Shown here: positions 1-64,000 of the stretch, piece after piece
How the letters are laid out: each line of letters begins with the position of its first letter
How positions within the stretch are numbered: the stretch's first letter is position 1
NCBI RefSeq assembly: GCF_988242995.1
Contig: NZ_OZ547043.1
Strand: one strand, 5' to 3'
DNA: 64,000 nucleotides
Program-made: the position numbers and the translations under genes
The notes under the pieces: generated by a model
What the model was told of the DNA's origin: nothing
Databases searched by the model: none
What the model saw: the letters and a program-made list of their open reading frames with translations, nothing else

Positions 1-2361
<2,361 letters not shown>

Positions 2362-2388
2362 GTAACTACCGTCGCACGAACCAGGAAA

Positions 2389-2413
2389 GCCCGATAAGCG
2401 TTGCGCATCGGGC
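2389..2413. other. GC-rich stem-loop (GCCCGAT..ATCGGGC) between convergent ascB and higA-like gene; possible terminator or REP-like hairpin
   Basis: 7-bp perfect inverted repeat with 11-nt loop read directly; no clear U-tract. Confidence 0.3.
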
Positions 2414-2439
2414 AATCTTGGGTTTGGCATCAGTCAAAA

Positions 2440-2859
2440 TCAAAGAAACCATTCCGGCTTAACGCCAAATCGGGCTGAAAGTGCCTTAATGTGGGATATC
2501 GTCAGGGATCGTTGCCCAGACAAAATCTGACTGACCAGAGATTTAGAGCCGATTTCGTTCTTCAAATCCGCATAGGTCAAATTATGTTGATCAATCAGCG
2601 TACGAAGTAACGCCACGCCAACCGGCATTGCTGCAACGGCTTTGTCGAACTCTGCAAACTTTTCGTTATTGTTTTCATATTCTGCAATGCGGCTCGCCAG
2701 AAAGTCGATAAGTGGATTAGTATCATCTTCTTCAATCAAATATTCGACCAGTTCCAGTGCTTCACGATAATCATCTTCTGAGTCACTGCCTCCCAGAAAG
2801 GGGACTGCATTGACCAGTTCTCTTGTTGCTTTAACAGCGCGTGCAGCATTAGCAGTCAT
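2440..2859 (-). CDS. HigA-like antitoxin (Xre-type HTH DNA-binding protein)
   Basis: 139-aa ORF; C-terminal HTH (SLVSQILSGQRSLTISHIKALSARFG); resembles E. coli HigA/YgjM from memory; start overlaps upstream toxin stop by 4 bp. Confidence 0.75.
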   Translation of the reverse strand: MTANAARAVKATRELVNAVPFLGGSDSEDDYREALELVEYLIEEDDTNPLIDFLASRIAEYENNNEKFAEFDKAVAAMPVGVALLRTLIDQHNLTYADLKNEIGSKSLVSQILSGQRSLTISHIKALSARFGVKPEWFL

Positions 2860-3167
2860 TCTTTGTTCTCTCTGTAGTAACGTGTCAGTTTGTCATACTC
2901 GGCGTGATTAGTTATGTGCTTCACAAAGAACCGCTTATTAACAAAGTTTATGTAGGCAATAACCCTAAGATTGTTCCCGCCGACATCCAGAACGTACCAT
3001 TTATTGCGATATTTAAAATTGTCGAGGTTGGGAAACGCCGTTCGCATTTCTTCTGGCGTAGAAAAATCCGTTTCCTTAATAACCCGATACAATGAGTGTA
3101 GAGCCAGAGCGTCGTTAGGATATTTGCGCGCACACTCTTCAAATGGCGCTTTCGAAATGATGTGCAT
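2856..3167 (-). CDS. HigB-like toxin (RelE/ParE superfamily mRNA interferase)
   Basis: 103-aa ORF; translation MHIISKAPFEECARKYP...FPNLDNFKY...VGGNNLRV resembles E. coli HigB/YgjN; toxin-first order with 4-bp overlap to antitoxin is typical of higBA. Confidence 0.75.
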   Translation of the reverse strand: MHIISKAPFEECARKYPNDALALHSLYRVIKETDFSTPEEMRTAFPNLDNFKYRNKWYVLDVGGNNLRVIAYINFVNKRFFVKHITNHAEYDKLTRYYRENKE

Positions 3168-3248
3168 TTTAACTTCCTTATTAGCGCCTGAATGACTAAA
3201 CCTGGACTACCATTCCTTCGGATTTATTTTTCTATAGTAGTTGATCAC

Positions 3249-3277
3249 ACGGGTGTTCACAATATGTAAACACCCGT
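3249..3277. promoter_or_regulatory. Inverted repeat ACGGGTGT-N13-ACACCCGT upstream of higB-like gene; candidate operator or hairpin
   Basis: Perfect 8-bp arms read from sequence, in the 166-bp spacer between hycI stop and higB-like start. Confidence 0.3.
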
Positions 3278-3333
3278 CTACACGTCACAATTGCACGTCC
3301 AAATTCCAAAACGTGAACATGTTTGTCTACGAA

Positions 3334-3804
3334 CTACTCTTCTTCCACCGCTAACTGCGCGAATCCGCCGTTCCCTTCCCAGCCTTCCAGCCGTTGATAA
3401 ACGGTTTCTACCGCATCTTTAATCGGCTGGGTCATCGGGTAGTAAAAGCCGACGATATCCGGCTGGATGCCGAGAAAAATCACTTCGCCAATATCTTCTT
3501 TTAACTGGTCGATAAGGTAGTTCAGCGGCATGTTATGGGTAGTCATCATAAACATCTCGGCGATATCATCCGGGTCGATTATGCGGATCTCGCCGGGGTT
3601 TAGCCCCATATCCGTGGCGTCGACAATCAGCAGTCGCGTAGGGCGCAGTTCACGGATGGCGACGATGTCGTTTTCCGGTGCACTACCGCCGTCAATCACC
3701 ACCCAGTGACCTTTCGGCGCGGCGGCGCACTTTTCCGCCAGTAGCGGGCCTGCGCCATCATCGCCCATCATGCTATTGCCAACACAGAGTAAAACGTCAG
3801 TCAC
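3334..3804 (-). CDS. hycI: Hydrogenase 3 maturation endopeptidase
   Basis: 156-aa ORF; translation [20 protein letters not shown]... matches HycI. Confidence 0.95.
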   Translation of the reverse strand: MTDVLLCVGNSMMGDDGAGPLLAEKCAAAPKGHWVVIDGGSAPENDIVAIRELRPTRLLIVDATDMGLNPGEIRIIDPDDIAEMFMMTTHNMPLNYLIDQLKEDIGEVIFLGIQPDIVGFYYPMTQPIKDAVETVYQRLEGWEGNGGFAQLAVEEE

Positions 3805-4207
3805 GCAATCTCCTCACCATCAAATAGATGGCGTTTTCCTGATGAATATCATGCAGCATACTTAACAGCATTGTACTCCATTCCTTCTGCTGCGAAGTTT
3901 GCGCTGCCCGGGCTTTATCGAATGCGTTGGCCAGCATCGGCACATGGTTAATGTCGATGACGATCTCACCATATTTCGGCACGCCTTCCATTTTGCGGCG
4001 GGCTTCGCTGCCCGCCTCCAGAGTGGCAATCCATGCCAGATATTCATCCCACGGACAGGTGAGCGCCGCTTCCAGGCAATCGATAACCCCAAGGTGGTGA
4101 CCAATCGCCAGGCTGTAATAGACCACCTGCTGCGCCTCGGCGGGCGTGGCATCGTTCTCATCAATAAATTTACGGCTCAGTTGACTGAACACCACCTTTT
4201 CACTCAT
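3797..4207 (-). CDS. hycH: Formate hydrogenlyase maturation protein
   Basis: 136-aa ORF matching HycH; 8-bp overlap with hycI. Confidence 0.93.
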
Positions 4208-4971
4208 CGGATACGCGCCTCTTCAACAACATGATTCAGATGGCTGACAATCTCGTTCAGACGCGGATCGTTTTCCGCTTCCAGCCAGCGTGCAACCTGT
4301 TCTTCGCCCTGCCCTAACTGTGTCAGGAAGTCATCGGCAATCTGACGACCGTAACGATAACCTGCCAGGCGGCGTGCTTCGCGATCCACTTTCACGCGCA
4401 GCGGCTGCACCATATCGCCATGCAGGATCTCCGCCGGTTGTTCATCCTGCTCACCCGGCCCACGGGCGTGAATTTTCTGCTCCAGCAGGCCGAGCGCCAT
4501 TGCAAAGCCGTATAGCGTAGCGGCAGGCGTTGGCGGGCAGCCAGGGATGTAGACATCTACCGGGACGATTTTATCCGTACCGCCCCACACGCAGTAGAGA
4601 TCGTGGAAGATCCCGCCACTGTTACCGCAGGCACCGTAGGAGATACAGATTTTCGGGTCCGGCGCGGACTGCCACGCACGCAGCGCAGGGGATCGCATTG
4701 CACGGGTGACCGCGCCGGTAAACAGTAAAATATCCGCATGACGCGGTGAAGGAACGACTTTAATGCCGAAGCGTTCTGCATCAAACAGCGGCGAAAGCGT
4801 GGCGAAAATTTCGATTTCGCAGCCGTTGCAGCCGCCGCAGTCCACGCGGTAAACGTAGGCAGAACGTTTGATTTTTTTCAGTAACGACGCCTTCATGCTG
4901 GCGATGGATTCATCCACCGTCATCGGGACCGGAATGCCGTTGGCGTCACGGGGGCCTAATAAATTGCTCAT
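4204..4971 (-). CDS. hycG: Hydrogenase 3 small subunit (NuoB-like)
   Basis: 255-aa ORF; Fe-S cysteine motifs; synteny. Confidence 0.93.
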
Positions 4972-5513
4972 CAGATGGCCTCTTTCATATGGCGAGTCAG
5001 TTCAATACGGTCGGACGGCACCAGACATTTCTGGCGCTTACATTCCGGGCAAGTCTCAAAGCTTTCGCGGTGGTTTTCCGCGCGGCTGTCGCCGTTGTGC
5101 TTAAGCAGCGCAATGGCGTAGTCGATCTCTTTCTGAACGGCGAAAGGACGATTGCAGACGCGGCAGTTGCACAGCGCGAAGCGGGACTGTTGCAGGAAGT
5201 CTTCTTTCTTCCACACCGCCAGTTCGTACTCTTGCGACAGTTTGATCGCCGCCGTCGGGCAGACTTCTTCGCAGCGTCCACAGAAGATGCAGCGTCCAAG
5301 ATTGAACTCCCACGCAAGCTCTCCTGTGGCGAGGTCGGTTTCAACCGTTAAGGCGTTTGACGGGCAGGCATTGACGCAGGCCGCGCAGCCGATGCACTGC
5401 TGCGGGTTCTGCTCTGGCTTACCACGGAAGTTTTTATCAACCGCAATCGGCTCCAGCGGATAAGACGAGGTCGCCGTGCCGGTTTTGATGACTTTTTTGA
5501 TAAAGGTAAACAT
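4971..5513 (-). CDS. hycF: Formate hydrogenlyase iron-sulfur subunit (2x[4Fe-4S] ferredoxin-like)
   Basis: 180-aa ORF with CxxCxxCxxxCP motifs. Confidence 0.93.
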
Positions 5514-5522
5514 GGCGATTCC

Positions 5523-7232
5523 TTATTTCAGCGGCGAGTTTTTACGCTCAATGCTGTAACGCTCGAGTTCTTTGTACGGCACCACTTTGCTCTTCTTCTT
5601 ACGCACATCGACCACGGTCATGCGGTCGGTACAGGAGTAGCAAGGGTCCAGGCTACCGATAATCAGCGGCGCATCGGAAACGGTGTTGCCGCGCAGCATG
5701 TAGCGCAGGGTCGGCCAGTTCGCGTAGGTCGCCGCACGGCAGCGCCAGCGGTACAGCTTCTGGTTGTCGCCGGTCATGCTCCAGTGGATATCGTCGCCGC
5801 GCGGCGCTTCGGCAAAGCCCAGCGCGAAACGGTGCGGAATGTAGGTAAAGCCTTCCACCATCAGCGGGCCGCCCGGCAAGTTATCCAGACCGTAATCGAT
5901 CATATTCAGCGCGGTATAGACTTCGTTGATACGCACTTTCAGACGGGAAATAACGTCGCAGCCCTGCTCGCTGTGGACTTCCATTGGCAGCAGGCCATAA
6001 CCAACAAACGGGTGATCGGCACGGGTATCACGGGCGTGACCGCTGGCACGGACCATCGGGCCAACGTTACTGAAGTCGCGAGCGATTTCCGGATCCAGAC
6101 GACCAATGCCGACGGTGCGCTGTTCCATGTTCGGTGTGCTCAGCAGCACATCCACCAGCTCCTGCACTTCACGACGCATCTGCTGTGCCAGTTGACGGGT
6201 CTGGATCATGTCATCTTTCAGCAGATCGCGACGAATCCCGCCGATCAGGTTCAGGCCGTAGGTTTTACGTGCACCGGTAAGGATCTCTGCCATTTTCATG
6301 GAGGTTTCACGCACGCGGAAGAACTGCATAAAGCCGGAGTCGAAGCCGGTAAAGTGACAGGCGAGGCCGAGGTTGAGCAGATGCGAGTGCAGGCGTTCTA
6401 CCTCCAGCAGAATGGCGCGGATCATCTGCGCACGTTCTGGCACCTGAATACCCATCGCGTTTTCCACCGACGTGGTGTAGGCGGTGCTGTGAGCAAAGCC
6501 GCAGATCCCGCACACACGGTCAGAGAGGAAGGTCACTTCGTTGTAACCCATGCGGGTTTCCGCCAGTTTTTCCATGCCGCGATGGACATAGAACAGGCGG
6601 TAGTCGGCGTCGATAATGTTTTCGCCATCGACGAACAGACGGAAGTGACCCGGTTCGTCGGAAGTGACGTGCAGCGGACCAATCGGCACGACGTTGTTTT
6701 TCTTGTCGCCCAGTTCGTTGATGAACTCGTAGGTTTCAGCATCGGTAGTCGGTGCCGGACGTTGACGATAATCCATGCTGTCTTTACGCAGCGGATAAAG
6801 TTCATCCGGCCAGTCATCCGGCAGCACCAGACGACGTTCATCCGGCAGACCAACCGGAATCAAACCGTACATATCGCGCACTTCGCGCTCGCCCCACACC
6901 GCCGCCGGAACGCGCGGCGTCACGGACGGATACTCCGGTTTGTTGGCGTCAACTTCGACGCGAACCGTAATCCAACACTTAGTGCCCTTCTCCATCGACA
7001 GCACGTAGTAAACGGCGTAATGACCATTCAGTTTGCGTTCGTCGTTGCCAAACAGCACCGACAGCCAGCCACCCTGTTTGTAGTAAAGAAACTCCACTAC
7101 TTCCGGCAGATAGTTCACCTTTACGGTGACAGTCAGCTGATCTTTGGTCTGCCAGGCGTGGTCCAGCACGACGCCCGGAAATGCCTCATTCAGCGCGGCG
7201 AGATAATGTTGACCTAATTTTTCTTCAGACAT
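5523..7232 (-). CDS. hycE: Hydrogenase 3 large subunit (NiFe)
   Basis: ORF 5523..7253; start taken at MSEEKLGQHY (569 aa) matching HycE; NiFe large-subunit C-terminal DPCxxC motif. Confidence 0.93.
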   Translation of the reverse strand: MSEEKLGQHYLAALNEAFPGVVLDHAWQTKDQLTVTVKVNYLPEVVEFLYYKQGGWLSVLFGNDERKLNGHYAVYYVLSMEKGTKCWITVRVEVDANKPEYPSVTPRVPAAVWGEREVRDMYGLIPVGLPDERRLVLPDDWPDELYPLRKDSMDYRQRPAPTTDAETYEFINELGDKKNNVVPIGPLHVTSDEPGHFRLFVDGENIIDADYRLFYVHRGMEKLAETRMGYNEVTFLSDRVCGICGFAHSTAYTTSVENAMGIQVPERAQMIRAILLEVERLHSHLLNLGLACHFTGFDSGFMQFFRVRETSMKMAEILTGARKTYGLNLIGGIRRDLLKDDMIQTRQLAQQMRREVQELVDVLLSTPNMEQRTVGIGRLDPEIARDFSNVGPMVRASGHARDTRADHPFVGYGLLPMEVHSEQGCDVISRLKVRINEVYTALNMIDYGLDNLPGGPLMVEGFTYIPHRFALGFAEAPRGDDIHWSMTGDNQKLYRWRCRAATYANWPTLRYMLRGNTVSDAPLIIGSLDPCYSCTDRMTVVDVRKKKSKVVPYKELERYSIERKNSPLK

Positions 7233-7249
7233 GCTCAAACTCTCTTTAA

Positions 7250-8173
7250 TCACGCCGCCAGCAAGGAGACGAACGCTAAAAATGCAAAGCCAAACCCAGC
7301 CCAGGTAATGCGCGGAGTAATATCAAGACGTAGACGGGCCATGCTGTTTTCGAACAGCGCGATAACCAGGACGCCGACCACCAGTTTGACGATGGCAATC
7401 ACCAGCGCCAGCAGCAGTCCACCAGCGGTGAAGGTTTCCATTTGTCCCCACGGAATAAACACCCCGACGAACATCTGCAACACCACCAGCTGTTTCAGGC
7501 TGATACCCCATTTCATGACGCCAAAGCCGCTACCGCTGTATTCGGAGAGCGGACCTTCCTGCAACTCCTGCTCGGCTTCCGCCAGGTCGAACGGCAGTTT
7601 GCCCATTTCGATAAAAGTGGCGAACGCACAGGCACAAAGCGCCAGCACCAGCGGGATGCTCTGGCTCAGTGGCCAGTGATAAACGGTGTCGGTGATGTTG
7701 CTGATGTTGGTGGAACCGGCAACCTGTGCGGCGACCCACAGACCAAGCAGCAGCATCGGTTCGACCAGCACGCCAAGCATCGCTTCACGGCTCGCGCCGA
7801 TAGCGGTAAACGGGCTACCGGTATCCAGACCGGAAATGGCAAAGAAGAAACGCGCGATGGCAAAGAGATACAGCAAGGTGATCAAATCGCCCAGCTGCGG
7901 CAGCGGAGAACCAACGGTCACCACCGGCAGCGCAGTAGCGATAGTCAGCATGACGCCCACCATCACATACGGCGTCAGGCGGAACACCCAGCCGGAGGCA
8001 TCCGGGCCAACACTCTGGCGGCCCAGCAGTTTGATAATGTCGCGATACTCCTGCAACACGCCCGGCCCGCGACGGTTATGCAAGCGGGCGCGCGCCACGC
8101 GGGTTATACCGGAGAGCAGCGGCGCAACGGCAAATAACACCAGCGCCTGAATTAACGGATATAAAACACTCAT
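7250..8173 (-). CDS. hycD: Formate hydrogenlyase membrane subunit (NuoH-like)
   Basis: 307-aa polytopic membrane ORF; synteny. Confidence 0.92.
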   Translation of the reverse strand: MSVLYPLIQALVLFAVAPLLSGITRVARARLHNRRGPGVLQEYRDIIKLLGRQSVGPDASGWVFRLTPYVMVGVMLTIATALPVVTVGSPLPQLGDLITLLYLFAIARFFFAISGLDTGSPFTAIGASREAMLGVLVEPMLLLGLWVAAQVAGSTNISNITDTVYHWPLSQSIPLVLALCACAFATFIEMGKLPFDLAEAEQELQEGPLSEYSGSGFGVMKWGISLKQLVVLQMFVGVFIPWGQMETFTAGGLLLALVIAIVKLVVGVLVIALFENSMARLRLDITPRITWAGFGFAFLAFVSLLAA

Positions 8174-8175
8174 TC

Positions 8176-10002
8176 TCAGGCTCCTCGTGAAACAATAATC
8201 ACCACCAGTACCGCCAGTTCAACCAGCGCCATCCGGCGGAACAGCAACGCACTCCCCTCGCACTGCCAGCCCGGTACCAGCGACACCGGATTCAGCCATT
8301 TGCGCAGTTTCAGCACCGGCGCAAACGCCTGTTTCACCGGCATGGCAAAACCGTGAGCAGTAATCACCATTGATTTTTCATGGTCGTAGCCGCACACCCA
8401 GGCCGCGCCGCGGGAACGCGACGGCAAACGATCGCCTTTGCAAATCGCCATAATGATGAATGGCAGCAGCGGGCAGGCAATCAGCAGCAACGTGATCATG
8501 GGTTGAGAAACGGTGGTGTTAGCAGGCTCCAGCGGCAGAGGTACAGCAGCAGAGAGCATCGGCAGCAGCCACGGCGCAGCAACACCGCCAATTACGCAGC
8601 AAATCGCCAGTGCCACCACGCTTACGCTCATCAGGAGCGGCGCACTGGTGGCGTTTTCGGCTTCTTTGGTACGCGGCGCGCCGAGGAACGTGACGCCATA
8701 GACTTTCGCCATACACATCACCGCCAGCGCACCGGTAATTGCCAGACCCACTGCGAGCAGCGGCCCCAGCAGACGGGCAACAAACGCGCCACTATTGCTC
8801 AGTTTGAAGAAGGATTGATAGATAACCCATTCCCCGGCAAACCCGTTCAGCGGCGGCAACGCAGCCATTGCCATCAGCCCAACTAACATGGCGATGGAGA
8901 TAACCGGCATTTTCTTGCCAATACCACCGAGTTTTTCGATATCGCGATGACCGGTACGGAACCAGACGCTCCCCGCCCCGAGGAACAGTACGCTTTTGAA
9001 CAGGCTATGGTTAAGCAGATGGTACAGACCACCGACCAGGCCAAGAGCAATCAGCGCCGGTTGTTCGAGCGCGATACCCGTTACGCCAGCGCCCAGCCCC
9101 AGCAGGATAATGCCGATATTCTCCAGGGTGTGGTAAGCCAGCAGGCGCTGGATGTTGTGTTCCATCAACGCATACAGACCACCGACGAACGCGGTGATCA
9201 TGCCGAGCACCAGCAGCGCGATCCCCCACCACAGCGGTGCATTACCGCCCAGCAGCGACAGGGTTAAAATGCCCAGCAGGCCAATTTTCATGACTACCGT
9301 AGAAAACAACGCGGCAGCTGGCGCAGAGGCGTTAGCATGTGCCTGCGGCACCCAGCCGTGCAGCGGAATAATCCCGGCCAGCAGGCCAAAGCCAATCACA
9401 CCGAGCAGCCAGATATCGGAACCGAGCGGCAGCTGTTGCATACGCATATCCAGCAGGCGCAGATCCAGCGTGCCGTAACGCTGCCACAGCAGCCAGCAGG
9501 CAATCGCCAGCAGCAGAGTGCCAAGACGCCCCAGCGCAAACCACAGTTTGCCCTCTTTGCTGTTGCTGGTGAGGAACACCGCACACAGGGCCATGATTTC
9601 GGCCATTACCACGAACATGCCGAGGTTGCTGGCGATGACGGCACAGACGGCGGCAGCCATCAACATATTGATCTGCAAGCCGTTGCATTTCACCTGCGCG
9701 TGGCGATGCCAGTCAATGTTGTAGAGGCTGACAAACAGACCGCACAGGCCGAGCGTAATCAGCCAAATCGCGTTAAGCGGAGAGATTTGCACATCGTAGC
9801 TTACCAGCGACAGCGCACCGCTCACGCCAACCGCACCAGTCAGCACAGTGAAGCCCGCGGCTGCCGTATACAGGCTACCCACCGCGCCGCCAATTCCGGC
9901 TATCCAGCCACTCAGCGCCTTTTGAAAAGAAAAGAGAAATGCCAGAACAGCGGCGGCGGCAAACCACGCCACGCCACTATTGATCAGGGAAATTGCGCTC
10001 AT
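8176..10002 (-). CDS. hycC: Formate hydrogenlyase membrane subunit (NuoL/antiporter-like)
   Basis: 608-aa polytopic membrane ORF; synteny. Confidence 0.92.
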   Translation of the reverse strand: MSAISLINSGVAWFAAAAVLAFLFSFQKALSGWIAGIGGAVGSLYTAAAGFTVLTGAVGVSGALSLVSYDVQISPLNAIWLITLGLCGLFVSLYNIDWHRHAQVKCNGLQINMLMAAAVCAVIASNLGMFVVMAEIMALCAVFLTSNSKEGKLWFALGRLGTLLLAIACWLLWQRYGTLDLRLLDMRMQQLPLGSDIWLLGVIGFGLLAGIIPLHGWVPQAHANASAPAAALFSTVVMKIGLLGILTLSLLGGNAPLWWGIALLVLGMITAFVGGLYALMEHNIQRLLAYHTLENIGIILLGLGAGVTGIALEQPALIALGLVGGLYHLLNHSLFKSVLFLGAGSVWFRTGHRDIEKLGGIGKKMPVISIAMLVGLMAMAALPPLNGFAGEWVIYQSFFKLSNSGAFVARLLGPLLAVGLAITGALAVMCMAKVYGVTFLGAPRTKEAENATSAPLLMSVSVVALAICCVIGGVAAPWLLPMLSAAVPLPLEPANTTVSQPMITLLLIACPLLPFIIMAICKGDRLPSRSRGAAWVCGYDHEKSMVITAHGFAMPVKQAFAPVLKLRKWLNPVSLVPGWQCEGSALLFRRMALVELAVLVVIIVSRGA

Positions 10003-10610
10003 TTAGCCTCTCCACTTTGAGCCTGCTGAAACAAGGTGAGATCGCCAAAGTCCGTGTTAAAAGTCAGCTCACGCTTACGTTTGCTGACGCGGGCGATATC
10101 GGTGTTATCCACCAGATGCAGGGCTTTAGTCGGGCACATCCGCACGCAGGCCGGACCTTGTTCATCAAAGCTACAAAGGTCACATTTGACGGCGATCGCG
10201 CGAATACCTGGCACCCAGTCAAGCAATGTGCTGACACGCGCCGGAGCAGGCGGTGCCGGTGGCGCTTTCGGGGTATTGGCGTTTGCCGGAATATCCAGCG
10301 GACGGCTGCCGGAAAATTCAATTGCGCCAAACGGGCAGGCGATGCCGCACAGTTTGCAGCTTACGCACAGACTTTCATTCAACTGCACGGCCCCATCAAC
10401 GCGGGTGATGGCGTTAACCGGGCAAACCACCGCACAGGGCGCATCTTCACAGTGGTGACAGAGCTGCGGCGCAGATTCTTTTTCATTGAGCATCACTCGC
10501 AGGCGCGGCATTGATTGCAGGCCGTGCTGGCGATGCGTCTCTGAACAGGCGGCCTCACAGGTGTGGCAGCCGATACAGAGCGTGGAGTCAGCAATTACAA
10601 AACGATTCAC
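9999..10610 (-). CDS. hycB: Formate hydrogenlyase iron-sulfur subunit
   Basis: 203-aa ORF with four Cys clusters (CxxCxxCxxxC). Confidence 0.93.
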   Translation of the reverse strand: MNRFVIADSTLCIGCHTCEAACSETHRQHGLQSMPRLRVMLNEKESAPQLCHHCEDAPCAVVCPVNAITRVDGAVQLNESLCVSCKLCGIACPFGAIEFSGSRPLDIPANANTPKAPPAPPAPARVSTLLDWVPGIRAIAVKCDLCSFDEQGPACVRMCPTKALHLVDNTDIARVSKRKRELTFNTDFGDLTLFQQAQSGEAK

Positions 10611-10734
10611 CAGGCATTCCTCAGGTGATTGTCATTTTTGACGAAAACATGCCGATGAAATGTCATTTTCGACACTCATCGACACGCCCATCCCCAAACA
10701 GGCGTAACGCCTGCAAAACGGGCAAAGCCTCAGC

Positions 10735-11196
10735 TCATGCTGCCGGGCTTTGTCCCTTTACCAGTTGGCTTAAATTCACCGGCACATTGTTTTCAATGGC
10801 GGTGTATAAGCTGTCGTAAACGCCAGCGATTTTTTCGAGATAGTGTTCCAGAACCTGTTCGCGATCGCGGATGTTGACCTTGCCATCAATCATGCCGTCA
10901 ATGCTCAGTTGCGCCTGCGCAATCCGCTGTTTGTCTTCACCATCTTTTGTTTCGACGTAATACTCGATGGTGTGGCTGTTAAAGCCATCCGCCAGGGTGA
11001 CGTAAATGCGAAAATGTTCAAAAAGGACGAAACAGAGTTCTTTGTCCGGCGCGCAGCTCATGGCGTGATGCAGGCGCGCTTTCGATAACGTGATCCCCTG
11101 AACCAGCGAATTGCAGTAGATGTGCCACTGGTCCTGTAGGCGACGATGCCGCTGTGCGATGTAATCGGCTTTCTCGCTTATTTCCCAAATAGTCAT
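10735..11196 (-). CDS. hycA: Formate hydrogenlyase regulatory protein (FhlA antagonist)
   Basis: 153-aa ORF MTIWEISEKADYIAQRH... matches HycA. Confidence 0.93.
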   Translation of the reverse strand: MTIWEISEKADYIAQRHRRLQDQWHIYCNSLVQGITLSKARLHHAMSCAPDKELCFVLFEHFRIYVTLADGFNSHTIEYYVETKDGEDKQRIAQAQLSIDGMIDGKVNIRDREQVLEHYLEKIAGVYDSLYTAIENNVPVNLSQLVKGQSPAA

Positions 11197-11233
11197 TGTC
11201 AGGTTACCCGTTTAACAGAGATGCCAGCTTTAA

Positions 11234-11249
11234 GCATTTTCTGTGCCAA
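11234..11249 (-). promoter_or_regulatory. Candidate sigma-54 (-24/-12) promoter of the hyc operon
   Basis: Minus-strand TGGCAC-N5-ATGCT about 40 nt upstream of hycA ATG; hyc is known to be FhlA/sigma-54 dependent. Confidence 0.5.
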
Positions 11250-11361
11250 CTTTTAATTAATTGTTATTAAACAGATTTTTAAGATAAAGATGAATTTCGT
11301 CGCCGTGTCGACGTGTCATTTCGACATCATCGACATTATTCATCGCAGGGATAATCAACAC

Positions 11362-11377
11362 TGGCACAATTATTGCT
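11362..11377 (+). promoter_or_regulatory. Candidate sigma-54 (-24/-12) promoter of the hyp operon
   Basis: TGGCAC-N5-TTGCT about 30 nt upstream of hypA ATG. Confidence 0.55.
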
Positions 11378-11407
11378 TGTAGCTGGCAATAGTTAATGGG
11401 AGGCGAT

Positions 11408-11758
11408 ATGCACGAAATAACCCTCTGCCAACGGGCACTGGAATTGATCGAACAGCAGGCCGCAAAACACGGCGCAAAACGCGTAACTGGGGTCTGGCTC
11501 AAAATTGGCGCATTTTCTTGTGTCGAAACCAGCTCTCTTGCCTTTTGTTTTGATCTGGTTTGCCGCGGCAGCGTGGCGGAAGGTTGTAAACTGCACCTCG
11601 AAGAACAAGAGGCCGAATGCTGGTGTGAAACATGCCAACAGTATGTGACGCTACTGACCCAGCGCGTCCGCCGCTGTCCACAGTGTCATGGTGACATGCT
11701 ACAGATTGTGGCAGACGACGGTTTACAGATTCGGCGGATAGAAATAGACCAGGAGTGA
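11408..11758 (+). CDS. hypA: Hydrogenase nickel incorporation protein
   Basis: ORF 11396..11758; start taken at MHEITLCQRALE (116 aa); CxxC...CxxC zinc motif. Confidence 0.93.
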   Translation: MHEITLCQRALELIEQQAAKHGAKRVTGVWLKIGAFSCVETSSLAFCFDLVCRGSVAEGCKLHLEEQEAECWCETCQQYVTLLTQRVRRCPQCHGDMLQIVADDGLQIRRIEIDQE

Positions 11759-11761
11759 GCG

Positions 11762-12634
11762 ATGTGTACAACATGCGGTTGCGGTGAAGGCAACCTGTAT
11801 ATCGAGGGTGATGAACATAACCCTCATTCCGCGTTTCGTAGCGCGCCATTTGCCCCGGCGGCACGCCCGAAGATGAAAATCACCGGCATTAAAGCGCCTG
11901 AATTTACCCCCAGCCAGACTGATGAAGGCGACCTGCATTACGGTCATGGCGTAGCGGGCACACACGCGCCGGGCATGAGCCAGCGTCGAATGCTGGAAGT
12001 TGAAATTGACGTGCTGGACAAAAACAACCGTCTGGCTGAACGCAACCGCGCGCGCTTTGCTGCCCGCAAGCAACTGGTGCTCAACCTGGTTTCCAGCCCT
12101 GGTTCCGGTAAAACCACCCTGCTGACGGAAACCTTAATGCGCCTGAAAGACAGCGTTCCGTGCGCAGTTATTGAAGGCGACCAGCAAACCGTGAACGATG
12201 CCGCGCGCATTCGTGCTACCGGCACACCAGCGATTCAGGTGAACACCGGTAAAGGCTGCCATCTTGACGCACAGATGATTGCCGACGCCGCGCCGCGCCT
12301 GCCACTGGACGATAACGGTATTCTGTTTATCGAAAACGTCGGCAACCTCGTATGCCCGGCCAGCTTCGATCTCGGTGAAAAACACAAAGTGGCGGTGCTT
12401 TCCGTTACCGAAGGTGAAGACAAACCGCTGAAATATCCGCATATGTTTGCCGCAGCTTCGCTGATGCTGCTCAACAAAGTTGACTTGCTGCCGTATCTCA
12501 ACTTTGACGTTGAGAAGTGCATCGCCTGCGCCCGCGAAGTCAATCCAGAAATTGAAATCATCCTTATTTCCGCCACCAGCGGCGAAGGGATGGACCAGTG
12601 GCTGAACTGGCTGGAGACACAGCGATGTGCATAG
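11762..12634 (+). CDS. hypB: Hydrogenase maturation GTPase / nickel-binding protein
   Basis: 290-aa ORF; N-terminal CTTCGCGEG motif, P-loop GSGKTT. Confidence 0.93.
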
Positions 12635-12897
12635 GCGTTCCCGGCCAGATCCGCACCATTGACGGCAACCAGGCGAAAGTCGACGTCTGCGGCATTCAGC
12701 GCGACGTCGATTTAACGTTAGTCGGCAGCTGCGATGAAAACGGTCAGCCACGCGTGGGCCAGTGGGTACTGGTTCACGTTGGCTTTGCCATGAGCGTAAT
12801 TAATGAAGCCGAAGCGCGCGACACTCTCGACGCCTTACAAAACATGTTTGACGTTGAGCCGGATGTCGGTGCGCTGTTGTATGGCGAGGAAAAATAA
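12625..12897 (+). CDS. hypC: Hydrogenase maturation chaperone
   Basis: Start at [11 protein letters not shown] (90 aa), the conserved HypC N-terminus; 10-nt overlap with hypB. Confidence 0.92.
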
Positions 12898-14018
12898 TGC
12901 GTTTTGTTGATGAATATCGCTCGCCGGAACAGGTGATGCAGTTAATTGAGCATCTGCGCGAACGTGCTTCACATCTCTCTTACACCGCCGAACGCCCTCT
13001 GCGGATTATGGAAGTGTGCGGTGGTCATACCCACGCCATTTTTAAATTCGGCCTCGACCAGTTGCTGCCGGAAAACGTTGAGTTTATCCACGGTCCCGGT
13101 TGCCCGGTGTGTGTACTGCCGATGGGTAGAATCGACACCTGCGTGGAGATTGCCAGCCATCCGGAAGTCATCTTCTGTACCTTTGGCGACGCCATGCGCG
13201 TGCCGGGGAAACAGGGATCGCTGTTGCAGGCAAAAGCACGCGGTGCCGATGTGCGCATCGTTTACTCGCCGATGGATGCGTTGAAACTGGCGCAGGAGAA
13301 TCCAACCCGCAAAGTGGTGTTCTTCGGCTTAGGTTTTGAAACCACCATGCCGACGACGGCCATCACTCTGCAACAGGCGAAAGCGCGTGATGTGCAGAAT
13401 TTTTACTTCTTCTGCCAGCATATTACGCTTATCCCGACGCTGCGCAGTTTGCTGGAACAGCCGGATAACGGTATCGACGCGTTTCTTGCGCCCGGTCACG
13501 TTAGTATGGTTATCGGCACTGATGCCTATAATTTTATCGCCAGCGATTTTCATCGTCCGCTGGTGGTCGCTGGTTTCGAACCCCTTGATCTACTGCAAGG
13601 CGTGGTGATGCTGGTGGAGCAGAAAATAGCGGCCCACAGCAAGGTAGAGAATCAGTATCGTCGGGTGGTGCCGGATGCCGGTAACCTGCTGGCGCAACAG
13701 GCGATTGCCGATGTGTTCTGTGTCAACGGCGACAGCGAATGGCGCGGCTTAGGCGTGATTGAATCTTCTGGTGTACACCTGACGCCGGATTATCAACGAT
13801 TCGATGCCGAAGCGCATTTCCGCCCGGCACCGCAGCAGGTCTGCGATGACCCGCGTGCGCGTTGTGGCGAAGTATTAACGGGCAAATGTAAGCCGCATCA
13901 ATGCCCGCTATTTGGTAACACCTGTAATCCTCAAACCGCGTTTGGTGCGCTGATGGTTTCCTCCGAAGGAGCGTGCGCCGCGTGGTATCAGTATCGTCAG
14001 CAGGAGAGTGAAGCGTGA
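12897..14018 (+). CDS. hypD: Hydrogenase maturation factor
   Basis: 373-aa ORF; CGGHTH and CPVC motifs. Confidence 0.93.
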   Translation: MRFVDEYRSPEQVMQLIEHLRERASHLSYTAERPLRIMEVCGGHTHAIFKFGLDQLLPENVEFIHGPGCPVCVLPMGRIDTCVEIASHPEVIFCTFGDAMRVPGKQGSLLQAKARGADVRIVYSPMDALKLAQENPTRKVVFFGLGFETTMPTTAITLQQAKARDVQNFYFFCQHITLIPTLRSLLEQPDNGIDAFLAPGHVSMVIGTDAYNFIASDFHRPLVVAGFEPLDLLQGVVMLVEQKIAAHSKVENQYRRVVPDAGNLLAQQAIADVFCVNGDSEWRGLGVIESSGVHLTPDYQRFDAEAHFRPAPQQVCDDPRARCGEVLTGKCKPHQCPLFGNTCNPQTAFGALMVSSEGACAAWYQYRQQESEA

Positions 14019-15025
14019 ATAATATCCAACTCGCCCACGGCAGCGGCGGCCAGGCGATGCAGCAATTAATCAACAGCCTGTTTATGGAAGCCTTTGCCAA
14101 CCCGTGGCTGGCAGAGCAGGAAGATCAGGCCCGTCTTGATCTGGCGCAGCTGGTAGCGGAAGGCGACCGTCTGGCGTTCTCCACCGACAGTTACGTCATT
14201 GACCCGCTGTTCTTTCCTGGCGGTAATATCGGCAAGCTGGCGATTTGCGGCACAGCCAATGACGTTGCGGTCAGTGGCGCTATTCCGCGCTATCTCTCCT
14301 GTGGCTTTATCCTCGAAGAAGGATTGCCGATGGAGACACTGAAAGCCGTCGTGACCAGCATGGCAGAAACCGCCCGCGCGGCAGGCATTGCCATCGTCAC
14401 TGGCGATACTAAAGTGGTGCAGCGCGGCGCGGCAGATAAACTGTTTATCAACACCGCTGGCATGGGCGCAATTCCGGCGAATATTCACTGGGGCGCACAG
14501 ACGCTAACCGCAGGCGATGTATTGCTGGTTAGCGGTACACTCGGCGACCACGGGGCGACTATCCTTAACCTGCGTGAGCAGCTGGGGCTGGATGGCGAAC
14601 TGGTCAGCGACTGTGCGGTACTAACGCCGCTTATTCAGACGCTGCGTGACATTCCCGGCGTGAAAGCGCTGCGTGATGCCACCCGTGGTGGTGTGAACGC
14701 GGTAGTTCATGAGTTCGCGGCAGCCTGCGGTTGCGGTATTGAAATTTCAGAAGCGGCACTGCCGGTTAAACCTGCTGTGCGCGGCGTTTGCGAACTGCTG
14801 GGACTGGACGCCCTTAACTTTGCCAACGAAGGCAAACTGGTGATCGCCGTTGAACGCAACGCGGCAGAGCAAGTGCTGGCAGCGTTACATTCCCATCCAC
14901 TGGGAAAAGACGCGGCGCTGATTGGTGAAGTGGTGGAACGTAAAGGTGTTCGTCTTGCCGGTCTGTATGGCGTGAAACGAACCCTCGATCTACCGCACGC
15001 CGAACCGCTTCCGCGTATATGCTAA
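14015..15025 (+). CDS. hypE: Hydrogenase maturation carbamoyl dehydratase
   Basis: 336-aa ORF ending in the conserved PRIC C-terminus. Confidence 0.93.
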   Translation: MNNIQLAHGSGGQAMQQLINSLFMEAFANPWLAEQEDQARLDLAQLVAEGDRLAFSTDSYVIDPLFFPGGNIGKLAICGTANDVAVSGAIPRYLSCGFILEEGLPMETLKAVVTSMAETARAAGIAIVTGDTKVVQRGAADKLFINTAGMGAIPANIHWGAQTLTAGDVLLVSGTLGDHGATILNLREQLGLDGELVSDCAVLTPLIQTLRDIPGVKALRDATRGGVNAVVHEFAAACGCGIEISEAALPVKPAVRGVCELLGLDALNFANEGKLVIAVERNAAEQVLAALHSHPLGKDAALIGEVVERKGVRLAGLYGVKRTLDLPHAEPLPRIC

Positions 15026-15098
15026 TAAAATTCTAAATCTCCTATAGTTAGTCAATGACCTTTTGCACCGCTTTGCGGTGCTTTCCTGGAAGAACAAA

Positions 15099-17177
15099 AT
15101 GTCATATACACCGATGAGTGATCTCGGACAACAAGGGTTGTTCGACATCACTCGGACACTATTGCAGCAGCCCGATCTGGCCTCGCTGTGTGAGGCTCTT
15201 TCGCAACTGGTAAAGCGTTCTGCGCTCGCCGACAACGCGGCTATTGTGTTGTGGCAAGCGCAGACTCAACGTGCGTCTTATTACGCATCGCGTGAAAAAG
15301 ACACCCCCATTAAATATGAAGACGAAACTGTTCTGGCACACGGTCCGGTACGCAGCATTTTGTCGCGCCCTGATACGCTGCATTGCAGTTACGAAGAATT
15401 TTGTGAAACCTGGCCGCAGCTGGCCGCAGGTGGGCTATACCCCAAATTTGGTCACTATTGCCTGATGCCACTGGCGGCGGAAGGGCATATTTTTGGTGGC
15501 TGTGAATTTATTCGTTATGACGATCGCCCCTGGAGCGAAAAAGAGTTCAATCGTCTGCAAACATTTACGCAGATCGTTTCTGTCGTCACCGAACAAATCC
15601 AGAGCCGCGTCGTCAATAATGTCGACTATGAGTTGTTATGCCGGGAGCGCGATAACTTCCGCATCCTGGTTGCCATTACCAACGCGGTGCTTTCCCGCCT
15701 GGATATGGACGAACTGGTCAGCGAAGTCGCCAAAGAAATCCATTACTACTTCGACATTGACGATATCAGCATCGTCTTACGCAGCCACCGTAAAAACAAA
15801 CTCAACATCTACTCCACTCACTATCTTGATAAACAGCATCCCGCCCACGAACAGAGCGAAGTCGATGAAGCCGGAACCCTCACCGAACGCGTGTTCAAAA
15901 GCAAAGAGATGCTGCTGATTAATCTCCACGAGCGGGACGATTTAGCCCCCTATGAACGCATGTTGTTCGACACCTGGGGCAACCAGATTCAAACCTTGTG
16001 CCTGTTACCGCTGATGTCTGGCGACACCATGCTGGGCGTGCTGAAACTGGCGCAATGCGAAGAGAAAGTGTTTACCACTACCAATCTGAATTTACTGCGC
16101 CAGATTGCCGAACGTGTGGCAATCGCTGTCGATAACGCCCTCGCCTATCAGGAAATCCATCGTCTGAAAGAACGGCTGGTTGATGAAAACCTCGCCCTGA
16201 CCGAGCAGCTCAACAATGTTGATAGTGAATTTGGCGAGATTATTGGCCGCAGCGAAGCCATGTACAGCGTGCTTAAACAAGTTGAAATGGTGGCGCAAAG
16301 TGACAGTACCGTGCTGATCCTCGGTGAAACTGGCACGGGTAAAGAGCTGATTGCCCGTGCTATCCATAATCTCAGTGGGCGTAATAATCGCCGCATGGTC
16401 AAAATGAACTGCGCGGCGATGCCTGCCGGATTGCTGGAGAGCGATCTGTTTGGTCATGAGCGTGGGGCTTTTACCGGTGCCAGCGCCCAGCGTATCGGTC
16501 GTTTTGAACTGGCGGATAAAAGCTCCCTGTTCCTCGACGAAGTGGGCGATATGCCACTGGAGTTACAGCCGAAGTTGCTGCGTGTATTACAGGAACAGGA
16601 GTTTGAACGTCTCGGCAGCAACAAAATCATTCAGACGGACGTGCGTCTAATCGCCGCAACTAACCGCGATCTGAAAAAAATGGTCGCCGACCGTGAGTTC
16701 CGTAGCGATCTCTATTACCGCCTGAACGTATTCCCGATTCACCTGCCGCCACTACGCGAGCGTCCGGAAGATATTCCGCTGCTGGCGAAAGCCTTTACCT
16801 TCAAAATTGCCCGTCGTCTGGGGCGCAATATCGACAGCATTCCTGCCGAGACGCTGCGCACCTTGAGCAACATGGAGTGGCCGGGTAACGTACGCGAACT
16901 GGAAAACGTCATTGAGCGCGCGGTATTGCTAACACGCGGCAACGTGCTGCAGCTGTCATTGCCTGATATTGCTTTACCGGAGCCTGAAACGCCGCCTGCC
17001 GCAACGGTTGTCGCCCAGGAGGGCGAAGATGAATATCAGTTGATTGTTCGCGTGCTGAAAGAAACCAACGGCGTGGTTGCCGGGCCTAAAGGCGCTGCGC
17101 AACGTCTGGGGCTGAAACGCACGACTCTGCTGTCACGGATGAAGCGACTGGGAATTGATAAATCGGCATTGATTTAA
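15099..17177 (+). CDS. fhlA: Formate hydrogenlyase transcriptional activator (sigma-54-dependent enhancer-binding protein)
   Basis: ORF 15063..17177; start taken at MSYTPMSDLG (692 aa); AAA+ motifs GETGTGKE and GAFTGA. Confidence 0.93.
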   Translation: MSYTPMSDLGQQGLFDITRTLLQQPDLASLCEALSQLVKRSALADNAAIVLWQAQTQRASYYASREKDTPIKYEDETVLAHGPVRSILSRPDTLHCSYEEFCETWPQLAAGGLYPKFGHYCLMPLAAEGHIFGGCEFIRYDDRPWSEKEFNRLQTFTQIVSVVTEQIQSRVVNNVDYELLCRERDNFRILVAITNAVLSRLDMDELVSEVAKEIHYYFDIDDISIVLRSHRKNKLNIYSTHYLDKQHPAHEQSEVDEAGTLTERVFKSKEMLLINLHERDDLAPYERMLFDTWGNQIQTLCLLPLMSGDTMLGVLKLAQCEEKVFTTTNLNLLRQIAERVAIAVDNALAYQEIHRLKERLVDENLALTEQLNNVDSEFGEIIGRSEAMYSVLKQVEMVAQSDSTVLILGETGTGKELIARAIHNLSGRNNRRMVKMNCAAMPAGLLESDLFGHERGAFTGASAQRIGRFELADKSSLFLDEVGDMPLELQPKLLRVLQEQEFERLGSNKIIQTDVRLIAATNRDLKKMVADREFRSDLYYRLNVFPIHLPPLRERPEDIPLLAKAFTFKIARRLGRNIDSIPAETLRTLSNMEWPGNVRELENVIERAVLLTRGNVLQLSLPDIALPEPETPPAATVVAQEGEDEYQLIVRVLKETNGVVAGPKGAAQRLGLKRTTLLSRMKRLGIDKSALI

Positions 17178-17221
17178 CAGATGTGGTTATACTCGATCAA
17201 CATTCAATGAAAGGAGGCAGT

Positions 17222-17650
17222 ATGGCAGTTTCAGCAAGAAATCAATTAACCGGAACAGTTAGCGCAGTAGCAATGGGCGCTGTGAATGATGAAGTAGAAC
17301 TGACGCTGGCAGGTGGTGCAAAGCTGGTGGCAATTGTGACTCACAGCAGCCAGCAAGCGCTGGGTCTGGCGAAAGGGAAAGAAGCGATTGCCCTGATTAA
17401 AGCCCCGTGGGTAACGCTGGCAACGGAAGACTGTGGACTGAAATTCTCTGCTCGCAACCAGTTTGCTGGCAGCGTGTCGACAATCACCGAAGGAGCAGTG
17501 AACGCCACTGTCCATATCAAAACGGATGCGGGTTTTGAAATTGTGGCAGTGGTAACAAATGAAAGTCAGGATGAAATGAAACTCACCACTGGCTCGCGCG
17601 TTATTGCATTGATCAAAGCATCAGCCATCCTGATTGCCACCAAAGCGTAA
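17222..17650 (+). CDS. Molybdate/molybdenum-pterin-binding protein, tandem TOBE (Mop) domains
   Basis: ORF 17183..17650; start at ATG 17222 behind AAGGAGG; two repeated ~70-aa TOBE-like halves (ARNQLTGTV... / ARNQFAGSV...). Confidence 0.7.
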   Translation: MAVSARNQLTGTVSAVAMGAVNDEVELTLAGGAKLVAIVTHSSQQALGLAKGKEAIALIKAPWVTLATEDCGLKFSARNQFAGSVSTITEGAVNATVHIKTDAGFEIVAVVTNESQDEMKLTTGSRVIALIKASAILIATKA

Positions 17651-17661
17651 GCGCCTTATTT

Positions 17662-17698
17662 GCCGGAGAGTATGGCTCTCCGGCAGATTTATTTCTTT
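17662..17698. terminator. Bidirectional rho-independent terminator between mop-like gene and ygbA
   Basis: Hairpin GCCGGAGAG-TATGG-CTCTCCGGC followed by T-rich run; overlaps ygbA stop codon. Confidence 0.6.
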
Positions 17699-18033
17699 GG
17701 ACGATATTTTTCTGGCAACTCCGGCACCGGACGCTTGTCATCGATGAGATGACGCACGGTTAAGATCGGATGACGCCACAGCATTCGCGGCCCAGCCCAA
17801 CGCATAATCTGTTTCATCTCTTCACGCTTTGCAGGCTGGTAACAGTGCACCGGACACTGCTTACAGGCTGGTTTCTCTTCGCCGAACACACATTTATCCA
17901 GCCGCTTTTGCGCGTAAGTAAACAACGCCTCATAATGCTCCGGCTCCGCTGACGCCTGCGGGCATTTCGCTTGATAAAGATCGATCATTTTTTTAATCGT
18001 CAGTTTTTCACGAGAGATACGCTTGCCGGACAT
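17689..18033 (-). CDS. ygbA: Nitrosative-stress inducible protein YgbA
   Basis: 114-aa ORF MSGKRISREKLTIKKMIDLYQAKCP... with CxxC pairs, matching YgbA. Confidence 0.88.
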   Translation of the reverse strand: MSGKRISREKLTIKKMIDLYQAKCPQASAEPEHYEALFTYAQKRLDKCVFGEEKPACKQCPVHCYQPAKREEMKQIMRWAGPRMLWRHPILTVRHLIDDKRPVPELPEKYRPKK

Positions 18034-18050
18034 GCTGCCTCCATCTCATT

Positions 18051-18079
18051 AAGATGCATTTATATTACAACTTAATCTT
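18051..18079. promoter_or_regulatory. Candidate NsrR operator upstream of ygbA
   Basis: AAGATGCATTT half-site (perfect) plus a degenerate partner half, 18-46 nt upstream of ygbA ATG. Confidence 0.4.
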
Positions 18080-18319
18080 AAAGGGCACTATGACTCTAAA
18101 GAAGAAGGGTTAGCCAACCGATACAATTTTGCGTACTTGCTTCATAAGCATCACGCAAAAGCTGCAAAACAGCATCTTTCCCGGAATCACCATCAAGAAC
18201 TCGCCGTTCGCTTCTTCCCCTGAAATGATTAACTCCGGTATCATGTGCGCCTTATGTGATTACAACGAAAATAAAAACCATCACACCCCATTTAATATCA
18301 GGGAACCGGACATAACCCC

Positions 18320-20881
18320 ATGAGTGCAATAGAAAATTTCGATGCCCATACGCCCATGATGCAGCAATATCTCAAGCTGAAAGCCCAGCATCCCGAGATC
18401 CTGCTGTTTTACCGGATGGGTGATTTTTATGAACTGTTTTATGACGACGCAAAACGCGCGTCGCAACTGCTGGATATTTCACTGACCAAACGCGGTGCTT
18501 CGGCGGGAGAGCCGATCCCGATGGCGGGGATCCCCTACCATGCGGTGGAAAACTACCTCGCCAAACTGGTGAATCAGGGCGAGTCCGTTGCCATCTGCGA
18601 ACAAATTGGCGATCCGGCGACCAGCAAAGGTCCAGTTGAGCGCAAAGTTGTGCGTATCGTTACGCCAGGCACCATCAGCGATGAAGCCCTGTTACAAGAG
18701 CGCCAGGACAATCTGCTGGCGGCTATCTGGCAGGACAGTAAAGGTTTCGGCTACGCGACGCTGGATATCAGTTCCGGTCGTTTTCGCCTGAGCGAACCGG
18801 CTGACCGGGAAACGATGGCGGCAGAACTGCAACGCACTAATCCGGCGGAACTGCTATATGCAGAAGATTTTGCTGAGATGTCGCTGATTGAAGGTCGTCG
18901 CGGTCTGCGCCGTCGTCCGCTGTGGGAGTTTGAAATCGACACCGCGCGCCAGCAGTTGAATCTGCAATTTGGCACCCGCGATCTGGTCGGTTTTGGCGTC
19001 GAGAACGCGCCGCGCGGACTTTGTGCTGCCGGTTGTCTGTTGCAGTATGCGAAAGATACCCAACGTACGACTCTGCCGCATATTCGTTCTATCACTATGG
19101 AACGTGAGCAGGACAGCATCATTATGGATGCCGCGACGCGTCGTAACCTGGAAATTACCCAGAACCTGGCGGGCGGTGCGGAAAACACGCTGGCTTCAGT
19201 GCTCGACTGCACTGTAACGCCGATGGGTAGTCGTATGCTGAAACGCTGGCTGCATATGCCAGTGCGCGATACCCGCGTGTTGCTTGAGCGCCAGCAAACT
19301 ATTGGCGCATTGCAGGATTTCACCGCCGAGCTACAGCCGGTGCTGCGTCAGGTCGGCGACCTGGAACGTATTCTGGCGCGTCTGGCTTTACGAACTGCTC
19401 GCCCACGCGATCTGGCCCGTATGCGTCACGCTTTCCAGCAACTGCCGGAGCTGCGTGCGCAGTTAGAAAATGTCGATAGCGCTCCGGTACAGGCGCTACG
19501 TGAAAAAATGGGCGAGTTTGCCGAGCTGCGCGATCTGCTGGAGCGGGCAATCATCGACACACCGCCAGTGCTGGTACGCGACGGTGGTGTTATCGCATCG
19601 GGCTATAACGAAGAGCTGGATGAGTGGCGCGCGCTGGCTGACGGCGCGACCGATTATCTGGAGCGTCTGGAAGTCCGCGAGCGTGAACGTACTGGCCTGG
19701 ACACGCTGAAAGTCGGCTTTAACGCGGTTCATGGTTATTACATTCAGATCAGCCGTGGACAAAGCCATCTGGCACCCATCAACTACATGCGTCGCCAGAC
19801 GCTGAAAAACGCCGAGCGCTACATCATTCCAGAGCTAAAAGAGTACGAAGATAAAGTTCTCACCTCAAAAGGCAAAGCACTGGCACTGGAAAAACAACTT
19901 TATGAAGAGCTGTTCGACCTGCTGTTGCCGCATCTGGAAGCGTTGCAACAGAGCGCGAGCGCGCTGGCGGAACTTGATGTGCTGGTTAACCTGGCGGAAC
20001 GGGCCTATACCCTGAACTACACCTGCCCGACCTTCATTGATAAACCGGGTATTCGCATCACCGAAGGTCGCCATCCGGTGGTTGAACAGGTACTGAACGA
20101 GCCATTTATCGCCAACCCGCTGAACCTGTCGCCGCAGCGTCGCATGTTGATCATTACCGGTCCGAATATGGGCGGTAAAAGTACCTATATGCGCCAGACC
20201 GCACTGATTGCGCTGATGGCCTACATCGGCAGCTATGTACCGGCACAAAAAGTCGAGATTGGACCTATCGACCGTATCTTCACCCGCGTAGGGGCAGCGG
20301 ATGATCTGGCATCCGGGCGTTCAACCTTTATGGTGGAGATGACCGAAACCGCCAATATTCTGCATAACGCCACCGAGTACAGTCTGGTGCTGATGGATGA
20401 GATTGGGCGCGGGACGTCCACTTACGATGGTCTGTCGCTGGCGTGGGCGTGCGCGGAAAATCTGGCGAATAAGATTAAAGCGTTGACGTTGTTTGCCACC
20501 CACTATTTCGAGCTGACCCAGTTACCGGAGAAAATGGAAGGCGTCGCCAACGTGCATCTCGATGCACTGGAGCACGGCGACACCATTGCCTTTATGCACA
20601 GCGTGCAGGATGGCGCGGCGAGCAAAAGCTACGGCCTGGCGGTTGCAGCTCTGGCGGGCGTGCCAAAAGAGGTTATTAAGCGCGCACGGCAAAAACTGCG
20701 TGAGCTGGAAAGCATTTCGCCGAACGCCGCCGCGACACAGGTCGATGGCACGCAGATGTCGCTGCTTTCAGTGCCGGAAGAAACCTCGCCAGCGGTCGAA
20801 GCACTGGAAAATCTCGACCCGGATTCACTGACTCCGCGTCAGGCGCTGGAATGGATTTATCGCTTGAAGAGTCTGGTGTAA
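18320..20881 (+). CDS. mutS: DNA mismatch repair protein MutS
   Basis: 853-aa ORF; [25 protein letters not shown]...; Walker [10 protein letters not shown]. Confidence 0.97.
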
Positions 20882-20886
20882 TAACA

Positions 20887-20915
20887 ATTCCCGATAGTCT
20901 TTTGCTATCGGGAAT
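20887..20915 (+). terminator. Possible mutS terminator hairpin
   Basis: ATTCCCGATAG-N7-CTATCGGGAAT inverted repeat directly after the mutS stop; weak U-tract. Confidence 0.35.
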
Positions 20916-20986
20916 ATTAACGACAACTGACGAATCAAATAAAAACACCCTGTATAATAGGAAATCTTATTTTACAGGGTAAAACC

Positions 20987-21643
20987 ATGCCATCTACACG
21001 CTATCAAAAAATTAATGCCCATCACTATCGTTATATATGGGCCGTTGGTGATATTCATGGTGACTATCAATTATTACAATCCCGCTTACATCAACTCTCT
21101 TTTTGCCCTGAAACCGACTTACTTATTTCTGTCGGCGATAATATTGATCGTGGGCCGGAGAGTCTTAACGTGCTGCGCCTGCTAAACCAGCCCTGGTTTA
21201 CATCGGTTAAAGGCAACCATGAAGCGATGGCGCTTGATGCATTCGAAACTGGCGATGGAAATATGTGGCTTGCCAGCGGCGGCGACTGGTTCTTTGAATT
21301 AAATGAGACGGAACAACAAGAAGCAATAAATCTGTTGCTGAAATTTCATCGCCTTCCACATATTATTGAAATCACTAACGACATAATAAAATATGTCATC
21401 GCACATGCAGATTATCCAGGGAATGAATATCTCTTTGGCAAAGAAATAGCGGAGAGAGAACTACTCTGGCCTGTTGATCGTGTGCAGAAATCGCTTAATG
21501 GCGAGTTACAACAAATAAACGGCGCTGATTATTTTATATTTGGACATATGATGTTTGATAACATTCAGACGTTCGCAAACCAGATTTATATTGATACCGG
21601 ATCGCCGAAAAGCGGGCGGCTGTCATTTTATAAAATAAAGTAG
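20987..21643 (+). CDS. pphB: Serine/threonine protein phosphatase 2
   Basis: 218-aa ORF with GDIHG and GDNIDRG metallophosphatase motifs. Confidence 0.92.
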   Translation: MPSTRYQKINAHHYRYIWAVGDIHGDYQLLQSRLHQLSFCPETDLLISVGDNIDRGPESLNVLRLLNQPWFTSVKGNHEAMALDAFETGDGNMWLASGGDWFFELNETEQQEAINLLLKFHRLPHIIEITNDIIKYVIAHADYPGNEYLFGKEIAERELLWPVDRVQKSLNGELQQINGADYFIFGHMMFDNIQTFANQIYIDTGSPKSGRLSFYKIK

Positions 21644-21693
21644 TCTCATGCTTCTTCTGTGAAGCATGAGTAACCCGGTGTTATTGCAGGCCA

Positions 21694-22461
21694 TTATTCA
21701 TTTTTCGCTACCAGCAAAAAGAGATCCTGCTTCGCCAGCGCGCGACTGGCACTCTCCGGCAAACCGTCGTCTGTAATAATCTGATCAAACTCGCTTAATG
21801 GTAACGCCAGCCATGTCGCCACCTGACCATATTTCGTCGCATCACAGACCAAAACTCGCTGGCGGCTGGCACTGGCAATCGCCCGTTTCACCGTGACTTT
21901 ATCTTCCGCTGGCGTAGAAATCCCCCGCACACTCCATGACGATGCAGAAATAAAAGCCTGATCAATCATCAGGCTGCGCAGCATGGTCGCAGCGGCTTCC
22001 CCGACACAGGAACGGTTTTCCCGACACACTGCACCGCCAGTGTGAATAATTGTGCAATTACTGTTGTCGAGCAAGTAGTCCGCAATAACGAAATCGTTTG
22101 TGACCACAGTCAGTGACTCCATGTGAATCAGATGCTGTGCTATCGCTAGCGTGGTCGTTCCCGCATCCAGATAGATACAACTTCCCGGCTGAACAAGACT
22201 TGCCGCCAGCTTGCCAATAGCCGCTTTTTGCGTCATTGCCAGCGCAGTTTTTACCTGATGAGAAGGTTCATGCGCCACGCGTCCCGGAGACTGGACGCCT
22301 CCGGACACCAGCACAACAGCTCCCTGCTGCTCCAGTTTTTGTAAATCCCGACGAATGGTCATATGTGACACATTCATTCTGTCCGTTAGTTCAGCAATAC
22401 TGACAATGCCTTTTTCAGCTACCATCTCAAGGATGATTTGGCGACGCTCTACGGGTATCAA
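21694..22461 (-). CDS. ygbI: DeoR-family transcriptional regulator
   Basis: ORF 21694..22491; N-terminal HTH; likely TTG start at 22461 giving 255 aa. Confidence 0.85.
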   Translation of the reverse strand: MIPVERRQIILEMVAEKGIVSIAELTDRMNVSHMTIRRDLQKLEQQGAVVLVSGGVQSPGRVAHEPSHQVKTALAMTQKAAIGKLAASLVQPGSCIYLDAGTTTLAIAQHLIHMESLTVVTNDFVIADYLLDNSNCTIIHTGGAVCRENRSCVGEAAATMLRSLMIDQAFISASSWSVRGISTPAEDKVTVKRAIASASRQRVLVCDATKYGQVATWLALPLSEFDQIITDDGLPESASRALAKQDLFLLVAKNE

Positions 22462-22656
22462 CTTTTGCTCCTTCCTTTGTCCTGCTGACATTCTACGCTA
22501 TTTGCCTGCGAAACGTGCGCGGCGCAACTAACACTTAGTTCACATAAAATAACACACAATGTTAATTTATGTGAATCAGCTCACCATATCGTTATCTTCC
22601 AGCGCTTATATTCACAATATCAAACAAAATATCACTTAAATTAACAAGGAGAGCAG

Positions 22657-23565
22657 ATGAAAACGGGATCTGAGTTTCATGTCGGTATCGTTGGCTTAGG
22701 GTCAATGGGAATGGGAGCAGCACTGTCATGTGTCCGCGCAGGTCTTTCTACCTGGGGCGCAGACCTGAACAGCAATGCCTGCGCTACGTTGAAAGAGGCA
22801 GGTGCTTGCGGGGTTTCTGATAACGCCGCGACGTTTGCCGAAAAACTGGACGCTCTGCTGGTGCTGGTGGTCAATGCGGCCCAGGTTAAACAGGTGCTGT
22901 TTGGTGAAACAGGCGTTGCACAACATCTGAAACCCGGTACGGCAGTAATGGTTTCTTCCACTATCGCTAGTGCTGATGCGCAAGAAATTGCTACCGCTCT
23001 GGCTGGATTCGATCTGGAAATGCTGGATGCGCCAGTTTCTGGTGGTGCAGTAAAAGCCGCTAACGGTGAAATGACTGTCATGGCCTCCGGTAGCAATATT
23101 GCCTTTGAACGACTGGCACCCGTGCTGGAAGCCGTTGCCGGAAAAGTTTATCGCATAGGTGCAGAACCGGGACTAGGTTCGACCGTAAAAATTATTCACC
23201 AGTTGTTAGCGGGCGTACATATTGCTGCCGGAGCCGAAGCGATGGCACTTGCAGCCCGTGCGGGGATCCCGCTGGATGTGATGTATGACGTCGTGACCAA
23301 TGCCGCCGGAAATTCCTGGATGTTCGAAAACCGGATGCGTCATGTGGTGGATGGCGATTACACCCCGCATTCAGCCGTCGATATTTTTGTTAAGGATCTT
23401 GGTCTGGTTGCCGATACAGCCAAAGCCCTGCACTTCCCGCTGCCATTGGCCTCAACAGCATTGAATATGTTCACCAGCGCCAGTAACGCGGGTTACGGGA
23501 AAGAAGACGATAGCGCAGTTATCAAGATTTTCTCTGGCATCACTCTACCGGGAGCGAAATCATGA
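22657..23565 (+). CDS. ygbJ: NAD-dependent L-threonate dehydrogenase (3-hydroxyisobutyrate dehydrogenase family)
   Basis: 302-aa ORF; N-terminal Rossmann GxGxxG (IVGLGSMG). Confidence 0.88.
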   Translation: MKTGSEFHVGIVGLGSMGMGAALSCVRAGLSTWGADLNSNACATLKEAGACGVSDNAATFAEKLDALLVLVVNAAQVKQVLFGETGVAQHLKPGTAVMVSSTIASADAQEIATALAGFDLEMLDAPVSGGAVKAANGEMTVMASGSNIAFERLAPVLEAVAGKVYRIGAEPGLGSTVKIIHQLLAGVHIAAGAEAMALAARAGIPLDVMYDVVTNAAGNSWMFENRMRHVVDGDYTPHSAVDIFVKDLGLVADTAKALHFPLPLASTALNMFTSASNAGYGKEDDSAVIKIFSGITLPGAKS

Positions 23566-24824
23566 TCAAGATTGGCGTTATCGCCGATGATTTTACCGGC
23601 GCGACGGATATCGCCAGTTTTCTGGTGGAAAACGGTCTACCAACGGTACAAATTAACGGTGTTCCAACAGGTAAAATGCCGGAAGCAATCGACGCACTGG
23701 TGATCAGCCTGAAAACGCGTTCCTGTCCGGTTGTTGAAGCCACACAGCAATCGCTGGCGGCTCTGAGCTGGTTGCAACAGCAAGGTTGCAAACAGATCTA
23801 TTTCAAATACTGCTCTACTTTCGACAGTACGGCGAAAGGTAATATCGGCCCGGTTACCGATGCATTAATGGATGCTCTCGACACGCCGTTTACGGTCTTC
23901 TCTCCGGCCCTGCCGGTCAACGGACGTACGGTTTATCAGGGGTATTTGTTCGTAATGAATCAACTGCTGGCCGAATCTGGGATGCGCCATCACCCGGTAA
24001 ATCCCATGACCGACAGCTATCTTCCCCGTCTGGTTGAAGCGCAATCCACAGGGCGCTGCGGCGTCGTTTCGGCACATGTTTTCGAACAAGGTGTGGATGC
24101 CGTTCGTCAAGAGCTGGCTCGCTTACAGCAAGAGGGCTACCGCTACGCGGTGCTTGATGCGCTGACCGAACACCATCTGGAAATTCAGGGAGAAGCCTTG
24201 CGCGATGCCCCACTGGTAACGGGCGGTTCTGGTCTGGCGATTGGCCTTGCCCGGCAGTGGGCGCAAGAAAACGGTAACCAGGCTCGCAAAGCAGGGCATC
24301 CGCTCGCTGGGCGCGGCGTAGTGCTCTCCGGTTCATGCTCTCAAATGACCAACCGCCAGGTAGCACATTACCGTCAAATTGCACCAGCCCGTGAAGTTGA
24401 TGTGGCACGCTGCCTCTCAATTGAAACTCTGGCCGCTTATGCACACGAACTGGCAGAGTGGGTTCTGGGCCAGGAAAGTGTACTTGCTCCACTGGTTTTT
24501 GCCACCGCCAGCACTGACGCATTGGCAGCAATTCAACAGCAATACGGTGCACAAAAAGCCAGTCAGGCAGTAGAAACACTGTTTTCTCAACTAGCGGCGC
24601 GGTTAGCAGCGGAAGGCGTGACACGCTTTATTGTCGCAGGCGGTGAGACCTCCGGCGTAGTCACACAGAGCCTGGGAATAAAAGGGTTTCATATTGGCCC
24701 AACCATTTCTCCCGGCGTGCCGTGGGTAAACGCACTGGATAAACCTGTCTCACTCGCCCTTAAATCTGGCAACTTCGGTGATGAAGCCTTTTTTTCACGA
24801 GCCCAAAGAGAGTTTTTATCATGA
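23562..24824 (+). CDS. ygbK: 3-oxo-tetronate kinase (four-carbon acid sugar kinase family)
   Basis: 420-aa ORF overlapping ygbJ stop by 4 bp; synteny. Confidence 0.85.
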   Translation: MIKIGVIADDFTGATDIASFLVENGLPTVQINGVPTGKMPEAIDALVISLKTRSCPVVEATQQSLAALSWLQQQGCKQIYFKYCSTFDSTAKGNIGPVTDALMDALDTPFTVFSPALPVNGRTVYQGYLFVMNQLLAESGMRHHPVNPMTDSYLPRLVEAQSTGRCGVVSAHVFEQGVDAVRQELARLQQEGYRYAVLDALTEHHLEIQGEALRDAPLVTGGSGLAIGLARQWAQENGNQARKAGHPLAGRGVVLSGSCSQMTNRQVAHYRQIAPAREVDVARCLSIETLAAYAHELAEWVLGQESVLAPLVFATASTDALAAIQQQYGAQKASQAVETLFSQLAARLAAEGVTRFIVAGGETSGVVTQSLGIKGFHIGPTISPGVPWVNALDKPVSLALKSGNFGDEAFFSRAQREFLS

Positions 24825-25459
24825 GCGATTTCGCAAAAGTAGAGCCGTCTTTGCGAGAGGAGATGACGCGGATTGCCAGTTCATTCTTTCAGCGCGGCTA
24901 TGCAACCGGTTCGGCTGGCAATCTGTCGCTGCTTTTACCTGACGGGAATTTACTGGCGACACCGACAGGTTCATGCCTGGGCAATCTCGATCCGCAGCGG
25001 CTTTCCAAAGTCGCCGCGGATGGCGAATGGTTAAGTGGTGACAAACCCTCGAAAGAGGTGCTCTTTCATCTGGCGCTGTATCGCAACAATCCGCGCTGTA
25101 AAGCGGTGGTGCATTTGCACAGCACATGGTCGACGGCGCTTTCCTGCCTGCAAGGGCTGGACAGCAGCAACGTTATTCGTCCGTTCACACCATACGTGGT
25201 GATGCGGATGGGAAATATCCCGCTGGTGCCTTATTACCGACCGGGCGATAAACGCATCGCACAGGATCTGGCGGAACTGGCAGCAGACAATCAGGCTTTT
25301 TTACTGGCAAATCATGGCCCAGTGGTTTGCGGTGAAAGCCTGCAAGAAGCCGCCAACAATATGGAAGAGCTGGAGGAAACGGCAAAGCTGATTTTTATTC
25401 TCGGTGATCGCCCGATCCGTTATCTGACCGCAGGTGAAATTGCGGAATTAAGGAGTTAA
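24821..25459 (+). CDS. ygbL: 3-oxo-tetronate 4-phosphate decarboxylase (class II aldolase/adducin family)
   Basis: 212-aa ORF; synteny. Confidence 0.85.
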
Positions 25460-25463
25460 TGCA

Positions 25464-26240
25464 ATGCCTCGTTTTGCAGCTAATTTATCCATGATGTTCA
25501 CCGAAGTGCCTTTTATTGAACGCTTCGCCGCAGCGCGAAAAGCCGGGTTCGATGCTGTGGAATTTCTGTTTCCCTATGACTACTCCACCCTGCAAATCCA
25601 AAAGCAACTGGAGCAAAACCATCTGACACTGGCGCTGTTCAATACCGCTCCCGGAGATATTAATGCGGGGGAATGGGGATTATCCGCCCTTCCCGGACGT
25701 GAGCACGAAGCACACGCAGACATCGACCTGGCACTGGAATATGCATTGGCGCTCAATTGTGAACAAGTCCATGTGATGGCAGGCGTCGTGCCCGCTGGCG
25801 AAGATGCTGAACGGTACAGGGCAGTATTTATCGATAATCTCCGCTACGCTGCCGACCGCTTTGCGCCACACGGCAAGCGAATATTAGTTGAAGCACTCAG
25901 CCCCGGCGTTAAGCCTCATTATCTCTTCTCCAGCCAGTATCAGGCACTGGCTATTGTTGAAGAAGTTGCGCGAGATAACGTGTTTATTCAACTAGATACT
26001 TTTCATGCGCAAAAAGTAGATGGCAACCTGACGCATTTAATCCGCGACTACGCCGGGAAATATGCGCACGTACAAATTGCCGGACTACCTGATCGACATG
26101 AACCGGACGATGGAGAAATCAACTATCCGTGGCTGTTCCGTCTGTTCGATGAGGTGGGATATCAGGGCTGGATCGGTTGTGAATATAAACCTCGTGGCCT
26201 CACCGAAGAAGGGCTTGGCTGGTTTGACGCCTGGCGCTAA
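25464..26240 (+). CDS. ygbM: 2-oxo-tetronate isomerase (hydroxypyruvate isomerase-like TIM barrel)
   Basis: 258-aa ORF; synteny. Confidence 0.85.
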
Positions 26241-26328
26241 TTCGTTAAATCCCTAATTACAACGTACCCATACATCCCCCCATCTACGGATGGGGTAGGT
26301 TAACTATAACTTTCAGACAGGGTTTCCC

Positions 26329-27693
26329 ATGTCCACAATTACATTGTTATGCATTGCGTTAACTGGCGTAATCATGCTGTTGCTGCTGGTCATCAAGGCA
26401 AAGGTACAACCATTCGTTGCTCTGCTCCTCGTCAGCCTGTTAGTCGCACTTGCGGCGGGTATACCGGCGGGCGAAGTGGGTAAAGTGATGATCGCCGGGA
26501 TGGGCGGTGTGCTTGGTTCCGTCACTATTATTATTGGTCTGGGCGCTATGCTGGGGCGTATGATCGAACACTCTGGTGGTGCAGAGTCACTGGCTAATTA
26601 TTTCAGTCGCAAGTTAGGTGACAAACGAACTATCGCTGCGCTGACTCTGGCAGCGTTCTTCCTCGGTATTCCCGTCTTCTTTGATGTCGGCTTTATTATT
26701 CTTGCGCCAATCATTTACGGTTTTGCCAAGGTTGCCAAAATATCGCCACTCAAATTTGGCCTGCCTGTCGCTGGAATCATGCTAACTGTTCATGTGGCGG
26801 TACCGCCGCATCCAGGCCCTGTCGCCGCAGCGGGGTTACTCCACGCAGACATCGGCTGGCTAACCATCATCGGTATTGCGATTTCTATTCCCGTAGGGAT
26901 TGTTGGCTACTTTGCAGCGAAAATAATCAATAAGCGCCAATATGCGATGTCGGTGGAAGTACTGGAACAGATGCAACTGGCTCCGGCCAGTGAGGAAGGC
27001 GCGACAAAATTAAGCGATAAAATAAATCCACCGGGCGTCGCGCTGGTCACCTCGCTAATTGTTATTCCTATCGCGATTATCATGGCGGGTACGGTTTCCG
27101 CAACACTGATGCCGCCTTCGCATCCCCTGCTTGGTACGCTACAGCTGATCGGCTCACCAATGGTAGCTCTAATGATTGCGCTGGTACTGGCATTCTGGTT
27201 ATTGGCTTTACGTCGCGGCTGGAGCTTACAACACACCAGCGACATTATGGGCTCAGCCCTTCCCACTGCGGCGGTAGTGATTTTGGTTACTGGTGCTGGA
27301 GGGGTATTTGGCAAAGTGCTGGTGGAATCGGGCGTCGGCAAAGCCCTTGCCAACATGCTACAAATGATTGACCTGCCTCTGTTACCAGCCGCATTTATTA
27401 TTTCACTGGCGCTGCGTGCATCGCAGGGGTCAGCAACCGTAGCAATCCTGACAACCGGCGGGTTACTCTCAGAAGCGGTGATGGGATTGAATCCGATTCA
27501 GTGCGTATTGGTGACGCTGGCAGCCTGCTTTGGTGGGCTTGGCGCGTCACATATTAATGACTCAGGGTTCTGGATTGTGACCAAATATCTGGGGTTGTCG
27601 GTAGCAGACGGTCTGAAAACCTGGACAGTGTTAACGACCATTCTCGGTTTTACCGGATTCTTAATTACCTGGTGCGTATGGGCGGTAATTTGA
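26329..27693 (+). CDS. ygbN: GntP-family permease
   Basis: 454-aa polytopic membrane ORF; synteny. Confidence 0.87.
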   Translation: MSTITLLCIALTGVIMLLLLVIKAKVQPFVALLLVSLLVALAAGIPAGEVGKVMIAGMGGVLGSVTIIIGLGAMLGRMIEHSGGAESLANYFSRKLGDKRTIAALTLAAFFLGIPVFFDVGFIILAPIIYGFAKVAKISPLKFGLPVAGIMLTVHVAVPPHPGPVAAAGLLHADIGWLTIIGIAISIPVGIVGYFAAKIINKRQYAMSVEVLEQMQLAPASEEGATKLSDKINPPGVALVTSLIVIPIAIIMAGTVSATLMPPSHPLLGTLQLIGSPMVALMIALVLAFWLLALRRGWSLQHTSDIMGSALPTAAVVILVTGAGGVFGKVLVESGVGKALANMLQMIDLPLLPAAFIISLALRASQGSATVAILTTGGLLSEAVMGLNPIQCVLVTLAACFGGLGASHINDSGFWIVTKYLGLSVADGLKTWTVLTTILGFTGFLITWCVWAVI

Positions 27694-27700
27694 CCTTAAT

Positions 27701-27733
27701 AAAAAGGTCCGATGGGCATCGGACCTTTTATTT
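27701..27733. terminator. Bidirectional rho-independent terminator between ygbN and the convergent decarboxylase operon
   Basis: AAAAAGGTCCGATG-GG-CATCGGACCTTTTATTT: 10-bp perfect stem flanked by A-run and T-run. Confidence 0.7.
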
Positions 27734-27968
27734 AGCGCTTACCTTCCGCCAGCAGCGGCGGGATGCTCGGCACCATCGGCGCGTCATCAATATCTTTCTG
27801 CGTCATGCGGAACGCTTCGGGATAATGTTCGCGGCTAGTGCGGCGTAGCGGTTCGGTATCGCGCCAGGTATAAAGGCAATGCTGGCACTGGTAGACCGTC
27901 CAGACATCTTTCACCGGCGATTTCGCCATCACTTCAATCTGTTCATCGGCACAACGTGGACAAATCAT
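27732..27968 (-). CDS. ecdD: Small subunit of UbiD-type aromatic acid decarboxylase (BsdD/EcdD-like)
   Basis: 78-aa ORF with CPRC...CQHC zinc-ribbon-like motif; downstream of UbiD homolog. Confidence 0.7.
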   Translation of the reverse strand: MICPRCADEQIEVMAKSPVKDVWTVYQCQHCLYTWRDTEPLRRTSREHYPEAFRMTQKDIDDAPMVPSIPPLLAEGKR

Positions 27969-27978
27969 CTTGTTCTCC

Positions 27979-29406
27979 TTATTTACGTGCGGCCAGCATA
28001 GCAGTCAGTTTTTCAGCCCAGGCTTTGGTTTCCGGTAAATCCACCACCGGCTGGCTGTAGTGACCACGGTTGTCCGGGGCGACAGGCGTGGTGGCGTCGA
28101 TAATCAGCTTGTCGGTGATCCCCGCCGGGCTTGAGCCAGGGTCGAGTTCCAGCACGGACATATTTGGCAACTGCACCAGGTCGCCTGCCGGGTTCACTTT
28201 CGAGGAGAGCGCCCACATCACCTGCGGCAGGTTGAACGGATCAACGTCTTCATCGACCATAATCACCATCTTCACGTAGCCCAGACCGTGCGGCGTGGTC
28301 ATTGCACGCAGGCCCACCGCGCGGGCAAAGCCGCCGTAGCGTTTTTTGGTGGAGATAATCGCCAACAGGCCGTGGGTGTACATGGCGTTTACCGCCTGCA
28401 CTTCCGGGAACTCGGCTTTCAGTTGCTGATACAGCGGCACGCAGGTGGCAGGCCCCATCAGGTAGTCGATTTCGGTCCACGGCATACCAAGATAGAGCGA
28501 TTCGAAAATCGGTTTGGTACGGTAAGAGACTTTATCGATACGCACCACGGTCATGTTACGCCCGCCGGAGTAGTGACCGGTAAACTCACCGAACGGCCCT
28601 TCAATCTCACGTTTACGACTTTCGATAACCCCTTCGAGGATCACTTCCGAGCCCCACGGCACATCAAAACCGGTCAGCGGGGCGGTGGCGATCGGGTACG
28701 GGCTTTCGCGCAGCGCGCCCGCCATTTCGTACTCAGACTGATCGTATTTCAGCGGCGTGGCGCCCATCAGGATGATGATCGGATCGTTACCTAGGGTGAT
28801 GGCAATCGGCAGATCTTCACCGCGTTCTTCCGCTTTATGCAGATGCAGAGCGATATCGTGCATCGGCACCGGTTGCAGGCCGAGCTTACGTTTGCCCTTC
28901 ACTTCCATACGATAGATACCGACGTTCTGCTTGCCGAAGTTATCCGGGTCGAGCGGATCGCGGGAAACCACGCACGCTTTGTCGAGATAGAAACCGCCAT
29001 CGCCATCGTTTAAACGAAACAGCGGCAGGATATCGAACAGGTTGATCTCGTCGCCATCGACGGTGTTCTGCGCCCAGGCTGGATTGGCGCGGCGCTCCGG
29101 GGCAATCGGGAAGTTATCCCAGCGGCGGATAAACTCATCAATCTGCTTTTTGACCGGGGTGTTTGGCGGCAGGCCGAGGGAAATCGCGTGGTTCTGCCAG
29201 GAACCGATGGCATTCATCGCCACACGGGCATCGGTAAAGCCGCGAATATTGTCAAACCACAGCGCGGGCGCGCCGTCGCCGATACGCCCGGTGGCGTTAG
29301 CTGCTGCTGCCAGATCCGGTTCCGCGTTCACCTCTTCGCTGATTTTCAGTAACTGGCCGTGGTCATCAAGCGCCTGTAAAAAGCTGCGTAAATCATCAAA
29401 TGCCAT
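27979..29406 (-). CDS. ecdC: UbiD-family (prFMN-dependent) aromatic acid decarboxylase
   Basis: 475-aa ORF with UbiD-like length and translation; operon context with UbiX homolog. Confidence 0.8.
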   Translation of the reverse strand: MAFDDLRSFLQALDDHGQLLKISEEVNAEPDLAAAANATGRIGDGAPALWFDNIRGFTDARVAMNAIGSWQNHAISLGLPPNTPVKKQIDEFIRRWDNFPIAPERRANPAWAQNTVDGDEINLFDILPLFRLNDGDGGFYLDKACVVSRDPLDPDNFGKQNVGIYRMEVKGKRKLGLQPVPMHDIALHLHKAEERGEDLPIAITLGNDPIIILMGATPLKYDQSEYEMAGALRESPYPIATAPLTGFDVPWGSEVILEGVIESRKREIEGPFGEFTGHYSGGRNMTVVRIDKVSYRTKPIFESLYLGMPWTEIDYLMGPATCVPLYQQLKAEFPEVQAVNAMYTHGLLAIISTKKRYGGFARAVGLRAMTTPHGLGYVKMVIMVDEDVDPFNLPQVMWALSSKVNPAGDLVQLPNMSVLELDPGSSPAGITDKLIIDATTPVAPDNRGHYSQPVVDLPETKAWAEKLTAMLAARK

Positions 29407-29999
29407 TATTCATTCTCCTGAGAAAAATTCCGGACCTGCGGCAATCCTTGCCAGCGCCTGGCGTGGGGATGTTCGAGGCCAAATTGATCCAGCACGCGGG
29501 CTACCACGTGGTGGACAATGTCATCTACCGTTTCGGGATGGTTATAAAAGGCAGGCATCGGCGGCACCATCGCCACGCCCATGCGTGAAAGTGCGAGCAT
29601 ATTTTCGAGATGGATGGTGCTAAGCGGCATTTCACGCGGCACCAGCACTAGTTTGCGGCCTTCTTTGAGCACGACGTCCGCCGCGCGCCCTACCAGGCCA
29701 TCGGCGTAACCGACACGGATACCGGCGAGCGTTTTCATACTGCACGGAATAACGATCATGCCGTCGGTACGAAAGGAACCTGAGGAGATGGTCGCCGCCT
29801 GATCCGCCGGGTTATGACTGAAGTCTGCGAGGGCAGCAACATCGCGAGCGCTGTAAGGCGTTTCCAGTTCAATGGTGGTTTTCGCCCACTTCGACATCAC
29901 CAGATGAGTCTCGACATTCGGCATCTCCCGCAGCGCTTGCAGTAATGCCACCCCAAGAGGCGCACCGGTAGCCCCTGTCATCCCGACGATCAGTCTCAT
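29406..29999 (-). CDS. ecdB: UbiX/Pad1-family flavin prenyltransferase
   Basis: 197-aa ORF MRLIVGMTGATGAPLGVALLQAL... typical of UbiX/Pad1. Confidence 0.82.
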   Translation of the reverse strand: MRLIVGMTGATGAPLGVALLQALREMPNVETHLVMSKWAKTTIELETPYSARDVAALADFSHNPADQAATISSGSFRTDGMIVIPCSMKTLAGIRVGYADGLVGRAADVVLKEGRKLVLVPREMPLSTIHLENMLALSRMGVAMVPPMPAFYNHPETVDDIVHHVVARVLDQFGLEHPHARRWQGLPQVRNFSQENE

Positions 30000-30016
30000 T
30001 GTTTATTCTCTTAATT

Positions 30017-30030
30017 GTTCGTATACGAAC
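30017..30030. promoter_or_regulatory. Perfect 14-bp palindrome GTTCGTATACGAAC in divergent promoter region; candidate MarR-family operator
   Basis: Read directly; lies between ecdB start (29999) and the MarR-like gene start. Confidence 0.4.
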
Positions 30031-30107
30031 GTTATTATTAAAATACGCCTCTGTTTTCATCGCGGCAAGCACTGAAAAGTAACAACATCTTCTTCGTCAC
30101 TGAAAAA

Positions 30108-30122
30108 CCGCTATGATAGCGG
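30108..30122. promoter_or_regulatory. Inverted repeat CCGCTAT-G-ATAGCGG; second candidate operator
   Basis: 7-bp perfect arms around one central base, about 25 bp upstream of the MarR-like start. Confidence 0.3.
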
Positions 30123-30145
30123 CAGATAGTTTGCCCGGAGTTTAC

Positions 30146-30553
30146 ATGGCGTTACGAAATAAAGCGTTCCATCAGTTACGACAGCTTTTTCAGCAGCACA
30201 CGGCTCGCTGGCAGCACGAGTTACCTGACCTCACCAAACCACAGTACGCGGTGATGCGCGCCATTGCTGATAAGCCTGGTATCGAACAGGTGGCACTGAT
30301 AGAAGCAGCAGTCAGCACCAAAGCAACGCTGGCAGAAATGTTGGCAAGAATGGAAAATCGTGGCTTAGTCAGACGTGAACATGACGCCGCTGACAAGCGG
30401 CGTCGCTTTGTCTGGCTGACTGCCGAAGGAGAAAAGGTACTTGCTGCGGCGATCCCCATTGGTGACAGTGTGGATGAGGAATTTTTGGGGCGTTTGAGTG
30501 CAGAAGAGAAGGAGCTGTTTATGCAGTTGGTGCGCAAGATGATGAGCAAATAG
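30146..30553 (+). CDS. MarR/SlyA-family transcriptional regulator
   Basis: ORF 30113..30553; start taken at ATG 30146 behind GGAG; winged-helix region; divergent from decarboxylase operon. Confidence 0.75.
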   Translation: MALRNKAFHQLRQLFQQHTARWQHELPDLTKPQYAVMRAIADKPGIEQVALIEAAVSTKATLAEMLARMENRGLVRREHDAADKRRRFVWLTAEGEKVLAAAIPIGDSVDEEFLGRLSAEEKELFMQLVRKMMSK

Positions 30554-30620
30554 GATGCTGATTGCCGGGTAGGACGCTGACGAGTCTTATCCAGGCGACA
30601 AAACACACCGACTTCCCAAA

Positions 30621-30657
30621 CAAAAGAAAAAGGCCAGCCTCGCTTGAGACTGGCCTT
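30621..30657 (-). terminator. rpoS rho-independent terminator
   Basis: Minus strand AAGGCCAG-loop-CTGGCCTT followed by TTTTTCTTTTGTTT, directly downstream of rpoS stop. Confidence 0.6.
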
Positions 30658-30673
30658 TCTGACAGATGCTTAC

Positions 30674-31665
30674 TTACTCGCGGAACAGCGCTTCGATATT
30701 CAGCCCCTGCGTTTGCAGGATTTCGCGCAAACGGCGCAGGCCTTCAACCTGAATCTGGCGAACACGTTCACGGGTGAGGCCAATTTCACGACCTACATCT
30801 TCCAGTGTTGCCGCTTCGTACCCCAGCAAACCGAATCGACGTGCCAGTACTTCACGCTGTTTGGCGTTCAGCTCGAACAGCCATTTGACGATGCTCTGCT
30901 TCATATCGTCATCTTGCGTGGTATCTTCCGGACCGTTCTCTTTTTCATCGGCCAGGATGTCCAGCAACGCTTTTTCGGAATCACCACCCAGCGGGGTGTC
31001 TACCGAGGTAATGCGCTCGTTAAGACGAAGCATACGGCTGACGTCATCAACTGGCTTATCCAGTTGCTCTGCGATCTCTTCCGCACTTGGTTCGTGGTCC
31101 AGTTTATGGGACAACTCGCGTGCGGTTCGCAGGTAAACGTTCAGCTCCTTTACGATGTGAATCGGCAAACGAATAGTACGGGTTTGGTTCATAATCGCCC
31201 GTTCGATCGTCTGGCGAATCCACCAGGTTGCGTATGTTGAGAAGCGGAAACCACGTTCCGGGTCAAACTTCTCTACCGCGCGGATCAGCCCCAGGTTGCC
31301 CTCTTCGATCAGGTCCAGCAACGCCAGACCACGATTGCCATAACGGCGGGCAATTTTTACCACCAGACGCAAGTTACTCTCGATCATCCGGCGGCGGGAG
31401 GCAACATCTCCACGCAGTGCGCGACGCGCAAAATAAACTTCTTCTTCGGCCGTTAACAGTGGTGAATAACAATCTCACCAAGGTAAAGCTGAGTCGCGTC
31501 CAACACACGCTGTGTGGCTCCCTGCGATAACAGTTCCTCTTCGGCCAAATCGTTATCACTGGGTTCCTCTTCTACTAAGGCCTTTTCGTCAAAAACCTCA
31601 ACTCCGTTCTCATCAAATTCCGCATCTTCATTTAAATCATGAACTTTCAGCGTATTCTGACTCAT
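30674..31665 (-). pseudogene. rpoS: RNA polymerase sigma factor RpoS (sigma-S), disrupted by a -1 frameshift
   Basis: N-terminal [17 protein letters not shown]...LYLGEI reads in ORF 31453..31701 and stops after IVIHHC; the rest ([10 protein letters not shown]...ALFRE) is ORF 30674..31387 in another frame; span is 992 nt, not a multiple of 3. Confidence 0.8.
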
Positions 31666-31727
31666 AAGGTGGCTCCTACCCGTGATCCCTTGACGGAACA
31701 TTCAAGCAAAAGCCTGGTTCCGCCGAT

Positions 31728-32867
31728 TTATCGCTGCGGCAAATAACGCAGCGGGTTTACGGATTTCCCCTTGTAACGAATTTCAAAATGCAAGCGTGTT
31801 GAACTGGTTCCGGTGCTACCCATGGTTGCTATTTTTTGCCCCGCCTTCACTTCTTGTTGTTCCCGGACCAGCATTGTGTCGTTATGGGCGTAGGCACTCA
31901 GGTAATCATCATTATGTTTGATGATAATCAGATTACCGTAGCCGCGCAGCGCGTTACCGGCATAAACAACGCGGCCATCTGCGGTCGCGATAATTGCCTG
32001 TCCTTTGCTGCCTGCGATATCAATCCCCTTGTTGCCCCCCTCAGAAGCGCCAAAGGTTTCGATCACTTTGCCCTCAGTCGGCCAGCGCCAGGTGGAGATA
32101 GGCGTACTGGTTGATGTACTGCTGACAGTCGGCTCGGTTGTGCTTGCTGTTGGTACCGTTACAGGCGCTGTGACCGTGGTCGCAGTTGGCTTGTTGTTCG
32201 GCAACATTTTGTTAGCACTCTGTTCACCCGAAGACTCAGAATACGTAATTGTCGGTTGCGAAGCAACAGCAACGGTGGAATTTTGTGCAGGCTTGATCAC
32301 AACTCCTTGCTCTGCTGCATCGGCCTGGGTAATGGCATTTCCGCCAGTGATTGGCGTACCGGAAGCATTACCCACCTGTAAGGTCTGACCGACGTTCAGC
32401 GCGTATGGTGCCTGAATATTGTTGCGCTGAGCAAGGTCACGGAAATCGTTGCCAGTAATCCAGGCGATATAGAAAAGTGTGTCGCCTTTTTTCACGGTAT
32501 AGGTACTGCCGCTATAACTGCCTTTCGGAATGTTCCCATACTGACGGTTGTAGACGATGCGTCCGTTTTCCATCTGTACCGGCTGCTGAGCTACTGGCTG
32601 CACCGGCTGGATTTGCGGTTGTTGAGTTGCCTGAATTTGTGGCTGCTGTACCGGCTGAATTTGCGGTTGCTGAGCTGTAGACGTCGTCCCCATTTTCGGC
32701 GGCGGCGTAATCAACATACCAGAATTGGTATTTGCAGGCGCATTGCCATTAACGGAGCTGACCGGGGCCGGTGGATTTGAAGTGTCAGAACAGCCTGCCA
32801 GCCATAGCGAAACCAGTGACAAAGCCGCAATGCGGCGAACGGTGAATTTTGGGCTTCCCGCGCTCAT
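31728..32867 (-). CDS. nlpD: Murein hydrolase activator lipoprotein NlpD (LysM + LytM domains)
   Basis: 379-aa ORF with lipobox LAGC and Q/P-rich repeat region. Confidence 0.95.
32606..32677. repeat. Three imperfect ~24-bp tandem repeats inside nlpD encoding QQPQIQ(P/A)V repeats
   Basis: Repeated CTGAATTTGCGGTTGCTGAG-like units read from sequence. Confidence 0.6.
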
Positions 32868-33005
32868 TTATCCCCCAGGAAAAATTGGTTAATAACCAGT
32901 GACATAATTACCGTGCAAGGCACCATACTGAACACTGGAAAAGATGTTCCGATACGCTGACCTGCGGCAAAATAACCAGGAAAAATCCAGGTATTTCCTC
33001 ACGTT

Positions 33006-34367
<1,362 letters not shown>

Positions 34368-34387
<20 letters not shown>

Positions 34388-35417
34388 AATCACCTGTTGT
34401 GTTGATAAGTTCCCTGACAACGCTGGTTGCAAAACTTCCCGCCGGAAGCCAGAAACGGATTTCTACGGTGACGTCATCCCACCAGTTCCAGCTTAATTGT
34501 TGCGGATACAGCAGCATCGCTCTGCGCGCGGCTTCAACTTTTTCGCGCACCAGTAAGGCTTGTAATTCAGTTTCTGCGGCGACAGCTGCTTGTTCGAATG
34601 CCAACGCTTCACGCTGAGTTCCCCATTCGCCACTGCCCGGCAATGCGGCGGTTATCATCAGCTCTTTATCGTTGACGCGACGCTGTAATTCCGCCAGTTC
34701 TTCGGTGGTTGCGACAAACCAGCTACCACGTCCGGCTAATTGTAGCGCATCGCCGTCAACAACTTGATTAACGTCTGCTTTTTTGAGGCGCTCAGCAACA
34801 ATCTGATTAAACAACGCACTGCGGGCTGCCGACAACCAAAAACTCCGTTTATTGCGATCGCGCACCGGAGTATTGGTTTGCGCCCAGCGCAGCGCGCCCT
34901 GCAAGTTGCTACCGCCAATCCCAAAACGTTGGGCACCGAAGTAGTTCGGTACACCTTTTACGCAAATATCGATCAGACGTTGTTCAACGTCATCGCGATT
35001 GCTCACTTCGCGCAGAACCAGGGTAAAGGCGTTACCTTTCAGCGCGCCTAAACGCAGCTTGCGCTTGTGCCGCGCATACTCCAGCACCTGGCAGCCTTCC
35101 AGTTGAAAGGCGCTCAGATCGGGCATTTCCTTGCCCGGCACGCGAGCGCATAACCACTGTTCCGTAACAGCATGTTTGTCTTTTTGCCCAGCGAAGCTGA
35201 CTTCACGGGAATGAATTTTCAGGAATTTCGCCAGTGCATCCGCCACAAAACGGGTATTGCAGCCGTTTTTGAGGATTCTAACCAGAATATGCTCACCTTC
35301 ACCATCAGGCTCAAAGCCCAAATCTTCCACCACCACAAAGTCTTCCGGATTGGCTTTCAGCAGCCCGGTGCCTTGCGGTTTACCGTGGAGGTAAGTGAGA
35401 TTATCAAACTCAATCAT
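34368..35417 (-). CDS. truD: tRNA pseudouridine(13) synthase
   Basis: 349-aa ORF; synteny between surE and ispF. Confidence 0.92.
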
Positions 35418-35893
35418 TTTGTTGCCTTAATGAGTAGCGCCACCGCTTCACAGGCAATCCCTTCCCCACGTCCGGTAAATCCAAGTTTTTCCGTAGTAGT
35501 GGCTTTCACGTTAACATCATCCATATGGCAGCCGAGATCTTCGGCAATAAACACGCGCATTTGTGGAATGTGCGGCAACATCTTCGGTGCCTGAGCGATG
35601 ATAGTGACATCGACGTTGCCCAGGGTATAACCCTTCGCCTGAATACGACGCCAGGCTTCGCGTAGCAGCTCGCGGCTGTCAGCACCTTTAAATGCCGGAT
35701 CGGTATCCGGGAACAGTTTGCCGATATCCCCCAGCGCCGCCGCGCCAAGCAATGCATCGGTCAACGCATGGAGCGCCACGTCGCCATCAGAATGCGCCAG
35801 CAATCCTTTTTCGTAAGGAATGCGTACGCCACCAATGATAATTGGGCCTTCACCGCCAAAGGCGTGTACGTCAAAACCGTGTCCAATTCGCAT
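35414..35893 (-). CDS. ispF: 2-C-methyl-D-erythritol 2,4-cyclodiphosphate synthase
   Basis: 159-aa [17 protein letters not shown]... matches IspF. Confidence 0.95.
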
Positions 35894-36603
35894 TATGTAT
35901 TCTCCTGATGGATGGTTCGGGTGAGGTAAAACTCGGCCAGTGCCAAATCTTCCGGGCGCGTGACTTTAATGTTATCCGCGCGGCCTTCGACCAACTGCGG
36001 ATGAAATCCGCAATATTCCAGCGCCGAGGCTTCGTCGGTAATGGTAGCGCCTTCATTTAGAGCGCGCATCAGGCAGTCATGTAACAGCTCACGAGGGAAA
36101 AATTGCGGCGTCAGCGCGTGCCATAAGCCGTTGCGATCAACGGTATGAGCAATGGCATTTTTGCCCGGTTCGGCACGTTTCATCGTATCGCGCACTGGTG
36201 CGGCGAGGATCCCCCCCGTGCGGCTGGTTTCGCTCAACGCCAACAATCGCGCGAGGTCATCCTGATGCAGACAAGGACGAGCGGCGTCATGCACCAATAC
36301 CCACTGCGCGTCGCCAGCGGCTTTCAGACCTGCCAGCACCGAATCGGCACGCTCATCACCGCCATCTACAACGGTGATTTGCGGATGATTCGCCAGAGGA
36401 AGTTGTGCAAAACGGCTATCGCCAGGACTTATGGCAATGACGACATGTTTCACCCGGGGGTGCGCCAGCAGCGCATGCACCGAGTGTTCAAGAATGGTTT
36501 GATTACCGATTGAGAGATATTGCTTAGGACATTCCGTTTGCATTCGACGGCCAAATCCGGCCGCCGGAACCACGGCGCAAACATCCAAATGAGTGGTTGC
36601 CAT
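35893..36603 (-). CDS. ispD: 2-C-methyl-D-erythritol 4-phosphate cytidylyltransferase
   Basis: 236-aa ORF with PAAGFGRRM motif. Confidence 0.95.
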
Positions 36604-36621
36604 GTTAATTCCTGGGCTGAT

Positions 36622-36933
36622 TTATCGATTGTTTTGCCCCGCAGACTGTGCGCGCTTCGACGCGTCAGGCACCAGACGATAAAAAGTTTCGCCCGGCCTG
36701 GTCATGCTGAGTTCATTACGCGCACGCTCTTCGAGCGCCTCCTGGCCGCCATTGAGATCGTCAATTTCGGCAAAAAGTTGATCGTTTCGCGCTTTAAGTT
36801 TCGCGTTTGTAGCTTGCTGTGCCGCCACATCATCATTGACGCGGGTATAGTCATGTATACCGTTCTTACCGAACCACAGCGAATACTGTAGCCAGACCAG
36901 AATAGCCAGCAACAGCAGCGTTAGTTTACCCAT
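36622..36933 (-). CDS. ftsB: Cell division protein FtsB
   Basis: 103-aa ORF, N-terminal TM segment plus coiled coil. Confidence 0.93.
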
Positions 36934-37126
36934 CCTGCCCCCTGAAAAACGGCATCTTCATCCCATGCATCCGAAGACGACTCTACATCCTCTGTTGGGG
37001 ATACCGCGACAACGCGGGCAAATGTACCACATTTGTCCATTGTTACGTATACCCAGGGCGTGCAGAACATAATCTCATTATTAGTTACGGTTTGAATTAT
37101 GAACAGAGGAGACAAGAAAGTACAAA

Positions 37127-37450
37127 TTAGCCCAGTAGCCACATAAACAGTGCGCCAAACATAATGCCTACTGTCATCAGGGTGAAAACAATACTGTAGC
37201 GTAGCTTTCCGTCCATCAATGAATGCAGCGCAATCCCCACCACTACCGCGACAGGCATCAGTGCCAGAAAGAAAGGCCAGGTGTAGATAAAGAAGAACAG
37301 CGTGTTAGAGCCATAAATCAACATCGGCATCGCCAGCGCAAATAACCAGGAGATAAAACCGACCACGGCACCAGGCAGTGACCATGTGGTTTCTTCATCC
37401 TCAGTAAGGCTGTCGTTATTTGTTAGTGTAATGTTATGGCTATTACGCAT
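37127..37450 (-). CDS. ygbE: Inner membrane protein YgbE
   Basis: 107-aa hydrophobic ORF; synteny. Confidence 0.85.
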   Translation of the reverse strand: MRNSHNITLTNNDSLTEDEETTWSLPGAVVGFISWLFALAMPMLIYGSNTLFFFIYTWPFFLALMPVAVVVGIALHSLMDGKLRYSIVFTLMTVGIMFGALFMWLLG

Positions 37451-37499
37451 ATTTGATCCTGTTACTTTGACGAACCGGGCATGGAAACCCGGTGGTGTC

Positions 37500-38105
37500 T
37501 CAGGATCTGATAATATCGTTCTGTCTCAACAGATCTAATAATTGCTGTACCAAATTTGTTACTAATTGTTCACCATTGAGATGAATTTCTGCCGATTCAG
37601 GCGCTTCGTAAACGGAATCTATTCCCGTAAAGTTGCGCAGTTCACCGGCACGCGCTTTCTTATATAAGCCTTTTGGATCGCGGGCTTCGCAAATCGCCAG
37701 CGGCGTATCGACAAACACTTCGATAAAGCGCCCTTCTCCTACGCGTTCACGAACCATCTGGCGTTCGGCGCGGTGTGGCGAGATAAATGCGGTCAGCACC
37801 ACCAGTCCGGCTTCAACCATCAAATTCGCCACTTCACCGACGCGACGGATATTCTCTTTACGATCGGCATCGCTAAAACCGAGATCGCTGCATAATCCGT
37901 GGCGAACATTGTCGCCATCCAGCAGATACGTACTGACGCCGAGTTTATGTAACGCCTCCTCCAGCGCCCCGGCGACCGTTGATTTACCGGACCCGGAGAG
38001 GCCGGTAAACCACAGCACTACACCACGATGACCGTGGTGTAGCTCGCGTTGTTGTACAGTGACTGGATGGCTATGCCAGACGACGTTTTCGTCATGCAGC
38101 GCCAT
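37500..38105 (-). CDS. cysC: Adenylylsulfate (APS) kinase
   Basis: 201-aa ORF with P-loop GLSGSGKST. Confidence 0.95.
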
Positions 38106-39532
38106 TATTTATCCCCCAGTAAATCGCGCGCGCCCCAGTGTGGAAAGTGGCGGCGAACCAGGGCATTCAATTCCAGTTCGAATGCACTGAATTCAGATGG
38201 CGCAGTAGTTGCCTGGCTAACTGGCTCGTGCACCATACCGGCACCTACGGTCACATTACTCAGGCGATCGATAAAAATCAGCCCACCGGTAACCGGGTTT
38301 TGCTGATAACGATCTAACACCAGTGGCTCGTCAAAAGTGAGATCCACCAGGCCGATGCCGTTCAGCGGCAGGTTTTCAACTTCGCGTTGGGTAAGGTTAT
38401 TAATATCAACCTGATAACGAATGCCATCAACACGAGCACGCGTCTTCTTACCGGCAATTTTGATGTCGTAACTCTGGCCTGGGGAAAGCGGCTGTTCCGC
38501 CATCCATACCACATCCACCGACGCGCTCTGCACAGCCGGTAACGCTTCGTCTGCCGCCAGCAGCAGATCGCCACGGCTGATGTCGATCTCATCCGTCAGC
38601 ACCAGGGTGATCGCTTCTCCGGCAAAGGCTTCTTCGCGATCGCCATCAAAAGTCACGATCCGCGCGACGTTTGATTCCACACCAGAGGGCAGCACTTTTA
38701 CACGTTGCCCGACTTCCACGCGACCGGATGCCAGCGTTCCGGCGTAACCACGAAAATCGAGATTCGGGCGGTTAACATACTGCACCGGGAAGCGCATTGG
38801 CTGGGCATCCACCACTCGCTGCATCTCCACGGTTTCCAGCACTTCGAGCAATGTTGGACCGCTGTACCACGGCATACTTTCACTTTGCGAAGCCACGTTG
38901 TCACCTTCCAGTGCGGAGAGCGGCACAAAGCGGATATCCAGATTACCCGGCAGCTGCCCGGCAAAGGTCAAATAATCTTCACGAATACGGGTGAACGTCT
39001 CTTCACTGTAATCCACCAGATCCATTTTGTTGATCGCCACGACCAGATGTTTGATCCCCAACAGTGTGGAGATAAAACTGTGACGACGGGTTTGATCGAG
39101 CACGCCTTTACGGGCATCGATCAGTAAGATCGCCAGTTCACATGTCGATGCGCCAGTCGCCATATTGCGGGTGTACTGCTCGTGCCCTGGGGTGTCGGCG
39201 ATAATAAATTTACGCTTCTCGGTAGAGAAATAACGGTAAGCCACGTCAATGGTGATGCCCTGTTCGCGCTCAGCTTGCAGGCCGTCCACCAGCAGTGCCA
39301 GATCCAGTTTTTCGCCCTGGGTGCCGTGACGTTTACTGTCGTTATGCAGCGATGAGAGCTGATCTTCGTAGATTTGGCGGGTATCGTGCAGCAGGCGACC
39401 AATCAGGGTACTTTTGCCGTCATCGACGCTACCACAGGTCAGAAAACGCAGCAGGCTTTTATGTTGTTGCGCAATCATCCAGGCTTCGACGCCGCCTTCA
39501 TTGGCGATTTGTTGTGCAAGTGCGGTGTTCAT
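38105..39532 (-). CDS. cysN: Sulfate adenylyltransferase subunit 1 (GTPase)
   Basis: 475-aa ORF with GTP-binding motifs GSVDDGKST and DTPGH. Confidence 0.95.
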
Positions 39533-39533
39533 C

Positions 39534-40442
39534 TTAAAAATACCCCTGACGTTTTTTCAGCTCCATAGACCCCGCCTGGTCGCGGTCAATCACGCGGCCC
39601 TGACGTTCACTGGTGGTGGAAACCAGCATCTCTTCGATGATTTCCGGCAGTGTTTGTGCATTTGACTCCACCGCACCGGTCAGCGGCCAGCAGCCCAGCG
39701 TACGGAAACGCACCATCCGTTTTTTAATCACTTCGCCCGGTTGCAGGTCGATACGGTTGTCATCAATCATCATCAACATACCGTCGCGTTCCAGAACCGG
39801 TCGTTCCGCAGCGAGATACAGCGGAACAATGTCGATATTTTCCAGCCAGATGTATTGCCAGATATCCTGCTCGGTCCAGTTAGAGAGCGGGAAGACGCGA
39901 ATGCTTTCGCCTTTGTTAATTTGCCCGTTGTAGTTGTGCCACAGCTCCGGGCGCTGATTTTTCGGATCCCAGCGATGGAAGCGGTCACGGAAAGAGTAGA
40001 TTCGCTCTTTAGCGCGGGATTTCTCTTCGTCGCGGCGTGCACCACCGAAGGCGGCATCAAAACCGTATTTATTCAGCGCCTGTTTCAGGCCTTCAGTTTT
40101 CATAATATCGGTATGTTTCGCGCTGCCATGAACGAATGGATTAATCCCCATCGCCACGCCTTCCGGGTTTTTATGCACCAGCAGCTCGCAGCCGTAGGCT
40201 TTAGCCGTACGATCGCGGAACTCATACATCTCGCGGAATTTCCAGCCGGTATCGACATGCAGCAACGGGAAAGGCAGCGTACCTGGATAAAACGCCTTGC
40301 GCGCCAGATGCAGCATGACGCTGGAATCTTTACCGATAGAGTAGAGCATCACCGGATTTGAGAATTCTGCCGCCACCTCGCGAATAATGTGGATGCTTTC
40401 CGCCTCCAGTTGCCGCAGGTGAGTAAGTCGTATTTGATCCAT
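39534..40442 (-). CDS. cysD: Sulfate adenylyltransferase subunit 2
   Basis: 302-aa [30 protein letters not shown]... matches CysD. Confidence 0.95.
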
Positions 40443-40693
40443 AACCGTTCCTTTGCAATACCGCTATTTTCTTGCCATCAGATGTTTCGACTATAGGGAG
40501 CGTAAGAGAACGAATGAAATTACCAATTAGAATGAGTAGTTCCTTAACGGAATAACGATTTGGCAAAGCTAATATCAAAAAGTGCTTAAGGCACCGGATT
40601 TCGGGCGTTTAGGAAGATTTGAAATTGTTTTAGCGCAGCGGCAGTTTCATACTATGGCGGTAAAAAAATTTGCATGGTATTTAAGGACTCACT

Positions 40694-41731
40694 ATGTTTT
40701 CCGCATTGCGCCACCGTACCGCTGCCCTGGCGCTCGGCGTATGCTTTATTCTCCCCGTACACGCCTCGTCACCTAAACCTGGCGATTTTGCTAATACTCA
40801 GGCACGACATATTGCTACTTTCTTTCCGGGACGCATGACCGGAACTCCTGCAGAAATGTTATCTGCCGATTATATTCGCCAACAGTTTCAGCAAATGGGT
40901 TATCGCAGTGATATTCGGACATTTAATAGTCGGTATATTTATACCGCCCGCGATAATCGCAAGAGCTGGCATAACGTGACGGGAAGTACGGTGATTGCCG
41001 CTCATGAAGGCAAAGCGCCGCAGCAGATCATCATTATGGCGCATCTGGATACATACGCCCCGCTGAGCGATGCTGACGCCGATGCCAATCTCGGCGGGCT
41101 GACGTTACAAGGAATGGATGATAACGCCGCAGGTTTAGGTGTCATGCTGGAACTGGCAGAACGCCTGAAAAATACGCCTACCGAGTATGGTATTCGATTT
41201 GTGGCGACCAGTGGTGAAGAGGAAGGGAAATTAGGTGCTGAGAATTTACTCAAGCGGATGAGTGACACCGAAAAGAAAAATACGCTGCTGGTGATTAATC
41301 TCGATAACTTAATTGTTGGCGATAAATTGTATTTCAACAGCGGTGTAAAAACCCCTGAAGCAGTAAGGAAATTAACGCGCGACAGGGCGCTGGCAATTGC
41401 GCGTAGTCATGGAATTGCCGCAACGACCAATCCGGGTTTGAATAAAAATTATCCGAAGGGTACTGGCTGTTGTAATGACGCCGAAGTTTTCGACAAAGCC
41501 GGTATTGCCGTACTTTCGGTAGAAGCAACAAATTGGAATCTTGGGAATAAGGATGGTTATCAGCAACGCGCAAAAACAGCTGCATTCCCTGCGGGAAATA
41601 GCTGGCATGACGTAAGACTGGATAATCAACAACATATTGATAAGGCACTTCCTGGAAGAATAGAACGTCGCTGCCGTGACGTTATGCGGATAATGCTACC
41701 TCTGGTGAAGGAGTTGGCGAAGGCGTCTTGA
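40694..41731 (+). CDS. iap: Alkaline phosphatase isozyme conversion aminopeptidase (M28 family)
   Basis: 345-aa ORF with signal peptide; position adjacent to CRISPR array as in E. coli. Confidence 0.92.
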   Translation: MFSALRHRTAALALGVCFILPVHASSPKPGDFANTQARHIATFFPGRMTGTPAEMLSADYIRQQFQQMGYRSDIRTFNSRYIYTARDNRKSWHNVTGSTVIAAHEGKAPQQIIIMAHLDTYAPLSDADADANLGGLTLQGMDDNAAGLGVMLELAERLKNTPTEYGIRFVATSGEEEGKLGAENLLKRMSDTEKKNTLLVINLDNLIVGDKLYFNSGVKTPEAVRKLTRDRALAIARSHGIAATTNPGLNKNYPKGTGCCNDAEVFDKAGIAVLSVEATNWNLGNKDGYQQRAKTAAFPAGNSWHDVRLDNQQHIDKALPGRIERRCRDVMRIMLPLVKELAKAS

Positions 41732-41812
41732 TGGGTTTGAAAATGAGAGCTGGGAGTTCTACCGCAGGGGCGGGGAATTCTAAGTGATATCCATCATCGC
41801 ATCCAGTGCGTC

Positions 41813-43000
41813 CGGTTTATCCCCGCTGACGCGGGGAACACGCTTTTCCCCACGCGTCCAGATCTTCGACTGGCGGTTTATCCCCGCTGGCGCGGGGAAC
41901 ACTCATTAAATTGTTTTTCCCGATCCCAGCTCTGCGGTTTATCCCCGCTGGCGCGGGGAACACCTGGAGCGCAGAAAGTTTGATATCGAAAATGCCGGTT
42001 TATCCCCGCTGGCGCGGGGAACACAGTTAACAACCCGCGCCGAACAAGCCCGACAACGGTTTATCCCCGCTGGCGCGGGGAACACCAGGTTCGTAAAGGT
42101 GAACACGGCACGACGGCCGGTTTATCCCCGCTGGCGCGGGGAACACGCGTCGCCATTCTATTAGCTTTTCCTCATCACCGGTTTATCCCCGCTGGCGCGG
42201 GGAACACCCGACAATCTCCGCCTCCAGTCGGTCGACCTGCGGTTTATCCCCGCTGGCGCGGGGAACACTGTGCCCGACTGCGTGCCGCGTCGAGCGCCTG
42301 CGGTTTATCCCCGCTGGCGCGGGGAACACTTCGCCGCCATCATCCTGTGGTGCCAGTTGACCGGTTTATCCCCGCTGGCGCGGGGAACACATACCGCAGC
42401 AAATTACGGTTCCAGAAACGCGCGGTTTATCCCCGCTGGCGCGGGGAACACTGACACGTTAAACGGTGCGTTGTCGTCGCTGTCGGTTTATCCCCGCTGG
42501 CGCGGGGAACACCCTGCCGCCCCCTTTAGCCCATATGGGGGCGGCGGTTTATCCCCGCTGGCGCGGGGAACACTTCAACATTACGAAACGGGATCACGCC
42601 GCTGACGGTTTATCCCCGCTGGCGCGGGGAACACCGGCTCCGCGTCGACATAAAAGTCCTCGGGATCGGTTTATCCCCGCTGGCGCGGGGAACACATATT
42701 TCGCCCCGTCACGCTGAATCAGCCAGCCGGTTTATCCCCGCTGGCGCGGGGAACACTCGCTTTTAAAGCGCCGGAGGAAAGTAAGCTCCGGTTTATCCCC
42801 GCTGGCGCGGGGAACACTAGCATAAATTACCCGATCAGATCGCGGACATCGGTTTATCCCCGCTGGCGCGGGGAACACTCGATCAAAAATTTACAACCAA
42901 AGGCTTCAACCGGTTTATCCCCGCTGGCGCGGGGAACACTCCCCGGTATCAGAAATAATTCCCTGCTCGATCGGTTTATCCCCGCTGGCGCGGGGAACAC
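41813..43000 (-). CRISPR. Type I-E CRISPR array: 20 repeats of 29 bp, 19 spacers of 32 bp, period 61 bp; transcribed from the cas2-proximal leader
   Basis: Repeat CGGTTTATCCCCGCTGGCGCGGGGAACAC at 41813, 41874, ... 42972; leader-distal repeat is degenerate (CTGACG instead of CTGGCG). Confidence 0.98.
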
Positions 43001-43096
43001 ACTAAGCATACATAACTGTTTTTAAACAAATTTATTCCGCATCAACAATCTACCAACTAAATTAAAACATTTCCTTATTTTTAAAGAACAGATAAC
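43001..43096 (-). promoter_or_regulatory. CRISPR leader (AT-rich, between cas2 and first repeat)
   Basis: AT-rich 96-bp spacer between cas2 stop and leader-proximal repeat. Confidence 0.8.
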
Positions 43097-44306
<1,210 letters not shown>

Positions 44307-44310
<4 letters not shown>

Positions 44311-44957
44311 GCCTCTGCTCCGGGTTTGATCAGCATCAGACCACAGCCGAACGCGCGGCTTTTGCCATACCCCTGACTGAGACGTTGCAGAAATAACCCG
44401 GGATCGGTGACCGTAAGCATCCCCGTATAATCCACGCTACTGAACTGGATCAGTTGCCGGGAGTTTTCCCGCCACAGTTGCTGTTGTCGGTAGGCATCAA
44501 CCGAGGTATCCAGCAGTGTAAAACCGCTTCTCTCCCCCTGCGCTGCCAGCCAGTCCAGCGCCGCCTGTTGTTGATGCAACCAGACATCACTTCCTTCCGC
44601 CTGCCCCCTCACCTGCCGTTTCGCCTCCATCAGCAGATCGTGGCGCTTGCCCGCTTTACAGATTGTTGGATTCGCCCGCAGGTTGAAACAAAGTTGTTGT
44701 CCGGTACGCAGCTCGGGCACAAATGACCGGCATTCGATGGTGAACGTTTCACTTTCCGCCGGGCGTTCCTGCGACAGGACAAAAAAGCGAAACGCCCCCT
44801 GGAGTTCTTCCCGACGATAAAGAAATTGCCTTTCTTTGCCGCCAGGAAAAAGATCCCACAGCCACTGATGCATTACATATTCACCGCGATCCACCAAATG
44901 CAGCAACTGCGCAGGCGAAAGCTGGCCGGTATGTAAGGTTATTCTTGAGAGGTACAT
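44307..44957 (-). CDS. cas6e: Cas6e (CasE/Cse3) crRNA endoribonuclease
   Basis: ORF 44307..45095; start taken at ATG 44957 (MYLSRITLHTGQ...) behind AAGGAGG; position between cas5 and cas1. Confidence 0.85.
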
Positions 44958-45685
44958 GGTTCCTCCTTGCTGAGCCACGGCCCCTGATTGATGGTGCGTT
45001 CCCCAAACAGCCACTGCTGACGATTTAAAGGAACATCCCGGCGACGTAATATTTTGCTCGCGACCAGGCCGTCGTGTTCCCCTTCCCACCAGCATTCATC
45101 CTGAAGTTTCGGGAGTGAGACTTTCAGTTCGCGGAAACTATCCTGATACTGTTGGTATGCGTTACGTAAGACATCAGACGCGTTGCCTTCGAGCAGTAAC
45201 GGCGCAAGTGGTAACGCCAGCGGATGACTTTTTCGCCCCAGATAAAGCGGAAAAACCGGATGACGTAAACCGTCCTGCAACTGTTCAAGCCTGTAAGGCG
45301 CATCGGGGGTTGTTGCCACCGCCACCATCCACCAGGCATCGGTGTAGTAGTCGCGCCGGGAGATAATCGCGCTCAGAAGTTCAGGGGCGCTCAACTCTTC
45401 GCGACGGCTGAAATAACGCGCTTTACGCACCTCTTTTGGCATCTGGACCGTGTGATAATCCCGTGCCCAGCGCGGGTTACGGCTGGCGCAAACCACCAGT
45501 GAATAGTGGCGGTTAAACGCGTTTAATCGTTCGGTATCATCACGCCGAATCCCTACCCCGGCAGCCAGCAGCCCCAGCAATGCTGAGCGCGAAGGCAGTT
45601 CATGGGTATGACGCACTTCGCCGGGGGCATCGACGCCCCAGGATGCCATTGGCCCATGAAGCTGAAAAATCAAATATTGGCTCAT
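44939..45685 (-). CDS. cas5: Cas5e (CasD) Cascade subunit
   Basis: 248-aa ORF MSQYLIFQLHGPMASWG..., typical Cas5e N-terminus; operon position. Confidence 0.85.
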   Translation of the reverse strand: MSQYLIFQLHGPMASWGVDAPGEVRHTHELPSRSALLGLLAAGVGIRRDDTERLNAFNRHYSLVVCASRNPRWARDYHTVQMPKEVRKARYFSRREELSAPELLSAIISRRDYYTDAWWMVAVATTPDAPYRLEQLQDGLRHPVFPLYLGRKSHPLALPLAPLLLEGNASDVLRNAYQQYQDSFRELKVSLPKLQDECWWEGEHDGLVASKILRRRDVPLNRQQWLFGERTINQGPWLSKEEPCTSQE

Positions 45686-45695
45686 TAGCCGCCCC

Positions 45696-46751
45696 TTACG
45701 CGCAGATAAAGTCCAGCACGTCCTTCATGCTTCCCTGTTTGTTCATCACGTCAAAGCTTGCGCATTCGGTCTTCTGTTCATAGACCGTATTCATATTTTC
45801 GCGAAGCGTTGTAATACGCTGCACCGCCACATCTAACTGCCGGGTGCCATTAATGGGTTCATAGAAAGCCGCCGCCAGAGAGCGTGGTTGTTCAGTGCCT
45901 TTTTCTGCCAGCGCCCAGGAGGCGTAGGCACGGCTGGCAAAGCTGTTCTGTTTGCCGGTTGGGGAGACTTTAAGTGCGGCTTCTGTAAAGGCGCGCAAGG
46001 TCTGATTAGCTAACGCTTCGTCACCGCCGAGGTTTTCGACCAGCAGATCTTTATCGATGCAGATATAGGTGTAGAACAGCGCAGAACCGAATCCGGTTTC
46101 ACCAAGATGCCCGGCACCGGCATCTTCAGAAGCCTGGCGCAAATCATCAACGGCGGTGAAAAAATCATCTTCGACAATCGTTTCACTGACACCAAATGCA
46201 TGCGCGACCTGGCAGGCGGCTTCAACATTAAATTCGGGTTTATTCGCCAGCATACGACCAAACATAGCGATATCTACCGCCATGCGATCTTTACGTAACA
46301 ACGCGAGATCTTCCTCTTTTGGCGCGCGCTTTTCTTCGGCCAGTTGATGGGCCAGCGCTTTTACGGCGTCAAATTCTGCCGGGCTGATATGGACTAGCTG
46401 TTCAGTTTCGGCGTTAGTGAGCGGATCTTTTGGTTTTTTGTCGTTTTTAGCTTTCCCAAGATAATCCGCAATTTTTGCCGCCCATTCGATGGCTTTTTTC
46501 TCTTCGATGCCTTTCTCAATCAGGATAGTTGCCGCCTCACGCGCAATACGCCCACTGCGAATACCAATATGGCCCGCCAGTGCCTGTTCAAAAAGTGCAG
46601 AAGTGCGCCACGCACGTTTCAGACTTTGTGAGGAAACGCGCAGACGCGTTGCTCCACCCAGTACCACAGTTTTTGGCGCACCGGTGTCATCACGGTTAAG
46701 GTTGGCAGCAGGGTAAGCGGTTAACAAATGAAGCTGAATAAATGTCGTCAT
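45696..46751 (-). CDS. cas7: Cas7e (CasC) Cascade backbone subunit
   Basis: 351-aa ORF; operon position between cse2 and cas5. Confidence 0.85.
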   Translation of the reverse strand: MTTFIQLHLLTAYPAANLNRDDTGAPKTVVLGGATRLRVSSQSLKRAWRTSALFEQALAGHIGIRSGRIAREAATILIEKGIEEKKAIEWAAKIADYLGKAKNDKKPKDPLTNAETEQLVHISPAEFDAVKALAHQLAEEKRAPKEEDLALLRKDRMAVDIAMFGRMLANKPEFNVEAACQVAHAFGVSETIVEDDFFTAVDDLRQASEDAGAGHLGETGFGSALFYTYICIDKDLLVENLGGDEALANQTLRAFTEAALKVSPTGKQNSFASRAYASWALAEKGTEQPRSLAAAFYEPINGTRQLDVAVQRITTLRENMNTVYEQKTECASFDVMNKQGSMKDVLDFICA

Positions 46752-46765
46752 GAGATAGTCCTTTA

Positions 46766-47302
46766 TTAATTTTGTTCGTTATCGGCGTCGCCAGCCTGGT
46801 AATATTCCAGCGCCCAGCGGATACGGATAAATTCTGTTGGCCGCTGCTGGCGGCGGTGATGATTGAGCAGGTCGTCGCTCTCCTGGCACCAGCGGAAAAT
46901 ATCGTCTGCCAAAGAGATAAGATTGACGGAACCATTTAATAATTTGACCGCGCGACGTAACTGACGCAGTAAATCATCAGGCGTTTTTACTGCCGACAGG
47001 CGAGTAAAACGCCCCTCCGACATTACCGCCGCCAGCTGCGCGGCAAAAGGCTGCCGTTCATCAATAGCTTTAACATTGGCGCTAACTGCGGCGACCAGCG
47101 CCAGTGCGGTAAAACGCCACTCTTGTGCTTCAATTTTCCACAAAGTGTGGGTCTGCATCAGCAGAGAACGAAACCCTTCTGACAGACAAACATCATTAAC
47201 CGTTGTGCTACGCCGCAGACTGGCACGATTGCCGCGTTTTTCCTGCAACTCTTCGTGCCATTTACGCAGCGTGGCTTTGTGCTCCTCTTTTACAATACTC
47301 AT
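46766..47302 (-). CDS. cse2: Cse2 (CasB) Cascade small subunit
   Basis: 178-aa ORF; operon position; 4-bp overlap with cse1 stop. Confidence 0.8.
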   Translation of the reverse strand: MSIVKEEHKATLRKWHEELQEKRGNRASLRRSTTVNDVCLSEGFRSLLMQTHTLWKIEAQEWRFTALALVAAVSANVKAIDERQPFAAQLAAVMSEGRFTRLSAVKTPDDLLRQLRRAVKLLNGSVNLISLADDIFRWCQESDDLLNHHRRQQRPTEFIRIRWALEYYQAGDADNEQN

Positions 47303-48867
47303 TCAGCAGCCTCCTGCTTTTTCTCCCTGGCGGCTTTAGCATTTTGCTTCTCCGCCGATGTTGTAAAATATTTCTTGCGCGCGGTCATGACGCGTTTCAA
47401 ATCAACGGGCTCATATGGATTGGTGAAGACACGCTCGTCAAAATCCTGACGCGCGAATAACCAAATTTCCTTTTGCCATTTGCTGAGTAATTCATCCGCA
47501 TCCTGACCTTCTTCAATGTGGCGCACTAACCTCAGGAAGCGATGCTGAGTTTTGTTCCAGAAGTCGATATCCACAAAACTGAAATCACCCCGTGCACCTT
47601 TTGGATCGGAGAACCACGCTTCTTTCAATGCACTCCGTAACAGACTCAGAATCCGTGAAGCCGTTTGCGCAGCCAGCCGCAGCTTCGGTATCTGGCCTTC
47701 TTTTTTATCGAGCAGCAGCGGAAAATGGTGTTCGTACCAACAGCGCGCTTTCATGTTGTCAAAATCATAACCAAATCCCCACAGGCCCACTTTTGCCTGC
47801 TTGAGACTGCTGGCATTAAAGAGTTTCACCACCAGCGCGGGAAGTTCCGTATTGTTTTCTGATTTACCCGTTTCGATAAGGCCTAACCAGTCGCGCCAGA
47901 TTAAACCGCCTGGTTGTGGTTTGACCGAGTAAAACTCGCCGCCCTCTTTAAGGGGTACACGGTAAGGCGTTAAGGGATGCTGCCACATGGCATAATTCGC
48001 GCCGTAATTTTTGGTCGTCATCAGGCTCAGGAGCGCGTCGTTCTGCTCGCCGCAAATATCGCAGTTGCCGACTGTCGTGGTATTAAAATCAATACGAATA
48101 CGCCGCGGCATTCCCCAGTACGCCTGGAGTTTATTAACCTGATCATCGGTTACCACCGCACCGGCCAGTTCGCTGGTACGCGTCGGGCCAAGCCAGGGGA
48201 AAACCAGATCGTCAAATTTTTTGGGTAGCGGTAAGTCGGCTTCGTCCTGCGGCATCACATTGAGCCACAGTTTGCGCCACAAGGGCGTTTGTTGATTGCC
48301 CTGATATTCCTGTAATTCAATCAGAGTGGTCATCGGCCCACCGCCGCGTAAACCGGTGCGGTAGCCTTTACCACCTGACGGCGCATTTAACTGTAGGGAG
48401 AACAGAGCTAACGCAGAACAATGTGGGCAAAGGTATTCCGTTACACCACGCTTGATAAAGTGGTCTTTATTAAACTTCGTTGTTTGAGCGCCGGGAATCT
48501 CAGGCAGTAGCGAAGCGACCTGAACTTTATCTCCTGTGAGCGCCTCGAAATCCTGCATAAATGAAGGGGAATCTGGCCCAAACTGGAAAGCGTGTTCTAA
48601 GGACAGCAATGCTTCCCGTAGCTTTTCAGATTCCAGTCCGTCTTCCCAGATATCATCCCAACGACGATGATCTTTTGGCGCAAAGCTGGTTTGTAGTAGC
48701 CCCAGCAAAAACTGCCATGCCGCTCCCTGGAGATCTGCCCGTGGCGCAGCAATATCGACAACATTTTCATCCGCCAGATCGACAGGCGCCAGTTTGCCTG
48801 TCGTTCCGTCTTTATAACGAACGGGCAACCACGGGGTTGTCAGAAGTGAAAACGAGTTCATACGCAT
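47299..48867 (-). CDS. cse1: Cse1 (CasA) Cascade large subunit
   Basis: 522-aa ORF first downstream of cas3; strongly divergent from the K-12 CasA I recall. Confidence 0.8.
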   Translation of the reverse strand: MRMNSFSLLTTPWLPVRYKDGTTGKLAPVDLADENVVDIAAPRADLQGAAWQFLLGLLQTSFAPKDHRRWDDIWEDGLESEKLREALLSLEHAFQFGPDSPSFMQDFEALTGDKVQVASLLPEIPGAQTTKFNKDHFIKRGVTEYLCPHCSALALFSLQLNAPSGGKGYRTGLRGGGPMTTLIELQEYQGNQQTPLWRKLWLNVMPQDEADLPLPKKFDDLVFPWLGPTRTSELAGAVVTDDQVNKLQAYWGMPRRIRIDFNTTTVGNCDICGEQNDALLSLMTTKNYGANYAMWQHPLTPYRVPLKEGGEFYSVKPQPGGLIWRDWLGLIETGKSENNTELPALVVKLFNASSLKQAKVGLWGFGYDFDNMKARCWYEHHFPLLLDKKEGQIPKLRLAAQTASRILSLLRSALKEAWFSDPKGARGDFSFVDIDFWNKTQHRFLRLVRHIEEGQDADELLSKWQKEIWLFARQDFDERVFTNPYEPVDLKRVMTARKKYFTTSAEKQNAKAAREKKQEAAE

Positions 48868-48958
48868 CCTCTCGTAAAAAAGACCATCCTAGGTCGGTTG
48901 TCCATCATTCCATCCTTTTCGGTGTATCAACTATTCAGAGAGCCCTGTCGCAGGCATC

Positions 48959-51658
48959 TCAACCAACCTTGCCAGTCAATCCTTCCATAGCCGAATACCC
49001 GCAACTTTCGTCATCGGTAACTAAAATCACGTTTGCCATCTCCGGATCTTTCCGCTGTTCAATGCACCACTGCCTGAACGCTTCCCCTTCCAGTAAAGAA
49101 AACTCATCCCGATGTTTTTTCCACCAGCTTCGACGCACTCTGACAACGCTCATTTCCCATGCGTGAGCACCGTTGGCATAAGGCTTCACCACACTGGCAA
49201 TACAGGTAGCCAGCCACAGGGAAACAGACTCCTCCGCCAGACGTGTCGACAGCTTTTCCGGAAGGTAATCGTTGATATTGGCGGCATAGCCAGGCCTGAA
49301 GTTCAGCACAAACTTTTTAGCCATTGCGCGATCGCAGTAATATTTGCCCACTTGCTCCTGCTCGCTGCGGGCAAATCCTTCCGGCATTACCACGTCCTCA
49401 CCGTAGACTGATTCAATAAGAAGGCGGGCTGCGTGTGGCATTTGAATAGCGCCTTGCTCACGCAGTACACGCTGCGTCAGCCAGATTCGTCCATGATCGG
49501 GATAGACATATGCACTGTTACGCATGGCACTGCCGAACCATTCGTCACCTGGAGCGTCGTCCCAGACGGGGGCCAGAATCAGCAATTCAGGAGGGGAACG
49601 CTCGTCTTTTCCGTCACGCTTTAACTGACCATTAATATCGCGGATATGCCGCTGTAATCGCCCCGCTCGCTGGATCAGCAAATCAACAGGGGCCAGGTCG
49701 GAAATCATTTCGTCCATATCGCAATCAACGCTCGACTCTAAGACCTGAGTACAAATGAGGACTTTTCCGGCACGCTGTGAGCTATCTTCTTTACCGAAGC
49801 GTGCCAGCGTTTCCGTTTCAATTCGCTGGCGATCGCTAAAAGCAAAGCGGCTATGAAACAGAGAAAGGCTGGAAGCAGGAATGACGCCGCGGGCAAGCAA
49901 CTGACGATAAACCTTAATAGCGTCATCGACAGAATTCCGGATCCAGGCGATGCATTTCCCCTGACTTACTGCCGATTCGATACGCGCAATACATTCTTGT
50001 TCGCTATGAAGCCAACCCACGCTCACGCTACGCTCAACGTCTTTGCGCGTCGCTACCCGGTGTGAATGCACATCGGATTTCGTAACGTGCGTCAGCCAGG
50101 GGTAATCATCCTTTTCCAGGAACGGAGCTTCTTGCTGGCCCTCTGTACCACGCGCAAAGGCAGCAACGAGTTTGTCGCACTGCTGTTGAGATAACGTGGC
50201 AGAAAGCAAAATGACGCTGTTTCCGCCACGCGCCTGCCGCTCGATCAGCCCTTCAAGAATGCATGACATGTAAGCGTCACAGGCATGGATCTCATCAGCC
50301 AGCAGGATTTTGTTACTCAGTCCCAGAAGCCGCAGATTATTATGTTTGAACGGCATCACAGCCATCATCGCCTGATCCAGCGTGCCGACGCCAATTTCAG
50401 CCAGTAGCGCCTTCTTGTTACTGTCGGCAAACCAGGCCGCACATCCCTGACTGAACGTTTGTTCATCCGGTTCTTCTGACCCGACTAAATCACCGGACCA
50501 GAGTGATTCATTAAAGCGGTCCATTAATGTTCGGGCACTGTGTGCCAGCACCAGGCTGGGGCGGGACTCTGGCGAATAGAAAGCAAGCCAGGTTTTGACC
50601 AGTCGATCGTACATGGCATTGGCCGTTGCCATTGTTGGCAGGCCAAAAAACAAACCCTGCGCTTTACCCGCAGCCATCAACCTGTGCGCCAGGATAAGCG
50701 CCGCTTCCGTTTTACCTGCGCCAGTCACATCTTCCAGAATAAATAACTGTGGCCCTGGCTGGCTGATATCCAGATCCAGCACCTTTTGCTGTAACGGTGT
50801 CGGATTCTCAATAAAAGGAAACAGCGTATTAATTCCGGTGAAAGGCGCGACTTTTGCTTTTAGAGGAAAGACGGTTAAGGCGTTTTGAGCCTGAACTAAA
50901 GTTTTCTGCCAGTAACCTTTATTATCCATTGGGTGTGCGACGCGTGGAAAAAATCGCGTTGACGAACCCGTCCAGTCTGCGAGCACGACGGTTGCAGAGA
51001 TATACCAGGAAAGGTGTTTTATAAGTTCAATGCCCTCATCATCATCCCAGAATGCGGGGATCTCTATGAGCGGAAACAGTGGTTTGATTTCAAGAAGAAA
51101 ATCTCGCGCGGCAGCTTTGTCTTCAGGCAGAAAATTATCCAGTTCATCAATACGGTCAGGCGGGCGACCATGATGCCCGGTAGTTATGGGCATCCACATC
51201 GCTATTACACGTGTAAGTTTGCGGGGAGAGAGTGAAGAGGAAGGAAGTAACTCCTGACATTCACTTAAATAATGATGCCACAACCAGTAGCCCAGCGTTG
51301 AATGAGAGATTTTTTCGTAATTTTTTCTAGCACCTTCCGGAACCCTGAGTTTCGGGTGCAGGTAAAGTTGCTGAAATGAGCGGGCAAATTTACCAGTATC
51401 GTGCCAGCACAACAACCAGGCGAAAAATTGAGCCGCCTGTTCCTTGTCAGAAATCTCTAATTGACGAAAATAGTCAGCCAGTCCGAAGCAATTGCTTTTA
51501 ACCATTAAATAGCCCATCGCGGCTACATCCAGCGAATGCCAGCAAAGAAGGTGATAGTCGTCGCCCCCGTCTTTCTCGCCGCGTCGGGTTTTTCCCCAGA
51601 AATCAAAAAAAGTCACAATATTTTTATCCTTCAGTAAACTTAAAGGATATTTACGCAT
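48959..51658 (-). CDS. cas3: Cas3 nuclease/helicase (HD domain + SF2 helicase)
   Basis: 899-aa ORF; N-terminal HD region (HSLDVA, WHDTGK), helicase motifs GAGKTEAA and DEIH. Confidence 0.93.
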   Translation of the reverse strand: MRKYPLSLLKDKNIVTFFDFWGKTRRGEKDGGDDYHLLCWHSLDVAAMGYLMVKSNCFGLADYFRQLEISDKEQAAQFFAWLLCWHDTGKFARSFQQLYLHPKLRVPEGARKNYEKISHSTLGYWLWHHYLSECQELLPSSSLSPRKLTRVIAMWMPITTGHHGRPPDRIDELDNFLPEDKAAARDFLLEIKPLFPLIEIPAFWDDDEGIELIKHLSWYISATVVLADWTGSSTRFFPRVAHPMDNKGYWQKTLVQAQNALTVFPLKAKVAPFTGINTLFPFIENPTPLQQKVLDLDISQPGPQLFILEDVTGAGKTEAALILAHRLMAAGKAQGLFFGLPTMATANAMYDRLVKTWLAFYSPESRPSLVLAHSARTLMDRFNESLWSGDLVGSEEPDEQTFSQGCAAWFADSNKKALLAEIGVGTLDQAMMAVMPFKHNNLRLLGLSNKILLADEIHACDAYMSCILEGLIERQARGGNSVILLSATLSQQQCDKLVAAFARGTEGQQEAPFLEKDDYPWLTHVTKSDVHSHRVATRKDVERSVSVGWLHSEQECIARIESAVSQGKCIAWIRNSVDDAIKVYRQLLARGVIPASSLSLFHSRFAFSDRQRIETETLARFGKEDSSQRAGKVLICTQVLESSVDCDMDEMISDLAPVDLLIQRAGRLQRHIRDINGQLKRDGKDERSPPELLILAPVWDDAPGDEWFGSAMRNSAYVYPDHGRIWLTQRVLREQGAIQMPHAARLLIESVYGEDVVMPEGFARSEQEQVGKYYCDRAMAKKFVLNFRPGYAANINDYLPEKLSTRLAEESVSLWLATCIASVVKPYANGAHAWEMSVVRVRRSWWKKHRDEFSLLEGEAFRQWCIEQRKDPEMANVILVTDDESCGYSAMEGLTGKVG

Positions 51659-51825
51659 ATATTAAAAATTATCTGTGATATATATCGTTCAATAAAATAT
51701 TTACATTATGAATAATCAAATAATTTTCATCAGTAATATATATGAATAATAAACATAGGCATAATATTCACATAAACAATATAAATTAAAAAAGGGTGCA
51801 GGAGACCAAACCATCACAATTCAAT

Positions 51826-51847
51826 ACGCGGGGTTTTACCCCCGCGT
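51826..51847 (-). other. GC-rich hairpin immediately downstream of hok-like ORF; possible terminator or mRNA 3' fold-back element
   Basis: ACGCGGGG-TTTTAC-CCCCGCGT, 8-bp perfect stem. Confidence 0.35.
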
Positions 51848-51852
51848 GGTGG

Positions 51853-52005
51853 CTACTTCTTCGATTCGTAAGCGAGAACTGCCTTAAACTCCATACCACG
51901 TTCTCTGATACTCAACTCACACAACGAGTCGCCTACCATCAGCGTGAATCCCAGTACTGTACAACACAGTACGATGATTGCCACAAGGGCATATTTTGTC
52001 AGCAT
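51853..52005 (-). CDS. Hok/Gef-family type I toxin (small membrane peptide, HokE-like)
   Basis: 50-codon ORF absent from ORF track: [50 protein letters not shown]; GGGAGG RBS; TM helix plus conserved Cys; resembles Hok peptides from memory. Confidence 0.65.
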
Positions 52006-52270
52006 GTCTTGCCTCCCTGCAAAGAAGAGACTAACATTCGAATTGCTTAGGTTCGAACGCTGGCCTCAGGTTGATAGAAATATCGCCTGGGGCTTTTGTC
52101 CATCTGGAACCTCGCGAATGCTTAACGCCAGACAGCCTCAAGCACCCAACGCCATTCTATACTTGATAATTCTTCCAGCGGCGTTCACGTTTAAAATCAG
52201 GAATGCTGCTCGCAAAATAAAAACGCCCCCATCTTTTCAGACAGAGACGTTTATTAAGCGGTACGATATT

Positions 52271-53005
52271 TTACCCTTCGTGCAGCCCACATTCCCTTTT
52301 TAAGCCAAAGAAACGCGTTTCTTCTTCCGCCATGCCGGGTTCCCATTTACGGGTTGTATGGGTATCACCGACGGATAAATATCCTTCGTCCCATAATGGA
52401 TGATATTTCAGGCCATGTTTTTGCAGATACTGATATATCGTTCGGTTATCCCAGTCGATAATCGGCAGCACTTTAAATACGCCACGCTGAATTGCCAGCA
52501 CCGGTAAATTGGCGCGACTGCCGGATTGTTCGCGGCGCAGGCCAGCAAACCACGTTTGCGCATTCAGTTCTTTCAGCGCCCGGTTCATCGGTTCGACTTT
52601 GTTGATGTCATTGTACTTTTCAATGCCTTCAACACCCTGCTCCCACAGTTTGCCGTAGCGCGCTTCCTGCCAGGCGGCGCTTTCGGTAGCGCGGTACACT
52701 TTCAGGTTGAGCTTGAGTTTGTCCGTTAACTCGTCAATAAAGCGGTAGGTTTCCGGGAACAGATAACCCGTATCGGTCAGGATCACCGGGATATCCGGGT
52801 GAATCTGATTCACCAGATGCAGGCTCACCGCCGCCTGAATGCCGAAACTGGAAGAAAGTACATATTCACCGGGCAGATTATCCAGCGCCCAGGCAACGCG
52901 GCCTTCAGCATCCAGTTTTTCCAGTTCGGCGTTAGTTTCTGCCAGCGCCAGAATGCGATCTACCTTCGGCAGTTCGTTCAGGGCGTTTAGATCGAGTTTG
53001 GACAT
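52271..53005 (-). CDS. cysH: Phosphoadenosine phosphosulfate (PAPS) reductase
   Basis: ORF 52271..53158; start taken at [14 protein letters not shown] (244 aa); C-terminal ECGLH motif. Confidence 0.95.
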
Positions 53006-53026
53006 AGATTCCTCACTGTTTGCCTT

Positions 53027-53062
53027 GCCTGATGCGACGCTCACGCGTCTTATCAGGCCTAC
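53027..53062. repeat. REP (repetitive extragenic palindromic) element between cysI and cysH
   Basis: GCCTGATGCGACGCTCACGCGTCTTATCAGGCCTAC matches the E. coli REP consensus family. Confidence 0.75.
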
Positions 53063-53078
53063 AAGACCGGGCTGATGG

Positions 53079-54791
53079 TTAATCCCACAAATCGCGCGCC
53101 GGATCGAGCACCGGGCGAATGATGCCCGCACGCACCGTAAAGTCGCCGAAGCCTTCACCCGCTTCGCGCTCTTTCGCCCAGCGCCCTATCAGTTCATCAA
53201 GCGACGCCAGGATTTCCGGCTCGGTGATGTTTTCTTTATACATCCGTGGGATACGTGTCCCAATGCGGTTGCCGCCAAGATGCAGGTTGTAGCGACCCGG
53301 CGCTTTACCCACCAGGCCCACTTCCGCCAGCATCGCGCGACCACAACCGTTCGGGCAGCCTGTTACACGCATCACGATATGCTCATCGCTGACACCATGT
53401 TTCGCCATTAAATTATCGATGTTGTCGATAAAAGACGGCAGGAAACGCTCGGCTTCGGCCATCGCCAGCGGGCAAGTCGGGAATGACACGCAGGCCATTG
53501 AGTTTTCACGCTGCGGCGTGACGGCATTCATTAACCCGCTCTCTTTGGCGATCTTCTCGATCTTCGCTTTCTCGCTTTCCGGCACACCGGCGATGATCAG
53601 ATTCTGGTTCGCCGTAATGCGGAAATCACCTTTGTGGATCTTCGCGATCTCCAGCAGGCCAGTTTTCAGCGGACGCCCCGGATAATCAAGGATGCGACCA
53701 TTTTCGATAAACAGCGTCAGGTGCCAGTTATCATCAATGCCCTTAACCCAACCAATACGATCGCCGCGTCCGGTAAACTCATACGGACGGATCGGTTCAA
53801 ATTTGATCCCCGCGCGACGCTCCACTTCCGCTTTAAACGTCTCAACCCCCACGCGCTCCAGCGTGTATTTGGTTTTGGCATTTTTACGATCGGTACGGTT
53901 ACCCCAGTCGCGCTGAGTCGTCACGACGGCTTCTGCCACCGCCAGCGTATGCTCCAGCGGCAGATAACCAAACTCACTCGCCGTGCGGGCGTAGGTTTTC
54001 TTGTTGCCGTGCTCGATGGAAAGCCCACCGCCCACCAGCAGGTTAAAGCCCACCAGCTTGCCGTTTTCGGCGATCGCCACGAAGTTCATGTCGTTGGCGT
54101 GCAGATCGATATCGTTCTGCGGCGGGATCACTACCGTGGTTTTGAATTTACGCGGCAAATAAGTCTGACCGAGGATCGGTTCTTCATCGGTGGTGGCGAC
54201 TTTTTCCTGATCGAGCCAGATCTCCGCATACGCGCGGGTACGCGGCAGCAGATGTTCAGATATTTTCTTCGCCCATTCATAGGATTCCGCGTGCAGCTGC
54301 GACTCGTAAGGGTTCGAGGTACAGAGTACGTTACGGTTCATGTCGTTGGCGGTAGCCAGCGCATCAAGACCGACTGAGTGCAGCATCTGGTGCACCGGTT
54401 TGACGTTCTTTTTCAGAATGCCATGGAACTGGAACGTCTGGCGGTTGGTCAGGCGAATGCTGCCATAAATGGTGTTTTCACCGGCAAATTTATCGATCGC
54501 CTGCCACTGTTTGGTGGTAATCACCCCACCCGGCAGACGACAGCGCAACAGCATTGCATGACGTGGCTCCAGCTTCTGTTCAGCACGTTCAGCGCGGATG
54601 TCGCGGTCATCCTGCTGATACATGCCGTGGAAGCGGATCAGCAGGAAGTTGTCGCCCTTAAAACCACCGGTCAGACCGTCGTTTAAATCTTCCGCAATGG
54701 TGCCGCGCAGGTAGTTGCTTTCAAGCTTCATGCGCTCGGCGTCTGTCAGTTTTCCTTCGACCACTAAAGGCCCTGGATGTTTTTCGCTCAT
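53079..54791 (-). CDS. cysI: Sulfite reductase (NADPH) hemoprotein beta subunit
   Basis: 570-aa ORF; siroheme/Fe-S cysteine cluster region; synteny. Confidence 0.95.
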
Positions 54792-56590
54792 TAGTAGACA
54801 TCTCGCTGATAACGGCGCTCTACGCGCAGCTCACTTAAAAATTCATCCGCCGCTTCGGTGTCCATGCCACCAAATTCGGCAATCACTTCCAGAAGTGCCT
54901 GCTCAACGTCTTTCGCCATGCGATTAGCGTCGCCGCAGACATAAATGTGGGCACCGTCATTGATCCAGCGCCACAGCTCCGCGCCCTGTTCGCGCAGTTT
55001 GTCTTGTACATAAACTTTTTCTTTTTGGTCGCGCGACCAGGCAAGATCGATGCGGCTCAATACGCCTTCTTTCACGTAGCGCTGCCACTCCACCTGGTAG
55101 AGGAAATCTTCCGTAAAGTGTGGGTTGCCAAAGAATAGCCAGTTTTTACCCGGCGCTTCGTCGGCAGCACGCTGCTGCATAAAGGCACGGAACGGCGCGA
55201 TGCCGGTGCCAGGGCCAATCATGATCACCGGGGTTTCCGGGTTAGCGGGCAGGCGGAAGTTGTCGTTATGTTCGATAAAGACGCGGACTTCACCCTCTTC
55301 TTCCACACGATCCGCGAGGAAGCTGGAGGCACCACCGGCACGGGCGCGGCCTTCCACGTCGTAACGCACCACACCAACGGTAACGTGCACTTCGTTCTCG
55401 ACTTCCGCCTGCGAGGAGGCGATGGAATACAGGCGCGGGGTCAGCGGGCGCAACAGATTAATCAGCGCTTCGGCATCCAGTTGCGCCGGAGAGAAACGCA
55501 CCATGTCGACAATCGGCGTGGTCGCGGCGTAATGCTGTAACTTCGCTTTATCGCCCACCAGCGGCAGCAGCGTTTCGCTGCGGGTAAGCGTGGCATAGTT
55601 CTCAACAATGTTGGCGGTGTTGACGGTCAGTTCGAAGTGCCACTGTAGCGCTTCGTTCAGCGGCAGGGTTTTGCCGTCAACGGTGACAGTTTCATCGCCT
55701 TTCAGCCACAGCAGTTCGACAAGTTCTTTCACCAGTGCCGGATCGTTCTGATACCAGACGCCCAGCGCGTCACCCGGCTGGTAACGCAGGCCCGAGTCAC
55801 CTAAGTCAATTTCGATATGGCGAACGTCTTTTTCAGAGTTACGCCCGGTAATTTTCTGGTTAACAGAGAGGCTCGCCACCAGCGGCGCGTCTTTGCTGTA
55901 CGGGCTGGTGTGGATTTCATTTACCGCGCCAGTAGCGACGGATTGCGAAGGTGCCGCGACAGGCGCACGCGATTTAAGCGCATCAACCACGCGGGCGCGC
56001 CACTCGCTGGCAGCGGCCTGATATTCAACATCGGCATCGACACGGTCGAGCAGGCGTTCACCGCCCAGTTCCGCCAGCTTACTGTCAAAATCTTTCCCGG
56101 ACTGGCAGAAAAATTCATAAGAGCTATCGCCGAGGCTAAACACGGCAAACGCGGTGTTTTCCAGCTTTGGCGCTTTTTTGGAGAACAGGAACTTATGCAG
56201 CGCGACGGCTTCTTCCGGCGGTTCCCCTTCCCCTTGCGTTGACGTCACCACGATGAGCAGTTTTTCGCTGGCGATTTGTTTGAATTTATAGTCGCCCGCG
56301 TTCACCAGCTTAACGTTCAGTTTTGCCGCTAATAAATCATCGCGTAATGCTTCAGCAACCCGGCGCGCATTGCCGGTTTGCGAAGCGGAGATAATAGTTA
56401 TACCCGGCATTTCTGCGGCGGGCGCTGGCGTCGCTGCAAGCGCAGCAGGCTGCTGGTTGAGCACGCCCCAGAAATAGCCAGAAACCCAGGCAAGCTGGGT
56501 GGGAGTTAAATCGGTCGTGGCCGCCTGAAGGCGTGCCAGTTGCTCCGGGTTCAACGGAAGCAACGCGGAAGGTGGGACCTGTGTCGTCAT
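54791..56590 (-). CDS. cysJ: Sulfite reductase (NADPH) flavoprotein alpha subunit
   Basis: 599-aa ORF with flavodoxin-like and FAD/NADPH-binding regions. Confidence 0.95.
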
Positions 56591-56905
56591 GCGTCGTTAT
56601 GTTCCAGTAAGCAAAGCTGTTTCTGCGCCCTGTCAGCGCCCATAAAACAGAAGAGAAGGTAAGGTTAACGGGGTGAACGGTGTGGATTAAAGACGGGATA
56701 GCGATAACTAATAACCAAATCGACTAACCTGTTTTAGCAATAGTCTTTAACAACAAAATAGATTAACCAACCCAATGAAAAACAAATGAATTTAGCCAAT
56801 CATTAAGATAAATCAGCGATTTTGCGCAACAAAGTCGTTTTAGATAATGCGAAAAAACAGCCTTTCCGGTACTCTACGGCGGTTTTATCGTCCTGTAGAG
56901 AAATT

Positions 56906-57271
56906 ATGATGTCCACCACGTTATTTAAAGATTTCACCTTCGAAGCCGCTCACCGCTTACCACACGTCCCGGAAGGGCATAAATGTGGTCGCCTGCACGG
57001 ACATTCCTTTATGGTGCGACTGGAAATTACCGGGGAAGTCGATCCGCATACGGGCTGGATTATCGATTTCGCTGAACTGAAAGCGGCATTTAAACCAACC
57101 TATGATCGCCTCGATCACTATTATCTCAATGATATTCCTGGCCTGGAAAACCCGACCAGCGAGGTTTTAGCAAAATGGATTTGGGATCAGGTTAAACCGG
57201 TTGTTCCGCTGTTAAGTGCGGTTATGGTGAAAGAAACCTGCACCGCAGGTTGCATCTATCGCGGCGAATGA
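56906..57271 (+). CDS. queD: 6-carboxy-5,6,7,8-tetrahydropterin synthase
   Basis: ORF 56822..57271; start taken at [19 protein letters not shown] (121 aa); zinc ligands CGRLHGHSF. Confidence 0.9.
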
Positions 57272-57348
57272 TAAGAGTGTGTCGGCGGTCAATTTCCCTT
57301 AAGTAACGCCATGTTAGGGTGTTGTGTTCTGGATATCTGGGGCATGAC

Positions 57349-58620
57349 ATGGAAGACGACTGCGACATTATTATTATTGGTGCGGGTATAGCAGGCACCG
57401 CTTGTGCTTTACGCTGCGCGCGGGCAGGTTTGTCCGTTCTGTTACTGGAACGCGCTGAAATCCCCGGCAGCAAAAATCTTTCCGGCGGGCGTTTATACAC
57501 CCATGCGCTCGCGGAACTCCTCCCGCAATTTCATCTGACCGCGCCTCTTGAACGACGCATCACTCACGAAAGCCTTTCTCTGCTAACGCCGGATGGCGCA
57601 ACGACGTTTTCCAGCTTACAGCCCGGCGGTGAATCCTGGAGTGTATTACGTGCACGGTTCGATCCGTGGCTGGTTGCCGAAGCCGAAAAAGAAGGTGTCG
57701 AATGCATCCCTGGTGCGACGGTGGATGCGCTGTATGAAGAAAACGGCAGGGTGTGTGGTGTCATTTGTGGTGACGATATTCTCCGCGCCCGTTATGTGGT
57801 GCTGGCAGAAGGTGCCAACAGCGTCCTGGCTGAACGTCACGGGTTAGTGACTCGTCCTGCTGGCGAAGCGATGGCGTTGGGGATCAAAGAAGTGCTGTCG
57901 CTGGAAACATCCGCTATTGAAGAACGTTTTCATCTGGAGAATAACGAAGGCGCAGCGTTGCTGTTCAGCGGCGGGATCTGTGATGACTTACCCGGCGGCG
58001 CATTTCTTTATACTAATCAACAAACGCTCTCGTTAGGGATTGTTTGCCCGCTCTCTTCCCTTACGCAAAGTCGTGTTCCGGCAAGCGAGCTGCTGGCTCG
58101 CTTTAAAACGCATCCGGCAGTGCGCCCGCTTATCAAAAACACGGAATCACTGGAGTATGGTGCGCATCTGGTGCCAGAAGGTGGCTTGCACAGTATGCCG
58201 GTGCAATACGCCGGTAACGGCTGGCTGCTGCTGGGCGATGCGTTGCGCAGTTGCGTCAATACCGGAATTTCCGTGCGCGGCATGGATATGGCGCTAACTG
58301 GCGCGCAGGCGGCGGCACAAACGCTGATAAGCGCCTGCCAGCACCGCGAGCCGCAAAATCTGTTTCCGCTTTATCATCACAACGTCGAGCGCAGCCTGCT
58401 ATGGGATGTTCTACAACGTTATCAGCATGTTCCGGCGCTTTTGCAACGCCCTGGATGGTACCGTGCGTGGCCTGCGTTAATGCAGGATATTTCCCGCGAT
58501 TTATGGGATCAGGGTGATAAACCTGTTCCACCGCTGCGCCAGTTATTCTGGCGTCATTTACGTCGTCACGGCCTGTGGCATCTGGCGGGCGATGTTATCA
58601 GGAGTCTGCGATGTCTGTAG
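57349..58620 (+). CDS. ygcN: FixC-like electron-transfer flavoprotein-quinone oxidoreductase
   Basis: Start at MEDDCDIIIIGAGIAG (FAD-binding GxGxxG), 423 aa. Confidence 0.88.
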   Translation: MEDDCDIIIIGAGIAGTACALRCARAGLSVLLLERAEIPGSKNLSGGRLYTHALAELLPQFHLTAPLERRITHESLSLLTPDGATTFSSLQPGGESWSVLRARFDPWLVAEAEKEGVECIPGATVDALYEENGRVCGVICGDDILRARYVVLAEGANSVLAERHGLVTRPAGEAMALGIKEVLSLETSAIEERFHLENNEGAALLFSGGICDDLPGGAFLYTNQQTLSLGIVCPLSSLTQSRVPASELLARFKTHPAVRPLIKNTESLEYGAHLVPEGGLHSMPVQYAGNGWLLLGDALRSCVNTGISVRGMDMALTGAQAAAQTLISACQHREPQNLFPLYHHNVERSLLWDVLQRYQHVPALLQRPGWYRAWPALMQDISRDLWDQGDKPVPPLRQLFWRHLRRHGLWHLAGDVIRSLRCL

Positions 58621-58871
58621 CCCGTAATCTCTGGCGCGTTGCCGATGCGCCGCACATTGTTCCGGCTGACTCCGTTGAGCGCCAGACGGTACAACGGTTG
58701 ATTAACGCTTGTCCGGCTGGTCTTTTTTCGCTCACACCGGAAGGTGACTTACGCGTTGATTATCGCGGCTGCCTGGAGTGTGGCACCTGCCGTTTGCTGT
58801 GCGACGAATCAACACTACAACAGTGGCGCTATCCGCCTTCCGGATTCGGCATCACCTACCGTTTTGGATAA
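58611..58871 (+). CDS. ygcO: FixX-like ferredoxin
   Basis: Start at MSVARNLWRV (86 aa); Cys cluster CLECGTC; 10-nt overlap with ygcN. Confidence 0.85.
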   Translation: MSVARNLWRVADAPHIVPADSVERQTVQRLINACPAGLFSLTPEGDLRVDYRGCLECGTCRLLCDESTLQQWRYPPSGFGITYRFG

Positions 58872-58887
58872 ATAATAAGGATAATTT

Positions 58888-59463
58888 ATGCCCCTCTTAC
58901 ACCTGCTCCGCCAGAATCCGGTGATTGCTGCCGTTAAAGATAATGCCAGCCTGCAACTGGCAATCGACTCTGAATGCCAGTTTATTTCCGTGTTGTACGG
59001 CAATATCTGCACCATTAGTCAAATCGTTAAAAAGATTAAAAATGCCGGAAAATATGCTTTTATTCATGTTGATTTGCTGGAAGGCGCGTCAAATAAAGAA
59101 GTGGTGATTCAGTTTTTGAAACTGGTGACTGAGGCGGACGGCATTATCAGTACCAAAGCCTCAATGTTGAAAGCGGCAAGAGCGGAAGGTTTTTTCTGTA
59201 TTCATCGCCTGTTTATTGTTGATTCAATTTCGTTTCACAACATTGATAAGCAAGTTGCGCAATCGAATCCGGATTGTATTGAGATCCTGCCAGGCTGTAT
59301 GCCTAAAGTGCTGGGCTGGGTGACGGAGAAAATCCGCCAACCGCTGATTGCCGGCGGGCTGGTGTGCGATGAAGAAGATGCGCGTAATGCGATTAACGCA
59401 GGTGTCGTGGCGCTTTCCACCACAAATACCGGGGTCTGGACGCTAGCGAAAAAATTGCTTTGA
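58888..59463 (+). CDS. ygcP: GlpP-like glycerol-3-phosphate-responsive antiterminator family protein
   Basis: 191-aa ORF; synteny. Confidence 0.82.
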   Translation: MPLLHLLRQNPVIAAVKDNASLQLAIDSECQFISVLYGNICTISQIVKKIKNAGKYAFIHVDLLEGASNKEVVIQFLKLVTEADGIISTKASMLKAARAEGFFCIHRLFIVDSISFHNIDKQVAQSNPDCIEILPGCMPKVLGWVTEKIRQPLIAGGLVCDEEDARNAINAGVVALSTTNTGVWTLAKKLL

Positions 59464-59487
59464 CGGGATAATCGTAACGAATTGAAT

Positions 59488-59565
59488 TTGTGTGATTTGT
59501 AGGCTGCACGCCACATCCGACATTCAGCGCCTGATGCGACGCTTGACGCGTCTTATCAGGCTTAC
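59488..59565. repeat. REP/BIME element between ygcP and ygcQ
   Basis: GCCTGATGCGACGCTTGACGCGTCTTATCAGGCTTAC at 59529-59565, preceded by a partial inverted REP-like unit. Confidence 0.65.
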
Positions 59566-59609
59566 AAGTCCCCAAGCCAGAACCGTAGGCAGGATCATCC
59601 GGCAGCACG

Positions 59610-60470
59610 TTATTGGCAATCTGCGTGAATGGTTGTCACCAGTGCCTCCAGCACCGCTTTCCAGTCATCAACCACGCCAACATCTGCCTGTGAAAATACC
59701 GCTGCACTGGCGTCATGATTAATCGCCACCACAAACTTGCTATTGCGTACGCCCGCCATTAACGCTGCTGCGCCGGAAGCGCCAACGACAATACACACCT
59801 CAGGTGCCAGCAGATGTCCAGAAATACCAATCACTTTTTCGGCATCAACGCCACCATTCATCACTCGTGCCCGACTGTAGCCCACTTCGGCTCCCAGCTT
59901 TTCTGCCAGCATAGCGATTTCCTGGTTATCTGCCTCTCCGCCCTGCCCCACCACCAGCACCCGTCTGGCCTCAGCTAATGGGTCACGGGTAACATTTTTC
60001 AGATCCTCTGTGCTAACCAGCCAGTCGGGAAGCGCGCCGGGGACAATGTTCAGTTGCTGCATACCAGAGGGCAATGTGGCGTTTTTCACTGCTCCCGCCT
60101 GGCGGGCAAGGGAAAGGCATAGCGGGCGTTTTTCTGTTTGCAGCGTCGCCGTTAGCGCATTTCCCCAGTGGGATTTGCGCACGCTTACGGTTGAAATATC
60201 TAACGAAGTCACCTGGCAGATGCTTGCACCATGTAAACGCCAGGCCAGCCGGGTCGACAGTTCATCACCAAACGTTCCCGGCGGAAAGAGAACAACGTCC
60301 GCTGGCGTTCGCTGCCACTGTTCCACCAGCGCATCCAGCACCTGTTCCGCCACTACGGGCTGAGGTTCAATCTGCCAGTGTGCCAGGGTACAACCGCTGA
60401 AATCCTGTTCTGCCAGCCAGCTCGCTATTGCGGCATTCTCCTGATTTATTGTCACAATTGCGATATTCAT
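59610..60470 (-). CDS. ygcQ: Electron transfer flavoprotein alpha subunit (FixB-like)
   Basis: ORF 59610..60503; start taken at MNIAIVTINQ (286 aa). Confidence 0.87.
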   Translation of the reverse strand: MNIAIVTINQENAAIASWLAEQDFSGCTLAHWQIEPQPVVAEQVLDALVEQWQRTPADVVLFPPGTFGDELSTRLAWRLHGASICQVTSLDISTVSVRKSHWGNALTATLQTEKRPLCLSLARQAGAVKNATLPSGMQQLNIVPGALPDWLVSTEDLKNVTRDPLAEARRVLVVGQGGEADNQEIAMLAEKLGAEVGYSRARVMNGGVDAEKVIGISGHLLAPEVCIVVGASGAAALMAGVRNSKFVVAINHDASAAVFSQADVGVVDDWKAVLEALVTTIHADCQ

Positions 60471-61246
60471 GGCTGCATCCTTTGGCGTAAATAGTCCTGC
60501 CATAGCTTTTGCGCTTTTTCTGCTACCGTTTGCCCATCAATCAGCGTCGCTCCGCGTTGTTGCTCTGCTCTTGCCAGTTGCAGACACTGCATCGCTGGCG
60601 ATTCGGCAGCAACAGTTTTACGGATAATTGCTGCTTTCCCCGCCGCCATTCGCTGACGCATTCCCGGTACTGGCAAGGCCACTTCACCGCACTGACGCAC
60701 GGCAATCACCGCAGGCAAGCGAACCCGGCAACAGCGCAGCCCGTTTTCAGTACGCTGTTCGAGGGTGATAAACAGCGCGTCGAGAGTGAAACGCTCCACC
60801 TGGGTGAAGCAGGGCCAGCCCAGCATTTCCGCCAGCAAAAATGGCGTTTGCCCATTCTGCCCTTCGCTGCTTTGGCAGCCGGTAATTATCAGATCCAGCG
60901 GATTCTGACGCTGCCATTCGGCAATATGGCGAGCGACAAATTCCGGCGCAAAGCGCAGATCTGCCGCCGTCTCCAGTAATACAGCTTCCTCAAACCCAAG
61001 AGCCATGAGATAGCGCAGCCAGTGCAACGCCCGTTCATCCCCCATGCTCAACGCGGTTAAAGACATCGACGTACCGTTTTTTCTCTGCGTCAACAGCAGC
61101 GCGGCGGCAGCCTGTTCATCAGCACCGAGTAAACTTCGCAGAAGCGAAACATCCGGTCCGCTATTACCCTGAGCCGCCGCCTGCCACTCTTTTTCCGCCA
61201 GCATTCCGGCATCCGGTTCGGCTTTAAACGCTAACAGAATGTTCAT
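60467..61246 (-). CDS. ygcR: Electron transfer flavoprotein beta subunit (FixA-like)
   Basis: ORF 60467..61252; start at MNILLAFKAEPD (259 aa); 4-bp overlap with ygcQ. Confidence 0.87.
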   Translation of the reverse strand: MNILLAFKAEPDAGMLAEKEWQAAAQGNSGPDVSLLRSLLGADEQAAAALLLTQRKNGTSMSLTALSMGDERALHWLRYLMALGFEEAVLLETAADLRFAPEFVARHIAEWQRQNPLDLIITGCQSSEGQNGQTPFLLAEMLGWPCFTQVERFTLDALFITLEQRTENGLRCCRVRLPAVIAVRQCGEVALPVPGMRQRMAAGKAAIIRKTVAAESPAMQCLQLARAEQQRGATLIDGQTVAEKAQKLWQDYLRQRMQP

Positions 61247-62561
61247 TCGCACCTCCTACATTTCCCGCCGCCACCAGCGGGAGTGCTTTGGTTTCTGGTG
61301 CCCATAGCCAGGTCACGACAAAACCAACCAACAACACTGCCGCCAGGAGCAATAAGGTGACTTGCATTCCCCACTGCGCCAGCACCCACGGCAGCAGGCC
61401 AGTACTTACCGCCGCCCCCAACCGACTCATGGCGGTGGCAAAACCGACGCCCAGCGAGCGAATGTCAGTAGGAAAACTTTCCGCAGGCAAAATGCCCACC
61501 AGATTACTGACTGCCGAAATGGTGGTGCTGAAGAGAACAAAAAGCAGCAGCGTTAATGAACTGCCGGAAGGCAAACAGGCCATCACTACCAGCGTTGCCG
61601 CCAGCAGCAAAAAACTTCCCAGCAAAAATTTGCGATGTGCCAGCAGGTGCGTCAGAACTAATCCCAGCAGCGCGCCAACAATTAACAACGCATTAAGCAT
61701 CAGGCTGGCGGTCAGCGCATCTTCCAGACCAATAGTTTGGGCAATGGTAGGCAGCCAGGTATAAATCACAAACCATGGGATTACGAGGCAGACAAAGAAG
61801 ACGCTGTTAAACGCCGTGCGCCGCCAGTAGCGCGAAGAGAACAAGGTTTTGATGTGTTTATGGGTCGCCGTTGCCACTTCATCGCCCAGTAAAACATGGG
61901 GACCAAAATAGCGATGCACGATAGCGTGAGCTTCTGCAAAACGCCCCTGGCGCAGTAGCCAGCGTGGCGATTCTGGCGTTCCCCAGCGTAATAACGTAAT
62001 CAACAACGCGGGCAGAGCTGCCGATGCCAGCAGCCAGCGCCAGGCCTCCGGGCTTTCGCTAATAAAGTGATGTCCGGCAATACTTGCCAGCACATAGCCT
62101 ACGGTCCACACCACACTGAATGCGCCCAGCAAAATACCGCGATGGCGGCGCGGGGAAAATTCAGCCAGCAAGGTGTGACCGACTGAGTAATCGCCTCCCA
62201 GACCAATGCCGATCAAAATGCGTAGTCCAATAAGATGCTCTGGCGTGGTGGCAAAAAATTGCAAGAACGAAGCGAGCGTAATCAGCAAAAAGCTGAAGGT
62301 GAAGATTTTTTGCCGACCAATATAGTCGGAGATCCACCCCAAAACCAGGCTACCGATAAACAGGCCAAGTAGCGCCGAGCCGCCAATCATTCCCGCCATA
62401 AACGGCGTCAGTTGCATGGCGGGCGTAAGCTGAATAATGGCGTAACCAATGACGCCGAGAACATAACCGTCGGTCAGGTGCGCGCCGAAAGTGAGCGCAG
62501 CAATTCGACAGTGAAAACGGTTAAGCGGTAAATCATCCATTCGCACCGGTGAAGTGTTCAT
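61224..62561 (-). CDS. ygcS: MFS transporter
   Basis: ORF 61224..62633; start taken at MNTSPVRMDD (445 aa); polytopic membrane protein. Confidence 0.85.
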   Translation of the reverse strand: MNTSPVRMDDLPLNRFHCRIAALTFGAHLTDGYVLGVIGYAIIQLTPAMQLTPFMAGMIGGSALLGLFIGSLVLGWISDYIGRQKIFTFSFLLITLASFLQFFATTPEHLIGLRILIGIGLGGDYSVGHTLLAEFSPRRHRGILLGAFSVVWTVGYVLASIAGHHFISESPEAWRWLLASAALPALLITLLRWGTPESPRWLLRQGRFAEAHAIVHRYFGPHVLLGDEVATATHKHIKTLFSSRYWRRTAFNSVFFVCLVIPWFVIYTWLPTIAQTIGLEDALTASLMLNALLIVGALLGLVLTHLLAHRKFLLGSFLLLAATLVVMACLPSGSSLTLLLFVLFSTTISAVSNLVGILPAESFPTDIRSLGVGFATAMSRLGAAVSTGLLPWVLAQWGMQVTLLLLAAVLLVGFVVTWLWAPETKALPLVAAGNVGGANEHSVSV

Positions 62562-62654
62562 CTTTACCCCTTCATTGTCCGGTAATAAGAACGGCTTCTC
62601 GCCTGAGAAGCCGAAAAGGCAACGCTCCGTCATCGCGGAACGCTGCCTGACACA

Positions 62655-64000
62655 TTATTTTTCAATCGGATAGATAGTACCCGTATTCATAATGCCGTTA
62701 GGATCGAACTGCTTTTTCAGCCCTTCCAGCAACGCCCACGCGCTGCCGTGTTCCAGCTTGCTCCAGTGAACGCGATGTTTACCAATGCCGTGGTGGTGCA
62801 CCATCGAACCACCGAGGCGAATGGTTTCTTCGCAGATGATTTTGTTGAGCGGATTGTGGTACTTGTCGATTTCCTCTTCCGGCTTACAGTCAACGACGTT
62901 GTAGTCGTAGACGAAGTACATGTTGGTGCCGTTCTGGTAGCTATGAGAGGAGTGACCGCCCAGCATGGTGATGTCGTCGGCGTGCGGGAACTCGGTACGA
63001 ATACGGTTAATAACGCTTTCGTAGATTTCGTGGATGCAGCTCCAGCAGCCGGACACTTCGGTGGTAAAGCCCATGTTGCCGGTTTTGAGGATCTGCACAC
63101 GTTCAGCGGCCACTTTATCCGGCCCCCAGTTCAGGTGATTAAACCAGGTTTCGATCAGCTTGCTGTCCACTCGCTGGCATTGCGGGTAACGTGCCACGAT
63201 TTCCGCAATCCCTTCGCCTGTCGCCTTCGCAATGCGAGGGTTGCCTTCAGCCATAAAGATCAGCACACATTTACCATCGGCAAAATGGGTGAAGTGTTGG
63301 GTGCCATCTTCAGCGTCATACAAACGAGCGATCGACGGACGATACCCTTCCACCATGATTTCACGCAGGATGTTGAAGCCGGTTTTCATGTCTTCCAGGA
63401 TATAGCCGTAGAAGAGGTTGTTTTCCGGGGTGAACTTAAAGATTTTCACAGTTACTTCAGTGATATAGCACAATGCACCTTCGTTGCCGATGATGATGTG
63501 ACGAATGTCCGGGCCTGCCGCGCGGCGTGGTACGTTTTTAATGCGTGTTACGGTGCCATCAGCCAATACTGCTTCCAGACCAACGACCATATCTTCGATT
63601 GCGCCGTAGAGTGTGGAGAACTGCCCGATACTGCGGGTTGCTACCAGGCCGCCCATCTGCGCCAGCGGCTTTGACTGCGGAGAATGCCCCGTGGTGTAAC
63701 CTTTTTCACGCAACGCGTTTTCCAGCACTTCCAGCAGAACTCCGCATTGCGCCGTGGCCTGCATATTCTCAATATCAATATTAATGATTTGATTCATGGC
63801 AGAGCCGTCGAGCACCACCGAGTTTTCCACAACGGTTTCCAGCCCACCTTCGGTAGCGGAAGCACCGGTACGCGGCACACCGTTAATTTTGTGCGCATTC
63901 ATAAAATTCAGCACACGGGATACTTGTTCTGTGGAACCGAGTTTTACGACCGCTGCCGGAATCGGCAAAGTATAAATGCCATGAATATCCGGAAATTTGC
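62655..64000 (-). CDS. ygcU: FAD-linked oxidoreductase, C-terminal part; 5' end lies beyond the window
   Basis: Open frame from 62655 to the window edge; FAD-binding oxidase-like translation; synteny. Confidence 0.85.
   Translation of the reverse strand, partial: KFPDIHGIYTLPIPAAVVKLGSTEQVSRVLNFMNAHKINGVPRTGASATEGGLETVVENSVVLDGSAMNQIINIDIENMQATAQCGVLLEVLENALREKGYTTGHSPQSKPLAQMGGLVATRSIGQFSTLYGAIEDMVVGLEAVLADGTVTRIKNVPRRAAGPDIRHIIIGNEGALCYITEVTVKIFKFTPENNLFYGYILEDMKTGFNILREIMVEGYRPSIARLYDAEDGTQHFTHFADGKCVLIFMAEGNPRIAKATGEGIAEIVARYPQCQRVDSKLIETWFNHLNWGPDKVAAERVQILKTGNMGFTTEVSGCWSCIHEIYESVINRIRTEFPHADDITMLGGHSSHSYQNGTNMYFVYDYNVVDCKPEEEIDKYHNPLNKIICEETIRLGGSMVHHHGIGKHRVHWSKLEHGSAWALLEGLKKQFDPNGIMNTGTIYPIEK

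Follow-up and report, generated by a model that had tools for sequence, protein, structure and literature searches.

Between cysH and cas3 of the 64-kb stretch of DNA analysed here (hereafter, the window), a first-pass annotation had noticed a short open reading frame (ORF) resembling the Hok toxins beside an extremely AT-rich segment, and had proposed a hok/sok-type locus abutting the cas3 promoter. This raises three questions, namely, whether the ORF belongs to a genuine type I toxin-antitoxin locus with an antisense RNA and a mok-like frame, whether such a locus would still work, and whether its position means anything for the neighbouring CRISPR-Cas genes. Our answer to the first is that the region is very probably an intact hokX/sokX, a chromosomal type I toxin-antitoxin locus that would be expected, by homology, to operate like hok/sok of plasmid R1. 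This is directly supported by the membership of both the peptide and the leader in their families, by positional orthology with K-12 sokX, and by conserved, covarying RNA helices.

The ORF between cysH and cas3 encodes a Hok/Gef peptide

Since cysH (52271-53005), hokX and cas3 are all encoded on the minus strand, cysH lies upstream of hokX and cas3 downstream, and the order along transcription is cysH, the toxin gene, an AT-rich block and cas3 (Table 1). The hokX gene is thus located directly downstream of cysH on its iap/cas3 side, co-directional with cas3 and separated from it by a gap of about 130 nt. Its unit is bounded upstream by the intrinsic terminator of cysH. An Rfam match to ctRNA_p42d at 52212-52254 was discarded, as its 26.4 bits fall short of the gathering score of 50 and the hit is the hairpin of this terminator.

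The 50-codon ORF with its GGGAGG ribosome-binding site is present exactly as the first-pass annotation had described it. ORFs of 50 codons are common, and 39 ORFs of at least 20 aa overlap positions 51000-53200, and one might suspect a chance open frame whose likeness to Hok is superficial. However, residues 5-46 of the translated peptide matched the whole of the Pfam model PF01848 HOK_GEF (positions 1-42 of 42, score 38.9, i-Evalue 6.3e-10), which was the HMM check that the proposed resemblance called for; the leader of the gene matched an Rfam family at an E-value of 1e-24 (next section); identical proteins are annotated in other genomes; and 39 of the 50 residues (78%) are identical to those of K-12 HokE. 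These results refute the chance-ORF reading, whose probability we regard as negligible.

HokX displays the hallmarks of the Hok/Gef family, as it is 50 aa long and has a single N-terminal hydrophobic stretch, followed by DSLCEL, which contains the conserved Cys of the xLCE motif, and by LAYESKK, with the C-terminal AYE. It can be aligned with HokE, HokA and HokC of K-12; however, it is far less similar to HokA, HokC, HokB and the Hok of R1 than to HokE, in agreement with the earlier impression that the peptide is most like HokE. In addition, it did not reach the curated cut-offs of NCBIfam NF007290, the HokA equivalog (53 bits against 89), or NF007279, a subfamily of the Hok family (39.5 bits against 73); HokX is therefore a distinct paralogue, neither HokA nor part of this curated subfamily. 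The identical peptide carries the generic PGAP name 'Hok/Gef family protein' (WP_000956458.1), and is annotated in E. coli strain MEW, in CFT073 and in an O157:H7 strain.

Table 1. Features of the hokX/sokX region in window coordinates.
Feature	Position	Strand	Details
cysH intrinsic terminator	52221..52252	-	terminator scan; stem of 14 pairs, then a T-run; bounds the hokX unit upstream
putative hokX -10 box TAGAAT	52154..52159	-	6 nt before the inferred +1 (G 52147); no good -35
inferred full-length hokX mRNA, ~360 nt	51788..52147	-	5' end at position 1 of Rfam sok; 3' end after fbi and U6
tac element GGGUGCUUGAGG	52136..52147	-	5' end; pairs with fbi in the MFE fold and the RNAalifold consensus
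ucb-like box AGCCCCAGG	52086..52094	-	complementary to mok-SD region CCUGAGGC and to tac CUUGAGGCU
Sok target (sokT) stem-loop	52027..52067	-	base formed by mok-SD GAGGC 52067-52063 and dcb-like GUCUC 52031-52027
sokX antisense RNA gene, 59 nt	52045..52103	+	K-12 sokX (b4701) mapped, 2 mismatches
Sok promoter	52009..52037	+	-35 TTGCCT 52009-52014, 17-nt spacer, -10 TAACAT 52032-52037, +1 G 52045
'mokX', putative upstream ORF, 12 codons	51999..52037	-	TGA 52001-51999 overlaps the hokX ATG in ATGCTGA
hokX Shine-Dalgarno GGGAGG	52012..52017	-	6 nt before ATG
hokX CDS	51853..52005	-	ATG start, 50 aa; hydrophobic stretch at residues ~6-24; conserved DSLCE...AYE motifs
3'-UTR GC hairpin	51826..51847	-	ACGCGGGG/TTTTAC/CCCCGCGT; perfect 8-bp stem, 6-nt loop
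fbi element GGUCUCCUGCACCC	51807-51794	-	followed by U6 tract 51793-51788
AT-rich block, ~16% GC	51659..51787	-	directly upstream of cas3; tied to the cas-E1 variant

An antisense sokX gene overlaps the hokX leader

If the ORF belongs to a hok/sok-type locus, an antisense Sok RNA is expected upstream of the toxin, as had been anticipated. The annotation of K-12 MG1655 places a small RNA, sokX (b4701), between cas3 and cysH, and this gene mapped with only two mismatches to the plus strand of the window, within the hokX leader (Table 1). Independently, the Rfam family RF01794 'sok' matched 52147-51990 along its full model (1-157) with 111.7 bits (gathering score, 59), and was the sole Rfam family found across the whole window. 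As this match lies on the hok-sense strand, the model describes the hok leader containing the complement of Sok, not the Sok RNA itself.

The predicted fold of SokX consists of a 5' tail followed by a terminator hairpin and CUUUUGU (-22.7 kcal/mol, z -3.6). In the promoter assigned to it, the start lies 7 nt past the -10 box, a position that fits the 5' end annotated for K-12 sokX, and the -35 box overlaps the Shine-Dalgarno sequence of hokX on the opposite strand; this layout is presumably the one found in the sok promoter of R1. At the level of sequence, the hok leader is thus overlapped by a cis-encoded antisense Sok gene with a promoter and a terminator of its own. In K-12, SokX has been seen by RNA-seq under all conditions (bioRxiv 10.1101/2024.06.20.599902).

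The hokX mRNA is predicted to fold like that of R1

A scan for consensus promoters returned nothing for hokX, sokX or cas3; its single site lies inside the hokX coding region (52002-51974), while 1.8 sites are expected by chance. Therefore, we assigned the promoters by homology and by eye. The putative -10 box of hokX is kept in eight Escherichia loci, and the length of the inferred mRNA is the same, 350-360 nt, across the related loci in 11 sequences. When folded, the 358-nt RNA had a minimum free energy (MFE) of -128.9 kcal/mol (z -3.3), with its 5' and 3' ends paired.

Besides the pairing of tac with fbi, the full-length MFE fold pairs the ucb-like box with 52070-52063; we named this box after the analogous one of the R1 model, for which PMC9841398 gives a summary. 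The YUNR motif CUAA lies in the sokT loop CCUAAGCAA (52051-52043), which is complementary to the 5' end of SokX (nt 1-7, 52045-52051), and the sokT stem-loop formed in the full-length as well as the 3'-truncated folds. When the last 34 nt were removed in silico, the predicted fold of the 5' end changed and the target hairpin stayed, and no clean tac/ucb helix appeared in the fold of this truncated RNA.

To the 3' side of the coding region, the GC hairpin that the first-pass annotation had pointed out is indeed present, with a perfect stem. It is the hairpin that hok mRNAs conserve in their 3' UTR, and is also a hot spot for insertion of IS186/IS421: IS421 has inserted within it in strain WG5, and IS186 adjoins hokC and hokE in K-12. 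It is not the end of the transcript, since fbi and the U6 tract follow about 35 nt further.

We aligned the window locus with 10 related full-length loci from Escherichia, Kluyvera, Pluralibacter and Enterobacter (n=11), comprising the hokX loci of E. coli E69 and Escherichia sp. E1V33, the hokX/E-like loci of Escherichia sp. ESNIH1, two Kluyvera genomospecies, Pluralibacter and an Enterobacter MAG, and three hokB loci. A contig scan with the conserved 16-mer GATATTTCTATCAACC yielded at least nine usable Enterobacteriaceae loci among the matches listed, most of which are chance matches in unrelated phyla. The tac/fbi helix has 10 pairs that are 100% paired across the 11 loci, with compensatory changes at two of them, including U-A to C-G and G-C to A-U; sokT has 13 pairs that are 94% paired, three with compensatory changes; and the 3'-UTR GC hairpin has seven pairs that are 98.6% paired. 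Taken together, 97.2% of the cells of the four named helices are paired, a share that falls to 41-58% if the 3' partners are shifted by 1-3 columns, and six pairs carry compensatory changes. RNAalifold recovered tac/fbi, a 5' hairpin, a hairpin mirroring the Sok terminator, the target stem-loop and the 3' hairpin, and its consensus contains 20 pairs with double changes. With so few sequences, which are moreover related, this covariation supports the structure and is no proof of it. The structure of the hokX RNA agrees with the model that Le Rhun et al. 2022 (PMC9841398) summarise for R1.

A short upstream ORF may stand in for mok

The earlier annotation had also expected a mok-like frame overlapping the toxin gene, and this held only in part. 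A long frame is absent, as the +1 frame of the hokX leader is closed by TAG at 52033-52031, before the hok Shine-Dalgarno sequence. Two other candidates were rejected, namely, a 36-aa ORF starting with TTG (52141-52031), which also ends before that sequence, and an 18-codon ORF starting with ATG at 52103, which ends in the loop of sokT. What was found is a 12-codon ORF ('mokX' in Table 1) that reads through the hok Shine-Dalgarno sequence and ends 7 nt into hokX, its stop codon overlapping the hokX start codon.

This ORF is identical in six other Escherichia hokX loci, that is, in all seven copies with the toxin. Its ATG at 52037 is invariant in the 12 related loci, and in 11 of them the frame that it opens passes through the hok Shine-Dalgarno sequence. 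Where the frame ends depends on the locus: in hokX and Kluyvera it stops at the hok start, and in hokE, ESNIH1 and Enterobacter it is in register with hok, while two of the three hokB loci have a long out-of-frame overlap, like mokB, and in the third the frame stops 4 nt into hokB. The canonical start of mok, an ATG located 6-7 nt after GAGGC(C), exists in hokB, Kluyvera genomosp. 1 and Pluralibacter; Escherichia hokX has TCG instead, and none of the Escherichia hokX loci sampled has ATG, GTG or TTG at the canonical distance after the box.

This bears on the second question, since hokX/sokX might be what it is by descent and yet be silent in vivo, a tolerated relic that has lost the canonical mok start and has a weak promoter. 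The lack of a start codon at the canonical distance throughout the Escherichia hokX sampled speaks for such a relic, and the upstream ATG is not preceded by its own Shine-Dalgarno sequence; activation of translation through it might therefore be weak or absent, which leaves room for this view. Furthermore, the ATG coincides with positions 4-6 of the Sok -10 box on the opposite strand, and conservation of the box could explain that of the ATG without any translation. However, this -10 box has a C where the consensus has an A, thereby preserving the ATG, which suggests selection on the ATG itself, and the upstream frame is open through the hok Shine-Dalgarno sequence in 11 of the 12 loci, whatever its register. 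The 12-codon ORF could be a minimal mok, coupled to hokX either by termination-reinitiation or by opening of the Shine-Dalgarno sequence.

Distribution of hokX/sokX in E. coli

In most E. coli, hokX/sokX is found just downstream of cysH. Of 5426 complete E. coli genomes, 5425 contain some part of the region, and about 41% (2239/5425) have the full arrangement, taken as coverage of at least 80% of the query. In strain MEW, 701 bases of the region are 100% identical to the window, and the Hok/Gef ORF also lies between cas3 and cysH. An identical hokX is found in CFT073, which has no cas genes and in which hokX directly adjoins iap; the cas-less Escherichia sp. E1V33 has likewise retained an identical hokX next to iap. 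K-12, which carries cas-E2, has lost the toxin: homology breaks off precisely at the ATG of hokX, and only the promoter, the leader and sokX are left. In one further genome, neither hokX nor cas3 has been retained.

The locus is known already, as it has been named and published, and standard pipelines annotate hokX/sokX. hokX, which belongs to the cysH-iap region, was originally noted in E. coli B (PMC7232551). Almendros et al. (mBio 2014, PMC3903273) mapped a 'hok sok system' to the interval from cas3 to cysH and used it as a marker of the CRISPR-I locus; by their account, only strains with cas-E2, the K-12 variant of the cas genes, lack it. In uropathogenic isolates hok and sokX adjoin cysH in 90%, the rest having sokX alone, like K-12 (PMC12736100). 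Therefore, the juxtaposition with cas3 that had been singled out as interesting is real, but it has been reported before (PMC3903273, PMC12736100), and the linkage is not obligate.

These distributions can also be held up to the idea of a silent relic. A passage in PMC7232551, citing Pedersen and Gerdes 1999, describes all five hok loci of K-12 as inactive, and it follows that a chromosomal hok locus is not necessarily functional; in addition, hokX is often destroyed by insertion of IS186/IS421 or by deletion, with no evident cost. On the other hand, the 50-aa peptide is identical in lineages as distant as the window strain, CFT073 and O157:H7, the regulatory elements are all intact, and covariation of the helices extends across genera. 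We therefore consider silence of the locus in vivo a serious but unlikely alternative to an operating hokX/sokX.

The AT-rich block belongs to the cas-E1 module

The segment 51659-51800, which had been described as extremely AT-rich and immediately upstream of cas3, has a GC content of 17.6%, compared with 53.1% for the whole window. The 142-nt stretch with the lowest GC content of the 64 kb lies here, with only 0.04% of the 142-nt windows being equally low, all of them in this segment, and the AT-rich block ends at the ATG of cas3 (51658, minus strand). Homology with the cas-less CFT073 and Escherichia sp. E1V33 extends across fbi and the U6 tract but no further than 51787/51786, and the block is absent from the cas-less and cas-E2 genomes. 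Given this break at 51787, and since the block is found only with the cas3 of cas-E1, we consider the block a module separate from hokX.

The cas variant of the window is cas-E1, as, among the primers of Almendros et al., cas3E1-R has an exact match at 51558-51577 and cysH-F a match at 52205-52225, while the E2 primer has no match in the window. According to these authors, an intergenic segment, IG4, occurs only with cas-E1 (PMC3903273), and the AT-rich block is probably this IG4. The block presumably contains the promoter of cas3. As for the suggestion that it is bound by H-NS, such binding might be expected from the base composition of the block (16% GC); the high-affinity H-NS motif TCGATAAATT has one match with two mismatches there, which is too weak to count for or against binding. 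In K-12, whose region upstream of cas3 is different, deletion of hns raised the activity of the cas3 promoter only slightly (PMC7019758).

The third question is whether hokX/sokX is wired to the CRISPR-Cas system of type I-E, either as an addiction module of cas-E1 or through read-through from the hokX promoter into cas3. Such a link could draw on the short distance between the two co-directional genes, on the arrangement being shared by some 41% of complete E. coli genomes, and on the U6 tract not being preceded by a strong local terminator hairpin. A precedent of a kind exists in CreTA of Haloarcula, RNA toxin-antitoxin modules that safeguard CRISPR-Cas, to which hokX/sokX is similar in being a toxin-antitoxin pair physically beside cas genes. 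However, in contrast to CreTA, hokX persists without cas, as the identical copies in CFT073 and E1V33 demonstrate, and cas persists without hokX, and the pair has neither a repeat-like antitoxin nor a dependence on Cascade. When we compared the window's own CRISPR repeat with 51600-52300 to find a CreA-like mimic of the repeat, the best score, located in the GC hairpin, was 10, which was equalled or beaten by 17 of 200 shuffles. As shuffles match this score and the hairpin concerned occurs in all hok paralogues, we see neither a remnant of a CRISPR repeat nor a CreA-like element here.

Further evidence against wiring comes from the cas-E2 strains such as K-12, which keep cas without the toxin (PMC3903273), from the genome that is devoid of both cas3 and hokX, and from the homology break at 51787, which points to separate evolutionary modules. 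Since hokX and cas separate freely and no CreTA-like element is present, a functional link is unlikely, and we consider wiring of the locus to CRISPR-Cas extremely improbable. Cas3 supply is reported to limit CRISPR interference in E. coli. A looser version of the link, in which, in cas-E1 strains, read-through from hokX into cas3 or a changed occupancy of the AT-rich promoter would let hokX/SokX RNA modulate this supply, also appears highly improbable to us.

Comparison with known hok loci

The window locus is the known hokX/sokX of E. coli: it occupies the same site downstream of cysH, its leader and sokX are nearly identical to those of K-12 (2/59 mismatches), its peptide is identical to that of CFT073 and O157:H7, and its cas genes are of the cas-E1 variant reported to co-occur with the system. 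Compared with the remnant of hokX in K-12 and the copy hit by IS421 in WG5, the window copy is complete; otherwise, there is no real difference.

The closest paralogue is hokE/sokE of K-12 (b4415/b4835), which is located at another chromosomal site, ybdK-entD, and has the same leader architecture, invariant upstream ATG and GC hairpin after the stop codon. Cross-regulation between hokX and hokE is unlikely, as their sokT sequences differ. The upstream ATG of hokE shares the frame of hok and thereby extends it by 12 codons at the N-terminus, while in hokX the spacer between the Shine-Dalgarno sequence and ATG is 4 nt shorter, and consequently the frame is shifted and stops on the hokX start codon. 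In K-12, hokE is cut off after the ORF by IS186.

hokX shares with hok/sok (parB) of plasmid R1 the toxin family, the pairing of the ends through tac and fbi, the ucb box and the stem formed by mok-SD and dcb, and in both systems the promoter of the antisense Sok overlaps the ribosome-binding site of hok. The two peptides are identical at only 23 of 52 residues. Mok of R1 has about 70 codons and overlaps most of hok, in contrast to the 12 codons ending on the hok start in hokX. Moreover, R1 is plasmid-borne, whereas hokX is chromosomal, where post-segregational killing has no obvious meaning.

A model of hokX/sokX and its implications

Based on these comparisons, the locus should operate as follows, with the transcript ends, the 3' processing, the translation of the upstream ORF and the toxicity being the parts that we infer. 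A weak promoter would give rise to a stable mRNA of ~360 nt (from 52147 to ~51788, minus strand), which pairing of tac with fbi would keep closed, and hence untranslatable and inaccessible to Sok. Slow trimming of the 3' end would remove fbi and let the RNA refold, so that the hairpin targeted by Sok and the upstream translation start would become exposed. The short, unstable SokX (52045-52103, plus strand) would then pair with the YUNR loop through its 5' tail, block the upstream reading frame and mark the duplex for cleavage. If SokX were lacking, ribosomes would read the 12-codon ORF through the ribosome-binding site of hokX and stop on its start codon, leading to translation of the 50-aa HokX, which would insert into the inner membrane and cause depolarisation.

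Beyond correct annotation, the significance of the locus is small. The window represents the ancestral type of arrangement, cas-E1 together with an intact hok sok system, and not the arrangement of K-12, and the boundaries between the two are clarified, with the hokX unit ending at 51788 and the AT-rich block being part of the cas-E1 module. The short upstream ORF in place of a canonical mok is the only mildly new point: in the hokX/hokE clade, a short or in-frame upstream ORF appears to replace the long mok of the R1 type, which is of modest interest for translational coupling in type I toxin-antitoxin systems.

The hokX promoter, leader and sokX are retained in K-12 without the toxin gene

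Alignment of the window with the corresponding locus of K-12 MG1655 indicates that homology between the two ends exactly at the ATG of hokX, the toxin gene of this type I toxin-antitoxin locus. K-12 has kept the hokX promoter, the whole leader and the antisense RNA gene sokX, and carries the upstream region of cas-E2, the K-12-type cas variant, in place of the toxin ORF, the GC hairpin and fbi, the 3'-end element of the inferred hokX mRNA. The upstream ORF is also longer in K-12 MG1655, with 26 codons. A CRP site has been reported for the cas3 promoter of K-12 (TATGAGCAGCATCGAA, PMC7019758), and it is located immediately beyond the point where the homology ends. The orphan hokX promoter of K-12 is directed toward cas3, with neither fbi nor the U-tract intervening.

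In the window, the annotated start codon of cas3-E1 (the cas3 of the window's own cas variant) is the ATG at 51658, in agreement with the PGAP annotations (899 aa), and no recognisable Shine-Dalgarno sequence was found in 51659-51680 (-). The CRISPR array contains 19 repeat cores (CGGTTTATCCCCGCTGGCGCGGGGAACAC) with a period of 61; a scan of the whole window at Rfam gathering thresholds reported no CRISPR-DR family, sok being the sole family. A sub-threshold Rfam match to ctRNA_p42d at 52212-52254 (-) reached 26.4 bits, where the gathering score is 50. This site is that of the cysH intrinsic terminator, and the best reading of the match is a terminator hairpin of generic type.

Coordinates of features in the window and in K-12 MG1655
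Feature	Position	Strand	Remarks
Sequence upstream of cas3-E1 start	51659-51680	-	pure AT, ACAGATAATTTTTAATAT
CRISPR array	window 41882-43010		between iap (40694-41731) and cas2
K-12 MG1655 counterpart	L003 1221-1578		aligned to window 52004-52270
Sok -10 box	52032-52037	+	TAACAT

Other rearrangements and the upstream frame

In WG5, which lacks the cas genes, an IS421 element (IS186 family) lies within the GC hairpin 3' of the hokX stop codon, at the equivalent of window 51831 (junction GCGGGGGTAAAACCC|CATAAGCGCTAAC...), severing fbi from hokX. This insertion is of the same type as those truncating hokC and hokE in K-12, and its breakpoint class (query 232-701) is shared by roughly 4 of the 30 genomes sampled at even spacing. 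NCCP 13918 has lost both hokX/sokX and cas3 through deletion, leaving about 250 bp, with a pseudogene fragment, between casA and cysH.

E. coli E69 harbors two hokB-like loci in tandem on the minus strand (at ~12540 and ~13035, ~495 bp between them). The upstream frame of one copy is cut to 14 codons, with its stop 4 nt into hokB, an arrangement similar to that of hokX. The upstream ATG itself (window 52037-52035, -) is invariant in the hokX/hokE/hokB clade and is complementary to the last three bases (positions 4-6) of the Sok -10 box; thus, this one trinucleotide is possibly under dual constraint, as a start codon and as part of a promoter on opposite strands.

Follow-up and report, generated by a model that had tools for sequence, protein, structure and literature searches.

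The spacer between cysI and cysH in the 64-kb window studied here (the whole stretch of DNA that was analysed, 64,000 nt of E. coli chromosome) carries a single REP. We are practically certain that this element is an ordinary Z2-type member of the E. coli REP/BIME family, and it is thus already known in kind and shows no departure from known REP behaviour. Judged from its surroundings, the REP is predicted to be transcribed within the cysJIH polycistronic message, where its hairpin may act as a local stabiliser or attenuator, and at the DNA level it would offer a landing pad to insertion sequences. Taken as a whole, we regard this statement as rather probable. For one of its parts, a measurable regulatory effect of the REP on cysJIH, which is proposed by analogy with other operons, we consider the chances to be evenly balanced. 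REPs are the best-known and commonest small palindromic repeats of E. coli, and both sites described below matter little in themselves. The cysI-cysH copy is of interest as a natural target of IS621, and hence of a bridge recombinase, inside an amino-acid biosynthesis operon, and because the spacers at this junction form a natural series for the effects of REPs within operons.

A Z2-type REP in the cysI-cysH spacer

The genes in the window were assigned from the annotation of homologous RefSeq records. The features of the cysJIH operon, in the order of transcription, are the following:

54791..56590, minus strand: cysJ, with which the operon opens and whose end overlaps the start of cysI (ORF list, homologous RefSeq annotation)
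53079..54791, minus strand: cysI (sulfite reductase hemoprotein), upstream cistron (ORF list, RefSeq annotation of homologous records)
53006..53078, minus strand: cysI-cysH intercistronic spacer, 73 nt (sequence and ORF list)
53027..53062, minus strand: Z2-type REP, a palindromic unit (sequence, pattern match, comparison with the published Z2, blastn-short, hairpin)
52271..53005, minus strand: cysH (PAPS reductase), downstream cistron (ORF list, RefSeq annotation of homologous records)
52221..52252, minus strand: terminator-like hairpin and T-run just past the cysH stop, the likely operon end (terminator scan)

An earlier note on this DNA had placed a canonical REP in a 73-nt spacer between cysI and cysH, and both the element and the length of the spacer are confirmed. 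Read on the plus strand, the REP is 36 nt long and has the sequence GCCTGATGCGACGCTCACGCGTCTTATCAGGCCTAC, while the minus strand, which is that of the mRNA, reads GTAG + GCCTGAT AA GACGC GUGA GCGUC GC AUCAGGC. The element is extragenic, lying wholly inside the spacer that runs from the cysI stop to the cysH start, and the GTAG tetranucleotide 5' of the palindrome (53062–53059, minus strand) is intact. A pattern describing the Z2 type matched at exactly 53027–53062 with 0 mismatches and gave 0 matches in 100 shuffles. As Z2 reference we used GCCTGATGCGACGCTGGCGCGTCTTATCAGGCCTACG, one of three REP queries that Durrant et al. 2024 published in their methods section (PMC11208160). Compared with the published Z2 consensus GCCTGATGCGACGCTGGCGCGTCTTATCAGGCCTAC, the cysI-cysH REP agrees at 34 of 36 positions and differs at two, both of them in the loop; it is this comparison that the earlier note had named beforehand as the one on which its claim should stand or fall. 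When the three published REP queries were searched by blastn-short against the 64-kb window, the cysI-cysH REP was found with E = 2e-11, and the sole other significant match lay at 59529–59561 (E = 3.5e-7). The remaining matches are chance words of 9–19 nt, so that by this search the window holds two REP copies.

The REP folds as ....(((((((..(((((....)))))..))))))), i.e. GTAG and then a 7-bp outer stem, which a mismatch with AA opposite GC separates from an inner stem of 5 bp that closes a 4-nt loop. For the mRNA strand the hairpin has a predicted stability of -20.5 kcal/mol (z -5.4), and for the opposite strand one of -21.4 kcal/mol (z -6.8); its stems were identical in all sequence contexts that were folded.

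REP/BIME repeats are non-autonomous and are spread by the REP-associated transposase TnpAREP/RAYT. With both GTAG and stem intact, the cysI-cysH REP is, as far as its sequence goes, a plausible substrate of this enzyme. The anatomy of the y, z1 and z2 REPs of E. coli has been described, the z2 units being 37 nt long, preceded by GTAG and marked by an AA-GC bulge (PMC8266576). The cysI-cysH REP resembles the Z2 type in its GTAG, its AA/GC bulge, its length of ~37 nt, its extragenic location and its high copy number, given that a 43-nt query centred on it was found at no fewer than 40 places per genome (at least 40) in 5425 of 5426 complete E. coli genomes. We see no essential difference from the type: the element occurs singly and not as part of a BIME, and it departs from the consensus at the two loop bases. 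The K-12 copy, at about 2888334–2888370 of that genome, carries an additional T in its stem. A BIME layout, in which a REP is joined by an inverted REP, is absent from the cysI-cysH spacer of the window, where the REP stands single.

At the gathering threshold, a search of the whole window against Rfam returned no match to a REP family, its only match being sok at 51990–52147, and the RefSeq annotation of NC_000913.3 has no repeat feature at either the cysI-cysH or the ygcP/ygcQ site. A literature search for cysI or cysH together with REP found nothing relevant, and the supplements of a recent REP preprint (bioRxiv 10.64898/2026.03.23.713779) and of the IS621 paper (PMC11208160) make no mention of cysI or cysH. 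Going by the numbering of the elements around it, with REP199 near rpoS and REP201 at ygcP/ygcQ, the cysI-cysH REP is presumably REP200.

Position of the REP within the cysJIH transcript

In the sense of the mRNA, the spacer consists of the cysI stop codon UAA, 16 nt, the 36-nt REP, and 21 nt that include the GAGGA Shine-Dalgarno sequence and lead to the AUG of cysH. Downstream of the hairpin the mRNA strand continues with AAGGCAAACAGUGAGG (AAGGCAAACAG), which is no U-run, and a T-run 3' of the hairpin is found on neither strand. Furthermore, a consensus scan of 53006–53078 revealed no terminator-like and no promoter-like site. Since the spacer has neither a T-tract nor a promoter-like site, the REP is expected to be transcribed inside the cysJIH polycistronic mRNA, as the earlier note had assumed in treating the three genes as a single transcription unit. 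Altogether, the sequence argues that the REP is co-transcribed within the cysJIH message with its GTAG on the sense strand.

A second REP between ygcP and ygcQ

The second significant match lies between the convergent genes ygcP and ygcQ, where we distinguish the following features:

58888..59463, plus strand: ygcP
59499..59522, plus strand: inverted Y-type REP remnant, 24 nt, with ~11 nt deleted internally and no hairpin (K-12 comparison, fold)
59529..59565, minus strand: second Z2-type REP, full 37 nt (blastn-short, fold)
59610..60503, minus strand: ygcQ

The layout is that of an inverted Y unit, a 6-nt linker and a Z2 unit, the Y unit being ~11 nt short. The Z2 REP at 59529–59565 forms a predicted hairpin of -21.7 kcal/mol (z -7.7). 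The Y remnant at 59499–59522 reads GTAGGCTGCACGCCACATCCGACA, and the stretch 59488–59520 that holds it folds no better than shuffled sequence (z +0.39); its ~11-nt deletion is common to the window and K-12. The earlier note had spoken here of a REP pair or BIME. This description suits the layout, which holds one intact Z2 REP and has an existing annotation as REP201, and it does not suit the present state of the partner, which is a truncated remnant of a Y unit that does not fold.

In K-12, positions 2894809–2894875 are listed as REP201, 'Convergent', ygcP/ygcQ (supplement of bioRxiv 10.64898/2026.03.23.713779). The window stretch 59499–59565 is the orthologue of this element, the whole 67 bp of which is annotated as one, and the ygcP/ygcQ element is thus already known. 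The window copy differs from K-12 REP201 by two C-to-T changes; through one of them GTAG has become GTAA, so that the tetranucleotide of this Z2 REP departs from the type. Any mutation of GTAG abolishes both binding and cleavage by TnpAREP (PMC8266576), and on sequence grounds the ygcP/ygcQ REP should have lost recognition by TnpAREP. A 201-nt query covering the ygcP/ygcQ region is present over at least 80% of its length in 4801 of 5426 genomes.

Insertion sequences at the two REPs in other strains

IS621 belongs to the IS110 family and is moved by a bridge-RNA recombinase; IS1397 targets REP sequences. The cysI-cysH REP contains a site for the former:

53052..53062, plus strand: natural target motif of IS621, ATCAGGCCTAC, inside the cysI-cysH REP (motif published in PMC11208160)

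Neither element is present in the window itself, and insertions are found in other strains' copies of both REPs. In strain 7.1994/NIST0056, IS621 has inserted at the cysI-cysH REP in the arrangement ..ATCAGGCCT/IS..CT/AC.., where slashes mark the junctions. Written out further, these read ...CTTATCAGGCCT/IS...TATCT/ACAAGACC, to be compared with the published target ATCAGGCCTAC and its CT core. The inserted copy (4330–4560 and 5600–5660 of the fetched locus) has a frameshifted transposase and splits the cysJIH operon. In strain 631, the loop of the ygcP/ygcQ REP is interrupted by an element of the IS3 family, at the equivalent of window position ~59545, with TTGA duplicated on both sides (3090–3110 and 4535–4545 of the fetched locus); it looks like IS1397.

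Variation of the cysI-cysH spacer within E. coli

Comparison of the spacer across strains, which the earlier note had proposed as a check, shows that the cysI-cysH REP is near-fixed in E. coli. A 106-nt query spanning the junction is covered over at least 80% of its length at one place in 5419 of the 5426 complete genomes, and megablast with the same query returns 5297 of 5426. A neutral sequence that lies in a core-genome spacer would, however, be expected in any case to come close to fixation within one species.

Four E. coli genomes, of which strain N96 represents the type, have a 136-nt cysI-cysH spacer in which a Z1 and an inverted Y REP replace the single Z2 (positions 4017–4152 of the fetched locus in N96). 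The same layout also occurs in a record labelled Pseudocitrobacter vendiensis, the CysH of which is 98% identical to that of E. coli; this suggests transfer or mislabelling.

Among the REP haplotypes sampled, we found the extra T in the stem that is seen in K-12, a change of GTAG to GTTG in strain FEA3, and three substitutions within the inner stem. The latter (equivalent to window 53035–53050) are all C-to-T on the mRNA strand, where G.U pairs are kept: the sense hairpin of the substituted REP retains -14.9 kcal/mol, compared with -9.4 kcal/mol for the antisense, in which the inner stem is lost. REPs are DNA palindromes under concerted evolution, and compensatory change across species would not separate a function of the RNA from constraint at the DNA level. 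With three events (p ~0.125), the strand asymmetry of these modelled stem substitutions is a weak hint of constraint acting on the RNA.

Comparison across enterobacterial species

We took the cysI-cysH spacers of 80 enterobacterial species from their cysH loci and sorted them by content:

32 of 80 species: E. coli-type Y, Z1 or Z2 REPs, one to three units
16 of 80 species: other GTAG-tagged hairpins (Klebsiella/Enterobacter-type REPs)
21 of 80 species: other or degenerate palindromes, including the CCCTCTCCC...GGGAGAGGG repeat
11 of 80 species: repeat-free spacer, nine of 15 nt (CCACGAGAGGTAATT-like) and two of 33–35 nt

The natural series referred to above thus begins with repeat-free spacers of 15 nt, as in Enterobacter, continues with spacers that hold one REP, and extends to those with three REPs, 173 nt long in one case, or with unrelated palindromes; some relatives within Escherichia have two to three REP units. 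Among the 32 species with E. coli-type REPs, 29 have the cysH-adjoining unit oriented with GTAG on the mRNA strand. Where the unit adjoining cysH is of the Z1 or Klebsiella type, its core ends ~21–22 nt before the ATG, as it does in E. coli, and in ~53 of the 69 spacers that bear hairpins the hairpin nearest to cysH ends 13–24 nt before the cysH ATG. This pattern fits both an old insertion whose sequence each host has since replaced with its own REP type and a single permissive slot between the cysI stop and the ribosome-binding region of cysH. The unrelated palindromes found at this place in other species are as compatible with such a slot as with a function. Repeat-free spacers in related species show that the cysJIH operon needs no hairpin. 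The spacers of Kluyvera, some Enterobacter, Pseudocitrobacter and Escherichia sp. E1V33 hold a different GC-rich palindromic repeat, CCCTCACCCTAACCCTCTCCCC...GGGGAGAGGGCCGGGGTGAGGGG.

A possible effect on cysJIH expression and its alternatives

We propose that the REP hairpin would work as a local element resembling a 3'-UTR for cysJI, by analogy with the REPs of malE-malF and yjdM-yjdN (REP325). It may block 3'-to-5' exonucleases, or act as a weak and partly Rho-dependent attenuator, or both, with the outcome that cysJI message would exceed cysH message; whatever effect it has on cysJIH would probably be modest, and one that the operon can do without. As DNA, the REP would in addition serve as a landing pad for REP-targeting insertion sequences.

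REP hairpins are known to resist 3' exonucleases, and some act as partial Rho-dependent attenuators (PMC6061677). The remark in the earlier note that REPs can stabilise upstream mRNA and modulate downstream expression likewise generalises from REPs elsewhere. In yjdMN, REP325 both attenuates and stabilises, and across 146 REP-containing tandem gene pairs the median log2 ratio of upstream to downstream expression is 0.96, compared with -0.09 in controls, the ratio rising with more canonical REPs; the effects in that study varied widely, and half-lives were not generally affected (bioRxiv 10.64898/2026.03.23.713779). Because the cysI-cysH REP is canonical and tandem pairs with REPs are biased to the upstream gene, the REP may by analogy favour cysJI over cysH. 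Like REP325, it lies between co-oriented genes of one operon and lacks a U-tract. REP325, however, comprises 12 alternating Z2 and Y units and its effect has been shown by experiment, whereas the cysI-cysH REP is one unit to which a role is assigned by analogy. The likeness to the malE-malF stabiliser (Newbury et al. 1987, cited in PMC6061677) lies in an intercistronic hairpin within a polycistronic mRNA. As with malE-malF, the cysI-cysH REP would be expected to protect the upstream segment of the message from 3' exonucleases, yet no REP-defined 3' end has been reported for cysI. In the Term-seq list for M63 medium (Adams et al. 2021, PMC7815308), a 3' end is placed at K-12 position 2888409 on the minus strand, corresponding to window ~53101, which is inside cysI, 22 nt before the stop and 39 nt upstream of the REP, and which may stem from processing, pausing or Rho; the same list, which is curated and thresholded, holds no RNA 3' end at the base of the REP. 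A decay product stabilised by the REP would end at that base, and the pattern of ends weighs against a strong effect. The classic malE-malF REP is reportedly a multi-unit element.

The foremost alternative takes the REP for a neutral relic of selfish DNA without measurable effect on cysJIH expression, which has settled in the only insertion-tolerant stretch of the spacer, between the cysI stop and the ~20-nt ribosome-binding region of cysH. We consider this quite possible, for the relic as for the tolerant stretch, while short of probable. It accords well with the 15-nt repeat-free spacers of nine related species, with the Klebsiella-type REPs, Y+Z1 BIMEs or unrelated CCCTCTCCC/GGGAGAGGG palindromes that other species hold at the same place, and with the different BIME in four E. 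coli genomes. The Term-seq list, having no REP-defined 3' end, points the same way, and in silico deletion of the REP leaves the accessibility of the Shine-Dalgarno sequence as before. A neutral relic does not account as readily for the genome-wide bias of REP-containing tandem pairs to upstream expression, which is stronger for canonical REPs, nor for an orientation and a distance to cysH that are kept across genera, nor for haplotype substitutions that keep the sense-strand hairpin.

At the other extreme, the hairpin next to cysH could be a selected RNA element that sets the CysJI:CysH ratio, and not a tolerated parasite. The place of the hairpin, whose core ends ~21 nt before the cysH ATG, and its orientation would then have been kept from E. 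coli to Salmonella, Citrobacter, Kluyvera and Klebsiella while the REP type of each host overwrote the sequence; the substitutions within E. coli, by which pairing is kept on the mRNA strand alone, would belong to the same picture. We find both the selected role and this history doubtful.

Liang, Rudd and Deutscher are said to have proposed in 2015 that a REP near a stop codon stalls ribosomes, the REP having to lie within ~15 nt of the stop. Applied to the present operon, the REP would lower CysI synthesis by stalling terminating ribosomes. The REP lies close to the cysI stop, its GTAG starting 17 nt past it, and an extended stem could start 12 nt past it; the core stem, however, starts only 21 nt downstream of the stop, and the extended stem is weak and context-dependent. 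We consider this mechanism very unlikely.

An equally slight chance attaches to a role mainly at the level of the DNA, with the REP either bound by gyrase, IHF, Pol I or HU or organising the chromosome. REP/BIMEs are reported to bind Pol I, gyrase and IHF (PMC1525189), but the cysI-cysH REP is a lone palindromic unit without the second REP or linker found in BIMEs, and even for the 12-unit REP325 a recent study found no role in the nucleoid or in long-range contacts (bioRxiv 10.64898/2026.03.23.713779).

The REP might also clamp CCAUCA, just past the cysI stop, onto UGAGG of the cysH Shine-Dalgarno sequence, and would thereby couple the translation of cysH to ribosomes that terminate at cysI. 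When the 73-nt spacer is folded by itself, nucleotides 1–6 indeed pair with the Shine-Dalgarno sequence in the minimum-energy structure, with a pairing probability of 0.92–0.98. This outer helix is gone once 30–100 nt of flanking mRNA are included, and the pairing of the Shine-Dalgarno sequence is about the same with or without the REP. We rejected the clamp, which appears only in the fold of the isolated spacer, vanishes with flanks and is insensitive to in silico REP deletion, and we hold it to be most improbable.

Finally, there is next to no chance that the REP, for all that it forms a strong GC-rich hairpin between two cistrons, is an intrinsic terminator that splits cysJI from a separately transcribed cysH, as the hairpin is followed by AAGGCAAACAGUGAGG and no U-run, and the consensus scan, on which we rejected both an intrinsic terminator and an internal promoter, found no site of either kind in 53006–53078.

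Genomic context of the window

The window is a segment of the E. coli chromosome with the hyp genes, mutS, rpoS, cysDNC, iap, a CRISPR array, type I-E cas genes, hok/sok, cysHIJ, queD and ygc genes. The CRISPR array (41792–43001) has 20 repeats of CGGTTTATCCCCGCTGGCGCGGGGAACAC with a period of 61 nt. By comparison with the homologous strain EcPF15, a type I-E cas operon follows the array on the minus strand, and it ends with an 899-aa cas3 ORF at 48959–51658. Between cas3 and cysH lies a locus of the hok/sok toxin-antitoxin type (51853–52147, minus strand); the Rfam match to sok at 51990–52147 scores 111.7 bits, and a Hok-like ORF of 50 aa is intact at 51853–52005.

The ancestry of the region from rpoS to cysH appears, from its sequence matches, to be mosaic. 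For the 22 kb from rpoS to cas3 (window 30000–52000), the best matches among the 5426 complete genomes reach ~97.4–97.8%. The 701 bp around the REP (52700–53400) are 100% identical to strain 2012C-4221, which is without cas genes between iap and cysH.

Follow-up and report, generated by a model that had tools for sequence, protein, structure and literature searches.

The ygcN-ygcU interval of Escherichia coli as half of a ten-gene catabolic locus with a probable leader RNA switch

The 5.2-kb interval between positions 57,349 and 62,561 of the 64,000-nucleotide stretch of DNA analysed here (the window) is half of a ten-gene catabolic locus, which comprises the genes of the window together with ygcW, yqcE and ygcE and is organized as three units, ygcNOP, ygcW-ygcU-ygcS-ygcR-ygcQ and yqcE-ygcE. 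The locus is probably controlled by a leader RNA switch that has not been described before, and YgcP is proposed, from sequence comparisons, as its RNA-binding antiterminator. In our preferred explanation, CRP and YgcP-dependent antitermination would turn on a pathway for a glycerol-like compound, and electrons from YgcU would pass through YgcRQ and YgcO/YgcN to quinone; the interval would thereby supply the regulator (ygcP), the respiratory link (ygcN, ygcO, ygcQ and ygcR) and one transporter (ygcS). Both the nature of the substrate and the way in which electrons flow are inferred, and we hold the explanation, taken as a whole, to be about evenly balanced between right and wrong.

Organization and conservation of the locus

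The plus strand carries ygcN (57349..58620; 423 aa), encoding a FixC-type ETF:quinone oxidoreductase flavoprotein, ygcO (58611..58871; 86 aa), which overlaps ygcN by 10 nt and encodes a FixX-type ferredoxin-like protein, and ygcP (58888..59463; 191 aa), encoding a member of the GlpP family (PF04309, G3P_antiterm). Convergent with these, on the minus strand, are ygcQ (59610..60470; 286 aa) and ygcR (60467..61246; 259 aa), which encode divergent ETF alpha and beta subunits, ygcS (61224..62561; 445 aa from the K-12-type start), encoding an MFS transporter of the sugar-porter type, and the 3' 447 codons of ygcU (62655..64000; FAD_binding_4 plus FAD-oxidase_C), the start of which lies beyond the window end. 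ORF and domain scans placed all seven genes where the initial annotation had put them and reproduced its assignments (FixC-, FixX- and GlpP-like proteins, ETF alpha and beta, MFS transporter and FAD-linked oxidase), and the E. coli genome that matches best has identical gene names and order in RefSeq. Its view of the interval as a coherent module is supported and can be refined: the coherent unit is larger, with ten genes, ygcQRS are part of the operon headed by ygcW-ygcU, and ygcNOP forms a separate convergent unit without a leader RNA, so that the two halves may or may not be co-regulated.

The genes ygcR and ygcQ share 4 nt and ygcS and ygcR share 23 nt, and a spacer of 93 nt separates ygcU from ygcS. 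This spacer contains a GC-rich hairpin (62592..62613, minus strand) with a 9-bp stem that includes 6 GC pairs, followed by UUCUUAUUAC; a hairpin of other sequence is found at the same place in Citrobacter, Mixta, Cedecea, Limnobaculum and Rahnella, so that it is kept in structure only, and it may act as a partial terminator or mRNA stabiliser, with a fold z-score of only -1.8. It falls within a longer PGAP model of ygcS that starts at 62633 rather than at the K-12-type start, 62561, and whose 24-aa N-terminal extension is not kept in other Enterobacterales. The convergent ygcP and ygcQ genes are separated by 146 nt, within which lies an inverted repeat with 14-nt arms (59529..59565, no strand assigned), a REP-type palindrome that fits a REP consensus with 1 mismatch and is the sole match in the window, against 0 expected; it probably ends the transcription units on both the ygcP and the ygcQ side.

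Of 5426 complete E. coli genomes, 5091 contain at least 80% of the length of the interval; the leader region was found in 5066. The window genes are all uninterrupted, ygcU being cut by the window end, and every gene has a dN/dS of 0.01 to 0.3 against other Escherichia, Citrobacter and Klebsiella; thus, nothing is pseudogenised. The description of the module as poorly characterised in the initial annotation also stands, since our literature search found no functional study of the ygc genes, no phenotype for the locus and no experiment that connects ygc genes with a substrate or with one another, and YgcRQ is still given as of unknown function in a 2022 review (PMC9329746).

We compared 80 loci from Enterobacterales, Desulfobacterales, SAR324, Negativicutes, Clostridia, Bacilli and Actinomycetes. 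The trio of YgcW (a short-chain dehydrogenase, SDR), YgcU (the flavoenzyme) and YgcE (an FGGY kinase) is present in all complete loci, and these pathway enzymes, rather than the ETF, are the part that is kept across phyla. ETF beta-alpha genes lie immediately 3' of ygcU in most lineages, but the trio occurs without any ETF in Erwinia, Pantoea, Halobacillus, SAR324 and Saccharopolyspora; the pathway can therefore do without electron transfer to an ETF of its own. YgcN and YgcO are confined to Enterobacterales and to loci with YgcRQ, a distribution that indicates addition of these FixC/FixX-type proteins in that order only. The ETF and FixCX genes of E. coli share only 55 to 75% identity with those of Citrobacter and the core genes share 93 to 96%, and the dN/dS of the former is 5 to 10 times that of ygcU, ygcW and ygcP.

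YgcP and the leader RNA

A leader of about 70 nt with a terminator/antiterminator structure precedes ygcW and yqcE in E. coli, and in Firmicutes and Actinobacteria it also lies ahead of core, BCCT, OpuC-type and MttB genes. It can fold in two ways, as an intrinsic terminator or with a 6-bp antiterminator helix. A covariance model (E<1e-6) recovered 113 copies, spread over 63 loci, and no copy from the window, the end of which falls within ygcU. The terminator stem is formed in 94.5% of alignment cells, with double changes in 10 pairs, and the two E. coli terminators have folding energies of -37.9 and -22.3 kcal/mol (z -6.4 and -3.9, respectively). The antiterminator helix also covaries (pair 6:42, GC 69 and AU 36; pair 14:37, UA 76 and CG 25), with a score matched by 0 of 500 shuffles, and leader column 37 shows covariation with each of its two partners. 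The loop is conserved and purine rich (AGAG...GAGAAA). No Rfam family fits the leader, all matches being far below threshold (best, 26 bits against a gathering score of 90).

YgcP matches PF04309 over its full length (E 1.4e-62, profile positions 1 to 173 of 173) and the structure 3kts (E 8.5e-28), and it is 96% identical to its Citrobacter counterpart, with a dN/dS of 0.015. The motif and YgcP occurred together at 58 loci and were both absent from 18, with 4 loci having the motif only and 2 having YgcP only, although these counts are inflated by shared ancestry; three of the four motif-only loci are on truncated contigs, and both YgcP-only loci have weak variant matches. Desulfobacterales and SAR324 carry the same enzymes with neither YgcP nor the motif. 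The antiterminator label given to ygcP by the initial annotation thus gains real support from conserved leaders, before ygcW and yqcE, that track the presence of YgcP. The paradigm set by GlpP combines a promoter with a GlpP site and a terminator in the 5' untranslated region, and the ligand is glycerol-3-phosphate (PMC9604022).

Two class-II-placed CRP sites are present, one upstream of each leader at about 41.5 nt from its start. A CRP ChIP site at ygcW/yqcE has been reported in enterotoxigenic E. coli (PMC4287617), and yqcE-ygcE is on a list of Crp-activated genes (PMC8085971). A small RNA that was confirmed by northern blotting and described as "upstream of yqcE on the same strand" (PMC4681348) fits a terminated leader.

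Enzymes, a proposed pathway and its alternatives

The closest solved relative of YgcU (PF01565 plus PF02913) is the alkyl-DHAP synthase ADPS/AGPS (phmmer, 4bby, E 2.8e-40), with glycolate oxidase and LctD ranking lower. Structure prediction, the approach suggested by the initial annotation, likewise pointed to alkyl-DHAP synthase: the best 31 Foldseek matches of the AF2 model, itself mediocre (pLDDT 66), were all AGPS, with D-lactate dehydrogenases close behind (E 1e-23 against 1e-26). ADPS residues Arg419, Tyr578 and His615-617 align with R262, Y398 and H438-440 of YgcU, which are invariant in 11 sequences from at least 5 phyla, and cross-phylum identity of YgcU is 65 to 76%. YgcU residue 59 pairs with ADPS residue 215, and about the first 150 (150 to 200) ADPS residues have no match; this part contributes to the fatty-alcohol tunnel in the ADPS structure. 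In the ADPS reaction, a fatty alcohol takes the place of the acyl group of acyl-DHAP. The net reaction of ADPS is a non-redox exchange, and ADPS-like chemistry alone needs no ETF. YgcU lacks the His/His/Glu metal site (H..H...EHG) of D-2-hydroxyacid dehydrogenases of the GlcD/LctD/LDHD type and has VHHHGIGK instead; the neighbouring second oxidase of anaerobes (FADox2) is LctD-like and has the metal motif (FGHxxxxHxH...SEHGVG).

YgcQ matches PF00766 (ETF_alpha; E 1.1e-17), with LctC and ETF alpha as top PDB matches (about 6e-22). It keeps the FAD-binding motifs SR, GxSG, GxSGA and VAINxD and has no ferredoxin domain, and the flavin-adjacent Gln-His pair of human ETF is replaced by AAL or AAF in all YgcQ-type proteins; ygcQ evolves fast yet is constrained (dN/dS 0.13 to 0.3). 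YgcR is a weak match to PF01012 (E 3.8e-16), its top PDB match is Paracoccus ETF beta (E 2e-12), and it falls far below the cut-offs of all NCBIfam ETF-beta models (best, 43 bits against 350); its nucleotide loop, GxQSSEGQNGQT, falls between the AMP and the FAD types. YgcN is FixC/YdiS-like (NCBIfam PRK10015, 379 bits; FixC, 364 bits) and has the Pfam domains DAO and ETFQO_UQ-bd, the latter at 30.6 bits against a cut-off of 27.7; its closest solved relative, over the full length, is EtfC/FixC of Thermotoga maritima (7koe_C, E 3.6e-57). YgcO matches NCBIfam FixX (E 5e-24) and 7koe_D (E 1.4e-13), and alignment to the latter reveals a single Cys4 motif (C-P ... CxxCxxC) and none of the three N-terminal Cys residues of the second cluster of T. 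maritima EtfX. E. coli FixX is likewise a one-cluster protein, and the feature separates YgcO from the T. maritima type but not from E. coli FixX. As ygcNOP converges on the other half of the locus and has no leader RNA, YgcN and YgcO may not be co-induced with YgcRQ.

YgcW scores 350 bits on the KduD model; substrates of that model are oxidised at the CHOH adjoining a terminal CH2OH. YgcE is closest to xylulokinase and AI-2 kinase, and YgcS matches PF00083 (Sugar_tr, E 2e-53), with likeness also to aromatic-acid and organic-cation MFS subfamilies. The genes under the leader motif comprise ygcW-type operons, yqcE-ygcE, MFS, BCCT, OpuC-type ABC and MttB genes, and no glpK, glpD or glpF was found among them. 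The substrate may be a small glycerol-like compound, possibly with a quaternary amine; because BCCT, OpuC-type ABC and MttB genes share the leader, a quaternary ammonium group is probably part of its substituent X in Firmicutes and marine bacteria, but E. coli has MFS transporters rather than BCCT or OpuC, so the argument may fail for that species.

We suggest that the divergent ygcW and yqcE operons, each starting with a class-II-placed CRP site and the leader, would be opened when YgcP binds a phosphorylated pathway intermediate, the product of YgcE, and then stabilises the antiterminator helix, allowing transcription to proceed into the operons. A substrate with a glycerol-like end, X-CH2-CHOH-CH2OH, would be converted by the kinase and the short-chain dehydrogenase to a 1-substituted DHAP analogue, and YgcU would attack the carbon adjoining the keto group by ADPS-type flavin chemistry. 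Two electrons would then travel from the FAD of YgcU through the YgcRQ ETF, the single [4Fe-4S] cluster of YgcO and the FAD of YgcN to the quinone pool.

Flow in the opposite direction, with YgcN/YgcO and YgcRQ feeding electrons from quinol or NADH to a YgcU that reductively cleaves or reduces its substrate, has a model in E. coli FixABCX, which is thought to supply CaiA for crotonobetaine reduction; related clusters are enriched in strict anaerobes and adjoin quaternary-amine transporters, as in cai/fix, and a 1-substituted keto compound could undergo reductive cleavage. We nevertheless consider it unlikely, since relatives of YgcU (ADPS, D-lactate dehydrogenase, glycolate oxidase and LctD) draw electrons or a carbanion from the substrate, the trio occurs without ETF in aerobes, and the E. 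coli locus encodes no low-potential donor. It is improbable that YgcQRNO is a self-contained bifurcating NADH:quinone/ferredoxin (flavodoxin) oxidoreductase of the FixABCX/EtfABCX type that only happens to adjoin a sugar-type operon to which it is unrelated. EtfC and EtfX of the bifurcating T. maritima complex are the proteins that YgcN and YgcO resemble most, and the N-terminal FKAEPD of YgcR, compared with the KQVPD motif, resembles FixA-type proteins rather than canonical ETF beta, but ygcR-ygcQ is translationally coupled to ygcS in the ygcW-ygcU operon and comes after ygcU in almost every phylum, YgcO carries a single cluster motif against two in T. maritima EtfX, YgcQ and YgcR score far under all curated ETF models, the top PDB match of YgcR is a non-bifurcating ETF, and FixC/X is absent from most lineages with a YgcRQ-type ETF.

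The leader might instead be a riboswitch that binds a small molecule directly, with YgcP an enzyme-like TIM barrel or a regulator acting elsewhere; the compact motif with its conserved purine-rich loop, its absence from Rfam and the putative nature of RNA binding by YgcP are compatible with this. We give it little chance of being correct, since the presumed aptamer is just a 6-bp helix with a loop of about 15 nt, the motif follows YgcP (58 and 18 concordant loci against 6 discordant) and is missing from the YgcP-less Desulfobacterales and SAR324 despite the same enzymes, and characterised GlpP acts by exactly such antitermination (PMC9604022). That the locus survives in E. coli only as a cryptic remnant in decay, with loss of function behind the fast evolution of ygcQ, ygcR, ygcN and ygcO, would accord with the elevated dN/dS and low Citrobacter identity of these genes and with the lack of a phenotype in the literature found, but it is very improbable in view of intact ORFs, dN/dS of 0.05 to 0.3 even at saturating dS, the retained FAD-binding motifs of YgcQ and the presence of interval and leader region in 5091 and 5066 E. 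coli genomes, respectively.

Comparison with known systems

Like Bacillus subtilis GlpP, which controls glpD, glpFK and glpTQ, YgcP is a full-length PF04309 protein, its presumed targets share the described layout of a promoter, a conserved site and, close ahead of the first gene, a 5' untranslated region with an intrinsic terminator, and catabolite control lies on top, through CRP in the ygc locus. In contrast, the YgcP-linked genes are of other kinds than glp, plain glycerol-3-phosphate is probably not the ligand, and the ygc system spans Proteobacteria, Firmicutes and Actinomycetes.

With the FixABCX/EtfABCX systems (E. coli fixABCX and ydiQRST; T. maritima EtfABCX, 7koe), the locus shares four protein types, namely, ETF alpha, ETF beta, a FixC-type protein with a quinone-binding domain and a FixX-type ferredoxin, but the ygc genes form two convergent units rather than one contiguous operon, ygcRQ are embedded in the catabolic ygcW-U-S operon, YgcQ and YgcR are far more divergent than FixAB/YdiQR, with bit scores well under curated cut-offs, and YgcO differs from T. 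maritima EtfX in its one cluster motif.

In ether-lipid synthesis, in which ADPS is joined by acyl/alkyl-DHAP reductase, a short-chain dehydrogenase acts on the 2-keto group of 1-substituted DHAP, and such a partner matches the invariant YgcW, as the fold and catalytic counterparts of YgcU match ADPS; YgcU differs in lacking the N-terminal part, in its pairing with a kinase and an ETF, and in its soluble nature, catabolic context and presumably small, polar substrate. In Acetobacterium woodii LctBCD, whose LctC is the top PDB match of YgcQ, and in the Fusobacterium nucleatum Ldh-ETF, the gene for a flavoenzyme of the VAO/GlcD superfamily likewise adjoins its own EtfB-EtfA pair, and ygc-type loci of anaerobes add a true LctD-like oxidase and, in some cases, an EtfA with a ferredoxin domain; unlike these lactate dehydrogenase/ETF systems, the E. 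coli locus has HHH in YgcU in place of the His/His/Glu metal site and a YgcQ devoid of that domain.

A conserved orphan locus and its copy in the window

The ten genes ygcNOP, ygcW-ygcU-ygcS-ygcR-ygcQ, and yqcE-ygcE constitute a catabolic system of orphan genes. Its types of part are known, but no pathway with this combination is described in the literature searched, and it is probably controlled by a GlpP-type protein together with a leader RNA that does not occur in that literature and matched no Rfam family. Within E. coli, the ten genes rank with the better conserved orphans. The initial annotation regarded the interval from ygcN to ygcS (57349-62561) as a coherent redox module, which is correct but incomplete, since the interval makes up only half of a locus that is larger and widely conserved. 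Its description of these genes as poorly characterized, with an unknown substrate, agrees with the literature: searches on the gene names, GlpP, ETF classification, FGGY/BCCT/ADPS, and betaine-lipid catabolism returned no functional study on any of these genes, a 2022 review lists the function of YgcRQ as unknown (PMC9329746), and the only recent mention of ygcU that we found is a negative result in a test for D-serine deamination (PMC13012123).

The window is from E. coli, and at least 80% of the interval was found in 5091 of 5426 complete E. coli genomes. The annotated genes are intact and in the expected places, as judged by open reading frame (ORF) calls and by the RefSeq annotation of the matching genome, which has ygcN, ygcO, and ygcP on the plus strand and ygcQ, ygcR, ygcS, and ygcU on the minus strand, followed past the window end by ygcW, yqcE, and ygcE. 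All family assignments were reproduced with Pfam and NCBIfam: YgcN is FixC-like and contains an ETF-QO quinone-binding domain, YgcO is FixX-like, YgcP belongs to the GlpP family (PF04309, E value of 1.4e-62), YgcQ and YgcR are ETF alpha and beta, YgcS is an MFS protein, and YgcU is a FAD-linked oxidase whose first ~37 codons lie beyond the window end. Neighboring genes overlap by 10 nt (ygcN/ygcO), 4 nt (ygcR/ygcQ), and 23 nt (ygcS/ygcR), and a gap of 16 nt separates ygcO and ygcP; a REP palindrome occupies the gap between the convergent ygcP and ygcQ. The RefSeq/PGAP model of ygcS (469 aa) begins 24 residues earlier (62562-62633), and this extension is not conserved in other Enterobacterales and also encodes a hairpin; the true start is likely of the K-12 type, at 62561, with GAAGGGG before it.

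Between E. coli and Citrobacter, YgcP, YgcW, and YgcU are 93 to 96% identical, with dN/dS ratios of 0.01 to 0.03, compared with 62 to 77% and 0.05 to 0.3 for YgcQ, YgcR, YgcO, and YgcN. The ETF and FixCX module is fast evolving yet remains under purifying selection; the FAD-binding motifs of YgcQ are retained, but all YgcQ-type proteins have other residues in place of the Gln-His pair found next to the flavin in human ETF. The genes are not pseudogenes: ORFs are intact, and every gene of the interval is under purifying selection, which answers the pseudogenization named in the initial annotation as a possible refutation.

The interval matched any of the 5426 genomes at 98.4% identity at best, so the ygc allele of the window is not represented among complete genomes; the adjoining cas/cys stretch (44000-57000) reached 99.6% (strain MEW). 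Synonymous divergence of the ygc genes from those of "E. coli E69" was 0.17 to 0.59, as high as that from E. albertii. Upstream, between iap and cysH, are a type I-E CRISPR array (42100-43000; 61-bp period, repeat CGGTTTATCCCCGCTGGCGCGGGGAACAC) and a complete cas3-cse1...cas1/cas2 gene set (43387-51658), a place occupied by a Hok/Gef gene in the E. coli comparison genome. Five codirectional ORFs of 302, 420, 212, 258, and 454 aa, farther upstream (22657-27693), may correspond to the ygbJKLMN cluster of tetronate catabolism on the K-12 map.

In all, 80 loci around YgcU relatives were collected, one genome per species, five more were looked up by protein, and neighbors were mapped by BLASTP. YgcU is unusually conserved, with 71 to 73% identity in Sporomusa, Alkalihalobacillus, Desulfobacula, and Photobacterium, and in every complete locus of the 80-locus sample it is accompanied by the SDR YgcW and the FGGY kinase YgcE. 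In most lineages sampled, ygcU is followed immediately on its 3' side by an ETF pair of the YgcR/YgcQ type; this pair is absent from Erwinia, Pantoea, Izhakiella, Serratia proteamaculans, Halobacillus, Virgibacillus, SAR324, and Saccharopolyspora. Within the sample, YgcN and YgcO are confined to Enterobacterales, and there to loci with YgcRQ. Strict anaerobes carry a second, LctD/GlcD-like oxidase with a His/His/Glu metal motif, and some of their loci also carry a second ETF pair, the alpha subunit of which has a ferredoxin domain. Transporters vary by lineage: Enterobacterales have the MFS proteins YqcE and YgcS, and other groups have BCCT or ABC systems of the OpuC type. MttB-family methyltransferases are frequent neighbors. 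In the ETF-less loci of Erwinia, Pantoea, and S. proteamaculans (L036, L041, L048, L050, and L051), ygcS is followed by a succinate-semialdehyde-dehydrogenase-type aldehyde dehydrogenase (661 bits on TIGR01780, above the cutoff), and in S. proteamaculans two DUF1254/DUF1214 proteins are encoded 3' of ygcU.

Proposed control by a leader RNA and YgcP

The 318-bp ygcW-yqcE intergenic region of E. coli holds two CRP sites, TGTGATCGTAATCACA and CGTGATTACTCTCACA, which are the sole matches in the 29-kb locus, and each is centered ~41.5 nt upstream of where a leader begins. CRP occupies ygcW/yqcE in ChIP experiments with ETEC (PMC4287617), and yqcE-ygcE is on a list of Crp-activated genes (PMC8085971). 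Each divergent leader has a strong intrinsic terminator directly before the start codon, and regions upstream of ygcW homologues in Firmicutes, Actinomycetes, Photobacterium, and all Enterobacterales share the motif (A/C)AGUUAC(C/U)AGAG..GAGAAA(A/G)GUAACUUCC-loop-GGAAGU..GCUUUUCUC-U7-9. A covariance model seeded with 17 hand-picked copies identified 113 copies of the motif in 63 loci (E value of <1e-6) and none within the window, the end of which falls inside ygcU. In 5066 E. coli genomes the motif falls in a stretch without an annotated feature.

Two alternative folds emerge from the alignment. The terminator stem can pair in 94.5% of cells, with double changes at 10 of 15 pairs. Alternatively, an antiterminator can form between GUUAC(C/U), which lies upstream, and (A/G)GUAAC within the terminator 5' arm; six of its pairs are well supported, including 6:42 (GC in 69, AU in 36, and other in 4 copies) and 14:37 (UA in 76, CG in 25, and other in 8). 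Many copies share descent, so there are fewer independent events than these counts suggest; the changes do recur in separate phyla. Rare GC and CG changes at pairs 9:39 and 8:40 occur in Saccharopolyspora and in an enterobacterial metagenome-assembled genome (MAG). Sliding the partner strand as a control reduced antiterminator pairing from 93% to 15 to 53%, and none of 500 shuffles reached the observed covariation. Covariation links column 37 to each of its two partners, the pattern that two mutually exclusive folds would give. A proposed seventh pair (5:43) found no support in the alignment. In the ygcW leader of the E. coli comparison genome (L001:19630-19715, minus strand, outside the window), an additional 8-bp 5' hairpin (AUUAUCUC/GAGAUAAU) could hold the 5' strand of the antiterminator helix in its loop; it was seen in E. 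coli and Citrobacter only and is not conserved elsewhere.

In Enterobacterales the motif precedes ygcW-ygcU-ygcS-ygcR-ygcQ and yqcE-ygcE, and in Firmicutes it precedes W-E-U-ETF operons (ygcW, ygcE, and ygcU homologues), BCCT genes, an OpuC-type ABC operon, and an MttB gene. No copy of the leader precedes ygcNOP, and expression of the regulator and of the FixCX-like proteins would therefore be separate. A hairpin between ygcU and ygcS was ruled out as a third YgcP target, as it lacks the motif and its sequence is not conserved. A metagenome scan with the motif core recovered mostly E. coli-like yqcE leaders, and the remaining true matches brought no new neighbor types; about a dozen others (phage terminase and argG) lacked a terminator and were dismissed as chance matches.

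Among loci with ygcW and ygcU, YgcP and the motif occurred together in 58, YgcP without the motif in 2 (both with weak variant matches), the motif without YgcP in 4 (3 of them on truncated contigs), and neither in 18 (Desulfobacterales, SAR324, and others). Serratia microhaemolytica has a full locus with both leader motifs and no ygcP, or tblastn remnant of it, within 10 kb on either side; either ygcP is located elsewhere in that genome or the leaders function without it. The arrangement in E. coli is that of Bacillus subtilis GlpP, for which promoter, GlpP site, and terminator lie in the 5' untranslated region and the ligand is glycerol-3-phosphate (PMC9604022), and we read a northern-verified small RNA upstream of yqcE on the same strand (PMC4681348) as the terminated leader. 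The proposed regulation and the architecture of the locus are well supported by sequence comparison. Compact and portable, the terminator/antiterminator switch formed by the leader occurs in Proteobacteria, Firmicutes, and Actinomycetes and could be used as a reporter to find the inducer.

Candidate chemistry and substrates

The closest solved structures to YgcU by sequence are alkyl-DHAP synthases (ADPS, or AGPS; E value of 2.8e-40), followed by glycolate oxidase, LctD, and D-lactate dehydrogenase (D-LDH). Structure prediction, suggested in the initial annotation as a route to the substrate class, pointed the same way: an AF2 model of modest quality (pLDDT of 66) had AGPS as its top 31 Foldseek matches, with D-LDHs close behind. 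Three YgcU sites that do not vary between phyla, R262, Y398, and H438-440, line up with ADPS Arg419, Tyr578, and the His615-617 loop. The N-terminal ~150 residues of ADPS have no counterpart in YgcU. YgcW comes close to a KduD, scoring 350 bits on the model (cutoff of 369); KduD and gluconate 5-dehydrogenase oxidize a CHOH adjoining a terminal CH2OH. The nearest relatives of YgcE are xylulokinase and AI-2 kinase. The trio would fit conversion of X-CH2-CHOH-CH2OH to X-CH2-CO-CH2-OPO3, a 1-substituted DHAP and hence the type of substrate used by ADPS.

In Firmicutes and marine bacteria, the genes that share the leader, namely, those for BCCT, OpuC-type, and MttB proteins, argue for a compound with a trimethylammonium group or one like it; the argument is confined to these organisms, and the E. 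coli locus uses MFS transporters instead. One MttB homologue under the motif, in a Bacillota MAG (L074:12428-13948), scored 402 bits on the trimethylamine methyltransferase model (cutoff of 525), and its ORF call contains no in-frame stop; at 236 and 54 bits, the other neighboring homologues are far more distant from true MttB. The PanB adjacent to the L074 homologue is bona fide (339 bits, above the cutoff) and probably unrelated. Several candidate substrates were considered and found no support. Plain glycerol would make the SDR superfluous, and E. coli already has glpK and glpD; erythritol and other neutral polyols do not suit BCCT, OpuC, and MttB, and the anionic DHPS is unlikely to be carried by BCCT. 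Carnitine would agree with the SDR, with the SSADH-like neighbor, and with chemistry of the ADPS type on 3-dehydrocarnitine, yet it accounts for neither the FGGY kinase nor a phosphorylated inducer.

We offer, as a speculative and rather unlikely scheme, a "reverse ether-lipid" pathway that would cleave water-soluble 1-O-substituted glycerols, with YgcP opening a new class of leader RNA switch. YgcE would phosphorylate the free primary hydroxyl, YgcW would oxidize C2 to give 1-O-substituted DHAP, and YgcU, as an ADPS homologue without the lipid tunnel, would break the C1-O (or C1-N) bond either hydrolytically, yielding DHAP, or oxidatively, passing two electrons to ETF; YgcP would sense the 1-substituted glycerol-3-phosphate and open the switch. 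In marine bacteria and Firmicutes, the natural substrates could be head groups of betaine lipids in deacylated form, for example, glyceryl-trimethylhomoserine. Free head groups of this kind exist in nature, as illustrated by GCC (PMC10362313). Homoserine betaine itself serves cyanobacteria as an osmolyte. A seven-gene operon of Alkalihalobacillus encodes an aspartase-like lyase (which recurs in Desulfopila at 41% identity), a BADH-like aldehyde dehydrogenase, a Zn-ADH, BCCT, and the W, E, and U proteins, and would fit, with low probability, the glyceryl ether of homoserine betaine, i.e., the DGTS head group: DHAP and homoserine betaine would be released, and the latter would be oxidized by the two dehydrogenases and split by the lyase into fumarate and trimethylamine, a route that matches the gene content of the operon. 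If the substrate does carry a quaternary amine, the pathway would represent a new oxygen-independent route and would be relevant to how trimethylamine forms in the gut and to how betaine lipids of algae, or osmolytes, are turned over in the sea. The core genes of the pathway, the controlling RNA element and protein, the chemistry of YgcU, and the type of compound are now open to experimental testing.

A plausible path for electrons from YgcU

YgcQR and YgcNO make up the third ETF system of E. coli. In the simplest reading, electrons would pass from YgcU-FAD to YgcRQ, then to YgcO/YgcN, and finally to quinone. Lineages without a dedicated ETF may use the housekeeping ETF or may run a redox-neutral reaction of the ADPS type. 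YgcO has a single Cys4 motif, and the closest counterparts of YgcN and YgcO are EtfC and EtfX, respectively, of the Thermotoga maritima EtfABCX complex. Electron flow from YgcU through ETF to quinone is plausible, and the proposed path parallels chains in which a dehydrogenase, ETF, and ETF:QO act in succession.
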